Part shown: in pieces, positions 1 through 64,000 of the stretch | Numbering within the stretch: the stretch's first letter is position 1 | How the letters are laid out: every line of letters starts with the position of its first letter | Assembly (NCBI RefSeq): GCF_964355755.1 | Contig: NC_092672.1 | Coordinates: 12,586,001-12,650,000, forward strand | Direction: 5' to 3' | From: Antedon mediterranea | Taxonomy: Eukaryota; Animalia; Echinodermata | Length of the DNA stretch: 64,000 nt | The notes under the pieces: generated by a model | Databases searched by the model: none | The model's input: only the letters and a program-made list of their open reading frames with translations | What the model was told of the DNA's origin: nothing | Made by a program: the position numbers and the translations under genes

Positions 1-236
1 ACCTCCCTCAAATGACCTCCGCCTCCCCAAAGGGCCCTACCAAACAATAAAAACTATACTTTAAAATGTTATTAATCATCTAAAACACTGTGAAACAAAG
101 TAGTTTAGTTTTACGAATGTCAAGCATTTTCAATAATGGTAACCGACAGAAAATGTATAAGGAGAACATTATCATTCCGAGAACCATCGTCTACACTTCC
201 TAGAGGGGGAGCGAGCGAAGCGAGCTCACCCTCTAG
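1..236 (+). mobile_element. 3' end of a non-autonomous Helitron
   Basis: Ends ctagagggggagc-gagcgaagcga-gctcaccctCTAG|t. The duplicated sequence resumes at a site equivalent to A|T at 34044/34045. Confidence 0.75.
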
Positions 237-1129
237 TTAAGAAAATAATGACTAACTGATTTCAATTAAGACATTCAGAGGATTTAGCAATGAACATCAT
301 TTTGAAAGTATTGATGTTAGCGTCTTGTTTAATCTAAAATTCGACAGCTGTATACATGATATTTAAATATCGTAAATTATATGGTGATGGTTAATAACTA
401 TAAATAATATAATTTATTAAATTATTAAACATATTCCTACGCCTAGACATTTCGTTTAGATTCAATTAAACTTTCATGAATACTGAATTTGTAGATCTGT
501 ATGTATTTACCAAACCGCCTTCAAAACATAATTGCAAATTCCAACAATACACTCTACGGTGAATTCAATAAATATTTTGTTATATTATTAATCTACTATC
601 CATCCCACCTTCATCCTACAATAAAAAAAAATATTACGTAATTCATTTCTCCCATTTGCTATGAGGCTTTTGAATGCAAGCTATGTGTATGTATCGTGTT
701 ATATGACATTTGCCTTTTTGTTATATTTGTTGCATTTGTATTTTATCCTATAGGTGACGTACTGTCTGTAGTTTACCATTTTTTTCTACTACGAATAATA
801 ACGTTAATGATTTAAATAATAGTAAATCTTTGTCAGCGCTACCAAACTGTATCAATAAAGTGTCGTACTGTCTGTATTTTACCAATTTTATCATATCTTT
901 ACTATATTTATTTAATATGTGACAAGCAGGACAATTTGTTTTACATTTCTCAGAGCTTGTTGGTATTTCATCATAATTACATTTTTCACAAATTAAAATA
1001 TTGTGGTTTAGGGCCTACATAGTTATTATCAAACATTCTCATATACAGTACTTCATTGCCTCTTTGTACTGTATTTCACCTTTCCTAGCTGTGGATGCTT
1101 GCCAACGTCGCATAACATGCTCGTTTAAC

Positions 1130-1165
1130 CATGGATTAAAGAATAGATCTATTCTTTAATCCATG
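1130..1165. mobile_element. 36-bp perfectly palindromic mini-MITE with a 7-bp TSD
   Basis: gtttaac[catggattaaagaataga-tctattctttaatccatg]gtttaac; the paralogous site at ~34522 has a single gtttaac. Confidence 0.8.
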
Positions 1166-3203
1166 GTTTAACTAACAAATAAAGAAGTAGCAAAATCTGT
1201 TTCACCACATTTGGCCAGTGTCATAAAAAAACTTCTTGGAAGAGAGATGAGGATCTCAAAATCACAATAAATGCGTAAAAATTGAATCAAACAACAATAA
1301 CAAACTACTATTTATCAACTGTGAGATTTAACAACAACAATGTATCTCGTCTCTTTCCCTCAAGCTTGCCGTTAAATAATTATAGAGGGGGTAGTTTCAA
1401 TAAACCAGACGGCAAACATACAATGTATAGAGTGCGTTTAAAAATATTTTCTGAGTTTAGTAATGAGATCAGTATTTGTAGTAGACATAAGGACAATATA
1501 TTTTAATTTAGATGGATTATTTGTGTTAGAGGAACTTAGTTCTACTATCTGAATAAACTAAAGCGAATTCATCTTCAATTGATTGTAGAGAGCATAATTT
1601 GCATAGTCTATCATTTCTATTAGGCCTAATACGATTCCATCTTCCTCTTTCTAGTTATAATATTCCTAGTCTAAGTTTAGTCACAATGTGTCTATGTTTG
1701 TAATTTTAATTAAGTATTCTTCCATTCAAACATAATTTATATTGAATGCGTGTGAAATATTGGAGCCTATAGAGAGTGTAACCTATTATCTCATAGAATG
1801 TGTAGTTCAATAAGCCTCGCCTTTGTTTACATTTTTAAATAAAAAATATTGTTGACCTGTTGAGCATGCCATGTTGCCAAATCCATTTATACATAATAAG
1901 TTTTACATCATTCACCCAAATCGCTCATTTTGTTGCGCTTTTCTATGTTGAAAATCATAACATTGTTTAATGATTTTTTCATAATCTATTTGGCGCACTC
2001 TCAGCCACTAACGAATTAAATTAATGATACTTGGAGTTTGGATAGGGAATTCTCGATATTTTCCTCTCACTGCATCACTTGGTGCAGAATTTTCTATTCA
2101 TAAAAGATATTTTTATTCTAAAATCAAAATATAATCCAAGTGGTATGAAGACATTGTTCATCTGCTGGAAAAATACAAGTTAGTGGATGCTACAATCCAT
2201 AAGGGTTCGGAGAAGTCAAGCCGAGGCAGAAATTCATTATATCTCAGATGCTAGTTAAGTAGTATGTGGTCAATGCACGTATTTAAGATTGATAAATCAT
2301 GATAATAGTGTATTCCTTCTATTTAAAAAAACAACGATGCAACTTCCATAGAAAACATCTTCTAATCCGAGTGATATAGTCAGTAGAGCCGTGCGTGCTA
2401 ACAGTAAGCAATTGATTTCAGATACCGGATGGGTGAGTAGTTCTACATTTCTTCACCAGGTTAACAAACAAAGGCGGTTTGCCGAAATCGATGACGAATC
2501 GCGTAAAGTTGTTGCTTCATAACTAAAATATATTCGCTTATTTCACACTAATGACAAAGTTGTTTCAGAATGGTTTTATAACAGACAGATAAAAATGAAC
2601 TCTAAATCACATTAAATGTATTGAATGTTCATTCCCCTTAAAGGAGCCAACAAGTAGTAAGGCATAATTTTTATATATGCCTATCAATGGTAAACTTAAC
2701 AGTGATATAAGATAACAAAAGACACACAATAATTTAATATGAAAAGATTGGTGTAAATATTGCAAGAAGCCATGTAACGGCAGTATGTGTAACGGAGTTA
2801 ATGATTATGTAATTTTCGTTGAAGGTATGCTCATCGGGAATAATTTGCATAAAATATGTTAGCCTACGTATATTAGAAATCTCACTAGCTAGTGTAGTTA
2901 GTTGAGACGATGCTATCGTTAGATGCATTGCGATTTCTAAATGTTATGTCATACTATTATACAATAAATTATCTATTATTACACGCATTCTGTCTTTCTA
3001 TTACGTTTTATCTCAACTCAAAGAAGTGGCAAGTGAGGCCGCAGTTATAGTATAGAGTAGATTGTGTGTTTGTTATTGGTTCTTAGTAAATGTTGTCATT
3101 TAAACATTATTCAAAAGTTTTCTTGTTTTTCACCCTTGAGTTTACCGTAAACATGGTGATGATTTATATCATATTCACATTCAAATAAATATAGTTTCTA
3201 TAC

Positions 3204-3297
3204 CTCATTTACGGAGTTCAGAAGATGTGGATATGTTTTACATATTTCTTCAATTTCTTCCAAATCTCCATATCTTACAGCTCTTAGCAATATGTTT
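3204..3297 (-). CDS. N-cap exon of a second tandem ROCO paralog (copy B); the rest lies left of the window; possibly a pseudogene
   Basis: 94 bp with the same splice sites as 37070-37163. Reads NILLRAVRYGDLEEIEEICKTYPHLLNSVNE and lies within the 3.1 kb duplication. Confidence 0.75.
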
Positions 3298-3447
3298 CTG
3301 GAAAAAAAAGAAGATAAAAATGCATCATGGCAAGAATACTCGGTCGATGATGTTAATATGTTTAGTATAGTATGTAGGCATATTAAAAAATTACAAGATT
3401 TGATATTTATTCGAGTAGGCCGACCAGATAAACGGCTCTGCTCTATA

Positions 3448-3655
3448 TCTATATATACATTTATCTAAGGGCAACATTCGGTAAATCGCGCGTTTCTTCT
3501 AGAATGTTTACTCGATGTTATATAAAGTTGGTTTGTACTTTCGGTATTGACTTTAACCACCTGATGTGACCCTGTTTACTAATTAAATTGAGTTAGATAA
3601 TTAGTTATTGACAATTAAACCGAATTTAGGTTCAACAATATTTCTCCAAATAGGG
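3448..3655 (+). mobile_element. Truncated Helitron 5' end (duplicated at 9541-9748)
   Basis: TCtatatatacatttatctaagggcaacattcggtaaatcgcgcg...; a further 3'-part remnant lies at about 3915-4046. Confidence 0.75.
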
Positions 3656-5751
3656 TCGGTTGGTCGGTTGGTCGGTAAACACTAACTTGAGCACGCGACT
3701 GCAACCATGTATATGACCTTGTTAACTTTATTACTGCATTACAGAAGGTGAATAAAATAAAACATTATGTCAGTGCCATGCCACTATTCCAATTGATAAT
3801 ATGCAAATTCAACATTGTAATTGGGGACCTACCACTCCAAATGCATCAAATATACCAGGACATGTATTCGGTTAGCGATACCATCGGGGATACCATACTA
3901 AACACAATGTTGTGAAAGTTTCTCTTTCGGAATTAATTTAAAGGGTGCGAATCTTATTTTACAACATACATCACCGTATCTGTATGTATTCGCTCCTTCT
4001 GGACAACAGGTATAATGTCCCTTTGCCTCCAGTATTCGAGAACCATTTATTTATACAGTATGGGCACGTAGTATGTTATTTGAGAAATTAAATAATACCT
4101 TATTTAACGTTTGTCGCAGTGGAGGTTTTTTACTTTTATGAGCTGAGAGTTTGCGTCAGATATCTTTGGCAGGGTTTATCTACCTTCTTAAAAATTAGGT
4201 ATTAAACAATACAGTCAGTATTCTTGTGATTATCATTATTTTGTGGGTGATTCAGGATGATATTAAAGATTAATGATAATGTATATTACTCACAATTTAT
4301 TCCAAAAGCTGGTATCCTTTAAAGCATTTAGTTGTTCAGTAGTTGCGTTGTTGAACTGCATCAGAATATATTTTTAAACAAACATTGTTTGTGACTAGAT
4401 GGGTGCAAAGTATAGTATTAAATCACTGTTAACAAACACAGACATGTCATTTTGACCTCTTGAATAAATAAAATAGATAGCAAATATCTACAAACATTAT
4501 AAGGGTTGATGCATAATCAGGGTCAAATAATTTGATAGACGTGGATCAAAAAGAGTGTTATCATGACTGTGTTCACAAAGACTATCCATTCTGAATTAAA
4601 GACGGTTTGTTGTGTTGCCGAAATCATTTTCTTATAAATTAATGTCTAGTATTCATAAAATAGGATTAACTGTGTAAGTATTATTGATAAATTTAGTAGA
4701 CCAAGTCAAGCCAAAGAAGTTTCACTCACAGCAAATTATACAAACAATAAATAAAAACACACAACAGAACAAACATAAACAACAGCATCAGCTTTTAAGC
4801 TAACCATGATAAAATACTTGTGGTTCCATTCTTAAATAAAAATAAAATAACTTCGACCATCCTCAAAATAATAGACATTAGGAATGTTTTAGTGATTGTA
4901 AACATTATACTAGCAGTATTTAAGATTATAGTACACTTTAGCAGCAGTACCCGTCTTCGGTGGGGGGTATATCTTATCAGCACACAGTTCAACCTAGAAA
5001 ATGATTGACAGAAGTTATCTATTGGAATATGGAATATTATTTTTGAAGACATCTTAAAGAAATTTTAATTTAAAGTTTTAATGATGAATGTCGTAAGTAA
5101 CCAGCCTAATATTAAGTATTAACTAATACTTAAGTATTAACTATAATAGTAATACCAATTAAATATATATATATATTTTGCCGTGAGAAAAGTTTTAAAA
5201 TACATTTAAAAAGAAACAACGTACTATACATTACATTATTTGAAATTTCTTACTAGTGGTACGGTGTTTTTTTTTATATCACTGTGTGCTGCAAGATATA
5301 CAATGTTTGTTGTTTTGTTGTCTTGGCATAGTATATACTGATATAATGATTTTGATGATCCAATTCTGGAACAACCAACATACAATTGACCATGTTAAAA
5401 ACATGGCGATGTTAAATCCAGTCCTGCTACGGTGAGAGATTGTCTCTGAGATTTGCTGATCGTCATACTGAAGCACAGGCGGACTGGAAATTGTAGACGC
5501 CGAAACTCAAACGGAAGATATATTGGTATAATTGGGATTTTGTGGAAATCTCGGTAAAGGTAACATTTAATTTCATAACTGTAAGTAATTACAGTAATTG
5601 TAGTTGCGGTGGTTGGAGAAATTTGTTAAATACAGAAACAACAAAAGAAATATAAAACACTTTTTATACACCGAGTTTATTTGGTTACATTCTCGTTTAC
5701 TGCAATTGTTTACAGCATTTGTTTTACTACATTCTCGTTTATTTCCACTTT

Positions 5752-6495
5752 TTAGTCGCGTGCAACGGGACTCTACAACTCACTATGTCGGTCCTTTGGT
5801 CAGTTGGTCGGTCGGTCGGTTGGTCGGTCGGTCGGTCAACACTAACTTGTATATGGCCTTGTCTTGATATCAGTTTCATCTATCTAAGTCAATTTTTGCA
5901 GAGTATATTCCTTATGGCCAGGACTCGATGTGGTTATGTTTTTTACGGTGCGCAATAAAAAATTACGTGGTTCTACGCACGATTTAACGAAATCACGTTT
6001 GTAATGATATCTTCACAAGCATGAATCACAAGTAAATAAAATTTGGTACTCATAAATATCAGGTCAAATTTCATCATATGGCAATACAATTACGTGCATA
6101 GCGCATATAACGCATGCGTACGCGCGCTTTAAATGTTCAAAATTGTCAAATTTATTTTACGTTTCAGGCATTGTTAAGCGTTTACAAATTTCAATGAGTG
6201 CGCATATTTTTGCACGCGCACTGTACGTTAAACGTTAATACGCACTCTTTTCGCCCGATTTCTGTTTTACAACCTTTCTGTAATAATGTTAATAATATTT
6301 GATTCACTTTCCAACTTGAAATTACGTTGTACGAGCACGTCAAAAGTGACCGGCTACGCACGTGTAAATTTAAAAAAATATAAATGTTTTTAAACATGTT
6401 CAACATTTTTAAACATGTTCAGCAATTTCGGTCGGTTGGTCGGTCGGTAAACACTAACTTGAGCACGCAACTGCAGCCATGTATATGGCCTTGTT
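5752..6495 (+). mobile_element. DINE-1/HINE-like (Helentron-associated) element
   Basis: 5' agtcgcgtgcaacgggact, (GGTC)n microsatellite, 3' gcacgcaact plus gccat..atggcc stem. Inserted in a T-run and absent from the duplicate at ~11390. Confidence 0.7.
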
Positions 6496-7029
6496 TTTAG
6501 GCGAGTTAGTTTTTAATGAATCTAAATCGTCATCAATAAGGACAGCCAAAGCTGCCTCTGGCTATAATGAAACGTAATATAGGATTAATATGTAATTTTA
6601 ACTCTTCCCTGGATTAATATAACGACTACCTTACACTAATACGCTGGAAATGATTGGGGTAAACACAATAGTTAACTGTAGGAATACTTACAGTGAATAA
6701 ACAAGTAAAACACTGGAATTTAGCAAAAACGTTGTACGGTGTGATAACGACTACATACGAATAATTCATATACCCATTTGGTCCTTCGTCTGTATTCATT
6801 CAGATGCAGATCCAGAATTTGAATAAACAGACCGTGTAGGAATACCTACAGTGAATACTATTCACGTAGGCCAATAATATTATACGACTCACTTCTCGAC
6901 GGTAATAGTAAATGTTGCCGTTCACTGTTACTGCTTGTATAGTCTTGAATGCAACCCTCTGGAAATTCCACACTTGATAGCCTTTTGATTCAAAGGTAAT
7001 TTTTTAAATATTTAATTCATAATTTAAGT

Positions 7030-7484
7030 TATTTGGAAATTTTCAAAAGAAAATTCTTTCAAGCCACAGTTGAATCGGTGCTGCTGTATGGATCCTCTAC
7101 CTGGACACTAACGAAAGCTTTAGAAGCGAAACTTGATGGTATATACACTCGTATGCTAAGAGCAATTTTGGACATATCTTGGAGAGATCATCCAACCAAA
7201 CCACAGTTTATGGAAATATGCCTCCAATCTCCTCCACAATCAGACAACGGCGTCTCCGCTTTGCTGGACATTGTTGGAGATCGAAAAGAGAACTTGTTAG
7301 CCGTAGATTCTGTGGAATCCAAGACATGGTCGTCAGAAGGTTGGACGTCCCCATAAAACCTACATAGATCAACTATGCGAGGACACAGAGTGCAATCCGG
7401 ATGAACTGCCTGCTGCCATGGAAGACCAGAAAGGGTGGCGTATCCGAGTCATACAAGCCCGAGCAAGCTCGACATGATGATGAT
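7030..7484 (+). mobile_element. 5'-truncated RTE-clade LINE, frameshifted
   Basis: VESVLLYGSSTWTLT..YTRMLRAIL.ISW, IRQRRLRFAGHCWR, GRPHKTYIDQL; (TGA)n tail; tttaagt duplicated on both sides; empty site at ~12023-12029. Confidence 0.88.
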
Positions 7485-8703
7485 TTTAAGTCATAATTCA
7501 GTAACTATTTGGTTTACGAATGTTTTATATAACCCATAACCATCTTCGTTGCAAGATTGATGTCGGTTGCAGAATTCACACCGATTGGATGGTGTACCGC
7601 GGCGTGCATAGAGGACAAACTTTTTGAGTTTGCATTTTATATAGATTATGATTGCATAGATTATGCAAATTATTTTCATAATTAGTTTTATTTAAAAGTC
7701 TATTTCCCGTTTTTTGGCCCTGTGTTTTTTCTCTGCGACATTGAGGTTGGTCACCTCTCGCTTTTTTCCCTGGGTCTGAATGATTCATCGTATATTAATT
7801 ATTATCATATGTTGTGTCCACCGTCGTCTCTCGTTATTGTATCTGTGGTGTTTCTTATCCAAATAGATTCTCTTACTTTTTAAACCATGACGTTTTATGT
7901 TTCAACTCTCCAATACACAAGACATATCTTCCGATAGAGGGCGGCAGATAGAGAGATTAGAAAGATCATAGAATGGAGCACATGTTGTCAACAAATGTGG
8001 TCTAAACAAAATTGCACAGTTCAATTATACATTTTAATTTATAACAAAAATCTAACAAATTCCAATAAATGTATAAAATGTAATGAAGGTGTCGAAATTG
8101 TAAATTATGTTAAAAAATACTAGTCTAACCCTAATAAATTGTTGCTTAAAGACACCGACTATAAATTATTTTAGGCTTTACGGGTATATATATAGCGTCT
8201 TTAAGCACACTAATAGTCGTCGGTGGCTTGTCATGAAATAATGTTTATTTAAATTCTAGTAAAACCAATATTATGTATAATACAAAGAAATAATTGCTTT
8301 CAAATTAAATTATAATTGTATTATACATTAACACAAAAATATAATGTGTATACAAATATAAAAAGAAAATGATTATGATTGTTTAAGAATAAATGTCAAA
8401 AGAAATTTTTTCTGCACATTAGTTATAACAAAATTAATAATAATAATAATATTATTATTGATAGTACGGTTATAATTATATAATTATGAATTATCAATTT
8501 AAATGAATACCGTGTTCAAACTAACAATAAAACAAAAAACAAGCAACACATGTAATAAGTAAAATAATTTATAATAAATTGGAGAAATGTATTAAAGCAT
8601 TCAAAATATTTAGTTTCCCAATAGGACGAACAGAACATATGATAAACTACGCGAATAATAATATATTATGCAATTATGATAGTTATTACCGACATACAGT
8701 TAC

Positions 8704-9335
8704 CGATAATGCAATGGTACCTCTATGTATACTAGTTTAAGTTTTGTAGGAAATTTCAAGTTGACCCTCGCCATTTTGAAATATATTATATTATACTGAT
8801 AAACATTCATAATCAAGCTAACATTAATGGTCAATGTTTTATGAGTATTACTAATTCATACATTAAAAGTGTAACCATTGGTAGTGGGTCAAAACTATTT
8901 GAACTAAAAAAACTATAATAATTGCACTACTTTTAATTTGAATTATTATTTCATTTAGGCCTACTTATTTGATTTAAATTGACAGTTTATAGTATAGTAC
9001 ACTAAAAAACGAACTGTAACTAACACAACTAAGTAATAGGCCTACTCTAATTTAAATAACTCAAAATAAAACATGACATCATATAAAGATCTTGCAAAAA
9101 TTACCCCTAGACGCTTAAATTATACGTACTTCAGAACAGCAGTATGTCTACACATTCTCAAATACGACATTTTTACTTGATCATTAAGTATAAAATAACC
9201 TAAATAAGAAAATACCAGAATATTATTTAGGTAAACTACATCAACCAGGATATAAGGAGATGGAAGACATGTTGATTATTGGACGTTTAGATCTACTTGA
9301 TTATTTTCAAAGATTATCTTTAATTGGTGTTACAT
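8704..9335. repeat. Duplicate of the ROCO 3' flank 14959-15590
   Basis: cgataatgcaatggtacctctatg ... agattatctttaattggtgtt is present in both, about 630 bp. Confidence 0.92.
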
Positions 9336-12300
9336 TATGCACTCTGTAGTTGCCAATAATTCAGTGGTTGCTGAAAAATAAAACCGAAACTTATATGAAA
9401 ATTACTTCTAATATTGCATACTAAATTGAAAAATGAACATAAAACAAAATACATTTGTATATAGTAGGCATATTAAAAAACTACAAGAATTGATGATATT
9501 TATTCGCGTAGGCCGCCCAAATAAACGGCTCTGCTCTATATCTATATATAAATTTATGTAAGGGCAACATTCGGTAAATCGCGCGTTACTTCTAGAATGT
9601 TTACTCGATGGTATATAAAGTTGGTTCGTACTTTCGGTACTGATTTTAACCACCTGATGTAACCCTGTTTACTAATTAAATTGAGTTAGATAATTAGTTA
9701 TTGACAATTAAAACGAATTTAGGTTCAACAATTTGCTCCAAATAGGGTCGGTTGGTCGGTAAACACTAACTTGAGCACGCGACTGCAACCATGTATATGA
9801 CCTTGTTAACTTTATTACTGCATTACAGAAGGTGGAAAATATGTTTAAAATAAAACATTATGCCAGTGCCATGCCACTATTTCAATTTATAATAAGCAAA
9901 TTCAACATTGGTAATTGGGGACCTACCACTCCAAATGCATCAAATATACCAGGACATGTATTCGGTTAGCGATACCTAGTCTGGGCTCCAGACGGAGTTT
10001 TGTCTTAATATTAGTAAAAATATAAATATTTTTGCACATATGGCGTTTCATACGTGTATTACTTGAGTTTGGTATTTTCAGACAAAAATCGCGGTCAAAA
10101 TAAAAACAAATAAATAAAAAAAAGACAATAAATATAGACTTGGGGCAAGTCTAAGCGATACCATACAAAACACAATGTTGGGAGGGATATCTAATAAGCA
10201 CAGAGTTCAACCGAGAAAATGATTGAGAGAGAAGTTATAAATTGGTAAATGGAATATTTTTTTGAAGACATCTTAAAGAAATTTAAATTGAAAGTTTTTT
10301 TGAGTAAGTAACCAGCCTAATATTAAGTATTAACTAATAAGTATTAACTAATAGTAATACCAATTAAATAAGTCAATATCAAACAATAGGCTATATTGAG
10401 CTGCATTCGTAATTGAGTATTGTCACTTAGTGCAAGGAGACCAATATGAATGAAATGGTTGTTTTACATTTTACTTTTTAAACCATACGTAACATTTAAA
10501 TGAAAGCAATAAAAAGATACATAAATAGTACTGTATAGTAATAATCTAATTAGATTACTTATTTCATTATGTCGCCCTCTGGAAATATCAAAAAAGTTGT
10601 TGGCTTTAACACAGTCGTCGTGTGTTTTTATATTTTATAGTACGTAAATAGACCGTATTTATGTGATGTCCTGAATTTGCAGACACCGGGATAATAATCG
10701 ATTACATATAATAAAAACAGTAATAAATGGTAACTGAAAAGCTTCTACATCATATATATTTTGCCCATGAGAAAAGTTTTAAAATATACATTTAAAAAGA
10801 AACAATTACGTACTATATATTACATTATTAGAAATGTCTTACTACTAGTGGTACGGTGATTTTTGTTATCACTTTGTGCTGCAGGATATACAATGATGAT
10901 CCAACTCTGGAACAACCAACATACAATTGACCATGTGAAAAACATGGCGATGTTAAATCCAGTCCTGCTCTACGGTGAGAGATTGTCTCTGAGATTTGCT
11001 GATCGTCATACTGAAGCACATGCGGACTGGACATTGTAGACGCCGAAACTAAAACAAAAGATCTTTTGATATAATTAAGAGTTTTGTTATGAAAACATCT
11101 TTCATTTGTATATACGGACCCGTTAAAATGTTGGTTATGATTTGTTTTTGTGGAAATCTTCGTTTAGAATTTCGGGAGAGGTATTAACATTTAATTTAAA
11201 CAGATAAGGAAATGTACATAAATTACAGTAATTGTGGGGTTGCGGTGGCTGGAGAAATTTTATAAATACAGAAACAACTAAAGAAATATAAAACACGTTT
11301 AGTAGGTTACATTCTCGTTTACTGCAATAGTTTACTGCAATGTTTACTACATTCTCGTTTACTACTATCATTCTCGTTTATTTCCAATTTGAATTTCTTA
11401 GGCGAGCTAGTTTTTAATACATCTAAAGCTGCCGCTTTTAGCTTTCTTTACAATTGAGATATTTTGTTCAACGCCGCATCTGTGTATTGTTGTTGAAAAG
11501 CAGAACATGTGTCGTCTGTTGTTGCCTGGCCTGAACCATTCATAGTGAAACACAGGACTGTAGAAAAAACGTTATGTGGTTTATTAACGACTACATACGA
11601 ATATTTCGAAGTTGAATATAAACATACCGAGTAGGAAAACTTACAGTGAATAAAATGTAAAACCCGTGTTTCAGTGTCTATCCCAATCTCGGTGTAACAA
11701 CAGGAGAGGCACACTGACAGGTAGAATGAAACGTAATATAGGATTAATATGTAATTTAACTCTTCCCTGGATTAATATAACGACTACCTTACACAAATAC
11801 GCTGGTAATGATTTGGGTAAACACAATAGTTAACTGTGTAGGAACTGTACAGTGAATACAATTCACGTATGCCAATAATATACGACTCATCTCTCGACGG
11901 TAATAGTAAATGGTGCCGTTTTCACTGTTACTGCTTTTATAGTCTTGAATGCAACCCTCTGGAAATTCCACACTTGATAGCTTTTTGATCAAAAGGTAAT
12001 TTTTTAAATATTTAATTCATAATTTAAGTCATAATTCAGTAACTAGGTGATTTGGTTTACGAAACTTTTTATATAACCCATAACCATCTCGTTGCAAGAT
12101 TGATGTCGATTGCAGAATTCACACCGATCGGATGCTGTACCGCGGCGTGCATAGAGGACAAACTTTTTGTGTTTGCATTTTATATAGATTATGATTGCAT
12201 AGATTATGCAAATTATTTTCATAAATACAAGTATATTTCCCGTGGGCTAGTTACCTCGGTGTTTTTTCTATGTGACATTGACGTTGGTCCTGTCTCGCTT

Positions 12301-14489
12301 GTTTCCCTTGGTCTGAATCTTGTCATCGTATATTATCATGTTAGAGGTTGTGTCGATCCACCGTCGTCGTTATTGTATCTGTGGTTTTTCTTAATATCCA
12401 AATAGATTACACAAGACATATCTTCCGATAGAGGGCGGCAGATAGAGATTAGGAAGATTATAAAATGGAGCACATGTTGTCATAAATGTGTAGAGAGAAT
12501 AAAGCCATCCACAACCACTATTTTGAAGTGTGTGTATTCATTGTCGGAATCGGGAACATTAACATATAGTAATCAACGATATATTATATGTTATAGTATT
12601 TGAGCGTCCCAATTTGGCGTGTGGTTTGGTTGAATAGCATGGTCTGTTTTTGGATGATTTTGGATGTATGTATGCTTTCTTTATCTGTTTTGTGTTCTTT
12701 TTTACATATGATTGGTGCTACAACTCTTTATTTAACCTAATATAATATAAACTTTGTTTAAAAAAAGTCAGGAAACCTTCTATATGCAGTCACATGTTTC
12801 TTCTTTTTATATTGTCATCATTTTGGTGTACCAAACCCAATCTAAATTTGTTCTGTGGTGTGGAATGCGTGTTTATGCTGTGTGTTTTTAGTGTTCTTTT
12901 GATTCTTTTAGCCATTCCGTGCACATTAATTAAGTGATATCCACAAATCCTAAGGCAAGGCAAATGTTTTACTGATTATAACTATGTGTACAAAACAAAT
13001 AGAACATTTTCTCTGATATAAAAAAAACTACATTGGGAAGCAATATGTCATAGCCAAGTGCCAAATGACTTTTATTAATAACAACGTATAGTTAGGATTT
13101 ATATTACGATAATCACAAACCATACGTAAAAATCAAAGGGATCTTTTAGACGTTAAAAATACCGTAATTCGTTTCTTTACAATATTTTGTAACGGTAGTA
13201 AAGGCAGCAGTATGACACTGACTTTTCTTTATTTCGTGTAAACTTTATTTAAGGAAACTAATTGATCTTGTTTTTTTTTTCTTAATTCTTAAGATTTTTT
13301 CACTGTATAATAATATCAAATGCAAACATTCTGTTTGCTGCACTTAATCTGACGTTCAAAGAGAAAGAGAAAGGCATGCCAATTAACATTGAGATTGTGC
13401 ACAGATGGCTTTAATTTGTTTGGTACCCGCTTTGACAAAAATACAAATGATTTTGAACGCTACGCAAATGATACCATTCCCCGTAGCATTTTTTTCTTTT
13501 TACGAAAAACAGAAATGTAAACTACTAAAAATAAAATAGATTCAGAATTTAAAAAGCTATCCAACGAAAAAAAACAAAGATGTGATTTGACAACAGTTTA
13601 TTTCACCTTTGTTCACGGACTATAGTTATTTTTATTTTAAATTAAATAACTCGGAAACTTGACATTGAAGTTAAGTGTAATCCTGTACCGTACGGTACTT
13701 ATTCAGTATTAAGATAATATATAATATAATATAAAACATATAAATGGACAATGACAAAGTAGAAAGAAAATCAAACAAACATATTTTGAATGAATTGTAA
13801 AACCAATAAGAAAAACCGTATTATCTTAATACGAAGGAGGCTATTTTTTCATTGTTAAAATGAGTATAGCGAGGCATTTAATGAATAGGCAAACTGCCTT
13901 AAAATGTGACATGTTTCGAGAAACTATTCTCGTCATCAGAAGAACAGAAAACAACGCCTAAAGTATACTTATATTCCAATAGTACAGGTTGTATGTAAAT
14001 AAGAAAGTAATTAGCATGATAAAACAACAAGGAACACTTAAAAACAATTTATTTACATAATAGGAACATTATGACAATAAACAAAGTAAAATAGAATAGA
14101 TATTAGTAAAACTGTATTCAGAATTAAAAAAATCTATCCAACGATACCAAACAGTACAGTATTTTGGTGAAATTGCATTTTGACCTTTATTGGTCACGTG
14201 ATTTGTTTTATTTCGCAATTACTATGTAACTATGCGTTTTATTGATATGGGTGTAATGGAATAAAATAATTAGTTTAAATTCCCTTTCCAATGATACCAT
14301 GGATGACCAACTTTGGTGTGGAAAGTCGGCCATTTTGAAATACAAAATGGCGGCTGAAGGAGTGGTCGAAAAAAATGGCACCTAACTTTTTTGGATTCAG
14401 CATCTCAAGAATAACAAAGTTAGCTAAAAAAATTTATTTTGGCACAAATATCGTGCTGGAAGACATAATAACCCGTACTAAATGCTATA

Positions 14490-14953
14490 TCTCAGTTTTT
14501 TCTCAAAGAGCCCATAAATTTACCTACTTGTGTTAAACCATGGAGGTTCAAAATAGTATTTTTTTAAGAAAATCGGCCGGTCTTCAACATTATGATACTG
14601 TACTCGAGCTGTTCAACCGGTTTTCAGCTATTAAAAACAATTATCGTAGGAGGAGATACGAAAATCCGAAGCATCCTCGTATTATTGTGTGCAGGTATTT
14701 TGTAAGAGGACATCCATTAGACAGTGTATACTACGGTCGGAAAACACCCCTATTTGGGGCAAATCGTTCAACCGAAATTCGTTTTAATTGTCTATAACTA
14801 ATTATCTAACTCAATTTAATTAGTAAACAGGGTTACATCTGGTGGTTTAAATCAGAACCGAGATTCTAACTAACTTTATATACCATCGAGTAAACACTCT
14901 AGAAATAACGCGCGATTTACCGAATTTTGCCCTTATGTAAATTTATATATAGA
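14490..14953 (-). mobile_element. 5' part of the same Helitron family, inverted
   Basis: Reverse complement of TCtatatataaatttacataagggcaaaattcggtaaatcgcgcg... Confidence 0.8.
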
Positions 14954-15652
14954 TTTAACGATAATGCAATGGTACCTCTATGCTTAGTATACCAGTTTAA
15001 GTTTCGTAGCAAATTTCAAGTAGACCCATGCCATCTTGTATATATTATATTATACTGATACAAATTCATAATCAAGCTAACATTAATTGTCAATGTTTTA
15101 TGAGTATTACTAATTCATACTTTAAACGTGTAACCATTGGTAGTGGGTCAAAACTATTTGAACTAAAACAACTATAATACTTGCACTACTTTTAATTTGA
15201 ATTATTATTTCATTTAGGCCTACATATTTGATCTAAATTGACAGTTTATAGTATAGTACACTATAAAACGAACTGCAACTAACACAACTACGTAATACTC
15301 TAATGTAAAGAACTAAAAATAAAACATTTATAAAGAACTTGCAAAAATAATCCACAAACGCTTAAAGTTTACGTCCTTAAGAATAGTACTATGCCTACAC
15401 ATTCTCAAATACGAAAGTTTTACTTGATCATTAAGTATAAACTAATCTAATTAAGTAAATACCAGAATATTATTTAGATGAACTACATCAACCAGGGTAG
15501 CTCCATATAAGGAGACGGAAGACATGTCGATTATTGGACGTTTAGATCTACTTGATTATTTCCAAAGATTATCTTTAATTGGTGTTCCATGTGAGAATTT
15601 TATTAATAAAAATGTCATGAAACATATCGAATTACAGTACATTGTATGTTAC

Positions 15653-15658
15653 TTTATT
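15653..15658 (-). promoter_or_regulatory. Candidate polyadenylation signal (AATAAA) of ROCO copy A
   Basis: AATAAA about 30 nt after the TAA stop. The motif is common in AT-rich DNA. Confidence 0.4.
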
Positions 15659-15690
15659 TGAACACAATCTGGCATTGTACTGGCATTGAT

Positions 15691-16235
15691 TTATAGACGT
15701 AAACCCTTTTTTAGCACCTTGGCTTCGATCATCATTCTGTTCCTTCTAAGTTTATCAATAACTACACCCATGTCATTAAATACATATCTCTTATCCAGTT
15801 CAAACAAGAGGTCCCACACATTTGCTATATGGTCAACTGCAATTTTATACCAACGGCAAATCGTATCTCTCTTATCTAAATTTAACATGCGACCAAATGC
15901 GATCAAATTTTGTCGAAGTTGGGAAAACTTAGTTATTGTGATACCAGTAACGAATCCATTAAAACACGGCATCTTCTGTTTGATGATATTCGCAGCCCCA
16001 TACCATCCACACAAACTGAAACATTCAATGATCAAATCAACATTTGTACTGCTAATACGTCCAGTAGTAACGAGTAATCTGAATAGATTGAATGGTTGTC
16101 CTTCTTTCTCTATGGCTGCTACAGCAATGTCGTTGAAATCTAAAAGTAGTAACTTCAACATGTGTACATTCCCTTCAACTTTTATCCAACTTGACAAGTC
16201 GACAAGAAGTTCCAGAAAGACTTCATCCGAAAGAT
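15691..16235 (-). CDS. Terminal exon: two tandem death-effector-domain-like (death-fold) modules
   Basis: FLELLVDLSSWI..LKLLLLDF..IEK..PFNLFRLLVTTGRISSTNVDLIIECF resembles the DED1 pattern of FADD/caspase-8. FSQLRQNLIAFGRML..NVWDLLFELDKRYVF resembles caspase-8 DED2 (ISAYRVML..NLLDIFIEMEKRVIL). Recognised by eye only. Confidence 0.65.
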
Positions 16236-19200
16236 CTTAGAAAGAAACCAATTTGTTTTTAGTAAAATTTTTATTTTTTCATACAAATTTGATCAATTAT
16301 TCCAAATATCGGAAGAAAAATAAAATAACTAACAATAATTGAAAGCACCAAAAAGCAATGGATATATACGGTTACTGACAAAATGATAATAATAATCTGG
16401 AAAACTTCAGTGATATCCCCACTACCCAAAAAAAAAAACCAAGGGAACTGAAGGATTTCAGACCAATTGCTATCACATCAAACGTTATAAGATGTTTTGA
16501 GAAAATGTTAATTAAACATTTATTTGATATGACTAAACTTTTTCACGACTCATTCCAATTTGATTATCAAGAAAACCGCAGTGTGGAAGATGCTGTGTTA
16601 GTTCACATAAACAGAATATATAGTCACTTAGACAAAAATAGGTCATATGTCAGATCATTATATGTTGACTTTTCCAGGGCATATAACACTGTAGTTCCTG
16701 AACTGCTTATTAGAAAGTTGAATAATATAAACATCAATGCAAATTAATATTTTAAAATGGCTGTATAGCTTTAAGTCCAGACCACAATTTGTAAAATTAA
16801 ACGATATTATGTCAAATGAAAGAGTTGTAAATGTGGGTATACCACAGGGGTGTGTAATTTTGCCAGTACTGTATTCTCTATTCACTGCATGTTTTAGATC
16901 CAAGTCCAAGATGTTTTCGGTAGTTAAATATGCTGACGATACCGTCTTGACTGGCTATATTACCAATGCAGATGAAAATAGTTATAGGGAAATGAGTGAG
17001 GATAACAACTTGAAATTAAATAACAACTTAAACTAAAGAAGTTGTAATTGATTATAGGAAAGAATGTGAACCTTTGATTCCAGTAGTTATAAATGGAGAA
17101 GAAATTAAAATGGTAGAAGAATACAAATATTTAGGATGTATCATTGATCATAAACTTAACTGGAAGACAAACACAGATAAATTAGTTGGTAAAGCATGTC
17201 AAAGAATTTACATATTGCGAAAAATGAAAACGCTCAATATTGATATCACTATTATGGAGTTGTTTTATATGACGATGATCCAAAGTGTATTATCTTACTG
17301 TCTGATTTGTAACTATGGTAATTTATTTAAGAAAGATAAAAAAAGGCTAAATCAAATTGTGAAAGGAGCTGGTAAACTTATAGGCGATATGACAATCTGC
17401 ATGGATGTATTATATAATGATAGATCAATGCAGGCTGCTTTGCGTATAATGGGTGATGATCAGTTTATTCGATCCCGAAGTGGTAGGCTATGTGTCCCTA
17501 AGACAAAAACAAACCGATCCCGTTACGCCTTTATAGCCAACGTCATACATTTGATATACTCACGGCAAAAACGATAGGAAACTGTGTTAACATATCATTG
17601 TGCAATTCTTCATTAAAAGCTTTTAATCTGTATATATTATACTTAACGTAGCTTTTAATGTATATTTGTGTATTTAGTTGACTTTTTATAGATTATAACG
17701 TATTGTAAGATTGTTACCTGTATCCAATGGAGCCAAGGGTAGTCTTTCAGGTAGGCGTACTGCTGTATCAATATCAACTGTACAAAAATAATAATAATGT
17801 TTTTAATGAAATATAACTTGAAAGCACAAATTCAAAAATGTTTTGCTTAATTTGAAAAAAAATAAACCGAAAACATAAATCATTAGTCAATGTTAGTTTA
17901 CTTACGCTTCGCTGTTGTTCCTGTTGGCCCAGTGGCAGCTTCACCTTCTCGTTCAACTGTATCTAATGCGTAACACAGTAATAAACATTACTTACTTTCC
18001 ACTAATTGATTTCAGAATATTGTAAGTGTACACAGTTGAAATTGTATTGATTTATTATTGTGTTGCTATCTATCGTGAATTATACAATGGAAGCATTCCA
18101 TTGCACCAGTGCACTAGAAGGTTAACTTGACATTTAGTGACTATTATCTCCACTATACAAATGTAAGAAATATAGGTCAACATAATATTTATTTATTTTG
18201 TTCAGAAAATGTTAATAACAATGTATACTTTCAACTAACCATCTAAAAGCAGATACTGTAATCGATCAGTTTTCATAGACTTTCTGCCACATGGAACAGT
18301 ATCTTCTTTCAGGCATTTTTCGAGATCGTGTAAATGAATATGTTCTGCTGTATGACAGGCGATACACAACACACGTAGGTTGTAACCAATTCCTTCATTA
18401 GTTTTCAGCACAGTCTTTAGTTGATGCATTAAATATCGTAACACCTACAAACCAATTGATAATAGAAAAGATGAGTTAAAAAACTGTTTTTGTAAAATGA
18501 TTGTAATACTGTAGTTAAAAAGAAACCTTATAATCTTTACCTCAATGCATAAGCTCGGTTGCGGTCCATATATTACCTCTGTGTTATTATCATCAACTTC
18601 AATCCGACGAGATATTTCAAGCTGATGAGAAAAGTTTTCTTCTTTGTTAGTATTATGCCTACATATAGTACACTTACACAAGGGGAGAGTGACAATTTTA
18701 CTCTTCCCTGCTACCCTACCTACTAAAATATTTGGAATGGAATATAAAAGGATCAAAACAATTGACTATCGTGTCGACACTGAATATCAAACATTTTATG
18801 TTATGAACTGACAATTCACTTAATTTCTATACCGCGGGACCATAGTAGGCCTATTATCAAACCGATATTGAAATACAGTATAATATAAGTATAAGTAACA
18901 GTAAATAAGTAAATTATACAATTAATAAATGTAGGTGGTTTGCATTGTGTATTCTCAAGCTAGCGTTTACCACTTAACCTAATTTATGCGTTTACTATTT
19001 ATTTTTAACAGTAGCTTTATACTGCTATACATTAGTGAAATGTTAGTTTCTAACGAATTCATACAATATAACTTTTTATACTGTACCTTTAATGCATGCT
19101 TATTTTCCCTTTGATGCTCAATATTTACGGCACCTAAACGAACTTCATGATCCCCAAAATCAAAGTCACTGCGATTTTGGAACACCACTTGATCACCACG

Positions 19201-22200
19201 CCTACCTTTGCTCTCCATTAAATACAGAAATGCAACAACTAATGTATTGTACACAGCATTAGGCAGAAAGTCAGTAGGTGTAAGATACATCGACAACGTG
19301 TGTTTCTCGTCTTTTTCAACTTTCAGGCTCTCTTTCGTGTTTTGCATTCGAGATGGAACAAGAAACATCCGGTTGTCTTCGCTTTGGTGCTGAGTAAAAA
19401 AAAGTAAAAATTTAGTGTTATGAAAAAGTAACATCGATTTGGAATATGCCTACTATAATAATCTCATATTTAATCAAAAGCCAAGATGCTTAACCTACTT
19501 CTAATTTCTCATAGAGCAAACCAAATGTTTTCATCACTTCAGTAAAGATTTCAAAACGCGTTGAATCTTCATGTAATTCATGTTTCCATAAATGACGTAG
19601 CAATTTTTCCTCAAGTATTCCTTCCTTGTTAAGCTTATTCCATAGCATTCTTAGTTCTTTCTGTTACCAAATAATAAAGAAAAAAATAAAACTTATACAT
19701 ACAGTACACTATAAAAGTGCAATACATTTTCATCAAAACAAGTAATTCGTTTTATATCCACATTGTTTTTTGACAATTATTTTGCTAACCTTATCTACTT
19801 ACCACTTCAATAGTTGGTTCAACTACTGTGATCACTTTTGTCACCATTTCAATCATCATGTAAAGATTTGTTATCACTGTGTTTCTTAATTTCTTGTTAG
19901 TACTTGAATACATGATAACTCCAATGTCATTCAGGTACGCTATGGCAGTGAATAGCCCATCTTTTGAAATTCCACATTCAGTGCCGATTTTAGATGTCTA
20001 ATGCAAATTAATAACAAAATAGAATGTACTGAATTTGATGATTAAATTTTGTTATTTTCCTTTAAAATAATTGTAAACAGCTTATTGTTGATTAAAACAT
20101 AATTTTATCTAACATTCTTCCTTTTGACTAGACATTTTAGAAATCGCATTGTCAAGAAGGCCTATTTCTGGTTAAATGTAACTGTTTCCTTGCATTTTTT
20201 ATATTTATTTTACATTATCTTTGTTCAGTTTTTTTAGGATGATAACTAGCTTTTTATTAACCCTACGAAATAAACAATTCAATGTTTGATTTCATTAATA
20301 ATTTTAGTTGCTCATGTTTTGCGGGAACAACTAAAACAAGAAAAATAGTACAATAGTGATGAAGACTTCCAAATACTAAAAAATGACAAGACATCTATAT
20401 TGACTATTGTAATATTAATTCACATCGCTGGCTCAACAAAGAAATTGGCAACATTACATTGTAGACAGAAATGTGACCTTCAAATTATGACGTTATACAT
20501 TATAATTGTTACCGTATAGTACACTATTTTTAACAAGATAATACATTATTTTTGTACCAGCGTTCATACTCTATATGTGTTTTATAAATCTGTGTTTACA
20601 GTTGTGACAACATAAAATAAACGGTTATACATTTAAAACCAAAATCTTACCTCAGTAAAAGGAATACACAGTGTTGTTTTTCCAATTTCTTGCAACTGTT
20701 CTTGCAAATCCACCCATTTTAATGGAACACTTCTCACCATGGCCTTCATGTAACGACCAACGTTTCTCCTTAGTTGTTTAATACCTTCATGCGATTTTAC
20801 AGTGTTATCCACCATGTACATCTCACGATCTACATGGTCGGCATATGGCATTCCTTCCATTTTTTCAAACATTTTACGAAACTTATCCTCCACTTCCTTT
20901 AATAAAAAGTGTTTTCATAATTACATGCTATAACAACAACAAGAATGTAATTATTCTTACAAACTGTTATTTCATATTCTGATTTGAATAAATCTAACCG
21001 ATAATTAAACTTAATACACGATTTAATATGAGGACCGTAGGCTACGCTATTTATATTTCATCACTGTATCGGTTTTAACTAAATCAGCCTTCGTGTATAC
21101 CACATACCGTTGCAAAATTGTAAGCTTACTTAATGTAAATGTATGTCTGTTACCTTGATCCAATTTTTTGTTTTTGACTTTTTACGAAATGTGTCCATAT
21201 GTGTAGCAACCAAACAGATAGGAGGTGACTCAATGATCTTGCCATCAATATTAATGGGACTTCCTGGACCATGTTGTGCCACAGTATGTTCATAAATGGA
21301 CCTTATCCAGAACATATTCATTTCCAAATTAGTCATTCCTAGTGTACTCTAAAATCACAAATAAAATGCAATCTTATAAAGTAAGCTAAAATATTCTCAA
21401 TAACAAAGATATGCATATTTAATAAAGTGTATTCGAGCAAATAGGTACTGAAGGCACTTACTATTGAATCTCGCGGAATAGCTGGTTCATCCAAGTTATC
21501 ACACGCATTAAACGCTACACAGTAGGATACTCTATTTGTGAGGAAAAACTAAACAAAATACAATTGATAATAATAACTTTTTTTTAATACTCCAACACAT
21601 TTATTAGGATGTGTTAATTGATACATGCACTAATACTTTATTGAAAATGTTATACCACAACACAATGTCGTACTGTAACTATGAGCAAATATCTTTATTT
21701 TTTAATAATCATTTAACATATGAAACAAAAACTATAGAACAAACGAAAAAATACATAAATCAAATAAAATTTTAAAATATAATGTAAAGGTCTGCTTAAT
21801 AAAATTGATACGTAAACAAGCAAATCAAGACCCTTTTTTTAAACATTCAGCAATAAATTTATTTTTAAATTTTTAACACATTTTTAAGTAATAGCAAATA
21901 ACAAAATAGGAACATACCCTATGCGTTATGTAGTAGTCCAGTTGACCTGCGTAGTCCCATATCGTAGTTACGTCACTTGGAATACTTTCTGAATCATCAC
22001 TTTTTACAAATTTCCTAAACATTTTCATCGCCCAAATATCTTTCTGTCTTCGCTTTTTTATTTTAGCAACAACTTTTCTTTGAATTGAGTCGGGAATTGT
22101 CAGATTTTCTTTTAGTTGACTCTCTAAATTCAAATAATGACTACAAATCAATGGGGTGTGTGTAAATTAGATATGGATATTGATAGATGGACTGGTCTGA

Positions 22201-25200
22201 TTTGTTGTGAGTAGACATAATGAATGTTAAAATGGATAAAAAAGTGTATACAATAAATAAATAAATACAACAGTCAGGATGATTAAAGAATTGAACGAGC
22301 AGCGAATATTTTTGATTGCCCAGTTTTAATACCAATGCAATATTTGCATTTTAATACATTTATTTGTTTGCAACAAGAAAAGAAATCTCACTCTTCCCTG
22401 GTTGGACTAACTTTTTGAGAATAAAATTTTCCAGAATGTTTCATAATAATGGTATAATGCCATACATATTATTTCATCAAATATAAAGAAAACCAAATAA
22501 TGAGTCCAACCCTTTCTTGCCGATTCCACTGCCAATGACGTGTAATCAGACTCTCTGGAATCAGATGTAGAAGCCTCGCCTAAAGGAAGTTCGTTGAAAG
22601 ATGTTCTTTCTTTCATCTGTGATGTATTTTCTTCGACTACAGCCTCTTCAAATATTCGCTGGGTTTGCTTGAATCTCGAGTTTTCTGTCGGCGAAAATGT
22701 AAAACAGAAATGATTATTTGTGTCGCGTTGCACTCATAACGGATATAATTGTTATATTATCATAATACTAGAGCACTGAAATATCAATTATTATAGGCCT
22801 GTATAAACTCCACAGTTTAACAAGTACTACTTTATATTAATACTAATGAAACAATAATATAAACAACACTCCTATGAAGTTATAGTGTGCGAATTTCGTG
22901 TTTCTGTCAGCATCAGCATGTATAATACACTACATTAATTTATTATTTACATTAAAATGTTTTATTTACTTTTCTTCAGAAAAGAAATTACTATTTTAGA
23001 TCTTGTCATGCAAATAATTTGTTGTTTATTAATTCGTGCGTGACTTGTTAGGCCTATTAGTAAAGTGATTATATGCGAAACGACCACATTTTTTTATACA
23101 AAATGATCGTCAAAAATATTTAAAAAAATAATCAAACCTTCCACTAAAGACACAGAGTCAGAAGATATAGAACATTCGAAATCAGATATTGAAGGTGTTG
23201 AAACTGCACCTTGTAAATGGAATTTGGTTTCAGTTGACGTTTGTTTTTCCATATTTGCTGTGATGTGTTCAGGCGTTTTCTGGGATGTTCCTGCAATTCA
23301 TTATAATATATTTTTGATACAATATATAGAATGTCTAACATTTCACTTCTATGTATGTTTCTATACTGTATGAGTGCATCTTAACTTGATTATGATCACC
23401 AATACAGTTTGTTTAGAATAATAAAAATACCCTTGTAATAGAAATTATAGTAGATATTCATCATACCTGTTTTTACTGGATCCAAAGAAGAGATTGCTGA
23501 TGATTCCAGTTGGGAATCAGATTTAGATGTTGACATATCTGAACTTCCTTCACCATCATCCATTTCTTCCTTTATTAACTGTGTTGCAAGTTTTTCTGCA
23601 AGTGCATCTTCCCGTATTTCCTTGTTGAGCTCCATAACTGTTAAAAAAAGCAAGGTGAAATAAGGTTGTACGGTACACATCATAGAGATAAATTAAAATA
23701 CTAATATTAGAGAAATGAGATATATCATCAAATCATCATAATCACCTGTAAATAAAATAAATATATCTATATATAAATTTACGTAAGGGCAAAATTCGGT
23801 AAATCGCGCGTTATTTCTAGAATGTTTACTCGATGGTATATAAAGTTGGTTCGTACTTTCGGTACTGATTTTAACCGCCTGATGTAACCCTGTTTACTAA
23901 TTAAATTGAGTTCGATAATTAGTTATTGACGATTAAAACGAATTTAGGTTCAACGATTTGCCCCAAATAGGGGTGTTTTTCGATCGTGGTATACACTGTC
24001 TAATGGATGTCCGTCTTGAAAAATACCCGCAGACGATAATACGAGGATGCTTCGCATTTTCCTATCTCCTCCTACGATAATTGTTTTTAATGGCTGAAAA
24101 CAGGTTGAACAGCTCGAGTACAGCATCATAATGTTGAAGACAGGCCGATTTTCTTTAAAAAATACTATTTTGATAGATTTAAAATACGTTTATACAAATG
24201 TATTGATTTGCGATGAATGGAACATTCTAATCTCTGTTCCACAAGCGTCTATTCCCTCAGGCGTCGTAAAGGCAACTACTGTATACTCATAACAGAAATT
24301 CGATCCATTTTTTTTTCAATCTGTGCTGCAGAGGTTGGATATAATTTTTTTTTAAACGGATAAAGAGCTAGCGTTTTCACTCGCCGTATATTATGTATAA
24401 ATCTTTATTATTGCAGTTAAACCACCCACATCATCACCCTTCCCTCACTGGCATGAGTAGCGTTGTAAAACCAGTAGAGGAAAGGCCTACGGTACATCAT
24501 ATGCCCTAAACGCAGAACAACTTTGGTGGGTAGGCGGGTGTGTAGGGTAGGAACCAACTTTAGTATGAATTGGCTCTAGGAAACAATTGAAAACCATTAG
24601 GCCTACTAATTAAGTTGAGTTAGATAATTTAATATTTATTGACGATTAAATCGAATTTATGATTTTCCCTGAATAGAGTTGGTTTTCACAAATTGTTTTA
24701 CATTATATAAACATATACACGTCGTAGTGATGTATCGTTACATGTAGGGGCTACTGTACTATTTTAATCGACTAGGACGGTGATAGTTTCAACAAAGTTT
24801 TACTGTGTTTAGTGGTATATTATTTGTAAAATATGAAAACAATAATAATAATAATAATAACTGGTACTTGATATAGCGCATTATGCTAAAAGCCTCAATG
24901 CGCTTTACAAAGACAGAACAATTTAGAAATTTACAAATTAAAAAGTGGGTTTTGAGGAGAGATTTGAAGACACTGGTGGAAGTAGCCTGACGGATTTCAA
25001 TAGGCAACGCATACCATAGAGAAACGGATGCCGAAGAAAATGAACGATTTCCATAAAACTTAGTGGAAGGATGAAATATATGGGCAAGAAGAGACTCAGA
25101 TCTAGATCTCAGAGACCGCTTAGGAACATAAGGTTGAATAAGTTCAATTAATATTTCGTTACTAAATGGATAAAGAATGATATTTAAAAAGTGTTCCTCT

Positions 25201-28200
25201 TTGCACCCATCCTTTTCCCCATCCCTCAACCCTAATGTTACATACAAAACACAAATCAAGTTTGTTTAAATTTGACTTAAACAATTGGTCTCATTTTGTG
25301 ACAAGTTTCTCTTTCGGAAGTAATTCCCATGGTGCTAATTTTAGTTGAGTACATAAATTACAGTGTCTATTTATTCGTTCCTGTAGGCTGTAAACGACAT
25401 GTATTATTGTCCTGCGGTACGTACATTTGAAATCGCCAGTTTTTTAACGCTGAAATTATTATGTATTCGAGAACCATCTGTGGGCACGACCTAGATGGTA
25501 CGCGAGCGAAGCGAGCGTACCATCTAGTGTAGGTAATTTATGTAATTACAGACCAAAATGCATTTAAGTATTTAATAAAAATATTATTTCCAATGTACCT
25601 TACCGGTACGTTTTTACCCTTATCATGAAACTAATTAATCTCTATACACAAATTGGCCAAATCAGGCAATTTTGTTGAAAGAAGAAGAAAGAGAGAGTTT
25701 CTCTCTTTTGTGGGGACAGCCCACTTTGAACGAACAGGTAATGGGTCATTTGGTATGGTTGACTTCTTCTTTTCAAACTTACCGTTGATATCTTCCTTCT
25801 TCCACTTTTCACAGTCTTTTCCAATTGCTTGAAACACTGTCGTTGTAATAACAATACCATCAGTAGATGGTTCGTTGGATTTAAATCTATAATAATGAAT
25901 AATAATGAACTCCAAAAGGTCAGATTTAAAGAAAGTAGAATGTATCCAATAGTTCATCTTAAAATATTAATATATTTAAAATAAAAACACAAATAAATAT
26001 AAATATTTTCTGATAAGAAATGTTATGCCATGACTATTATAGAGAACATGAATACACGATTTGAAATAAATTAGCACTTTATCTATTGTAATGGTAAAAA
26101 CACCATTCAACTTGTATTATAAATGCTGTATATTGATGAAGATGATGTATATTTTATTTTATAAAATAACTTTGTTCTTTTGTTACCTTTGTCCAAGCAT
26201 GGCCTTTACACAACTAGTTTTTCCAGCACCTTCTTTCCCGAGAAACATACATCTTGAATTTACAACTGCAATCTCGCCATTTTCAAGTTCATTTTGAAAT
26301 GATCTAATTGCGCTCTCACCTCTAGCTAATATTTCAACTGGAACTAAATTGCAATTAAAATAATTGCAAAATATACAAAAACAAATACAAATATTTTGAA
26401 TCAATTCAAAGCCATAGTTTTAAAAATGTCATTATGCTCTCATCTTCGTCACATTCGTACAGTTCAAAAGTTCAGTACAATGTTAAATATGTGTCATTAG
26501 TAATACACAGTTTAATATTCATGAGCAAAACTCAATCAAAGTGTATTAATAAAAACTTACTGTCAAGTAACTCCAATATCTTATTTTTCTTTTCTTTGGA
26601 GATATCACTATTATCCTTCAAAAGAGATGCTGGTGTTTTTCCTCGCTATACAAAAAATTGTATTAAAGTATTATCCACTGTTACTTTACTAATCTATATA
26701 TACATTTACGTAAGGGAAAAAATCGGTAAATCGCCTCTTACTTCTAGAATTTTTACTCGATGGTATATAAAGTTGGTTCGTACTTTCGGTACTGATTTTA
26801 ACCACCTATGTAACTCTGTTTACTAATTAAATTGAGTTAGATAATTATTTATTGACGATTAAAGCGAATTTACGATTTGCCCCGAATAGAGGTGTTTTTC
26901 ACAAATTGTTTTACATTATATAAACACTATACAAATAAACTTTATTACCGACAGTTGCTTCTCAATGTTTGTATTAATTAATAATGTAATTACAAAAAAA
27001 ATATAAACGTCGTAGTGGTGTATCATTACATGTACTGTACTTTAATCGACTATGACGGTGACAGTTTCAACAAAGTATTAAATCGCAATGTTTTAATGTA
27101 TTTAGTGGTATATTATTTCTAAAACATGAAAACAGTTAATATTTTGTTACTAAATGAATAAAGAATATATTAACAAATTGTTCCTCTTTGCACTCATCTT
27201 CTTTTCCATCCCTCAACCTTAATGTTACATACAAAACACAAATTAAGTTTGTTTAAATTTGACTCAAACAATTGGTCTCATTTTGTTTCTCTTTTGGAAG
27301 TAATTCACAGGGTGCTAATTTTAGTTGAGTACATAAATCACCGTTTTTATTTATTCGTTATTGTAAATGACATTTATTGTCCTGTGGTACGTACATTTGA
27401 AATAGCCAGTTTTTTAACGCTGAAATTACTATGTATTCGAGAAGCATCTGTGGACGACCTAGATGCGAGCGAAGCGAGTAAACTAGTAATTTACATAATC
27501 CGGATTGTAATAAACACATGCATTTAAGCTAATAGTGTGCACACGTTAATATGACACAATCTGAGTACCTTTGCACTAACAAACAACAATATTAACTGCT
27601 GTGATTGAATACACTTAGTCTTAGTCTTTAAAAATCTCTCAAAACCCACATTTTGAATTTTTAATTTTCTAAATTGTTCTGTCTATGTAAAGCTCATTAA
27701 GGCTTTCGGCATAATGCGCTGTACCAAGTACCAGTTATTATTATTAAAAATGCTATTGAAAAAAATATTATAAAAGAATAATCGATACTGTATTAAATGT
27801 ACATGTTAATTATCGCATCTATGATAATTTACCACCACTAGCAGTAACTCGTGCTCCGCATGGTCTTTGTCGGCTTTAGTATATGATTATATACTAATTC
27901 GCATGGGATGAGTAAGTATCATATAAGCGCACTCTTCCCTCATAAAACGCCATGGATTTTGTTATACACCAAGTATTCCTTCACTTTTAAGTAACTATGA
28001 GCTACAAAATAAAAGCAATACTGGATATGGGACTTTACGAAAATGGAAAAATTGTGCTGTGTGAATAAGATGATGCGCGCAATAACATAACGAAAGTATA
28101 AAACGGCGAACTATATTATTTTGGGTGTTTTTCGTGGTGTATTAATTATTATTTTGATACATTGAAATAAAAAGTGAACAAAAATCGAACGGAATAGAAA

Positions 28201-31200
28201 GTGCAGGAGATTAAAACATTTTTGAATAAATAAGTATTGGAATAAATCAACACAAAAAATAGTCGAAATTTGACGATGCGTTCGGACACAAACTATTACT
28301 TTTTGGGTGTATTTTTTTTGAGACGTCAAATTACTGCTATTGTTTGCCTTTTTTAGTGTTTATCCTTAAAATTCAGGAAAGTGACATAGCCTATCGTGTG
28401 CGGCCCATCAATAAACATCAGTGTGCCAAATGTGAGCACGTACCGTTCGGTGGCTTTGGAAGAGATACATAAAATTAAAAAAAATTTAGTAGCATTGATA
28501 TTTATTTGCTAACATAATGTCTTCAAACAATTGGCGCCCTTTCTGATATTGTTTGGCTCCATCAAGATAATGATTACTGTGTATTAGTTAACACAAGATT
28601 TGTAATATTTTAAGTTGATAGATACTCCTAATCAAAATAAGAGTATACCATGGATATAGGCGTAATGGTTTGCTTAATAAGCACAATTTAAAAATGCAAA
28701 TGCAATGTTGCTGCATTAATTGACGGTACCTTGTTTCTTGCTTTAAGTGATGCTCCGTGGGCTATGAGACTGTTCACTGTTTCTATATTACCATTACTGC
28801 CAAACCTAACGTGTACATGTAGCGGTGTGTTTCCAAACTGAAAAGCAAAAAGTTTTATGTAGGCCTATAATAATATACATTTTACACTTTAGATACTAGA
28901 ACTAAAGTTTAAACAAATTTAATATTGTATTCGTATCCTACAATTATAACAAGCAATTAACTACTACATCTAATGTATTGTATATTTTGCTTCTCGTGGG
29001 CTACTCGTCTTTCAGTAGGTAACTTTGATGATCATCCCTGCCAAATCGCCAGGACTTGTCTGGCGGGTGTAGGCGATTATACAAGTACAATTATTTAAAC
29101 TCTAGAGGCAACTGGAAATGCGTCTGGCAGGTGGACAGCCGGGAATGACAGCCGGGGTGTGAAGCATATGTTTATCGATTATAGAATGAAAGTTAGATGA
29201 TAAATCTGAATTGGGGTAAAAAATTGACTTCAGTAATGTAAACGGAGTCCCATCCTTTTATTACGTTTCATGAAATCATACACATAAGCGCCATTATTGG
29301 TTCGGCATCATAGTCCGCAAGGTCTATGGTCAAAAAATTGTTAAGTAAATGGAGTATTTTGTTATTTGTCTACGATAGACCACAGTATATTATACAACTA
29401 GTTGATTTAATTGGGACGTGGAGAGGTGTTAGTAATGAACATAATTTTAAAAGTATTGGTATTAACGTCTTGTTAAATGCGACAGCTATATGATGTTTAA
29501 AATACTTTAAACTTATATTTACTTTGATAAATAAATATGACTTTTCACAATTAAAATAAATTAAACAACTCCAAGGTTTGTTTATACGGGAGCTTATTTA
29601 GATTAACTTATATTGCTGACTAATACAAATAATAACGTAAATGATTTTTTAATTATTTTAAAAGAGTAATTTACATTGTTTGTTATATAGATACAGACGG
29701 GTTAGCACTGAACACATTTTAAAGTATTAATTTAGCGTCTTGTTCAATCTAAAACGCTACAGGTATACGATTTTTAATATCTATATATAAATTTACGTAA
29801 GGGCAAAATTCGGTAAATCGCGCCTTACTTCTAGAATTTTCACTCGATGGTATGTAAAGTTGGTTCGTACTTTCGGTACCGATTTTAACCGCCTGATGTA
29901 ACCCTGTTTACTAATTAAATTGAGTTAGATAATTAGTTATTGACGATTAAAACGAATTTAGGTTCAAAGATTTGCCCCAAATAGGGGTGTTTTCCGATCG
30001 TGGTATACACTGTCTAATGGATGTCCATCTTGAAAAATACCCGCCAAAAAAATGCGAGGAGGCTTCGCATTTTTCTATCTCCTCCTACGATAATTGTTTT
30101 TAATAGCTGAAAACCGGTTGAACAGCTAGAGTACACCATCATAATGTTGAAGACAGGCCGATTTTCTTTAAAAAATACTATTTTGATAGATTTAATATAC
30201 GATTATACAAATGTATTGATTTGCGATGAATGGAACATCCCAATCTCTCAGTCTGCCAGAGTTCGGTTTAACACAAGTACTGCAGGTAAATTTATGAGCC
30301 CTTGGTTTAACACATACGGTAGGTAAATATATGGGCCCTTTGAGAATAAACTTGCAATACTTTGACAATACTGTAAATACCTATTAACTATTTTTCATTT
30401 GAATCGAACATTTCTTACTGTGAATGTTCGTACTGTTAGATGTAATATAAAAATATATACAAATAAACTTTATTACTGAGACTGTGGATAGGCTCTACTG
30501 TTAGATATACAAATAAACTTTATACTGACAGTTCCTTCTCAACGTTTGTATTAATTAATAATTACCAAAAATATAAACGTCGTAGTGGTGTATCGTGACA
30601 TGTACTTTAATATTTCAATCGATTATGACAGTGACAGTTTTAACAAAGTATTAAATCGCAAATGTTTTAGGCCTACTGTATTTAGAGGTATATTATTTAT
30701 AGGCCTATAAAACATGAACAAAATATTTCGTTACTCAGTGGATAAAGAATATATTTAAAAATTGTTCCTCTTTGTACCTATCCGCTTTCCCATCCCTCAA
30801 CCCTAATGTTACATAGCGAGGAGGCTTCGCATTTTCCTATCTCCTCCTACGATAATTGTTTTTAATAGCTGAAAACCGGTTGAACAGCTAGAGTACACCA
30901 TCATAATGTTGAAGACAGGCCGATTTTCTTTAAAAAATACTATTTTGATAGATTGCTAGAGTACACCATCATAATGTTGAAGACAGGCCGATTTTCTTTA
31001 AAAAATACTATTTTGATAGATTTAATATACGATTATACAAATGTATTGATTTGCGATGAATGGAACATCCAGTTTGGTTTAACACAAGTACTGTAGGTAA
31101 ATTTATGAGCCCTTGGTTTAACACATACGGTAGGTAAATATATGGGCCCTTTGAGAATAAACTTGCAATAGGTTCGGAAAATGTTAAAAACCAATTTCTA

Positions 31201-34200
31201 TTATTTGAATCGGTAAACAGTTTCCATTTATTATACATTGATAATGAAACATGAAATATTCCTATTTATGTCCCTCGAGGTTCATTACAATTTATATTTA
31301 GTAGTCCCACGGACTTCATCTTAGCCACTCCCCCGAGTGCTAAGGCCAAATTTATGATACCTTACTTTCTATGTAAGTTTAGTTACAGTTAGTTCTTGAC
31401 GATAATACAACGAATTTAGGTTACACCCTTCGGCCGCGAAAACGTTTCTGTACAAATATGATACCGATTGGCTTTATTTCATTCAACAGCGACCATAATC
31501 TCGCCAATTACAGGATAGATAAACTATTTTATTATTGATGTGCTTATAAATTAAGACTCATGTAACCAGCTTGATTACATCATTTTACAGACAAACGAAA
31601 CTTTTTTAAACCTACTGTTTCAATAACTGAGTATAATACTGTATACGTTTTCATAAGTAAGTGCATATACATTTTCGTGTTTTCATTGACGAGATTGTAA
31701 TAGTAACTTCAGTAACTATTACAGTACTTATTTATTATACGACACAAGACAATTGTATCTGACAGGTACGTACATTATTCTAAAAAATAAGTCTAGATAG
31801 ATCCCTTGGGCGTCATAAATCACAGGCCAACAAATCAGTACTCATGACAGAAATTCGACCCAGTTTGGTTCACACAAATGTTTACAGGAAGTTCAACACC
31901 ACAACCGATGATTTGCCCTAAATATTTAGGTAGACTACAGTTTAATTTTTCACTGAATAGGAGCTTGAATTTCCGATTTCCATTTCGCAGAATGTCTAGG
32001 TCTATTTATTTAGTTTGGTTCTTATAATATAAATACAATCAACTTTATTACTGCGGTTCCATCACCACCACCACGTGCCGCCGCCCAATTCCCGTACATA
32101 CATTTCCATTTCTCCCTAATTTCTTTAATCCACATAAATTAATTGTCCTTTATGGAATCCAGTATTGGTTTTGTTGTCTCTATTTCTGAATACCCCAATT
32201 AGGGGGACACTTCCGTTTTTGTTTAGTGTCCCAAAAAAGTCCCCGTCCGTGGATTCTACTGTATTCGAGAACCATCTGTGAGCACCCCTAGATGGTACGC
32301 GAGCGAAGCGAGCGTGCCATCTAGTATTTTAAATTATACTTAATTTGCTTTGATAATAACTATAGGCTACACATGTTCACAATGAAAAGCACATTAAATC
32401 TATGGGATTTGCTTATAACGGGACATAATTTAAATTAACTTTGTAAAAAAGAGTTTTTTGTGTAAAAGAGTAATTTACATTGTCTGTTGCTGTGACTGAT
32501 GCTCCGTGAGCTATGATACTGTTCAATATCTCTACATTACTATCGGCAAACGAAACGTGTTTATGTAGCGGTGTCCTTCCATACTGATGGAAAGAAGAAA
32601 ATTAGATTACAGTATTAAACTTGAGACATTTTTTAAGAATATATGTATTATTATATTATAATATTTATCCATTTCTACATTCATTTTCTAATTAATTAAG
32701 AGTGAATGTGAATTATATAGAAAAACCTATTATTAAGAAAATAACAAAACTTGTTGATTTTAATTATTATTATAATACAGATGGGCTAGTAATGAACACA
32801 TTTTAAAAGTATTAATTTAGGCTCTTGTTCAATCTAAAACGCTACAGCTACACAAGTTTTAATATATTTTAAATTGTATTTTTGCTTTGATAATAACTAT
32901 ACATTTTTCAAATGAAAAACACATTAAACGAATCTAGAGTTTGTTTATAACGGGAGATAATTTAAATTAACTTGTAGTGTTAACTATATACAAATAATTA
33001 CGTTATTGATTTTTAAATCATTGTAAAAGAGTAATTTACTTTGTCTGTTGCTGTGATTGATGCTCCGTGAGCTATAAGACTGTTCACTATCTCTACATTA
33101 CCCCCGCCAGACCTAACGTGTTCATGTAGCGGTGTGTTTCCATACTGGAAAGAAGAAAGTTAGTATTATTATATTTCATATTTTTCTTTTCTACATTCAT
33201 TTTCTAATTCATTAAGAAGGAATGTAAATTATATAGAAATACCTGGTATTAAGAAAAAATGACTAACTGATTTCAATTAAGACATTCAGAGGATTTAGCA
33301 ATGAACATCATTTTGAAAGTATTGATGTTAGCGTCTTATTTAATCTCAAATTCCATCTTCCTTTTTATAGTTATAATATTCCTAGTCTTAGTTTAGTCAC
33401 AATGTGTCTATGTTTTTAATTTTAATTAAGTATTCTTCTGAAAAGAAGAAAGTTAGATTAAACTTGGCGCATTTTTTAAAGAATACAGGTATTATTATAT
33501 TACATATTTATCCTTTTCTATAATCATTTTGTAATTTATTAAGAGTGAATGTAAATTATATAGAAAAATCTAGTATTAAGAAAATAATAAAACTTGTTTA
33601 AAAAGTATTGATTTAGCGTCTTTTTCGATCTAAAACCCTACAGCTACACGATTTTCAATATATTTTAAATTGTATTTTTGCTTTGATAATAACTAAACAT
33701 TTTTCCAATGAAAAACACAATAAACGAATCTATGGTTTGCTTATAACGGGAGATAATGTAAATTCACTTGTAGTGTTAACTAATACGAATAATTACGTTA
33801 ATGATTTTTAAATCATTGTATAAGAGTAATTTACATTGTTTGTTGCTGTGATTGATGCTCCATGAGCTATAAGACTGTTCACAATCTCTACATTACCCTG
33901 GCCAGACCAAACGTGTCTATGTAGCGGTGTGTTTCCATTCTGGAAAGAAGAAAGTTAGTATTATTATATTTCATATTTATCCTTTTCTACATTAATTTTC
34001 TAATTCATTAAGAGGGAATGTAAATTATATAGAAATACCTGGTATTAAGAAAATAATGACTAACTGATTTCAATTAAGACATGCAGAGGATTTAGCAATG
34101 AACATCATTTTGAATGTATTGATGTTAGCGTCTTGTTTAATCTAAAATTCGACAGCTGTGTACATGATATTTAAATATCGTAAATTATATAGTGATCGTT

Positions 34201-37200
34201 AATAACTTTAAATAATATAATTTATTAAATTAATAAACATATTCCTACGTCTAGACATCTCGTTTAGATTCAAGTAAACTTAATGAATACTGAATTTGGA
34301 GATCTGTATGTATTTACCAAACCGCCTTCAAAACATAATTGCAAATTCCAACAATACACACTACGGTGAATTCAATAAATATTTTGTTATATTATTAATC
34401 TACTATCCATCCCACCTTCATCCTACAATTAAAAAAAATATTACGTAATTCGTTTCTCCCATTTGCTATGAGGCTTTTGAATGCAAGCTGTGGATGCTTG
34501 CCAACGTCGCACAACATGCTCGTTTAACTAACAAATAAACAAGTAGCAAAATCTGTCTCTTGGAAGAGAGATGAGGATCTCAAAATCACGATAAATGCGT
34601 TAAAATTGAATCAAACAACAATAATAACAAACTACTATTTAACAACAACAATGTATCTCGTCTCTTTCCCTCTCAACCTTGCCGTTAAATAATTATAGAG
34701 GGGGTAGTTTCAATTAACTTTGGCAGACGGCAAACATACAATGTATAGAGTGCGTTTAAATATGTTCTGAGCTTAGTAAAGAGATCAGTATTTGTAGTAG
34801 ACATAAGGACAATATATTTTAATTTAGATGGATTATTTGTGTAATAGGATCGAAAACATATACTTAGTTCTACTATCTGAATAAACTAAAAGGAATTCAT
34901 CTTCAATTGATTGTAGAGAGCAAAATTTGCATAGTCTATCATTTCTATTAGGCCTAATACGATTCAATCTTCATTTTTCTTGTTATAATATTCCTAGTCT
35001 TAGTTTAGTCACAATGTGTCTATGTTTTTAATTTTCATTAAGTATTCTTCCATAATTCCAACATAATTTACATTGAATGCGTGTGAAATATTGGAGCTTA
35101 TAAGAGTGTAACCAATTATCTCATAGAATTGTGTCGTTCAATAAGCCTCGCCTTTGTTTAAATTTTGAAATAAAAAATATTGTTGACATGTTGAGCATGC
35201 CATGTTGCCAAATCCATTTATACATAATAAGTTTTCCATCATTGACCTAAATCGCTCATTTTGTTGCGTTTTTCTATGTTGAAAATCATAACATTGTTTA
35301 AGGAATTTTTCATAATCTATTTGGCTTACTCTCAGCCACTAACGAATTCAATTAATGATACTTGGAGTTTGGATAGGAAATCCTCGACATTCTCCTTTCA
35401 GTACATCACTTGGTGCAGAATTTTCTATTCCTAAAAGACATTTTTATTTTAAAATCAAAATATAATCCAAGTGGTATGAAGAAATTGTTCATCTACTGGA
35501 AAACTACAAGTCAGTCGATGCTACAAACCACATTATATCTCAGATGCTAGTGAAGTAGTATGTGGTCAATGCACGTATTTAAGATTGATGACTCATGATA
35601 ATATTCTATTTCTCTACTATTAGCTAACGCCAAAGTTACCCCAGCTAAAAAAAACAAGGTATCAAGTGTATGTAGCTAACCGGGTACAACAAATCAACGA
35701 TGCAACTTCCATAGAAAACATCTTCTAATCCGAGTGATATAGTCAGTAGAGCCGTGCGTGCTAACAGTAAGCAATTGATTTCAGATACCGGATGGGTGAG
35801 TTGTTCTACACTTCTTCACCAGGTAGTTCTTAACAAACAAAGGCGGTTGGCCGAAATCGATGACGAATCGCGTATAAGGTTGTTGCTTCAGAACTAAAAT
35901 ATATTCGCTCATTCCACACTAATGCTGACAAAGTTGTTTCAGAATGGGTTTATAACAGACAGATAAAATGAACTATAAATCACATTAAATGTATTGAATG
36001 TTCATTCCCCTAAAGGAGCCAACACGTTGTAAGGCATATTTTTTAGATATGCCTATCAATGGTAAACTTAACAGTGATATAAGACAACAAAACACATGCA
36101 ATAATTTAATATGAAAAGATTGGTGTGGTGATATTGCAAGGAGCCATGTAAATGGCAGTATATATTATATAATTCGCTGTCAGATGATACTTCACACTTG
36201 AATGAAGTATCTAGGCATGATGAAGTGACCCACAGACTTGACCTTAGAAATAAGATAAACTAAAGTGACTGATATGAAACACAGACTCTGTAACAAAAAA
36301 ATAATATTTGTATTTGTAAAAAAAGAAAAGAAACGTTTAATTATAACTCAAAAACCATTGTCTGACAGACAATTTAAGTATTTTTTGCTTTAAATTACAT
36401 TTTTTTCAGGTAAGATAACTATTATGTGACAATAAAATGACACAATCAAACACAAATTTGAAATAAAAAATATTTTTCAGAGGGACAATATATCTTTAAA
36501 ACTGTTACGTCAATAAGCGAGCAGCGTTTTTTTTAAGAAATTTTTCTTGTAGATATGCCTATCAATGAAAAGCTTAACAGTGATCTAAGACAACAAAACA
36601 CATACAATAATTTAATATGAAAAGATTTGTGTAACTTTTGCAAGGAGCCATGTAACGGCAGTATGTGTAACTGAGTTAATGATTATGTAATTTTTGTTGA
36701 AGATAAAAACCATGTTAGCCTGCGTATATTAGATATCTCACTAGCTAGTGTAGTTAGTTGAGACGATTCTATCGTTAGATGTATTGCGATTTCTAAATGT
36801 TATGTCATACTATTATACAATAAATTATCTCCATTGTGGCATGATTACACGCACGCATTCTGTCTTTCTATTACGTTTTATCTCAACTCAAAGAAGTGGC
36901 AAGTGAGGCCGTAGTTATAGTATAGAGTAGATTGTTTGTTTGTTATTGGTTCTTAGTAAATGTTGTCATACATTATATAAACGTTTTCGTGTTTTTCACC
37001 CTTGAGTTTACCGTAAATATGGTGATGATTTATATCATATTCAAATTCAAATAAATATAATTTCTATACCTCATCTACGGAGTTCACAAGATGTGGATAT
37101 GTTTTACATATTTTTTCAATTTCTTTCAATTCTCCATATTTTACAGTTGTTAGGAATACGTTTCTGAAAAAAAAAAGAAGATAAAAAATAATCATGGCTA

Positions 37201-37329
37201 GAATACTCGGTCGATGATGTTAATATGTTTATTTGTCATGTTTCTAAACAATAATAAATACAATTTTCTTTGAACTATTTAAAATATTATACGTTTGTTG
37301 GATGTAAAATATAAAGCTTACTTCTCCAT
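15691..37329 (-). CDS. ROCO-family protein: ankyrin repeats - Roc GTPase - COR - Cys/His module - tandem DED-like domains (24 coding exons, 1236 aa; copy A)
   Basis: Manual splicing, all GT-AG with matching phases: 37329-37322, 37163-37070, 33939-33835, 33144-33040, 32583-32479, 28837-28730, 26645-26561, 26343-26187, 25886-25783, 23637-23467, 23290-23138, 22684-22511, 22123-21918, 21548-21462, 21348-21154, 20896-20651, 19997-19803, 19660-19499, 19389-19087, 18621-18541, 18444-18240, 17962-17906, 17777-17718, 16235-15691. Total 3711 nt with no internal stop. Motifs: GNTPLH (ANK), GKEGAGKTS (P-loop), STDGI (switch I), WDYAGQLDYYITHRFFLT (Roc G3), PPICLVATHMD (G4), VPLKW and YLNDIGVI (COR). The small linker exons and the start codon are less certain. 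Confidence 0.88.
16399..17577 (+). mobile_element. Degenerate non-LTR retrotransposon RT (Rex1/Babar-like), antisense in the last ROCO intron
   Basis: WKTSVISPLPK..DFRPIAITS, YVDFSRAYNTV, GIPQGCVI, KYADDT, YKYLGCIIDHKLNW; several frameshifts. Confidence 0.88.
18240..20896 (-). CDS. Exons encoding the end of Roc, the COR domain and the following Cys/His module
   Basis: VDNT..VPLKWVDLQ; AIAYLNDIGVIMY..LRNTVITN; GILEEKLLRHLW..MKTFGLL; FLVPSRM..FLPNAVYNTLVV are typical COR blocks. The last exon has CIACHTAEHIHLHDLEKC...C. Confidence 0.82.
21154..26343 (-). CDS. Exons encoding the Roc GTPase domain of ROCO copy A
   Basis: IPVEILARG...MFLGKEGAGKTS (26343-26187); FKSNEPSTDGI (25886-25783); IWDYAGQLDYYITHR (22123-21918); FFLTNRVSYCVAFN (21548-21462); FWIRSIY...PPICLVATHMD (21348-21154). 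Confidence 0.9.
23766..25527 (+). mobile_element. Non-autonomous Helitron with both termini, containing a nested LINE fragment
   Basis: a|TCtatatataaatttacgtaagggc ... 13-bp stem ctagatggtacgc/gcgtaccatCTAG|t; no TSD. Confidence 0.85.
24841..25150 (-). mobile_element. 3' end of an L2/CR1-group LINE nested in the Helitron
   Basis: PYVPKRSLRS..YGNRSFS..LW.ALP.EIR..FKSLLKTH followed by a (TTA)n tail. Absent from the sister Helitron at ~27130. Confidence 0.8.
26693..27486 (+). mobile_element. Non-autonomous Helitron, internally deleted copy
   Basis: a|TCtatatatacatttacgtaaggg ... gcgagcgaagcgagtaaaCTAG|t; internal homology to 23766-25527. Confidence 0.82.
27622..27745 (+). mobile_element. Short 3' end of the same L2-like family
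   Basis: Reverse-complement match to 24841-24970, ending taccagttattattatt. Confidence 0.7.
28730..28837 (-). CDS. Ankyrin-repeat exon 4 (FGNTPLHVHVRFGSNGNIETVNSLIAHGASLKARNK)
   Basis: 108 bp phase 0-0 exon. The next exon, 26645-26561, begins RGKTPASLL (C-cap). Confidence 0.9.
29780..32324 (+). mobile_element. Non-autonomous Helitron (2.5 kb, with internal duplications) in an ankyrin-cassette intron
   Basis: TC...hairpin-CTAG termini. The flanks rejoin to ttaata|tattttaaatt, matching the uninterrupted sister introns at ~32860 and ~33655. Confidence 0.88.
32479..32583 (-). CDS. Ankyrin-repeat exon 3 (YGRTPLHKHVSFADSNVEILNSIIAHGASVTATDN)
   Basis: 105 bp phase 0-0 exon, cag/gtaaat. Confidence 0.9.
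33040..33144 (-). CDS. Ankyrin-repeat exon 2 (YGNTPLHEHVRSGGGNVEIVNSLIAHGASITATDK)
   Basis: 105 bp phase 0-0 exon, cag/gtaaat. Confidence 0.9.
33835..33939 (-). CDS. Ankyrin-repeat exon 1 (NGNTPLHRHVWSGQGNVEIVNSLIAHGASITATNN)
   Basis: 105 bp phase 0-0 exon with the GxTPLH...GNVEIV..LI.HGA ankyrin consensus. Confidence 0.9.
34445..34527 (-). pseudogene. Degenerate ankyrin pseudo-exon
   Basis: 83 bp between tag and gtaat. Reads LNEHVVR in one frame and KSLIANG in another (compare LHEHVR...NSLIAHG). The copy-B counterpart (about 637-1171) is split by two insertions. Confidence 0.5.
37070..37163 (-). CDS. ROCO copy A coding exon 2, ankyrin N-cap (KNVFLTTVKYGELKEIEKICKTYPHLVNSVDE)
   Basis: Poly-T + CAG acceptor and GAG|gtatag donor. 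In phase with the upstream ATG GAG AA|gtaag (37329-37322). A paralogous exon is at 3204-3297. Confidence 0.8.
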
Positions 37330-38892
37330 TTAAAAAACGCAGTCCCCCACAGTTTGAAGATATAACTTATTCATCCATTAAATAAATGCACTCTGTAGTT
37401 GCCAATCATTCAGTGGTTGCTGAAAAATGAAACATAAACTTTAAGCATAATTTATTTTTATTATTTTATTTTATCTTCATTTTTCAATATTTCAATATTT
37501 TGCAATACTTGAAGTTCTTCTTCTAATATTTCATATCAAATTGAAAAATGAAGAGTAAACAAAAATAAAATATATTTGTATATTTTAGGCCTAATTGAAA
37601 TTTATTCGAGTAGGGCAACCATAAACGGCTTTGTTCTAATATATCATTTACAATTTTAGTATTTTTGTCAAAGCATTGTACCAATCATTTAATAAAAACA
37701 TGTTAGGATTTATATACATTTTTCAAGTTTGTATTTTAACATAAATTATATAATTCTCGGTTGGAGCTAATACCAAAGGTAAGAAACATATCATCTCTTC
37801 TCGCCTTAAGTGAAGTAAGACACTGCCTTGGTCCTGCCAGACCCCAAAATAAAAGTTCGACTATAAACCCAATTACATTGTAATTAATTACAAATGACCT
37901 TAAAGATCTATACATATACACTGCTTTGGTTCTTCCGACAACCACACTCCAACAGATAGACATCCCCTACAAATTGCTGATAGAATGATCTATCACATTG
38001 TAAGGAATATAAAATGAGCTATTACTAACTACCTACTTTGCATATTACTGCCTTAGTTCTATCATCCCCATCTGAATATAGGGTACAATATCTCATCTGA
38101 GCTATCTTTTGGTACCAGAATATAAATACCAATATTCCCGCAAGAAATAAAAACAAATGTAATTGAATAAAGTTTATGTATATCAGTACATTCATCTATT
38201 TGCAAATTAGAGTCATTAAAATGATCATAAACAAAAATAGATTAAAACCATTATAAAGGGAATTAACTTGTTTAACGGTTTCTTAGTATAAGCTAATAAT
38301 AAAATCTCAGTTTCCAACGTATAATGAGGTTGGAATCCCAACCTGACCAAACTCAATTTTACTGAAAATAACTTTAAAATAATAGTTTTGTTTAGGTTCA
38401 GTATATATATATTTATATTAAACCGATGGCAACCATAAAATCGGTATATGAGAGAAATATGAGTTATTCTGTAAATTTACACGATTAAATGGTTTACCTA
38501 AAAACAGTATATTTTTACATTTAAAGTTTACTGTCCTAGATATTGCTCAGAACTTGTATCATCTTTACTGTTTTCGGCCACAGATACATCTTCAAAAAGG
38601 TTGTCTGAATGCCTATTTAGGAAACCAGTCAGACATATATGCGAATTAGAAAGCTGTATTTTACAGTATTGAAACAACTAGTATTTACTAGTACTTTACT
38701 TTTTTATTTTCAAATAGTAAACAGTATACAGAATAATTATATATAGTAGAAACTCACACACGTCACTGCATTAAGTAAATGCAGTGTACTATACATTATG
38801 TATTCATATGTGCGTAATCCTAACATTGGTAGCCGGTGGCATATACAATACTGTATCGAAGGTAGGCTCCATGGGTCCAGGGGGCAATTGTT

Positions 38893-39348
38893 TTTTCGTA
38901 CATAAGTTGGGGACCCCACGTGAAAGATAGCCGAACTACTTCCTAAATATAACTAAACCTAACCCTCTAAATAATCTCTCTCACTATTTATTTATTTATT
39001 TATTTGGAATTACACCTTTAGATCGGTGGCACACTTAGCACAAAGGTGCATCCTTCACAATAACAATATAAAATATAACAATTAACAGAAAAGTAAAAAG
39101 GCAAAAGTAACTATCAACCCCTATACAATAAAGTAAAACAAATAGCTCATGGGAGTCGAACCCCATACATCGGCATGTAAAGTCCATAGTGTTATCCACT
39201 CGACTACACAGACGGCTCGACAGAAATCGTTTGCATTAGCGAATTGTAGTTAGCTTAATTCTTACGTCACACCTTATGGATATGACTAATGAATATTCAT
39301 GTTTATTTTGTAACGTTTCACGAGGGGTCCCCAACTTATGTACGAAAA
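38893..39348. mobile_element. MITE-like element with 25-bp perfect inverted repeats and an internal tRNA-like segment
   Basis: ttttcgtacataagttggggacccc (38893-38917) / ggggtccccaacttatgtacgaaaa (39324-39348). A second copy is at about 57092-57404. Confidence 0.78.
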
Positions 39349-42300
39349 GAAATATCGCGTCCGGGGGATTGTAATCCAAATTTAGCGGGGTCTTTGGTAT
39401 TCCAATGTGCTACATCATATGGTTTCTGATGCTATCTACAATATAATAGCTTAGTTGGGAGAAAGGGGGTCTCTGTAGTCAAATTTTAGAGCGTCTAGTA
39501 CTTGCGGTGCCGTCGACAATTAGTCTGTTGTTACCCATTTAGTACTGTATGAACTCAACTTATTTATTTTACATTAATTGTGAGTGGTATCTCACTCATA
39601 TATGCTGCCCATTCTTTAGATCCTCCTTAGGAGATCTGGCGGGCTTTTTGCAAGAGATAAAATATCTGTCATTTGTGAATTTGGTAGGAGAATGTCATAG
39701 TATATAGTGATGAGATTACAGTAGGTGGTATCTAACTGGTACCGATTTGGGGTCCCCTACGTCTATACGCAGCAGGGGGATACCCGACAGGGCATAGGGA
39801 AATACGTAATAAAAAAAAATACATATACAAACAAAAAAGTTAATTGTCTACAATTTATTTTACAAATTTGCGCATAGCAAGATACGATACCTACCCAACC
39901 ATGTAGCATAGCATTAGCAATAAAATAAATGTAGCGATTCAATATTAATTTAATAACAATAGCAATTTTAAGCTATGGAATATTTAGATTATTTTTTATA
40001 CCAAAATAATAATATTTGGAAATTTGATTTCGTATTATTTACATAATAAGTAGTGTTTACTTATTTACTACATAAAAAACTTGGTCGGAGATTTTTTGAC
40101 GGTTTTCCCCCTCTAAATCTCATTTCTTTATGTCTCAAGTTAATATGCATTTGAACCATTTTATTAGATTGTCATAATCTTTTTCCATTTTATTTATTTT
40201 ATTTAGTTTTATTATTTATGTTTTATTTGTTTTTGTAATTAGCTATCGTTCTAAACGGTAGTATCCTAAATGTATGCATAAATAAATCAAGACGATTCAT
40301 ACACATTATATTTCTGTTATATTTTTGGATCTTATGAATGTATAGCCTGATAAGGCAACAGCCGGTGCCAGACACTAGTATTATATACGGACGGTGGCGG
40401 TATTATTATTCACGAAAAGCGTGGCACAAGCTTCGACATGATAGCAAACTTAATTGTTGTATTGTATAAACTTGGATGTTAGAATATGTTCCATTGTTTC
40501 CAACTGATCGAAACGTGTATTTATTAATAAACCCATGATCGGTTATTTGATAAAAATGTTATATTTGTGAAGGTCCCTTCCCGAATTCATTAAATGTCAA
40601 GACAAGAAATCGGTTAGAACCATGTTGCAATAAGTAGAATTCGTTTCTTCTTCGACTTAATTTAATTCAATATTTGGATTCAATTCTCTCGATATGTCAT
40701 TCCCGGAGTGACAATTCTATTTTACTACATATCAACATCATGCCTGTATCTGTCATTCCATGTGGACGATATGTATCTAGCTAACAACATTTATTTTCAA
40801 AGTTGTGAGTACATCTATGGGCAATTATAAAAGTTATTTTTAATTTCTTAAACATTTCAAAACATTTAGGGCAGCCTAAGAATTGGGCGATGATGTAATA
40901 AACCCCAGTTATTAATATGTTGCTAATCTATAGTAGATAATATGTTATGTTAACTGTTTATTGTAATTCATCATTACATTTTCAAAACAGTAATTATAAA
41001 TCACAAATTGTCGGTAACTAAATTATATAACCAACCGTACCAATTGCTATTGTTAATAGACTATGTCATTTCCAATCAATTGTATTTGTTTTTAGAAACA
41101 ATTTAAATATTATAATTTAACTCTAAACTATAACGAATATCCTGTGGGATAATTTAAAGTTCATCGACTGTAAAATTGAATATATTGTGATTTATTTATC
41201 ATTATAAAATTGTTTATAAAATATATTGATTTAGTGTTTTGAGAAATGTTTTCGTCTAACGAATCTGTAAAAATTACACGGTCCGCTAAGAGACCATTTA
41301 GGCTTACCAATCTATAATAGAAAATGTAATTTTTATTTTACTGTCCGTTATCTGTTTATGAGAAGTTTCACCGATTATGCCTACTTGGCTAAGTAATACA
41401 TTGTTTTGCTCTATTTTGAATTTAGTAGGCCTATAACATTATGTTCAAAACAGGTGGAAATTCATTTAGTAATGTTCCAATATATTTTATAAACATTTAA
41501 ATTACGTTTATTCATTCTTTCAAAACGTAATATTTAATGTATTGATGTATTTGTCATCTATGCATCCTGTCTTTATCTGCTTACAAAGGAATGCAAAATG
41601 GCTAGCGTATTCCTAATTTAGGTCAACATTAAGACTTGTTATCATACATTTACAATAGAGTGTGTAATCTTACAGTCATCTCTCATGATTATATGTTTAC
41701 GGTAATACAGTATTTCAATAAAATAAATACTTACAATTCATATTATAAGTAAATATGATTATTCCTTATTTCAAATCCTTTATTTCTCCATAAGTTGCCA
41801 TGTATGTGTACGACTTGCACAGTATCAATAACATTGTTTGTGACTAGATTGGTACAGAGAATACCGAGTATGTGTTCGCTCAAAAATATAAAAGCGACTG
41901 GAAATGGCATGCTGAATAAACACAACAGGTAGTAGATCTGAATAACAATAATTCCATAATAGGGGTCGAATAACAATATTAGGTACCGAACTATATTGTA
42001 CTCTATGTATTGTTGATATTAAAAAGAAGTTTATCGAAGCAGAAAGAGGTAGGTCTACTATGAGACGAATAGCTAGAATTCCATTAAAACAGCCTTTGAT
42101 TTTTAATTCTTACTCAATTTCCTGATAGAAAGTACGTTATTATTAGCATTGGTAATAGAGTGCTTGGTTCATTTATTTTAATGGAGAAAATGATGCAAAG
42201 GTAACTTTTTAAAACAAGTTTGATAATATTATGAGTAGGCCTGATTTAAAGAACCTTTAGAATAATCATAATATATTGCTACTTTACAGTTGAGATAACT

Positions 42301-44502
42301 CAGTGTCAACAATCTAAGTTTTTTTCTACATAAAATATTGAATTTGGGATAATTATAAATTAAAATTAATCCATGTTTTCAGTAAAATGAAATTTGCGAA
42401 TAAGCAAATTTGTATAGAGAAATATGTTTGAGATTTAATAAATTAGAATGTTATAAAAATAAGCAATCAAGCATAAAGTACGACCTTAAGAGTATTTAAA
42501 TGGCTAATAAAACACTTTTACAATTGAATCAGTAATTAGTTATCTTGTAAACTAAGGTAGCCTATATGTATCCAATGTACCTCTCATTTTATTTACATTA
42601 AAGAAAAAACATGTTTTACTAATATTTGTTCTTGATCTGAGAACAAGTTAATAGGTCTAGTAACAAAATGTGTCCGTGGTCTTTAAACTCTACTCTTTAT
42701 TTATGCCCTAAAACACTCAATTAACATATGGGTCGTAACTGCATTACACTAGCATTCGCACTTTATAGAAACAGATCACAGATCAGCAAACAGGTATTTT
42801 GTGCCAATACAAAAGGCAGCAAAACAAGTAATATAGGTGAAATCTCAGTGAATTGAAACACACTATTACTGTGGAATATATTAATTTCAACTCAATGGGT
42901 TTAACAAATGACTAAGCTGATATTGTAAAGACCAAACATATACAGGAAAAGAAACACAATTGTTTTTTATAGGTATATTGTTAAATAAGCAACGTTAAAT
43001 TAAATGTTTGATACATTTTTATAAGAACATCTATGAAAAACAAAACAAAACAATTACTGTGTGTCGGGCGTTAATGTACTATATTCGATTATCATACGTT
43101 TTATGTGTCAGGTGGTTAAAATAAGAAATTGACATTTAGTTTAGGTTCAAGTTAGTTAAAACTAACAAAAAAGTAATCTTCTCATTGCTGGCCCACCTGG
43201 TACTATCGGATATAAACACATTTTGTTGAACAGCTTAAACCCCTACAGCTTTAATAGGTCAAATATTTTAATACAATTATTGCTTCCGGTTTTACACACC
43301 TCTATAATAATTCAGCTATCAATTTCTCTTTGTTTTTCTTTTAGTCTCAAATTTATGGAGTCCTAAAACAACGGTTTTCTTTTTTAGCATATTTCATAAT
43401 ACAGCAAAATACTTATTTAATGTTTCACTGTGATTCAAGAAAGTGCAAAACTGAAACAAGTAGAATATTAATTTCAATATATCATATTACATTTGCTCCA
43501 TCTCGGATAATAATCTTGTTAAAAATGGAAACTCAAAATGCAAAACATATTTCTATTGAGCTTAATTGCAAATTTAATTTCAGAAACAGGTTTTTGACGA
43601 AACAATCGTATCCATCCAAGCATCTTTCATCAATTCGTAATTAATTTTTCATTAATTTTTCCGTTTCATATTTGAAAGGTCTTTTTTATTGATTTCCAAT
43701 TATTTAATTAAGACTAATGTTCTTTCAGATATATACTTGTTCCTGATGCTCGACATATATATATTTTGAGGTCCGGTGTACAACATTGCTTTAAATAGTA
43801 TGCATTATTATTATTAGTAGGCCTATAGTATTACATTATATGAATCCTTTTGATTTGTCTTTCCTTTTTGTCATGTTTTTATATATTTTATTATATATAT
43901 ATAATATATATATATATATATTCTATGGCTTGTATAGACAATTATCGCAATGTGTAATATTAGTTTAATAGGATAGATATTTAATAGAATAATAGTTTGA
44001 CTTCATTTTAAATCAACATTAGATCAATTGAAGAGAAAGAATACTGTAGACTAATCAATACCATTTCTGTATGTGTTATTATTGCGCACATATTGACAAG
44101 TTACTGACGATTTATACCCAATTTAACACTATTCTATTCAACTGTGAATAATGGCCATCACAATTATTTAAATTGGCTGTGTTGTTTAATTTTATTTTTC
44201 AAATAAAAAACAATTGTACTTCAAAATGATTCTTCCTTTTTGTAAAAAACATACCATAATTTTTTTTAACATAAACATTATGTGTATATAAATTGAACAT
44301 ACTTTCTAGACTACTTTTGGTTAGGCCTACATTGTTTTATAAACAATTGCTAAGGCTTAATGAATAGTTGGCCATAAACCTACTAGATGTGAGTTATCGT
44401 AAAGTTAATCAATTGCAATAACTGTACACTGTAGTCACGAGTCAGAGAAAAGATGTTAGATGGAAATGGTCCGTTAAATGGTTAAAGTTATTCTGCTCTA
44501 CA

Positions 44503-45810
44503 ATGTATACATGTAGCAATTTACTAGTATTCATATTTCTCATTTTTAAAACGTGTGTTGCACTACAATTTCTTCTAGAACCAGTAGACACGGATGCAGT
44601 GGAAAACGAAGAAGGATTTTTCTTTTGCATTGTTCGGGATCTTTTAGACGACCAGGAATTAGGATGGTTCCAAGGACCTGTACGATTGAGTAACAACACC
44701 CAGGTATTGGTAGATAACAATCGATACAATTTTGATTATGATGAAGATTTTGGGCAATATCGATTAGTCATCAATTCTGTTTCTCGTCAAGATGGGATGT
44801 CAACATTTTCATGTCGAATCATTCAAAATGGCGTCGTCGTCTTGCAATCAAGAGAAGCTAAGCTTCGCGTAAGTGAAATACCAAACAGATTATATCCGAT
44901 ATGTCTTCCATTAAGATCAAGATACAAAGTTGGTGACAGAGTTGTTGTTTCTTGTAAATCTGAAGTAACTACGCCTGCCGTAAGTCTAACTGTTAGTAGT
45001 GCTGATAGCGCTGTTGGTCAATCGTTACAGTATGATTACTCTGAACATAAGTATGTTTATCTTAGATATTCATTTTCAGCACAGGCTAAAAACAACGGAG
45101 ATGTATTTACATGTTCAATGACGTCTCCATCGATGAAGGAAGTACGTACATGTAACACATCGCCTTTAAATGTATACTTTAAACCAAACGTAACTATCCA
45201 AGGTCCAAAGCAAATTGACTACGAGAGAGAAGAAATATTTATATGTTATAGCAATTCTAATCCCCAGGCTTTTAGATATCATTGGCGATTTGAGCCACCG
45301 ATACACCCGAACCGTTACAAAACTTTGGATAATATATTACAATTAGTAGAATCAAACCAAGACTTAATTGGCAGTGTTGTTGTTTGCGTTGCTGAAAATG
45401 CAATTGGGAACGGAACTTGTGAGTTCATGCTAAATGGCGCTGAGGAAAGCACCGCAGAAACGCACCTGCTTTCTACAACATCAGGTAGAGAATCAATTTA
45501 TTTTACTGAGCAGCCGCAGATATGGTGGGACAGTAATCGAAACAACGTATTGATTTCTCTTGGTGCAATTACAGTGTTTCTAATTGCTGCTTTTATACCG
45601 TTATGCATAATAAAATGTTATACTATGGAGAGAAAAAATCCTTCTTATTACAAAACATCCATGACAGATTACACCGAGTCAGCCAATCAACTTTCGCAGG
45701 CGTTACCGCTTTCCGGACAAGTTGCAACATGGAACAGATCTGTAGGCGTTCAGGTTAGGACTACCAGAGGAAGAGGTCAATCTGAAAGTCCAGCACATAG
45801 ATATGTTTAA
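44503..45810 (+). CDS. Single-exon type I membrane Ig-superfamily protein, 3 Ig domains (CADM/nectin/Kirrel-like), 435 aa
   Basis: Signal peptide; Ig Cys pairs FFC..W..FSC, VSC..FTC, FIC..W..VVC(VAENAIG); TM VLISLGAITVFLIAAFIPLCII; cytoplasmic tail ending RYV. Confidence 0.92.
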   Translation: MYTCSNLLVFIFLIFKTCVALQFLLEPVDTDAVENEEGFFFCIVRDLLDDQELGWFQGPVRLSNNTQVLVDNNRYNFDYDEDFGQYRLVINSVSRQDGMSTFSCRIIQNGVVVLQSREAKLRVSEIPNRLYPICLPLRSRYKVGDRVVVSCKSEVTTPAVSLTVSSADSAVGQSLQYDYSEHKYVYLRYSFSAQAKNNGDVFTCSMTSPSMKEVRTCNTSPLNVYFKPNVTIQGPKQIDYEREEIFICYSNSNPQAFRYHWRFEPPIHPNRYKTLDNILQLVESNQDLIGSVVVCVAENAIGNGTCEFMLNGAEESTAETHLLSTTSGRESIYFTEQPQIWWDSNRNNVLISLGAITVFLIAAFIPLCIIKCYTMERKNPSYYKTSMTDYTESANQLSQALPLSGQVATWNRSVGVQVRTTRGRGQSESPAHRYV

Positions 45811-47582
45811 TTTGTGTTATCACTGTGTAATGTGTCAATTATTTCGCATAATAGCAAGATACGTTTTTATATCGCGATATTCACTTACATTGCTGATGAA
45901 CAAATCCAGCACGGCCTAACTGCACAGCAGAGTTATTGGTTTGCATGCAAAATGGATTGGGAATATTTGTGTCAACATTAATTCAGTTATAACAATTTTA
46001 GTAGGCCTATATTCTACATAAAAGTAATGCATTCACGCAAAGTTCAATCCAAACGAATGACATGTTAGAATGTCCCAGTATAGAATTCAATATTCGTTTA
46101 ATATTGTAAGAGAATAAACATAGCTGGTACCTGTGCGGATAAAATGAAATTTATATTGTAATTAGGCCTATCGATCATTTAGAAAGAAAACAGTGAAATT
46201 TCAATTATTGATATATAGACAAGGCAGAGTAATTTACCCATGACTAAATAGGATCAATAGCTACATTGATAATGCAATACACCTAGGTTTATAAATTCCC
46301 TTGAAGACAAAATGATTGAGGTTTAACATGTCTGTAGTGCTTACAATAAGATTGTATAATACTTTTGTTTGATATACAAAACAAGCTGTCTTTATGTCTT
46401 GATTCAATGTAGGCATACTGATCAAAATAACAATTATGTTGATAATATACCTGCCAGACTGATATATAAATTCACACTGTATTACAGAACAGTATCGATA
46501 AACATGCACAACTATAAACTCATGCAACTAGCATTATTTCGACGACCATTTATATTGTATCATCCGCCTCCCATCAGCTAATCTGCTTATTCTATATTAT
46601 ACGAAGTGGTCTATATTTTCTCTAGGCTCGTTTTAGCTCAACTGCAACAACTCCAGTTGTATATGCATATTCAATTCAAGATTAGCCTAACAGTATCTAT
46701 CCTTAGATGAACTTCAACGTGTGGTTAAGTTATTATAACTGTTACGTTATGTTATTGAAAATAAAACCTAATCTGCCTTATCAGATCTATTACCTGATAA
46801 CACATTATACTAGTACTGCGCCCTCTTTTATTGTTTTTCACAACCACATCAAAAACAAGTCTTACCATAGAAACATTAGTATTATCACTATGGTATTATA
46901 TAATAAATAAGAAATAAATACAATATTTATTCGTTCTTTATAAAAGTTATATATATAGGCTATATATAAATGCTTTGATTATTTATTTTTATTAAATTTG
47001 TATTGTTGTTCTTATACATTTAATAGCGGAGATTTTGGATCCTTATATATTACACGAAACAAAACAAAAGTAGGATCTGTATAATACAGTATATCCATTT
47101 GCACATTTGTATTTCAATACCAGTTTTAACTATACTAAATTGACCTATGGCCTAGTAATGATATTCTGGTGAGTTAGGTTTGCGAATACACCGTGTGTTT
47201 CCAATAGAAAGAGTGCTTGAGAATGCATATACAACCAGCACGACCCCTATATCCTTCACCCCGATGTAAATTTCGAAATTTACATCACACATGTATTGTT
47301 ACGATACATGGTATTTAGTATCAAATGTTAGGAAGCGGAACATTTAATTTTGCATAGTACAGTTTCGTACTTCGCATAATCGTATGCCTTATAAGGCATA
47401 CAGGGTGTTTATGGGTTTAGAATCATAGGTCAGGAATGAGGTGGAGGTGGAGGGGGAGTGTGATAATTTAATATTTGTTGTCAAATAAGTTGTTCTACAC
47501 TACAAAAAAAATATTCCTTAAACAGACTAAAGCTAATATTAGTCTAGGAAAAATGTGGTTGAGTTATTAGTTGGACATTACT

Positions 47583-47689
47583 AAACAAGGCCATATACAT
47601 GGCTGCAGTCGCGTGCTCAAGTTAGTGTTTACCTACCGACCAACCGACCGACATAGTGAGCTATAGAATCGCGTTGCACGCGACTAAAA
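47583..47689 (-). mobile_element. Short DINE/HINE-like element
   Basis: Sub-terminal inverted agtcgcgtg/cacgcgact, GGTC repeats, 3' stem. Partial copies at 3655-3724, 9747-9806 and 58047-58142. Confidence 0.7.
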
Positions 47690-49041
47690 CATTGATTTAT
47701 TTTTTTAATTTAGAGACTGTGCAGTGTTTTATTGGTCAATTCAAGTTAAGAAAGGGTTTAATTGGAAATTGAAAATGGCTGTCTGTCTTTTCTCTATTTG
47801 TATTTCACTTCTATTCTTATAAAAACATTGTGGTAATTACATGTTTCTTTTTTAACATTAAAACACATTATTATTTTACGTTTTTTCGTTGCTCTACGGT
47901 AATTAAATGTCTTTCTGTGTCATTTATTCATTTAGGGTCTATATAATACCATGCTTTGTTCCAGCAGTGAACTTTAAGCTTTGTGATACAGTGTGAAATC
48001 AAATAATCCATACCCTAAGAAAGAATACAGATTTTTTTCAAACTTGTGCTAAATACCGTAATTACCATATGTATTTGTATTTAAATACCATATATATTCG
48101 CGTACCATACTCAACATGCAATTGAATGGATTATAATGAGGATCATGTCATTTAACGCAAGATTTATTATTTTAAATGCCCGTCACATTTTAATCCCGGG
48201 ATCCACTAATACTCTACCCTCTGGCTTTCACACTTAGTAGTCACAATACAAAACAAAACAGAATCATAATAAACGTAAAAGTTAACAGTACAACAAATAA
48301 TTAAAGTGACATGTGTAAAAAAAGACTCATTCACTTTGGGTTGAAATTATTGAAATAATTATGGTAATGTTCAGGTATATCATTGTGTTGTGTGGTGGGA
48401 ACACCAGAAAGATACGGTACAGTTTAACACATTAACGTAGTGAAACCAAACACGATATCTGTGAAGTTGAATCGAACACGGAATGGTTAGCACCTCAGAA
48501 TACAAGCTTAACAAAGGGAATTACCCTATTCCTGTTTGTTTTCATACTTCATGCATAATATTACCCCAGCTTTCATAGTCATAACATTAGAAGGTCAATA
48601 ACGTATCGTGCTAAACAAAAGAATATATTTGATCACACAATGAACAATAATTCTAAATCCTAGGCCAGCGTGAAATTCATTATTGTTACTTTGTTAATTT
48701 AAAACTCTTATAAGTTGGTTGTCAGCTGGTAAACAAATTTAATAAAATGTAGGTCTACATGGCAATATGTTTATGCTACCACAGCATAACTGTTTTAAAA
48801 CAGAATTTCAACACATTATCAATTTTACCTGTACACAACCTCGCAAAGGAAGTGACGTAAGTGCATTTTTTTACTGCATATTATGCAAACATCACGAAAT
48901 ATTTCCATGGCCATAATTATCTGCGCAGCTGAGAATCTATAATGATCCTTGTTTGAACGTTAACGCGAATATCATCAACATTTCATTATATTTTTGGAGA
49001 AGCAGTGAAGTCTAATAACATTTCAACGAAAATACATCAGT

Positions 49042-50454
49042 ATGGATATATTTATATTATTATTTTCGTGGGTAAGTGTCTTCTTAATAACTGTTTGTAA
49101 TGGCGCAAAAATCGGAGTACAACCGAACGATGTATCGGCAATTGAAGGAGACGAGGCGAAATTTATTTGTTTAGTGACTGATCTAGGAAATAATGAAGTG
49201 GTTTCTTGGATGAAAGACAATGTGAAGATAAGCACAGGCGAAACCCTTCTTATTTCTTTTGAAAAATACAAAATTGATGTTTCTAATGGTGTTTATACTC
49301 TTACAATTAAGAATGTTGTTAGTGACGATGGTGGTTTTGCATATGCCTGCCGAGTTTATAACGGCAACAATGTCATTTTAAAATCAGATGTTGCTCTTGT
49401 TGAAGTACAAGAAATCCCAGCCGATTACTACCCGCGATGTGAAATTTCGCCGTCGTTAAACTATCGCAGCGGCAGTATGGTGTCTGCCGTCTGTACTGCC
49501 GAGAAGACCCAACCCGTTGTAAGTCTTGCTTTAAAAAAAAATGGTGTTAATATTAACGGTGACTTGAGCATCTCACCAAATATGGTGACACTCAAACACA
49601 TATTTACCGCAAATGAAAATAATGATGGTGATGTATTCACGTGTGTTATGCGATCATCTGTTAAGAACTTACAGAGAAATTGTACAACATCACCGCTTAT
49701 TCACAACTATATTCCCATCGTTAACATACAAGGTTCTGAAGAAATGGATAAAGGCAGGGAAGCTATTTTTATTTGTACATCAAATGCAGTGCCGAAAGAA
49801 ACCGATTTCATTTGGTCTTTTAGTCGAGAAATAGACAGTAATCGTTACGATACAAGTTTTAAACAAATTTTAAAAATAACTGATCCGGAAGAAGATCTGG
49901 CTGGAACCGTGATAACATGTACAGTAAGAAACTCAATAGGAGAATCGTCAGATGAAATAACTATAGTTTCATTGAAAGTTATTAAAAACGGTGTCGTTAC
50001 AACCCCATCAACACCAACGAACTTAAATAATAGTCAGACTATTAAAACTGGTATACTAAGCCCACCAAGGGTAGGCACAAGTAGTGACCCTGACAAGTGG
50101 CATGAAAATATAGCAACTGTAGCCATAATTGCAGGGTTAGCTCTTATAATATTTCTTCTGCTAGCACTTTTACCTATTGTTTGCATAAAATATTTTCGGA
50201 AAAATTCAAATAGCGGTTACAGTCAGGCTAGAGCTGAAAGTGAGACATACGGGTTCAGTGATTCACGTGTTAGGCCTCAACCAATAATGATTCCTCTTCC
50301 AATAGAGGAAGAACCCCCTCAATGGACTAGAACAATAGGAACCCAGGTTACAGAGGAAGATGTAGCAGAGCCAGTAGTCGAGGTACCCACTACAGATCCA
50401 ATATATATTGAAATTCCCCCTGATCGCTATATATACTCATCTGCGTCCTTATGA
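49042..50454 (+). CDS. Single-exon type I membrane Ig-superfamily protein, 3 Ig domains, 470 aa; paralog of 44503-45810
   Basis: Signal peptide; FIC..W..YAC, AVC..FTC, FIC..W..ITC(TVRNSIG); Thr/Pro stalk; TM IATVAIIAGLALIIFLLLALLPIVCI. Shares EIP..YP.C, NxGDVFTC, R.C.TSPL and FIC.SN with the first gene. Confidence 0.93.
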   Translation: MDIFILLFSWVSVFLITVCNGAKIGVQPNDVSAIEGDEAKFICLVTDLGNNEVVSWMKDNVKISTGETLLISFEKYKIDVSNGVYTLTIKNVVSDDGGFAYACRVYNGNNVILKSDVALVEVQEIPADYYPRCEISPSLNYRSGSMVSAVCTAEKTQPVVSLALKKNGVNINGDLSISPNMVTLKHIFTANENNDGDVFTCVMRSSVKNLQRNCTTSPLIHNYIPIVNIQGSEEMDKGREAIFICTSNAVPKETDFIWSFSREIDSNRYDTSFKQILKITDPEEDLAGTVITCTVRNSIGESSDEITIVSLKVIKNGVVTTPSTPTNLNNSQTIKTGILSPPRVGTSSDPDKWHENIATVAIIAGLALIIFLLLALLPIVCIKYFRKNSNSGYSQARAESETYGFSDSRVRPQPIMIPLPIEEEPPQWTRTIGTQVTEEDVAEPVVEVPTTDPIYIEIPPDRYIYSSASL

Positions 50455-53324
50455 CTAGAACCGAACTTACTAGAGGCTCTGGAGGCAAAGGAAAATGTAG
50501 CCGAGCAAAATATATATGTATAATATAATTATTTTTGATATGCATAATAGTATTGTATGTATTTATAAATATTTTTATTCAAATCCGAATCTTTCATATT
50601 TATCTATTCTATAGATGTTACATTCGTATAGTTATCAATACATTATTCATTTAACCAATTCAATTATTTATTACAGTCGATTGAGTGTATACCTTCTCAT
50701 TACATTATGTTTATTTCGCCATATTTGTTCATTTATTTTAGTCTATTTACTGATTATGTTAAAATATATTATGATTTATGTAGGCCTACGTATGTTTTCC
50801 ACGGAATTTTTGTACATATTTTCTGTTTAGTTCATTCCTTTATTTTAACATAGACAGTTATTTCTAATTTTTTTTCAAATAATGTAGTTTAACTGGTATT
50901 CATGAATAATACTACAGTAATTTTTTCTCAACATTTTTTATCTCATCATGCATCTTTCCATGTCGTATTTATCGATGTTTCCTGAATAACTCTTTCATAA
51001 TATAAAGTTTCCATAATTCATAATAATCATGAATATTTAATAAATTAATTAATACAATGATTGATTATACATACTGCTATGTACGTAATTGCAGTATACA
51101 TTATTTTACAGTAACGAACTCTATTAGTAACAGGATTTCAATGAAACCTCCGTCCTGTCTACAGCATACCTCTGCTATTTACCAAGTAATGACCATGGTA
51201 TATAATCACATACGTATTACTATCTGTGGGTTTCTTTTTTTAAACTAATTAACATAATGTGTGTGGTAATCGACAAAAACAAAAAAACTGCCTTACGTGT
51301 GGATGTAGATAACGAGTTTAATATTGTAATTCCATTGCCAAATAAAATAATGTGTATCTATACATATGAGGAAGGGTAGTTTGCTATTACCTGTGCTACA
51401 ATTCTGATGTAAATAGACTTTGTAGATAATTGTAAAATGTTCTTTGTATTCATTGCTCCACTGGGAAAACAAACAAAGAAACGTTCGTGTAGCAGAGCAG
51501 TTCATAACTTAATTAAAATGCGTTCCTTGGTGTGTCTGTGAACAATCAATTGATTCTCCTATTCTATCATATTACTTGGATTTCTTTGTGATTAAATGAA
51601 TTTTTAAATGATGTTTATAAAACAAATTCTTGCATTGTTTTAAAAGTAAACACGTCAATTATCAATTGCTATCTTGCTGTCGATAATAACCAGTGACCAG
51701 TGTAATTAAAATAGGACATATTACGTAAGCTCTGTATGCAATATCACATTTTATGATGTACCCTTATTATAAGGATATCACTATTATATTTGGGCTCATC
51801 ACACTTTTTTCCAACTTGTTTGGTAGTGTGGATAGAGCTTAAGTAATAATGCTACCCATTATGCTTTATATTGCTGTAACAGTACAATATTGTAGGCTAT
51901 GTCTCTGATTAGTTGTTTTAATTTTGTATATCAGATCATTTGGATGTGTATCATCAAGTATGGAACAAAAGCAAACGTGTTCGTATACAAATCAGATACA
52001 TGTTATGTTAATACACTCTTATTAGGATTGTGTTAATATTGTGTGTACAGCATGGCAATCCGTAGAAAATACTCAATAGCCATTACATATAATTAATTAT
52101 TCCGTTCCTTTGTGTGTTCCATTCACATGACCTATGAACTCTCAGCAATGTATTATAGCTAAAACGCAATGCCGTCAGTGTAATGCTGGCGTTAGGGAAT
52201 ATTTTCACTGTAACACTTATGTAATAAACTGTAATATTTAATTGATACTATTATAAAACTCTGCCATCACATCTGTCATATATGTACGTATTAAACATTT
52301 ATTAGTTTATGGCGATTAATATTTATAGTCATATTTTTGGGTGTTTGAATGCAAAGTAACAGTACTGTCTTCCTTTACGCAAATAAATATTGATTATGCG
52401 ACCAGCAGCAGTTACAATCGTTTAAATTATACAATAACTAGCCGCCGAATATTTTATTTCGAAAATAATGTCATACGAGTTAATCATCGTGTCAAATTAT
52501 TATGTTGTATACGACTCTATTGTATCAGAACAAAGAAAGTAAATAGAATAGAACAATTAATACAATATAATTATGGTTGGTATTTTACTAGCTAAGGCTA
52601 AATCAACTTTTTAAAATTATTAAGCTTGAGGACAAATATTAATAACTTATACCATGGAGGAAAAAATATTTATTTTTTCCTCCATGCTTATACTTTATAA
52701 TTATCATTCTGATGATGTCATCATTATGTTAAAATATTTAATCCGCGATGAGGATGTTAACATATTGACGTATGTGTATATTACTTACTATAATAACGGT
52801 TATGTACAGTACTGTAAATTATTCAAACACTTATTCTGAGCGTTGTTAATAGACATGCGCGCTCATAAGATACTTCATGCTTGTGTAATAACTAGTGAGT
52901 TTACAATGGTTTGCATGTTAATTGACATGTAAGTAAATATTAAAATAGACTCATGTAAAAATTAAAAAAACACTCTTAGGCATATTATGTTATTATTTTT
53001 AATGGTTTAGGTTCAACAATGACTTATTGAAGAAACATATGATGGAATGTAAACACAATAAGCAACGCAATGTTGAATATTTTCCCGAGCTTTTGTAAAT
53101 AAAAAGATAAGCACCTTATTAAATACTATTGATACATTTTAAAGTGTGATATACTAATATTAATATTGTTATTGAGTGGATATAGCAAATGACAATGCCT
53201 ATTTCGAGATTGTTACTGTAGCCTATATACCATTTAGGCCACACAGTTTGAGACAAAGGGTTAGACAACAAGCTTTAACATGATGACGTATTTTGCAACG
53301 CTATTAAAGGAGCATATTTATTAT

Positions 53325-53790
53325 TATCAAGGTATCATTATAATTGTTTATTACAAATCAATAATGATAATGATGACAATGAAAAACGTTATCATCATGA
53401 TAAGTAAAATATAATAATCTTCACATCCAAATATCACCATCATCATCATTATCATCATCATCAACGTCGTCGTCATCACCACCATCATCACCGTCATCGA
53501 CATCATCATACATACATCAAGGTATCTTTATAACTGTTTATTATTAGTAGTTTTCTTTGATTAGTTAATTATTAATATATGATAATGATGAATGAGAAAC
53601 GTTATCATCATGCTAATTATAATATATTAATCTTCACATGAAAACATCATCGTCGTCGTCATCATAATCATCATCATCACCACCAACATCATAATTATCA
53701 TCATCGTTCGTCGCCGTCTCGTCATCACCGTCATCAAAATCGTTATCACCGTCGTCATCATCCCTCCACTCATCATAATCAACATCATCA
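53325..53790. repeat. (CAT/CGT)n microsatellite within a ~190-bp tandem duplication
   Basis: atcaaggtatc..ttataa..gtttatt...aaacgttatcatcatg occurs twice, each time followed by degenerate CAT runs. Confidence 0.8.
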
Positions 53791-56700
53791 AATTAGCCTA
53801 TATTAACAATAATTATATTCACCCAAAATAAAATGAGAAAAAAAATGATGATAAAGTGGATATTAATATAAATCTGAACACACACTTTAAATAACTTTTA
53901 GAAACAATAAGGCACATTCCTTCAATTCTCTAAACATTACTGTTTTGATTTTTCATTAATTTTATAACTAGGCCTACATTATTTAAAATAAATGATAATA
54001 CATTTTCATTTTATTATTCATTATTCATGTGTTTCAATATGTATGAACTATGCTGTTAATGTATGTTGCCAACCATTATGACGGGTCGTTTAGGTCATGA
54101 CACAAGTAACAATCGGTGTTAGTATTTACGTGTATGTTCAATAGTAACGATATTTCTACTCTTAAAATAGTGTTTAAAATATCTAAATGAAAAAATCTTT
54201 CGTACACGGCCTTACAACATCATTGGAGATGTTTTGTTATGTTAGTAGGCTAAAGGCATTAATCAACCTTTTTACTGGTAGCTTGAACGTACAGGTCGGG
54301 GTGCAGGTTCATAATTGCCTCGCTAACGCTACCGTGCCAAACGGTAACGGCTTTACACCATTTTATTCATACCGTATTATAATAACCCTCACCCATCACC
54401 TCCATTTACACATGTAAAACGCTCTGAATAAATTACATAAGGAAACACTTTAAAATAGTGTTGAAATACTAAACATATTCCAATGTGTATCACTAAGGAA
54501 AACATGTCATTTGTTTATGAAGAATGCACGTTTCAAATGTTTCCCATACATAATGGAGTGAAATGAACTGTATTGTTTATTTAATGAATTGTTTAGAATA
54601 ACCTAAAGAAAGAGAACAAAGAAAATGGTTGAATCCTCTTTACCAGCATCTCAGGGCCCGTTTCACAATGAGTCATGTGATAAAATTATAGTATAAGCTG
54701 TCACACCCATAATGTATAAGAAGAAATTTACATCGATCATATCCTTTAAACAAACATGTGACAATATTTTATATTATCTAAACAATAAGTGTTTCTGTGC
54801 GTATTTCGATTCAAATGTTTTGTATGTTAATGTGTTCAGTACACCAATGGCAAAGCATCTAATAAATATAACGCCTGTATCATCCGCTTACGCCCAACCT
54901 CACCCGACCCTTCTCCTGCCTTTATGTTATATACAGATTCAGCATCTGTATGCATATTACATCATTTTGAATAAACAGATAATGCCACATGCAGTGTGAT
55001 ACCGAGATTAGTGGGATCTGTGTAGCAATTTGGCATCAGTAGTGTGATTGATTGATTAAATTTTGCACTAGAAACAAACGTAATATCACAATATAGTCAG
55101 TTTTGCAGAATATACATTTTCTATTGCAGCATGGTTGTAAGAACTAAATACGTTTCTCTTAAATATTATAGGAAACCTATAAAATGTATTGCAATGAATG
55201 GTTGGTTCAGTTCCCATTCGTTCTTTCTCATATTGCTTATTCATGCACAGCTAAGCGGTCATTTTTGTTGGACCAAACACGTATTGAAAACTCCCATAAT
55301 GCATAATTCAGCTAGTAACCAGCGCAAAGTTGTGTCTTGATAACGATAACATTGATCAACATCACGTCACATAGGACAAAAAATATCATTTTGTTGTAAT
55401 TATTGTAAAACATCAGTTCCAATTGATGAACAATTTTATTTAGATAAGACACATTATTATCATGATTATTGTTGCAAACTTGCTCCTTATAATACAATGG
55501 TGGTAAAACATCAGTTCAGTTCATCTAAAATTCTCGGTATCTCATTATTAAACTTGAATTGAGATACATTATTTAATATCATTATCAATATCATGACAAT
55601 TTACAACTCCACTCCCAAAGACTTAATAATAAGTCTTTGTCTATGTAGAGCATCTTGTGTATATGTTTGTCTTATATGTTCTAGTGCAGTATATGGAGAG
55701 CCATCTCGATAGTGCTTTGCACTCATGGCAATCCTCAGGGTGCTGCACCGCTGTGTTGTCATGTATGTTTGCCTGAAAATTAAATAAAATAAAAATAAAA
55801 ATAAATAAATAATATTCTTTAATTAATTCTTACTAGAAATAATAATAAATATTAATGTTAACGCATATACTAGTGGTTACACAACCAAATTCATTGAATG
55901 ATAATTATTTTTTCACGAATAAAATAACAGTGATGTTTCGGTAAACACACATGGTTACTCATAAAATGTCCAGCCATGACTTGATCGTCGTTCAATTATT
56001 ATTTAAATAAACTGAATGAAAATCAAATGTTTATACGTAAGCTATACGCATTGTGTAAACCTTTAAAATCCAGGTAAGCGCGTCTACATAAATTATGTTG
56101 ATTATACTGTACGTTCAGTTTAGACGAACGAGAAGCACAATTACGTGTACAGCAGTTATTATAGGCATTTACAGCAACAGATGCCCTGCGCGTATAGCCT
56201 ACAGACTCAAAATGACTTGAATATTATAATACACTACACTCTAGAAGGACGCTAATGTCTTTAAAATTAAAGTGATGTGATGTAAACGTGGTGAGTAAAT
56301 GCATAAGAGAATAAATAATCCAACCAAATTGAATAATATACAAATTCAATAAATCAAAATGTTTATAATTATCTACAACTATAAAGAATATTAAAAACTT
56401 CCATATATTTTGTTTACAGTAAAATAAATCTATAAATGAATGTATTCAATTAATTTTGAGTAAACACGTGAGGTAACATGTAATGTATGGACAAAATCAT
56501 AATTCAAAATATATTGAAATGAAATATAAATAATATTAAAGCATATTTGTTGACACTATTTTAAAGTAAACATTTAAACCTGAAAGCAGAGTAATTAGTT
56601 ATAACTGGTAACAATGTATTACAGTTATCCTGTACATGTATTTGTTGTTGTTGTTGTTGTTGTCTTTATATCTACTAATGCGAGGAAAGTCTGCTATGAA

Positions 56701-57091
56701 TTTATATAAGAACTATTTTGATCTGAATTTATCATAACATATAGAGTCCACTGCAGTATCAGTAGAACTAAGTGTCATCAATATCTACATTGTTATCATA
56801 ATCCGATAATAATTAGTATGTAGATTAGCATAATTAGCATAATATTATAAAATTATATAATTAGTATTAATATAATAATTATGTCATACCGTCGTTTATG
56901 GCGGTAAGACGTCGTAGACAATTTGGAACGCTATGCAAAATTATAATTATCGTCAAAAATAGTGCAACAATAAACCAATTCAGATCATATGTAATGAGAA
57001 TATGGTCTGCGCACAACTTACGTACCGCCCATATTTCGTAAGAATGTGAGTGAGTGGTTTTCTCAACCGTAGACGGGTCTGCGATTTTTTG

Positions 57092-57404
57092 TTCGTACAC
57101 AATTTGGGGACCCTTTATGTGAAAGATAGCCGAACTACTTCCTAAATATAACTACACCTAACCCTCTAAATAATCTCTATCTCACTATAAAGTAACACGA
57201 AGTTGCACATGGGGTTCGAACCCCATGCATCAACATGTAAAGTCCATAGTCTAATCCACTTGAATTCACAGACGGCATGACAAAAATTCGTTTGCATTAA
57301 CGAATTATAATTAGCTCAATTCTTACGTCACACCTTTATGAATAATGAATATTCATGCATATGTTGTGACGTTTCAGGAGGGGTCCCATACTTATGTACG
57401 AAAA
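57092..57404. mobile_element. Second, more degenerate copy of the 38893-39348 MITE
   Basis: Shares gtgaaagatagccgaactacttcctaaatataact and the terminal repeats; lacks the ~150 bp insert of copy 1. Confidence 0.75.
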
Positions 57405-57819
57405 GAAATACCGCGGCCGGTCTCATCCTCAAACACTTACAATTACAATCCTCTCTCCCCGAAATGTACATACGTCTCATCATTGAACAACGAAAACAAC
57501 AATGTACCTTCAAACAGAAAACAAAACAACACAAAGCAAAATCAAAACATAAACATTCTTAGACAACATAACTAATATTTGACAATCTTTATGATTAATT
57601 TCTATTATTATTTTATTATGATAAATAACAAATAAAGCATTTCATTATTAAAATTAGCCATACACTAATCATAACACATTCAAATTAATTTTAACATTCA
57701 TGAATATTTAATGTTTGGATTTTTGACTGACCTGGGAAAACTACGCGAGCGTTTACGGTACTCGTAATAAACAATGAACTCTGCATAAACTCGTTTTTAT
57801 CACGTGGTAACGGAATCAA

Positions 57820-58000
57820 TAATTGTCACTGTATTGACAACGTTATTATTTCCGTTTTTCTTTCATTTCTTTATTTTAAGTGGCATGGGTTAAAACACAT
57901 ACCGATTAAAATATTGCTTAATAGGGTACTTTTGTTGATATTTTCCGGTAGGCCTTTCACTTCTACTTCCTCTAACCACAAATGAGTAAGGCTTTCTGAA
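57820..58000. repeat. Dispersed direct repeat, partner about 60600-60775
   Basis: tcactgtat..caacgttattattt..aaacacataccgatta..gatattttccggtaggcctttcact..ctctaacca in both. Confidence 0.75.
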
Positions 58001-58397
58001 TATCAACTGATATAAATCTGATAAGAAAGTACTTTTTTTAGTACACCTCACTGTGTCGGTCGGTTGGTCGGATGGTCTGTCGGTCGGTAAACACTAACTC
58101 AAATGTGAGCACGCAACTGCAGCCATGTATATAGCCTTGTTTCAAGAAATAATGGAAACTATTGGATAGACAGTTATTAGATGCCGATACTGCAGACATT
58201 TCGTTTCGTGGAAATAATATGTGTTATGTGTCCTATTTTGAGCACTGACATTGCTTGCTTGCTTGCTTTGCTACGCTGTATTTAATGAATGCATGCACTA
58301 CTACTCCATCATTGAAACGTAATGTTACAGTGCTTCAAGATACCTTATAATAATAAATTAATAAATTATAATCTATAATCAATATTTTGAGTATACT

Positions 58398-58910
58398 AAT
58401 CATACTGTAAATGATAGAAACAGTGCTCATATTCGGAACATGATCTCAAAATCGCGTCGAGCATAGCTCATTGGCGAAAGTTCCGTATTTTTTAGCTGTA
58501 TGAAAAAATGTCTCTGGCGGGTTTCGATACTGCAACCTCTCCCTTACAGGGCGAGTATCATACCACTAGACCACAGAGCCATCATGGTATTTTCACAGAT
58601 TTTCACCCACCACATACATTCTCTCATACAACAAACGCCCTCACAATCAGTGGAGGCTTAACAAGTCAGAATAAATTCCAACTTTAATTCGCAACGGTTT
58701 TTAAAATAATATTGTGTATATGTAAATCAATTGTGTTACGTAGCACTGTGTAAATTATATATAAATCATACTGTAAATTATAGAAACAGTGCTCATATTC
58801 GGAACATGATCTCATAATCGCGTCGAGGATAGCTCATTGGCGAAAGTTCGGTATTTTTTTGTTGTATGAAAAAAAATGTCTCTGGCGGGATTCGAACCTG
58901 CAACCTTTCG
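58398..58910 (-). mobile_element. tRNA-derived SINE-like repeat, two tandem copies (58398-58580 and 58765-58910)
   Basis: Minus strand GGCTCTGTGGTCTAGTGGTATGATACTCG...GTATCGAAACC has A/B-box-like motifs but broken stems. The second copy keeps GGTTCGAATCC. Confidence 0.6.
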
Positions 58911-59004
58911 CTAGCCTATTAGTGCTACAGTACCACCTATACCATTAGCACATATTGTCAAGTAAAGGCATCCCAACCATGTTTGAGTATTACACTTTGT
59001 AATT

Positions 59005-60470
59005 GTGTTTTTGTAAAAAAATATAAAATATGCACATTTTAAACAAAATTAGCATCATAATTACAGATTTTTAATACAAGTTGGGTAGCAATGGATAGAA
59101 TATTTTATGGGCTTCATTTGATACCAAATAATTATTTAATATTATAAATAAACCAAAATAAATGTGGACATTTATTTTGGTTTATTTATAATATTAAATA
59201 ATTCAAGTGTTTGGAATATCTTGGTAAATTTACCAAGCATTTTGAACCAATTTTTATTGTTTTATCACTTTTAGATATTAATTATGTTGTATTTTTTTAG
59301 TCGCGTGAACGCGACTCTATAGTTCACTATGTCGGTCGGTCGGTCTGTCGGTCTGTCTGTCGGTCCGGTATCACTATGCATTGTAGCACGCGACTTAATG
59401 GCTGTTGGCCTAGTTATATCTAGGCTTAAGGGTAGTCTAGATCAAATTATCCTATAACAGTTGAGATATTCTTTCCTAAATTAAATTCATACAAATCTGA
59501 CTCAGGTCCTAGACTATTATGACATTAATTTTAACTAAAAATATTATTCATATTGGGTGTTACTTTGTCGAATATGGTACATTTATTGGTGGACATCTTG
59601 GATTTGACACCCTTAAGCTTTTTTAGAAAAATTGCAACATCTTTTTTTTTTTACTTTACAACTTAGAGAAACTAAATAAGCTGGAATTTTGCTTTTAACA
59701 AAAAATGACACACAATTACATACACTTGAATTATTTAATATTATAAATAAACCAAAATAAATTTCCACTATTTAATATACTCATTTTTGTAAAAAAATAA
59801 TAAAATATGCACATTTTTAACAAAATTAGCATCATAATTACAGATTTTTAATTCAAGTTGGGTAGCAATGGATAGAATATTTTATGGGCTTTCATTTGAT
59901 ACCAAATAGTTTTTCCAAACACTTAAATTATTTAATATTATAAAAATAAACATAACAATAATGCTACCAAATATTCATTTTTTCTATAAAAGTAATCAAA
60001 ATATGCACATTTTCCATACAATTAGCTTCATAATTAAATATTTTCAATACAAGTTGGGTAGCAGTGGGTAGCACATTATGTATGCTTTCATTTGATACCA
60101 TACAGTTTGTCCATTGGCATTTTAAAGAATAATTTAACCCGAAAATGTGTTTTTTGGTCATTTTTGGGTCAAAAGTTAGTAAAAGCATTTCCGGTCATTT
60201 TTTTGCAAAAACTTGTGTTAGACCGAATATAAATATTTTTATTCTGAACAATTTGACACCAAAACCAAATCTGTACGACAAGTGGTTGTCGAGATATAAG
60301 AACCACCCATTGTTAACGTTTGACCCCGGTTTTGGGCATGTTCGCCCCGGATAGAAAATTTGGCACATATCCCATGTTGTTCCTTGGGGTCAAATTATCC
60401 TATAACAGTTGAGATAATCTCTCCTAAATTAAATACATACAAATCTGACCCAGGTCCTAAACTGTTACTA
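59005..60470. repeat. Rearranged internal repeats, probably a non-autonomous DNA transposon
   Basis: aaaatatgcacatttt...caagttgggtagca...ttcatttgatacca occurs three times (~59025, ~59800, ~60000); tcaaattatcctataacagttgagata occurs twice (~59442, ~60390). Confidence 0.65.
59297..59415 (+). mobile_element. Short DINE/HINE-like element
   Basis: tttagtcgcgtgaacgcgact ... (GTCG/GTCT)n ... cacgcgact ... ggctgttggcc. Confidence 0.7.
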
Positions 60471-62132
60471 CTGTACAGCGAAAATAGCATCACGCTGCGG
60501 AAGGCATGATGGGATGCGATAAGGGAAGGGTGCCGCCATGCAATCGTGTGTACATTCTTGTAATTAAGTACCAAAAAAAAAAACTAAACATTTAAATATT
60601 CAATAATCACTGTATCGGCAACGTTATTATTTTCGTTTTTCTTTATTTTAAGTGCCATTGCTTTAAACACATACCGATTAGAATATTCCATAATTGGATA
60701 ATTTTGCAGATATTTTCCGGTAGGCCTTTCACTACTTCCTCTAACCAATACGTAGGCCTAAGGCTTTCTGAACATCGGATAAAATACTTGATTTTACAGA
60801 CGTATTTTGGTTTCTATGGAGGGCCAAAAGATAAATAATATAACACACCACATACAAAAATAAAGAATTGATACATTCAATAAAAATGAAATTTAAATAC
60901 ATTTAAGTGTGAGGCCAGGCGTACATGATGTCACGTGTAATGACCTAGTTTCATGACGGCGTTTGCAATCTCAAAATATCAGAGTAACCAATCTTCTGAT
61001 CTTTGACTACTAGCGTTTAAATACGATTACATAATAAGAACAAATAATTGAAAATATTTTTAGATTAAATATCGGTTAATTAATACATGTTTGATGTTTA
61101 TAAACAAAAATGAAAAGACAAATTTATTGTAGGCTGGCTATTTATATTGTTAGTGTTTTTCTTTGGCTAGGTGTACCTTTACGCGTATGTGATATGAAAT
61201 GTTGATCAGTCAGCTGTTGATTTTGTACACATGTTTTTTTCAATAATTTAAAATTAATACCTAAAATAAATTCAGGTCAATATAAAATCAGGTAAAAGGG
61301 AAATTATCACTCTTCTCTTGTAAAACAAATCTTTAGACATTGTTACCAACTTGTGTTCAGTTAATGTACACGTAATTTAAGAAAAATAAATAAAATTAAA
61401 AAACCACAGTAGCATAGCAACGATGTTTCATTTAACCAGCAACATCATAATCAGGATATAACCTATTGGGGTAGTCAAACTGTAGCGAAAATGCAGAAAA
61501 CTACGTTGCTTAAAATATAATACATTAGACTATAATGTCCAGTATCATTTTGATTTGCTTATTTATGGTTGTTTGTCGTAACATTATTCTTGTTTAGACT
61601 TAACTGGAAATAAAAGCTGGATGCCGCCCTCTTCAAATTTACTTTGTAGTAACAATGTATCAGCCGCTGTTAGAGGTCGCAAAAGAGATGAGCATTCGTT
61701 AGAAAAAGAGAGAAAGGTAAAGCATCTGGAAACATTTCTATAAGTTGCTATTTAAGACAAACTTAATTACGGATTGCACTCTATATCGCGAATTTGATTT
61801 GCTAGCGTTTGAACAAGGTAATATATAATATTATTACAAAAAGTCATTCGGATCCAGAATATATAATATTATTTAAAAAAAATCATTGTTTGATCTTATC
61901 GCCGTATTCTTAAACCAAACTTTAGTCGTAGTTCGAGATAACACTTATTACGTCATTTAAATTCTTGAACCGAACTTCAACTAAAATATGTGACTAAATC
62001 AAAACAGATTCTGATAATTTTTTTAATCCTCGAAAGACAAGCTAAATCGCCGACTAATAGGCCTATATTAAACTTTCAAGTTAAAAGCACACTAGTAGAA
62101 TTAGCATATATGCAGACTGCACGTTTAACACT

Positions 62133-62720
62133 TTAGTTACGTAATAATGTTTTGTGTCGGTAGGAGTACAAACAGTTTATTATGTCTGATGATAGTTCAG
62201 TGTGACATCTAGTTTCTCTTTAAGGCAGATGTTTCATTTTTTTTCTTGCACTACTGATGTCTTTGAATATCCAAAATGCTGGCTAAGTTCATTGGAGTTC
62301 ACAGAGCAACTATGCCGGAAAGCATGGTTTCAGTACCATCTTACAATCATTCATTTTGAGTGACTCCGATACAAATTTGAGTGGTGAATTTTTCTTTGTC
62401 TGTAACTGTGACCTGTTATATATTATGTATATTAGAGTAGGCCTACTGCATGCGTTTTACGTTAAATGGAATTGTCTTTTTGTCGGCAGTTCACGTTTTA
62501 CTCCCGCTGAGGATCGTTAGAGTGGATCAAGTAGATACTGTCTGTTATTCATACAGTTGTAAATGATCTTATTTATTTCGCTATCCTTCGGAAAGTTTCT
62601 GTCTACTAGTAATAGGAATACATATAATGTTGAACTGTGGATTGTACCAGAGGCCGATGCCATTTCGGTTGTGTGTGGGTGTGTAATTGGTATTACCGCT
62701 GTTGCGTCCAATCTGTCATT
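62133..62720 (-). mobile_element. Highly degenerate Penelope-like element (linker + GIY-YIG region)
   Basis: Fragments LWYNPQFN, FLLLVDRNFPKDSEINKII.NCMNN, NCRQKD, ELSQH, NICLKEKL, YRHKTLLRN* follow the order of the PLE consensus WFNPPF, FL.LIDKHFP, SYSCM.N, CNCR, C.LCL.EK, CRH. Confidence 0.65.
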
Positions 62721-63299
62721 GATGCCTAATTTTGTTTAGATACGTATCGTGATGTTGGTTAATAAGCTTCTGATACAGTCCAAAATAACGATAATAAGAG
62801 GAATTCATTTATCTGGCATGTTAGGCCTACATTAGCATTATTGTACACTGCTCTCCCGTATCCACATTGGGTACCCATCTTGCTACGTATGTTTGACGTT
62901 CATGCAGTACGTTATTTTATATCACACATAACAGAGAGTAACTAGCGCCCTCACAATTATATGGATGCCTTGAACAGTTATGGGTTGTGATTAGTTGTGT
63001 GTTAGATGGTGATGTTTTCTTCCTGGAGGTTTTGTATTTTAAAATAATTACATATGGAAAAAAACATATATACGAGGAAAAGGGTACTTCAAGAAGAAGG
63101 ACCTAAGTGTCCACATCTCTAAGACGGCTAGTATGTCCCAAAGATTGCAACGACAATTTGCTTACCGAACGACAAAACAGGTAATTCATATGATTATTAT
63201 TCTCCACAAACGCCATCATCGTACTCCATGCCACTTGAACATGTAAGGTCAATGACAAGTGGCTAAATAATAAGGTCGACAGGGAATTTGAGTGTCGGA

Positions 63300-63790
63300 A
63301 GGAAAAGTTTAGTTTTGAGCATACTCTGTGAAATGTATGTATCCCACATGGAGAAATATATATTTCAACGGATAGAAACCAACAAATTGAAGTTTTGCCA
63401 CTAGAAAAAGTAAAATCAGTCCTGTCCTTGACTGATGTTGCTGACGCAGTAGAGGACAAAGTATTAAAAACGAACTTTAAGCAGTTCTTTTACATGGCAA
63501 TTGATGAGAGTGTTACACATTGAAGTGCATAGTAGTATCTTGCAAAGATAATTCGTCCAGACAGAGGAACCATTTTGCAGGAGCAGACGATGAGGTCTAT
63601 TGTCATTCTCAAACTGCCAGAGTAAAGAAATCTACAAGAAAGAAAATAGTTGTGCATGGTCATTCAATCCCCCAAGTCTCTTACATTGGTGGAATATAGG
63701 AACGGATGTTAGATATTGGTCGCAATATTTTAAATGCAATGGTACTTGTGTAAGAATTCTACACGTGGCATGTTTTAACTATTTGTAGTC
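63300..63790 (+). mobile_element. Degenerate hAT-like transposase fragment
   Basis: DVADAVEDKVL..FFYMAIDESV (DE[S/T]TD block), IGTD and LHVACFNY (CxxH-like) in hAT order, with stops and frameshifts. Confidence 0.5.
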
Positions 63791-64000
63791 ATATGTTAAA
63801 TAAAAACACGATAGTCTTTATTATAACACGCCTACAATACTCCCTCGTTTAATATAGTAGTCAACCTTTCAATTCATGAAATATTCTCCGCCATCCAACT
63901 TAATCTTCATTTTCGTAAAATCCACAATCAACATAATTGATTATTAAGGAAATAGAGAAGGCCTACTAGGCTCACTTTAAGTTGTGGCTGTGTAACAGTG

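Follow-up and report, generated by a model that had tools for sequence, protein, structure and literature searches.

The question raised by this locus is whether a crinoid carries an intracellular receptor in which a ROCO-type GTPase is coupled directly to a death-fold effector. The window, i.e. the whole analysed stretch of 64,000 nucleotides from Antedon mediterranea, to which all coordinates refer, contains on its minus strand a gene that we modelled from the sequence before any annotation was consulted. Its 24 exons run from an ATG at 37329 to a stop codon at 15691, all 23 introns are of the GT-AG type, and the exons join into one open frame of 1236 amino acids, the length that an earlier sequence-only reading had also given. 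The features of the gene are as follows.

37070..37329, minus strand: exons 1 (37329-37322, an ATG micro-exon) and 2 (37163-37070), N-terminal ankyrin cap, amino acids 1-34; open frame, GT-AG sites, starts of paralogs P0170, P0009 and P0010.
32479..33939, minus strand: exons 3-5 (33939-33835, 33144-33040, 32583-32479), 105 nt each, phase 0, one ankyrin repeat each; above the Pfam Ank cut-off.
28730..28837, minus strand: exon 6, fourth ankyrin repeat, 108 nt, phase 0; Pfam Ank E 5.5e-6, within RefSeq P0002.
26561..26645, minus strand: exon 7, C-terminal ankyrin cap and linker; RefSeq junctions agree, 86% to P0004.
25783..26343, minus strand: exons 8 (26343-26187) and 9 (25886-25783), Roc G1 P-loop and G2; model, Pfam, and an X1 loose end that equals the exon 9 end in 28 of 30 letters.
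22511..23637, minus strand: exons 10-12 (23637-23467, 23290-23138, 22684-22511), 166-aa insert between G2 and G3, with the RefSeq alternative donor inside exon 11; X1 joints, pLDDT under 50.
20651..22123, minus strand: exons 13-16 (22123-21918, 21548-21462, 21348-21154, 20896-20651), Roc G3, G4, G5 and start of COR-A; X1 joints and a loose end.
18240..19997, minus strand: exons 17-21 (19997-19803, 19660-19499, 19389-19087, 18621-18541, 18444-18240), COR-A and COR-B; Pfam, fold match, X1 joints.
17718..17962, minus strand: exons 22 (17962-17906) and 23 (17777-17718), short phase-1 linkers; RefSeq junctions agree, bridged by an X1 contig.
16379..17574, plus strand: broken LINE-type reverse-transcriptase fragment in three frames, lying in the last intron; Pfam RVT_1 E 6e-12 and 2e-5.
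15691..16235, minus strand: exon 24, the whole predicted tandem death effector domain (tDED; amino acids 1056-1236), phase-1 acceptor, stop codon; profile, AlphaFold model, Foldseek.

Two AATAAA hexamers (15658 and 15604) lie downstream of exon 24. The RefSeq counterpart, XP_071944627.1 (P0002), is an 'uncharacterized' protein of 1110 aa that begins at exon 5 and agrees with our model at 18 of its 19 junctions; the exception is exon 11, where the RefSeq donor lies earlier and the sequencing run X1 backs the model donor at 23138. None of the listed runs was recorded as RNA, and X1 was taken as such because its contigs skip GT-AG introns. In this one run 11 of 15 listed joints coincide with model introns, two further introns are matched by two loose ends, and the contigs show splicing across exons 9 to 24, which is the range visible in RNA, as repeats at 23.3-32.5 kb dominated read placement further 5', which does not speak against the junctions of exons 1-9. 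The sequence-only reading had made its case depend on transcripts that join the last exon to the COR exons, and had singled out the junction 17718 to 16235 for a check by RNA. Such a transcript is found, i.e. one X1 contig linking exons 21 and 22 with the last exon, but it belongs to the sister type P0001 (92% identical) and differs from the window at 58 of about 860 letters, with the P0001 residue at 10 of 10 amino-acid changes checked; among the X1 contigs the last exon occurs in the sister type only, not in the exact form of the window. Exons 1-4 lie outside the RefSeq model and are based on the open frame and on the paralogs P0170, P0009 and P0010, which have the same start. Two candidate parts of the gene were rejected, namely the reverse-transcriptase frames of the last intron, which the X1 contig skips, and a stop-containing frame near 28590-28490, which is missing from RefSeq and without which the frame is complete.

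The core of the protein is that of a ROCO, with Roc directly followed by COR. Pfam finds both Roc (E 3e-10) and COR-A (E 3e-16) in P0002 past their cut-offs and COR-B weakly (E 0.015), and the AlphaFold model of Roc-COR matches LRRK1, LRRK2 and Chlorobium Roco at E about 1e-14. The G motifs are all there: G1 GKEGAGKTS (aa 239-247), G2 T264, G3 WDYAGQ (512-517), G4 THMD (603-606) and G5 VDN (648-650). The complete G1-G4 and COR of the sequence-only reading are hence borne out and G5 can be added. Among the family rows fetched, 24 extend over G1, the window's own record being one of them, and 23 retain GxxGxGKT. Between G2 and G3 lies a Ser/Thr/Glu-rich insert that had gone unmentioned before (166 aa, aa 291-456, exons 10-12), mostly at pLDDT under 50 and largely disordered in the model. 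Pfam gave no match in P0002 or in the exons scanned to an LRR or kinase family, as had been claimed, nor to the LRR array, kinase and WD40 of the LRRK1/LRRK2 type or the N-terminal Ser/Thr kinase of DAPK1, and paralogs open with the same ankyrin cap. The core is not a NACHT or NB-ARC ATPase, being Roc-COR by both Pfam and fold. The gene is an intact, kinase-less ROCO of a crinoid.

The ankyrin repeats that had been read from the sequence are confirmed in four exons, which score 22-30 bits against a Pfam Ank cut-off of 21.1. There is one repeat per phase-0 exon, with 4 repeats in the window gene and 6 in P0170. Exons 3 and 4 share a 769-nt unit that is 85% identical, and exons 3-5 are tandem duplicates of a unit made up of one exon and its intron. 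Among the eight 35-aa units of the window gene and P0170, 5-6 different residues occur at positions 1, 8, 11 and 14 and only 1-2 at most scaffold positions. At the codon level pN is 0.41 for the surface and 0.077 for the scaffold (whole-exon pN/pS 1.2), where the surface set follows the DARPin pattern, was picked after the translations had been seen, and comes from four exons that are not independent. This variability is suggestive of a sensor-like surface, but only suggestive. A decayed ankyrin-exon end is also present near 29680, and an adjoining 5' gene piece that has lost its first exon lies at 237-3364.

The last exon is predicted to be a caspase-8-type tDED, i.e. two rigidly linked DED folds. 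Taken by itself, the sequence supports this weakly: Pfam DED matches the first half only (E 0.068), a PDB search by sequence with the tail alone gave no match, and identity to caspase-8 is about 15%. A family profile matches both DEDs of caspase-8 (residues 3-164, E 8e-8 to 2e-6), and a second, tail-only profile reaches at best the FADD DED (E 0.04). The structure model is all helical with a pLDDT of 92 and lies on the whole caspase-8 tDED (Foldseek TM 0.75, best E 1.3e-3; Z 17.4, rmsd 2.4, 165 aa aligned, the Z scores being a re-scoring of Foldseek's own 194 matches). The two halves do not align with each other by profile (hhalign probability 0.6%), nevertheless the structure model has two DEDs. 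The two DED-like modules proposed for the final exon, on which the sequence-only reading had staked its argument, are thus what the model returns. A Death domain, CARD or PYD was rejected as an identity of the tail (lower Z, half the length), and so was a DED plus TRADD-N, since the model is all helical. The FL hydrophobic motif and the E/D-RxDL charge triad are motifs of the tandem-DED proteins; DED1 has LKLLL against LKFLC in FADD, with L for the F of the FL motif, the register of DED2 is not aligned residue by residue, and R-x-D-L was found at the end of neither DED. With no R-x-D-L seen and FL altered in DED1, human-type contacts need not hold.

The gene belongs to a family expanded in two crinoids, at least 35 of the 43 Roc-COR matches being named crinoid proteins (14 Antedon, 21 Anneissia); the family sizes are lower bounds and not a genome-wide count. 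Of the COR-bearing rows fetched, 51 have a crinoid name or stem from the tDED search, and in 29 of these a tDED follows COR, as opposed to 0 of 20 other rows. Other tails found in the family are Death (P0019, P0037), HEPN_DZIP3 (P0015, P0021) and tDED-ZU5-tDED (P0012), all read from automatic gene models, some of which may be fused and many of which are partial. P0003 is 91-98% identical to the window gene in most Roc and COR-A exons and 26% identical in the tail. In the Roc/COR-A tree the window gene groups with P0003, P0001 and P0005 (96/96). In the tail tree it groups with P0001 and the DED-only P0045 (100/100), and not with the tails of its closest Roc-COR relatives; a single clade of the P0003, P0001, P0005 and window tails is opposed with an AU p of 2e-71. 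Exon 23 resembles the linker that precedes the tDED of P0045, and identity of 54% over 195 aa starts in this exon. We infer that the conflict between the trees came from exon exchange, on the basis of careful trees of 17 and 37 chosen rows in which the tested group was named after the identities and a quick tree; a 154-row tDED tree exists in the quick version only. The same tDED module occurs on NACHT-containing, caspase-8-like, DDX58-like, Rel, TIR, kinase and USP proteins, and all 20 of the tDED matches looked up, of 100, are of crinoid origin; the caspase-8-like protein comes from a crinoid species other than Antedon mediterranea. In the Atlas, P0002 lies nearest to clusters of ankyrin-Roc proteins from molluscs, sponges and arthropods, and two of these clusters have the automatic name DAPK1-like (0.92-0.97).

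With moderate confidence we propose that the protein is an intracellular immune or danger/cell-death receptor, with the ankyrins as sensor, Roc-COR as switch and the tDED as effector. The variable repeats would bind a trigger, the GTPase would, upon GTP-dependent activation, switch or cluster the protein, and the predicted tDED tail might then nucleate assemblies of DED proteins that the animal itself makes, and in this way start caspase-driven death or Rel-type signalling. The expansion of the family, the exchanged tails, the variable ankyrin surface and the presence of the tDED on NLR, RIG-I-like and caspase-8-like proteins of crinoids lend this reading indirect support. There is precedent for such receptor logic in PMC8195603, PMC11378527 and PMC4104024. 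As partners, the crinoid's own expanded set of tDED proteins, including those with non-caspase outputs, is likelier than the direct recruitment of FADD/caspase-8 that the sequence-only reading had considered.

Besides activating, tDEDs can also act as inhibitors, as in cFLIP and vFLIP. It is unlikely, though worth keeping in mind, that the present protein is a damper or decoy whose tDED caps or diverts DED assemblies in the same way and so tunes or blocks death signalling. The cFLIP and vFLIP tDEDs fit the tail model nearly as well as caspase-8 does (Z 13-15), the closest relative of the tail is the DED-only P0045, and the canonical DED motifs appear altered; the fusion to variable repeats and an intact GTPase suggests, on the other hand, a triggered output, and paralogs have HEPN or Death domains at the corresponding place, as fits an effector position. 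Dozens of copies with varying repeat number and surface, and with exchanged tails, would be unexpected for a housekeeping protein, so that we find it improbable that the gene encodes a kinase-less, DAPK1-like scaffold that serves signalling in stress, autophagy, wounds or regeneration and takes no part in microbe recognition, even though the domain order equals that of DAPK1 behind its kinase (PMC4917528) and two of the nearest Atlas clusters bear that name.

Least probable of all, in our view, is that the gene is a by-product of a recombining cluster, a mosaic to which unequal crossing-over and conversion gave rise with no selection for recognition, and that this copy or its exons 1-4 are little used. 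The neighbouring piece without a first exon, the decayed exon end, the many partial family models, the omission of exons 1-4 by RefSeq and the exact tail not seen in X1 would fit such an origin. Yet the frame is open across 24 exons with every G motif kept, X1 contains spliced COR exons of the window type, each with 0-1 differences, and ankyrin scaffold codons are conserved while surface codons change.

Returning to the receptor reading, we put forward more tentatively, and with more doubt than conviction, that crinoids have a second, GTPase-based class of NLR-like receptors. It would comprise dozens of ANK-Roc-COR genes with DARPin-like single-repeat exons and a cassette output exon (tDED, Death, HEPN) swapped between unrelated genes, all within a lineage-wide DED network that includes NLRs, RIG-I-like helicases, caspase-8 and Rel. 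If the proposal is true, these would be the first animal Roc-COR proteins, free of a kinase, in which the switch can be read directly as filament nucleation. What part Roc-COR plays independently of a kinase is a question that LRRK2 and DAPK1 also pose, and a natural kinase-less Roc-COR with a death fold, if it polymerises, would give a simple filament/no-filament output for nucleotide-dependent switching. The idea of ROCOs as immune receptors, so far argued for bacteria and brown algae, would extend to animals with their many close paralogs, and the findings point to a DED-based immune wiring of crinoids that has not been described before. The surprise is tempered by the fact that RefSeq already lists the protein.

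It remains to compare the gene with known systems. The Roc-COR fold is common to LRRK1, LRRK2 and MFHAS1, whereas the window gene has a death-fold tail and no LRR, kinase or WD40 match. NLRs (STAND) likewise combine a repeat sensor, an NTPase switch and a death-fold effector in one chain and show lineage-specific expansion, but here the order is reversed, with the sensor first and the effector last, and a GTPase stands in for the NACHT ATPase; the protein is not an NLR, though it may work like one.

DAPK1 had been set aside in the sequence-only reading as having another architecture, and this needs correcting. According to PMC4917528, it consists of a kinase, a calmodulin site, 10 ankyrins, Roc-COR and a death domain, so that downstream of the kinase the modules follow in the same order as here. 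The window gene differs in that it is without a kinase, has a tDED for the single death domain and 4 single-exon repeats, and is multi-copy with exchanged tails; the comparison is one of layout and not of orthology.

In prokaryotes, counter-invader proteins with LRRs, an AP-GTPase (Roc)-COR and a variable effector have been proposed as immune switches (Kaur et al. 2021, PMC8195603), with at least 24 kinds of C-terminal effectors and 11 paralogs within one bacterium. They share with our gene the fast-evolving repeats followed by Roc-COR and a swappable C-terminal effector, whereas ours is an animal gene with ankyrins instead of LRRs, a tDED effector and intron-bounded modules. The LRR-ROC-COR candidate immune receptors of brown algae (Teng et al. 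2024, PMC11378527) are likewise kinase-less and expanded, with single-repeat exons and diversifying repeats; their LRR exons are of 72 nt and phase 2, as opposed to 105 nt and phase 0 for the ankyrin exons here, and LRR-ROC-COR is reported there as the sole arrangement, with no death-fold tail. In Trichoplax the ROCO genes number at least 17, and CARD and death domains occur next to ROC-COR (Civiero et al. 2014, PMC4104024). It resembles the crinoid in expansion within one animal and in death folds near ROC-COR, but the repeats named are TPR and LRR and the term 'DED' does not occur in that text. The tDEDs of caspase-8, cFLIP and vFLIP (PMC11874512) have the same two-domain fold as our tail model. 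Invertebrate sensors with DED output are known as DED-NACHT NLRs (PMC2575513) and DED-bearing RIG-I-like receptors (PMC8662601), compared to which the tDED here is C-terminal and the core a GTPase. The sequence-only reading knew of no characterised protein with this architecture. The literature search, within the article texts available, gave no description of ANK-Roc-COR-DED or of crinoid ROCOs, although proteins of this kind could be among those in the source-data tables of PMC8195603. ROCOs that resemble receptors and have a death-fold or variable tail have already been published from Trichoplax and bacteria, and none of the ingredients is without precedent.

Read from the sequence, the window gene comprises 24 exons on the minus strand, from an ATG at 37329 to a stop at 15691, with GT-AG at 23/23 introns and an uninterrupted frame of 1236 aa, the same length as in the earlier sequence-only reading. 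With its last exon as query we retrieved P0001, a COR-bearing protein of Antedon mediterranea with 92% identity. The cluster of P0001 includes P0002 (XP_071944627.1), which equals the window gene from exon 5 onward; 18 of the 19 junctions within P0002 are those of the 24-exon model, and in exon 11 the donor of P0002 lies earlier. This match places the window in a crinoid; the gene is already annotated, though uncharacterized. In the available portions of the literature, supplements aside, we found the ANK-Roc-COR-tDED (tandem death effector domain) architecture and crinoid ROCOs undescribed, and the available parts of PMC12373286 and PMC11463336 hold nothing on this architecture.

In P0002, Roc and COR-A score above the Pfam cut-offs and COR-B is weak. 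Motifs G1-G5 are all present in the window gene and conserved through the family, and a low-complexity insert of 166 aa separates G2 from G3. The P0002 structure model (mean pLDDT 69) aligns with structures of LRRK1, LRRK2 and bacterial Roco (E ~1e-14), and its ankyrin part with DARPins. Four ankyrin exons are above the Pfam cut-off, with one repeat per phase-0 exon. Both exon 3 and exon 4 belong to a 769-nt unit (85% identity, introns included), and the paralog P0170 has 6 repeats of this kind. Differences among repeats cluster in the hairpin and where helix 1 ends. Since the position sets were picked after the sequences had been seen and the four exons are related to each other, it is only suggestive that variation is concentrated on a DARPin-like face: the 6 positions that we take to correspond to those randomised in DARPin libraries are variable in 6/6 cases vs 11/29 others among the four exons (Fisher p 0.008), and pN is 0.41 at a slightly wider set of 9 surface positions vs 0.077 elsewhere.

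The last exon is weak on Pfam DED from sequence alone (E 0.068), and a single-sequence search of the PDB with the tail gave no match. When 19 family members are combined into a profile, it aligns with residues 3-164 of caspase-8 (E 8e-8); another profile, built from the tail only, has the FADD DED as its sole match (E 0.04). The last-exon structure model has pLDDT 92; all 24 displayed Foldseek rows are caspase-8, cFLIP or vFLIP tDEDs (best TM 0.75, E 1.3e-3), and another aligner scores the fit at Z 17.4 (rmsd 2.4, 165 residues), as against 8.8 with death domains and at most 3.3 with unrelated proteins. In Atlas, a protein-cluster resource, the tail falls among echinoderm DED clusters (0.93; recognition slightly below the mark). 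The two DED-like modules of the sequence-only reading are borne out by the model, the alignment and the caspase-8 profile match, and the predicted tandem DED identity stands.

No run is recorded as RNA; sequencing run X1 was treated as such because its contigs skip GT-AG introns. Its contigs, placed on 15300-23700, gave 15 joints, 11 of which coincide with model introns; the listed joints do not include exons 1-9, which sit amid high-copy repeats. Loose contig ends match the ends of exon 13 (13/13 letters) and exon 9 (28/30). A single contig spans exon 21, exon 22, the last exon and the 3' region, with the letters between unplaced; its overhangs, GT past exon 22 and AG ahead of exon 24, appear to us to fit a P0001-type exon 23, not skipping. 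It differs from the window at 58 of ~860 letters, and 10/10 checkable amino-acid changes agree with P0001 (16 differences are listed within the displayed coding part); the COR-to-tDED splice join is therefore shown for this sister type. The proposed joining of the last exon to COR thus holds in the sister type; window-type contigs (0-1 differences per exon) span exons 15-17 and 19. At 88.8, the depth of the bridging contig comes close to that of the two COR types combined (53.1 + 36.4), which hints weakly at a tail common to both in that animal. Annotation may have divided one sister gene into P0170 and P0001, because X1 has a P0170-like exon 9 end plus a P0001-like COR and tail.

The surroundings of the gene contain the following features:

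237-3364, minus strand: a second family copy, represented by its 5' part (88-96% identity to 34045-37231, introns included)
44422-45807 and 49009-50451, plus strand: a pair of long frames without introns, 462 and 481 aa, for immunoglobulin-domain proteins (Pfam Ig E 0.007 and 5e-17)
23300-32500, 3444-3655, 9537-9747 and 14548-14958: dispersed repeats in very high copy number (depth reaching 1e6 in DNA-like runs)
29420-29780, minus strand: decayed ankyrin exon-intron unit; its ankyrin exon is reduced to the final codons and the donor, near 29684-29659
16379-17574, plus strand: disrupted LINE-type reverse transcriptase within the intron immediately preceding the tDED exon

The second copy has an exon-2 homolog at ~3305-3204 and a repeat immediately upstream, the equivalent of the exon-1 stretch being missing, and it continues past the left end of the window; this 5' piece shows that family copies are clustered in tandem. 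The immunoglobulin-domain frames and the ROCO gene are arranged head to head, and the dispersed repeats occupy several introns.

A Roc-COR search gave 43 proteins, P0001 included, 35 of them named from the two crinoids, Antedon and Anneissia. The family carries tDED, Death, HEPN_DZIP3 and tDED-ZU5-tDED tails. With 12 isoform rows dropped, a tDED lies behind COR in 29/51 COR-bearing rows that are crinoid-named or from the tDED search (the window's own record among the 29) vs 0/20 other rows. A profile search, with the best 7980 candidates scored, reached molluscs, amphioxus (ankyrin-Roc-COR) and bacteria, these without tDED. The kinase-less ANK-Roc layout looks widespread, because Atlas has clusters of ankyrin-Roc proteins from molluscs, sponges and arthropods. 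Two same-family Anneissia proteins, P0015 and P0021, have one or two C-terminal HEPN_DZIP3 domains, a possible RNase output.

The tails appear to have a history of their own. Across most of exons 9-18, identity between the paralog P0003 and the window gene is 91-98%, and it falls to 26% in the tail; for P0004 the values are 92-98% across most of exons 8-14, 48-69% in COR and 29% in the tail. A Roc-C/COR-A tree places the window gene with P0003, P0001 and P0005 (support 96/96), and a tail tree places it with P0001 and P0045 (100/100), the latter consisting of DEDs only and encoded on another contig, while P0003, P0004, P0005 and P0013 join more distant ROCOs. A constraint uniting the tails of the window gene, P0001, P0003, P0004, P0005 and P0013 was rejected (p-AU 2e-71). 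The entire tDED is on a single phase-1 exon, and the P0045 likeness begins in linker exon 23 (54% over 195 aa). We infer that in the window lineage the last two exons came from a P0045-like gene; the direction follows from the COR tree, which has no outgroup root, and the paralog gene models are automatic.

The tail has 100 relatives in a 50% library, and all 20 that were looked up are crinoid. Among the 37 scanned for domains, 14 carry the module on NACHT proteins; it is also found on a caspase-8-like protein (two tDEDs), a DDX58-like helicase and Rel, TIR, kinase, USP and NHL proteins. Individual fusions are:

P0114, P0115, P0075, P0098, P0057 and P0134, outside the window: crinoid tDED with RIG-I-like helicase, Rel homology domain, caspase (two tDEDs), TIR, kinase and ubiquitin protease

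The tDED-Rel fusion in a crinoid looks unusual. Given this range, the tDED seems to serve crinoids as a common link among immune proteins. Though indirect, this is the strongest reason to think that the output of the ROCO tail goes to immune or death signalling.

We consider it fairly probable that the window gene encodes a receptor with an ankyrin sensor, a Roc-COR switch and a seeding tDED. The ankyrins would recognise a signal of microbial or damage origin, Roc-COR would shift its nucleotide state and gather the tails, and the tDEDs would seed DED assemblies in which a caspase-8-like enzyme or Rel might be activated. The fold matches of the tail, which include cFLIP as well as caspase-8, would also suit a cFLIP-like damper, which we think unlikely. 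A DAPK1-like scaffold seems to us less likely still. In DAPK1, ankyrins, Roc-COR and a death domain follow a kinase (PMC4917528, as available in part). Least weight is given to an unselected mosaic, the frame being open and the G motifs conserved.

It is useful to set the receptor reading beside known systems, as described in the available parts of the cited papers. Bacterial LRR-Roc-COR proteins, whose C-terminal effectors are of at least 24 kinds, are proposed counter-invader systems (PMC8195603); brown-algal ROCOs, with one LRR per exon, are candidate immune receptors (PMC11378527); and at least 17 ROCOs occur in Trichoplax, where CARD and death domains accompany ROC-COR (PMC4104024). Invertebrates have DED-NACHT and DED-RLR proteins (PMC2575513, PMC8662601), and tDEDs form filaments (PMC11874512). 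Our verdict is that the window gene is a real ROCO, not DAPK1, LRRK or NLR, and a new version within the receptor-like ROCOs.

Follow-up and report, generated by a model that had tools for sequence, protein, structure and literature searches.

One-exon ankyrin repeats of a crinoid ROCO gene: probable diversification of an intracellular sensor

The window analysed here, the whole stretch of 64,000 nucleotides from the crinoid (feather star) Antedon mediterranea, carries a member of the ROCO family with the domain order ANK-ROC-COR-(DED)2, 24 exons and 1212 amino acids, and the four ankyrin exons noted in a first-pass annotation, hereafter called cassettes, are the repeat block at its front end. 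We think it probable that the gene belongs to an expanded, Antedon-specific family with a probable tandem death-effector end, and that it serves inside the cell as a sensor of non-self, with a binding surface that diversifies in the germ line. The predicted binding-face codons change at about four times the rate of silent sites and repeat number differs between copies; the gene is therefore likely to be a rapidly diversifying immune-type sensor, with a putative immune role. The best reading of the data is germline birth-and-death of cassettes, combined with positive selection, in an intracellular sensor.

Gene organisation

The features identified in the window are the following:
37322..37329, minus strand: coding end of the putative start exon, with ATG at 37329 and a canonical donor; reads M-E-K and joins the N-cap exon in frame
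37070..37163, minus strand: N-terminal capping repeat (N-cap) exon, phase 2-0, placed by its splice sites
33835..33939, minus strand: cassette A1, internal type, 105 nt, phase 0-0
33040..33144, minus strand: cassette A2, internal type, 105 nt, a recent copy of the A1 unit, introns included
32479..32583, minus strand: cassette A3, penultimate type, 105 nt, closest to repeat 5 of P0127
29422..29684, minus strand: relic of a fifth cassette, with the last 10 nt of the exon (29684-29675), the donor and the downstream intron, the remainder being deleted
28730..28837, minus strand: cassette A4, terminal type, 108 nt, most similar to the final repeats of P0127, P0004 and P0123
26561..26645, minus strand: C-terminal capping repeat (C-cap) exon, phase 0-1
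20651..26343, minus strand: ROC GTPase, nine exons, with an acidic insertion; assigned from the Pfam Roc match, the exon chain and motifs
18240..19997, minus strand: COR exons, assigned from Pfam COR-A; COR-A starts within exon 20896-20651
15691..16235, minus strand: last exon, with probable tandem death-effector domains (from Atlas clusters) and the stop codon
237..3364, minus strand: 5' part of a neighbouring paralogue, with N-cap exon 3293-3204 and the next intron, the repeats lying beyond the window edge

The reading frame is intact across all 24 exons. Near the N-cap, 37322..37329 is the sole short ATG-plus-donor of correct phase, and the joined frame is open. An ATG at 37378 was rejected as the start, its donor being non-GT, and the idea of a broken start exon was dropped because a canonical end of this exon lies at 37329-37322. 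The start exon runs directly into the N-cap, which shares 68% identity with that of the paralogue P0127, and no kinase domain was found in the Pfam scan.

The core domains were assessed on P0002, an automatic gene model that shares exons with the window gene and from which two of the cassettes are missing. Bit scores lay above the Pfam cut-offs for both Roc (40.7 against 27) and COR-A (60 against 35.3), and no Pfam match to NACHT or NB-ARC was obtained in P0002 or nine relatives. The segments GKEGAGKT, WDYAGQ and ATHMD, which we take to be G1, G3 and G4, are all present in the window gene, and its GTP-binding motifs appear intact at the sequence level. The ROCO identity of the cassette-bearing gene had been missed in the first-pass annotation.

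In the Atlas, the last exon scored 0.93 to a cluster in which 51% of the members have DED and 0.90 to another in which 96% do. Pfam DED stayed under its cut-off both in the window gene (E 0.068) and in 5 relatives (E 2e-7 to 2.5e-5), and the structure search returned no match among solved structures for this region. The C-terminal end is described here as probable tandem death-effector domains.

The four cassettes and their intron units

Each cassette is bounded by AG and GT and passes the Pfam Ank cut-off, and one repeat corresponds to one phase-0 exon in 4 of 4 cases, with lengths that are not all equal (105, 105, 105 and 108 nt). The lengths, 0-0 phase and variable peptides (RHVWSGQG, EHVRSGGG, KHVSFADS and VHVRFGSNG) were exactly as first described, as was the difference of 10 nt between A1 and A2, 8 within six replaced codons and 2 silent. 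Of the homology proposed for the intron units, that between units 1 and 2 is strong (28 mismatches over 447 aligned nt); unit 3 shows it in part, and unit 4 only at the borders of the exon. Similarly, the scaffold, described as nearly invariant, is identical between A1 and A2 at 25 of 25 non-concave positions, whereas A3 and A4 show 68-84% identity to the others there. A1 and A2 arose when an entire exon-intron unit was recently duplicated, and another unit was lost, leaving the relic, which matches the end of A2 plus its intron at 77% (E 8e-49).

The first-pass annotation had also likened the variable residues to the contact positions of DARPins. When compared with the list of randomised DARPin positions, the likeness holds for positions 1, 11 and 12, which vary strongly, but not for positions 3 and 31, which vary little; position 8 and a loop insertion of 1-3 residues are also highly variable.

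Selection on the concave face

The concave set was defined as positions 1, 2, 3, 8, 11, 12, 32 and 33, following PMC8415598. Over the four cassettes, dN/dS at concave codons was 3.3-4.9, against 0.45-1.1 elsewhere, and exceeded 1 as first predicted (p 0.0008-0.012 over three trees and four codon-frequency models); these values derive from four exons, and recombination can inflate dN/dS. Between A1 and A2, 6 changes over 19.4 replacement sites (0.31) were counted at concave codons, an excess over the introns (28/447 sites, 0.063; Fisher p 0.0013). When the set was restricted to the DARPin positions, this excess was not significant (p 0.06, or 0.14 with only the downstream intron as reference), and the four-exon codon test was significant (p 0.006-0.023).

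Over 12 repeats of the window-gene subtype, entropy was 1.55 bits at concave positions and 0.44 at other surface positions (permutation p 0.002), and the contact signature was distinct in 12 of 12. No concave excess was found in 2 of 4 subfamily sets (P0007+P0265, p 0.63; P0264+P0148, p 0.68), for which the register was rough. Contigs from other samples exhibit the same pattern. In run X3, non-degenerate sites had a diversity of 0.34 in codons 8 and 11-14 and of 0.01 in the scaffold, with 0.05 at fourfold sites; the corresponding values in run X6 were 0.41, 0.02 and 0.03. The variation falls on the first and second positions of codons 8, 11, 12 and 14. Between them, codon 9 is invariant, as are most of codon 10 and the third base of codon 8.

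Both a mutation hot spot and RNA editing were rejected because the variation is codon-position specific and because a variant-rich repeat of the RNA-like run has the same letters as an X6 contig that extends through the intron flanks. An assembly artefact was rejected because independent runs carry related cassettes.

Ordinary tandem duplication under relaxed constraint, in which symmetric exons duplicate passively, gene conversion maintains the scaffold and exposed residues drift, would account for several observations. One repeat per exon is a common layout in ankyrin genes. Whole-exon pN/pS between A1 and A2 is near 1 (0.10 vs 0.08), several gene models of the family are fragments, and the repeats of the P0264 subfamily are homogenised and hardly vary. 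In ankyrin repeats at large, moreover, diversity is highest at the concave positions (PMC8415598). However, relaxed constraint predicts a dN/dS near 1 rather than 3-5, neither drift nor a hot spot predicts a pattern in which codons 8, 11, 12 and 14 vary and codon 9 does not, and the frame is intact over 24 exons; we regard this explanation as quite improbable. Diversifying selection on the predicted ligand-facing sites of the cassettes is the reading that we retain from the codon data, and the germline diversification of the contact surface that had been proposed is upheld, the distinct signatures, the relic and the varying repeat number of paralogues adding to the selection results.

The Antedon paralogue family

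The window gene falls in an Antedon-only clade of 13 paralogues, in a tree from which P0025 was left out as too short a match. Repeat number is not fixed among them: members have 2-8 near-identical repeats each, as counted on automatic gene models, with 8 in P0009 and 6 in P0127 against 4 in the window gene. Cassette clusters occur on at least five contigs of the A. mediterranea assembly. Adjacent repeats are identical at 30-33 of 33 positions in 6 of 7 Antedon proteins, and the mean pairwise identity of the 12 subtype repeats is 74% (58-91%). Homogenised repeats of this kind are absent in the Anneissia relatives, where the repeats have diverged; this contrast provides a date for the change, and with two crinoids sequenced the origin of repeat homogenisation can be tested. 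In a comparison with one full paralogue (P0127), the partners of A3 and A4 are repeats 5 and 6, respectively (87% each), and internal repeats alone differ in number. The paralogues are mosaics, 92-95% identical over the C-cap and ROC and 28% over the DED region, and the neighbouring one shares 88-96% DNA identity with 34045-37231. Among the best 120 of 348 matches in a search for short ankyrin-only models, no crinoid protein was present. Of the papers listed in literature searches of a mainly open-access library, none treats crinoid ANK-ROCO genes, and among the best 20 of 55 in one search none names Antedon.

Under germline birth-and-death, unequal crossing-over or gene conversion between homologous exon-intron units would add, remove and homogenise internal repeats, the N-cap, penultimate, terminal and C-cap repeats presumably staying fixed during this turnover, and selection would alter positions 1, 8, 11, 12 and the inserted loop. 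Judging from family knowledge, ligand binding at the ankyrin repeats may switch the ROC-COR GTPase, and the death-effector pair may then recruit FADD/caspase-8-like partners. Further variants may come from exon skipping, which this reading does not require.

Genuine diversification could also serve self or gamete recognition, or the chase of a host-internal selfish element, rather than the sensing of microbial ligands. The data name no ligand, and fungal receptors under an equal repeat regime act in allorecognition (PMC13449251, PMC4986451). Against this, no signal peptide or membrane segment was noticed in the window ROCO protein. A family spread over many loci, with birth and death of members and swapped effectors, would also be expected more of pathogen sensing than of a compatibility system with one locus; a role in self or gamete recognition, or against a selfish element, seems to us very improbable.

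Exon shuffling and splicing

An Ectocarpus-style exchange of exons had been proposed. The analogy is closer than claimed in one respect, since the window gene itself is a ROCO, but the shuffling did not find support: the penultimate and terminal repeats stand in a conserved order in the paralogues, and no inverted or non-coding-strand cassette copy exists in the 64 kb, where nhmmer on both strands found the four exons only (next match E = 3). An RNA-like run contains in-frame repeat-to-repeat splicing in 5 contigs; these are constitutive-type joins, equally compatible with skipping, so that the proposed alternative splicing of the window gene has so far gained no backing. Expression was seen only for relatives of a cassette exon, in a run labelled as another organism.

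A rival reading is a system like that of Ectocarpus or Dscam, in which germline change is joined by cassette mixing through alternative splicing (or somatic recombination) to give many binding surfaces per gene per animal. The cassettes are all phase 0-0 and three of the four have an identical non-consensus donor, GTAAAT; annotated isoforms X1/X2 of another family member (P0265, P0177) are exactly one 36-aa repeat apart; and exon skipping is reported for brown-algal ROCO LRR genes (PMC11378527). With four cassettes only, and with the strand, repeat-order and splicing results above, we hold such a system to be unlikely. A minor though appreciable chance is left to a bolder version of the preferred reading, in which Antedon, since the Anneissia split, has evolved a natural DARPin library of cytosolic ROCO death receptors, with cassettes exchanged between loci, their number varying between individuals, combinatorial splicing and swappable death-effector ends. 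If true, deuterostomes would have a counterpart to the diversification of brown-algal ROCO and fungal NLR genes, and a variable immune repertoire inside the cell would have been reached by a route other than NLRs.

Comparison with known systems

Animal ROCO GTPases are known mainly via LRRK2 and DAPK1, the latter with ankyrin, N-terminal kinase and death-fold domains, and ROCO proteins as variable immune sensors have been argued for in brown algae and bacteria. Unlike DAPK1, the Antedon gene has no kinase and has a tandem DED-like end. The Branchiostoma models P0054 and P0077 are ANK-Roc-COR-Death, and ROCO-TIR/Death proteins occur in Aplysia and anemone (PMC9334734, PMC5094078). As in animal ROCOs with a death fold, ANK, ROC, COR and a death-fold end stand in a single chain, and links to cell death and innate immunity have been proposed; homogenised, positively selected one-exon repeats are undescribed in the available text of these two papers. 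A young, expanded ANK-ROC-COR-DED family with such repeats in an echinoderm would indicate that animals arrived at the same sensor-switch-death design via a GTPase switch and ankyrin repeats.

Brown-algal LRR-ROC-COR genes (Zambounis 2012, PMC3341825; Teng 2024, PMC11378527) share with the Antedon gene a ROCO core, a single repeat per phase-0 exon, recent paralogues of unequal repeat number, inactivated exon remnants in introns, repeats under diversifying selection and a proposed immune role; somatic recombination in Ectocarpus ROCO genes is a hypothesis there (PMC3341825). In contrast, the Antedon repeats are ankyrin rather than LRR, number 2-8 against 13-17 in the cited algal pair, and have capping, penultimate and terminal repeats that stay in place, the C-terminal end is a probable DED pair, the host is an animal and no non-coding-strand exon lies in the window (one gene examined).

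Fungal NLRs whose ANK repeats are highly conserved (Dyrka 2014, PMC4986451, and an Ament-Velasquez-type study, PMC13449251) resemble the family, which has apparently near-identical repeats, in their non-canonical repeat lengths of 34-36 residues, a concave face and hairpin under positive selection, varying repeat number and effector swapping between paralogues, and repeat polymorphism between individuals has been shown in Podospora. They differ in that the Antedon switch is ROC-COR rather than NACHT or NB-ARC, its sensor is N-terminal and its effector C-terminal, introns separate its repeats, and its mean repeat identity of 74% lies below the 85% line of Dyrka 2014.

Finally, the six-repeat domain of P0127 was predicted from its alignment as a regular ankyrin solenoid (pLDDT 91.5), with TM 0.76-0.83 to natural ankyrins, and with DARPins as the top fold matches. 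DARPins and the Antedon domain both have an N-cap, interchangeable internal repeats, a constant scaffold and a C-cap, and hold their variable residues in the hairpin and first helix; the Antedon repeats are natural, germ-line encoded and 35 residues long with an inserted loop and, relative to the DARPin positions, hypervariable at 8 and in the loop and nearly fixed at 3 and 31. The family also shows where natural diversification falls on an ankyrin scaffold that stays constant, namely at 8 and the inserted loop besides 1, 11 and 12.

Gene architecture

The ankyrin exons studied here belong to a single gene on the minus strand:
37070..37163, minus strand: N-cap exon (capping repeat)
33835..33939, minus strand: ankyrin exon A1
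33040..33144, minus strand: ankyrin exon A2
32479..32583, minus strand: ankyrin exon A3
29684-29422, minus strand: relic cassette between A3 and A4, consisting of the final 10 exon nt, the donor and the downstream intron
28730..28837, minus strand: ankyrin exon A4
26561..26645, minus strand: C-cap exon (capping repeat)

Downstream of the cassettes, the open frames include P-loop and WDYAGQ motifs, and the last exon, which is helical, matches an Antedon mediterranea protein at 92%. A cluster mate of that protein, XP_071944627.1 (P0002), agrees with the window exon by exon and is yielded exactly by a GT-AG exon chain. This public model begins at A3, lacking the start exon, the N-cap, A1 and A2; its two-residue start can be placed on an intronic ATG-plus-GT word, either at 32684 or at 33200 (region 32479-37329). 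Joining the start exon (37329), the N-cap and A1-A2 to P0002 gave 24 exons and 1212 residues with no internal stop.

ANK, Roc and COR-A were detected above the Pfam cut-off. The last 180 residues look like a tandem pair of death-effector domains (DED; Atlas scores of 0.93 and 0.90, Pfam DED below cut-off) and gave no match among solved structures. The predicted architecture is thus ANK-ROC-COR-(DED)2, the DED pair being probable, and the gene therefore encodes a ROCO protein.

A look-alike ATG at 37371-37378 (minus strand), 49 nt upstream of the proposed start, reads M-D-E and then a stop, the same first three residues as in the Antedon paralogue P0127, which suggests that a short stretch around the start codon was duplicated. 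Three broken frames, 16379-17574 (+), 7000-7364 (+) and 24792-25265 (-), two of which lie within the gene's introns, read like fragments of non-LTR retrotransposon reverse transcriptase.

Cassette units

As first annotated, the four cassettes are phase 0-0 exons of 105, 105, 105 and 108 nt. They have AG/GT borders, and each passes the Pfam Ank cut-off. The count of 10 nt differing between A1 and A2, 8 within six replaced codons and 2 silent, was also reproduced. Since the introns flanking A1 and A2 align with 28 mismatches per 447 nt, the duplication was recent and took in the exon together with its introns. The homology of the intron units, initially extended to all four cassettes, holds for A1-A2, is only partial for A3 and is marginal for A4. 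A profile search on both strands of the window found no fifth intact cassette. From its sequence, the relic is what is left of a deleted repeat.

Selection on contact positions

Table 1 of PMC8415598 places positions 1, 2, 3, 8, 11, 12, 32 and 33 of the ankyrin repeat on the concave, partner-binding face. Each cassette exon starts at position 1 of that consensus and carries a short insertion after position 12. This concave set was fixed before a two-class codon model was applied to A1-A4. The resulting dN/dS was 3.3-4.9 for concave codons and 0.45-1.1 for the remaining ones, the former differing from 1 with p 0.0008-0.012 across three trees and four frequency models, with or without the inserted codons. 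Between A1 and A2, concave replacements reached 0.31 per site against 0.063 in the introns (p 0.0013; p 0.008 when the downstream intron, which is more diverged, serves as the reference), and the 55 sites belonging to neither the concave face nor the loop had no replacement. All 25 non-concave positions are the same in A1, A2 and repeat 1 of P0127, and the contact signature differs among all 12 repeats of the subtype. In these, entropy was 1.55 bits at concave positions versus 0.44 at other surface positions (p 0.002). The same test gave p 0.019 in the related protein P0009 and p 0.63 and 0.68 in two other subfamily sets, so the diversifying regime is not uniform across subfamilies.

We also aligned contigs of two independent sequencing runs to A2 (100 from X3, 39 from X6), alleles and paralogues being pooled, exon ends clipped and the most divergent copies removed by an 80% identity floor. 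Of 41 variants, 40 were listed; codons 8 and 11-14 hold 24 of these, 20 of which replace a residue, codons 13-14 having been included post hoc and the 3% listing threshold favouring a low-depth variable stretch. Non-degenerate diversity in these codons was 0.34 (X3) and 0.41 (X6), against 0.05 and 0.03 at scaffold fourfold sites; codons 11 and 12 alone gave 0.48 and 0.53, respectively. Small insertions and deletions are also concentrated in the loop. With the concave dN/dS and these contigs, germline diversification of contact residues is better supported than the first-pass annotation, which had proposed it, could know.

The six-repeat domain of P0127, standing for the joined domain of the window, was predicted as a regular ankyrin solenoid (pLDDT 91.5, from an alignment of 106 unrelated ankyrins), surface positions being assigned by consensus numbering rather than computed accessibility. 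The predicted fold matches DARPins and natural ankyrins, with TM of 0.76-0.83 to ankyrin-B, -G, -R and EHMT1.

Paralogue family and repeat number

Among the matches listed (best 120 of 416), the top 29 for P0002 comprise 14 proteins from Antedon and 15 from Anneissia. A 33-row tree covering G3 to COR-A, from which one further row was left out, groups 13 of its 16 Antedon proteins in a single clade that has 100/100 support and contains no Anneissia protein. Neighbouring repeats are identical at 30-33 of 33 residues in six of the seven Antedon proteins examined (17/33 in the seventh). The figure drops to 6-10 of 33 for nine Anneissia proteins and for Antedon P0130, which lies outside the clade. 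Repeat homogenisation is thus specific to the Antedon expansion.

The models, which are automatic and drop exons, contain 2, 3, 4, 5, 6, 8 and 8 repeats; database repeat counts for the family are probably underestimates. P0127, the closest complete N-terminus and encoded on the same contig, shares these caps and carries six repeats, of which the first four are internal, the fifth resembles A3 and the sixth A4 (87% each). From this comparison we deduced a layout in which the N-cap is followed by a variable count of internal cassettes, then by a penultimate and a terminal repeat, both fixed, and the C-cap. Compared with P0002, the paralogues P0004 and P0123 reach 92-95% identity in C-cap and ROC, 70% in COR-A and 28% in the DED region, where P0001 reaches 91%; judged by these alignments, paralogues are mosaics along their length.

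One further paralogue was located by homology to the gene:
237-3364, minus strand: 5' part of a paralogue

Its N-cap exon is apparently intact, its start exon was recovered in its first 56 nt only (9337-9392, minus strand), and its intron homology ends at 237, at an apparent insertion. This neighbour may be disrupted.

P0264 contains a run of seven nearly identical repeats, contact positions included, with a pattern recurring every three, which reads as recent amplification without diversification in that subfamily. Anneissia P0126 carries HEPN_DZIP3 at the C-terminus of the same core, P0011 has a precomputed PF00791 match and P0006 has two ROC-COR units.

Expression and splicing

Five contigs of run X16, whose type is unrecorded, whose organism label is different and which also aligns to intronic stretches elsewhere, match A2 and are all confined to 33040-33144. 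Three continue in frame into the last part of an upstream cassette, and one joins one cassette's end to another's start with a 105-nt period. We infer that they are spliced RNA of related cassettes; the joins reflect cassettes spliced in tandem and are not evidence of skipping. Skipping is suggested only by two annotated isoforms of a different family member, P0265 and P0177, which are exactly one repeat apart.

Comparison with known systems and proposed mechanism

The first-pass annotation had drawn an analogy with algal ROCO genes; the link is closer, the gene being itself a ROCO (Pfam Roc, COR-A). It would work like the brown-algal ROCO receptors (PMC3341825, PMC11378527) and the fungal NLRs with conserved ANK repeats (PMC4986451, PMC13449251), the latter showing concave-face positive selection and polymorphic repeat number. 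It differs from the former by having no LRR, no inverted exons in the window and a conserved terminal repeat order, and from the latter by having no NACHT or NB-ARC. It is thus a ROCO belonging to neither system. No paper on crinoid ANK-ROCO genes was found in the literature searched, most subscription papers being outside reach.

The family combines modular exons, recent gain and loss, a homogenised scaffold, selected contact residues and swapped C-termini. Repeat number and homogeneity would result from unequal crossing-over and gene conversion, both acting between the homologous units; the protein would sense a fast-changing cytosolic ligand and signal via ROC-COR to a death-fold effector. 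Such a sensor-to-effector route would fit PMC8195603, which describes as conflict systems the LRR-GTPase-COR proteins of bacteria, whose C-terminal effectors vary.

Near the ROCO cluster, two long single-exon frames on the plus strand, 44422-45807 and 49009-50451 (462 and 481 codons), each have a predicted signal peptide followed by about three Ig-like domains and a membrane segment that ends in a short tail, the Pfam Ig match being strong for the second and weak for the first. As intronless tandem Ig receptors, they could be another variable receptor family.
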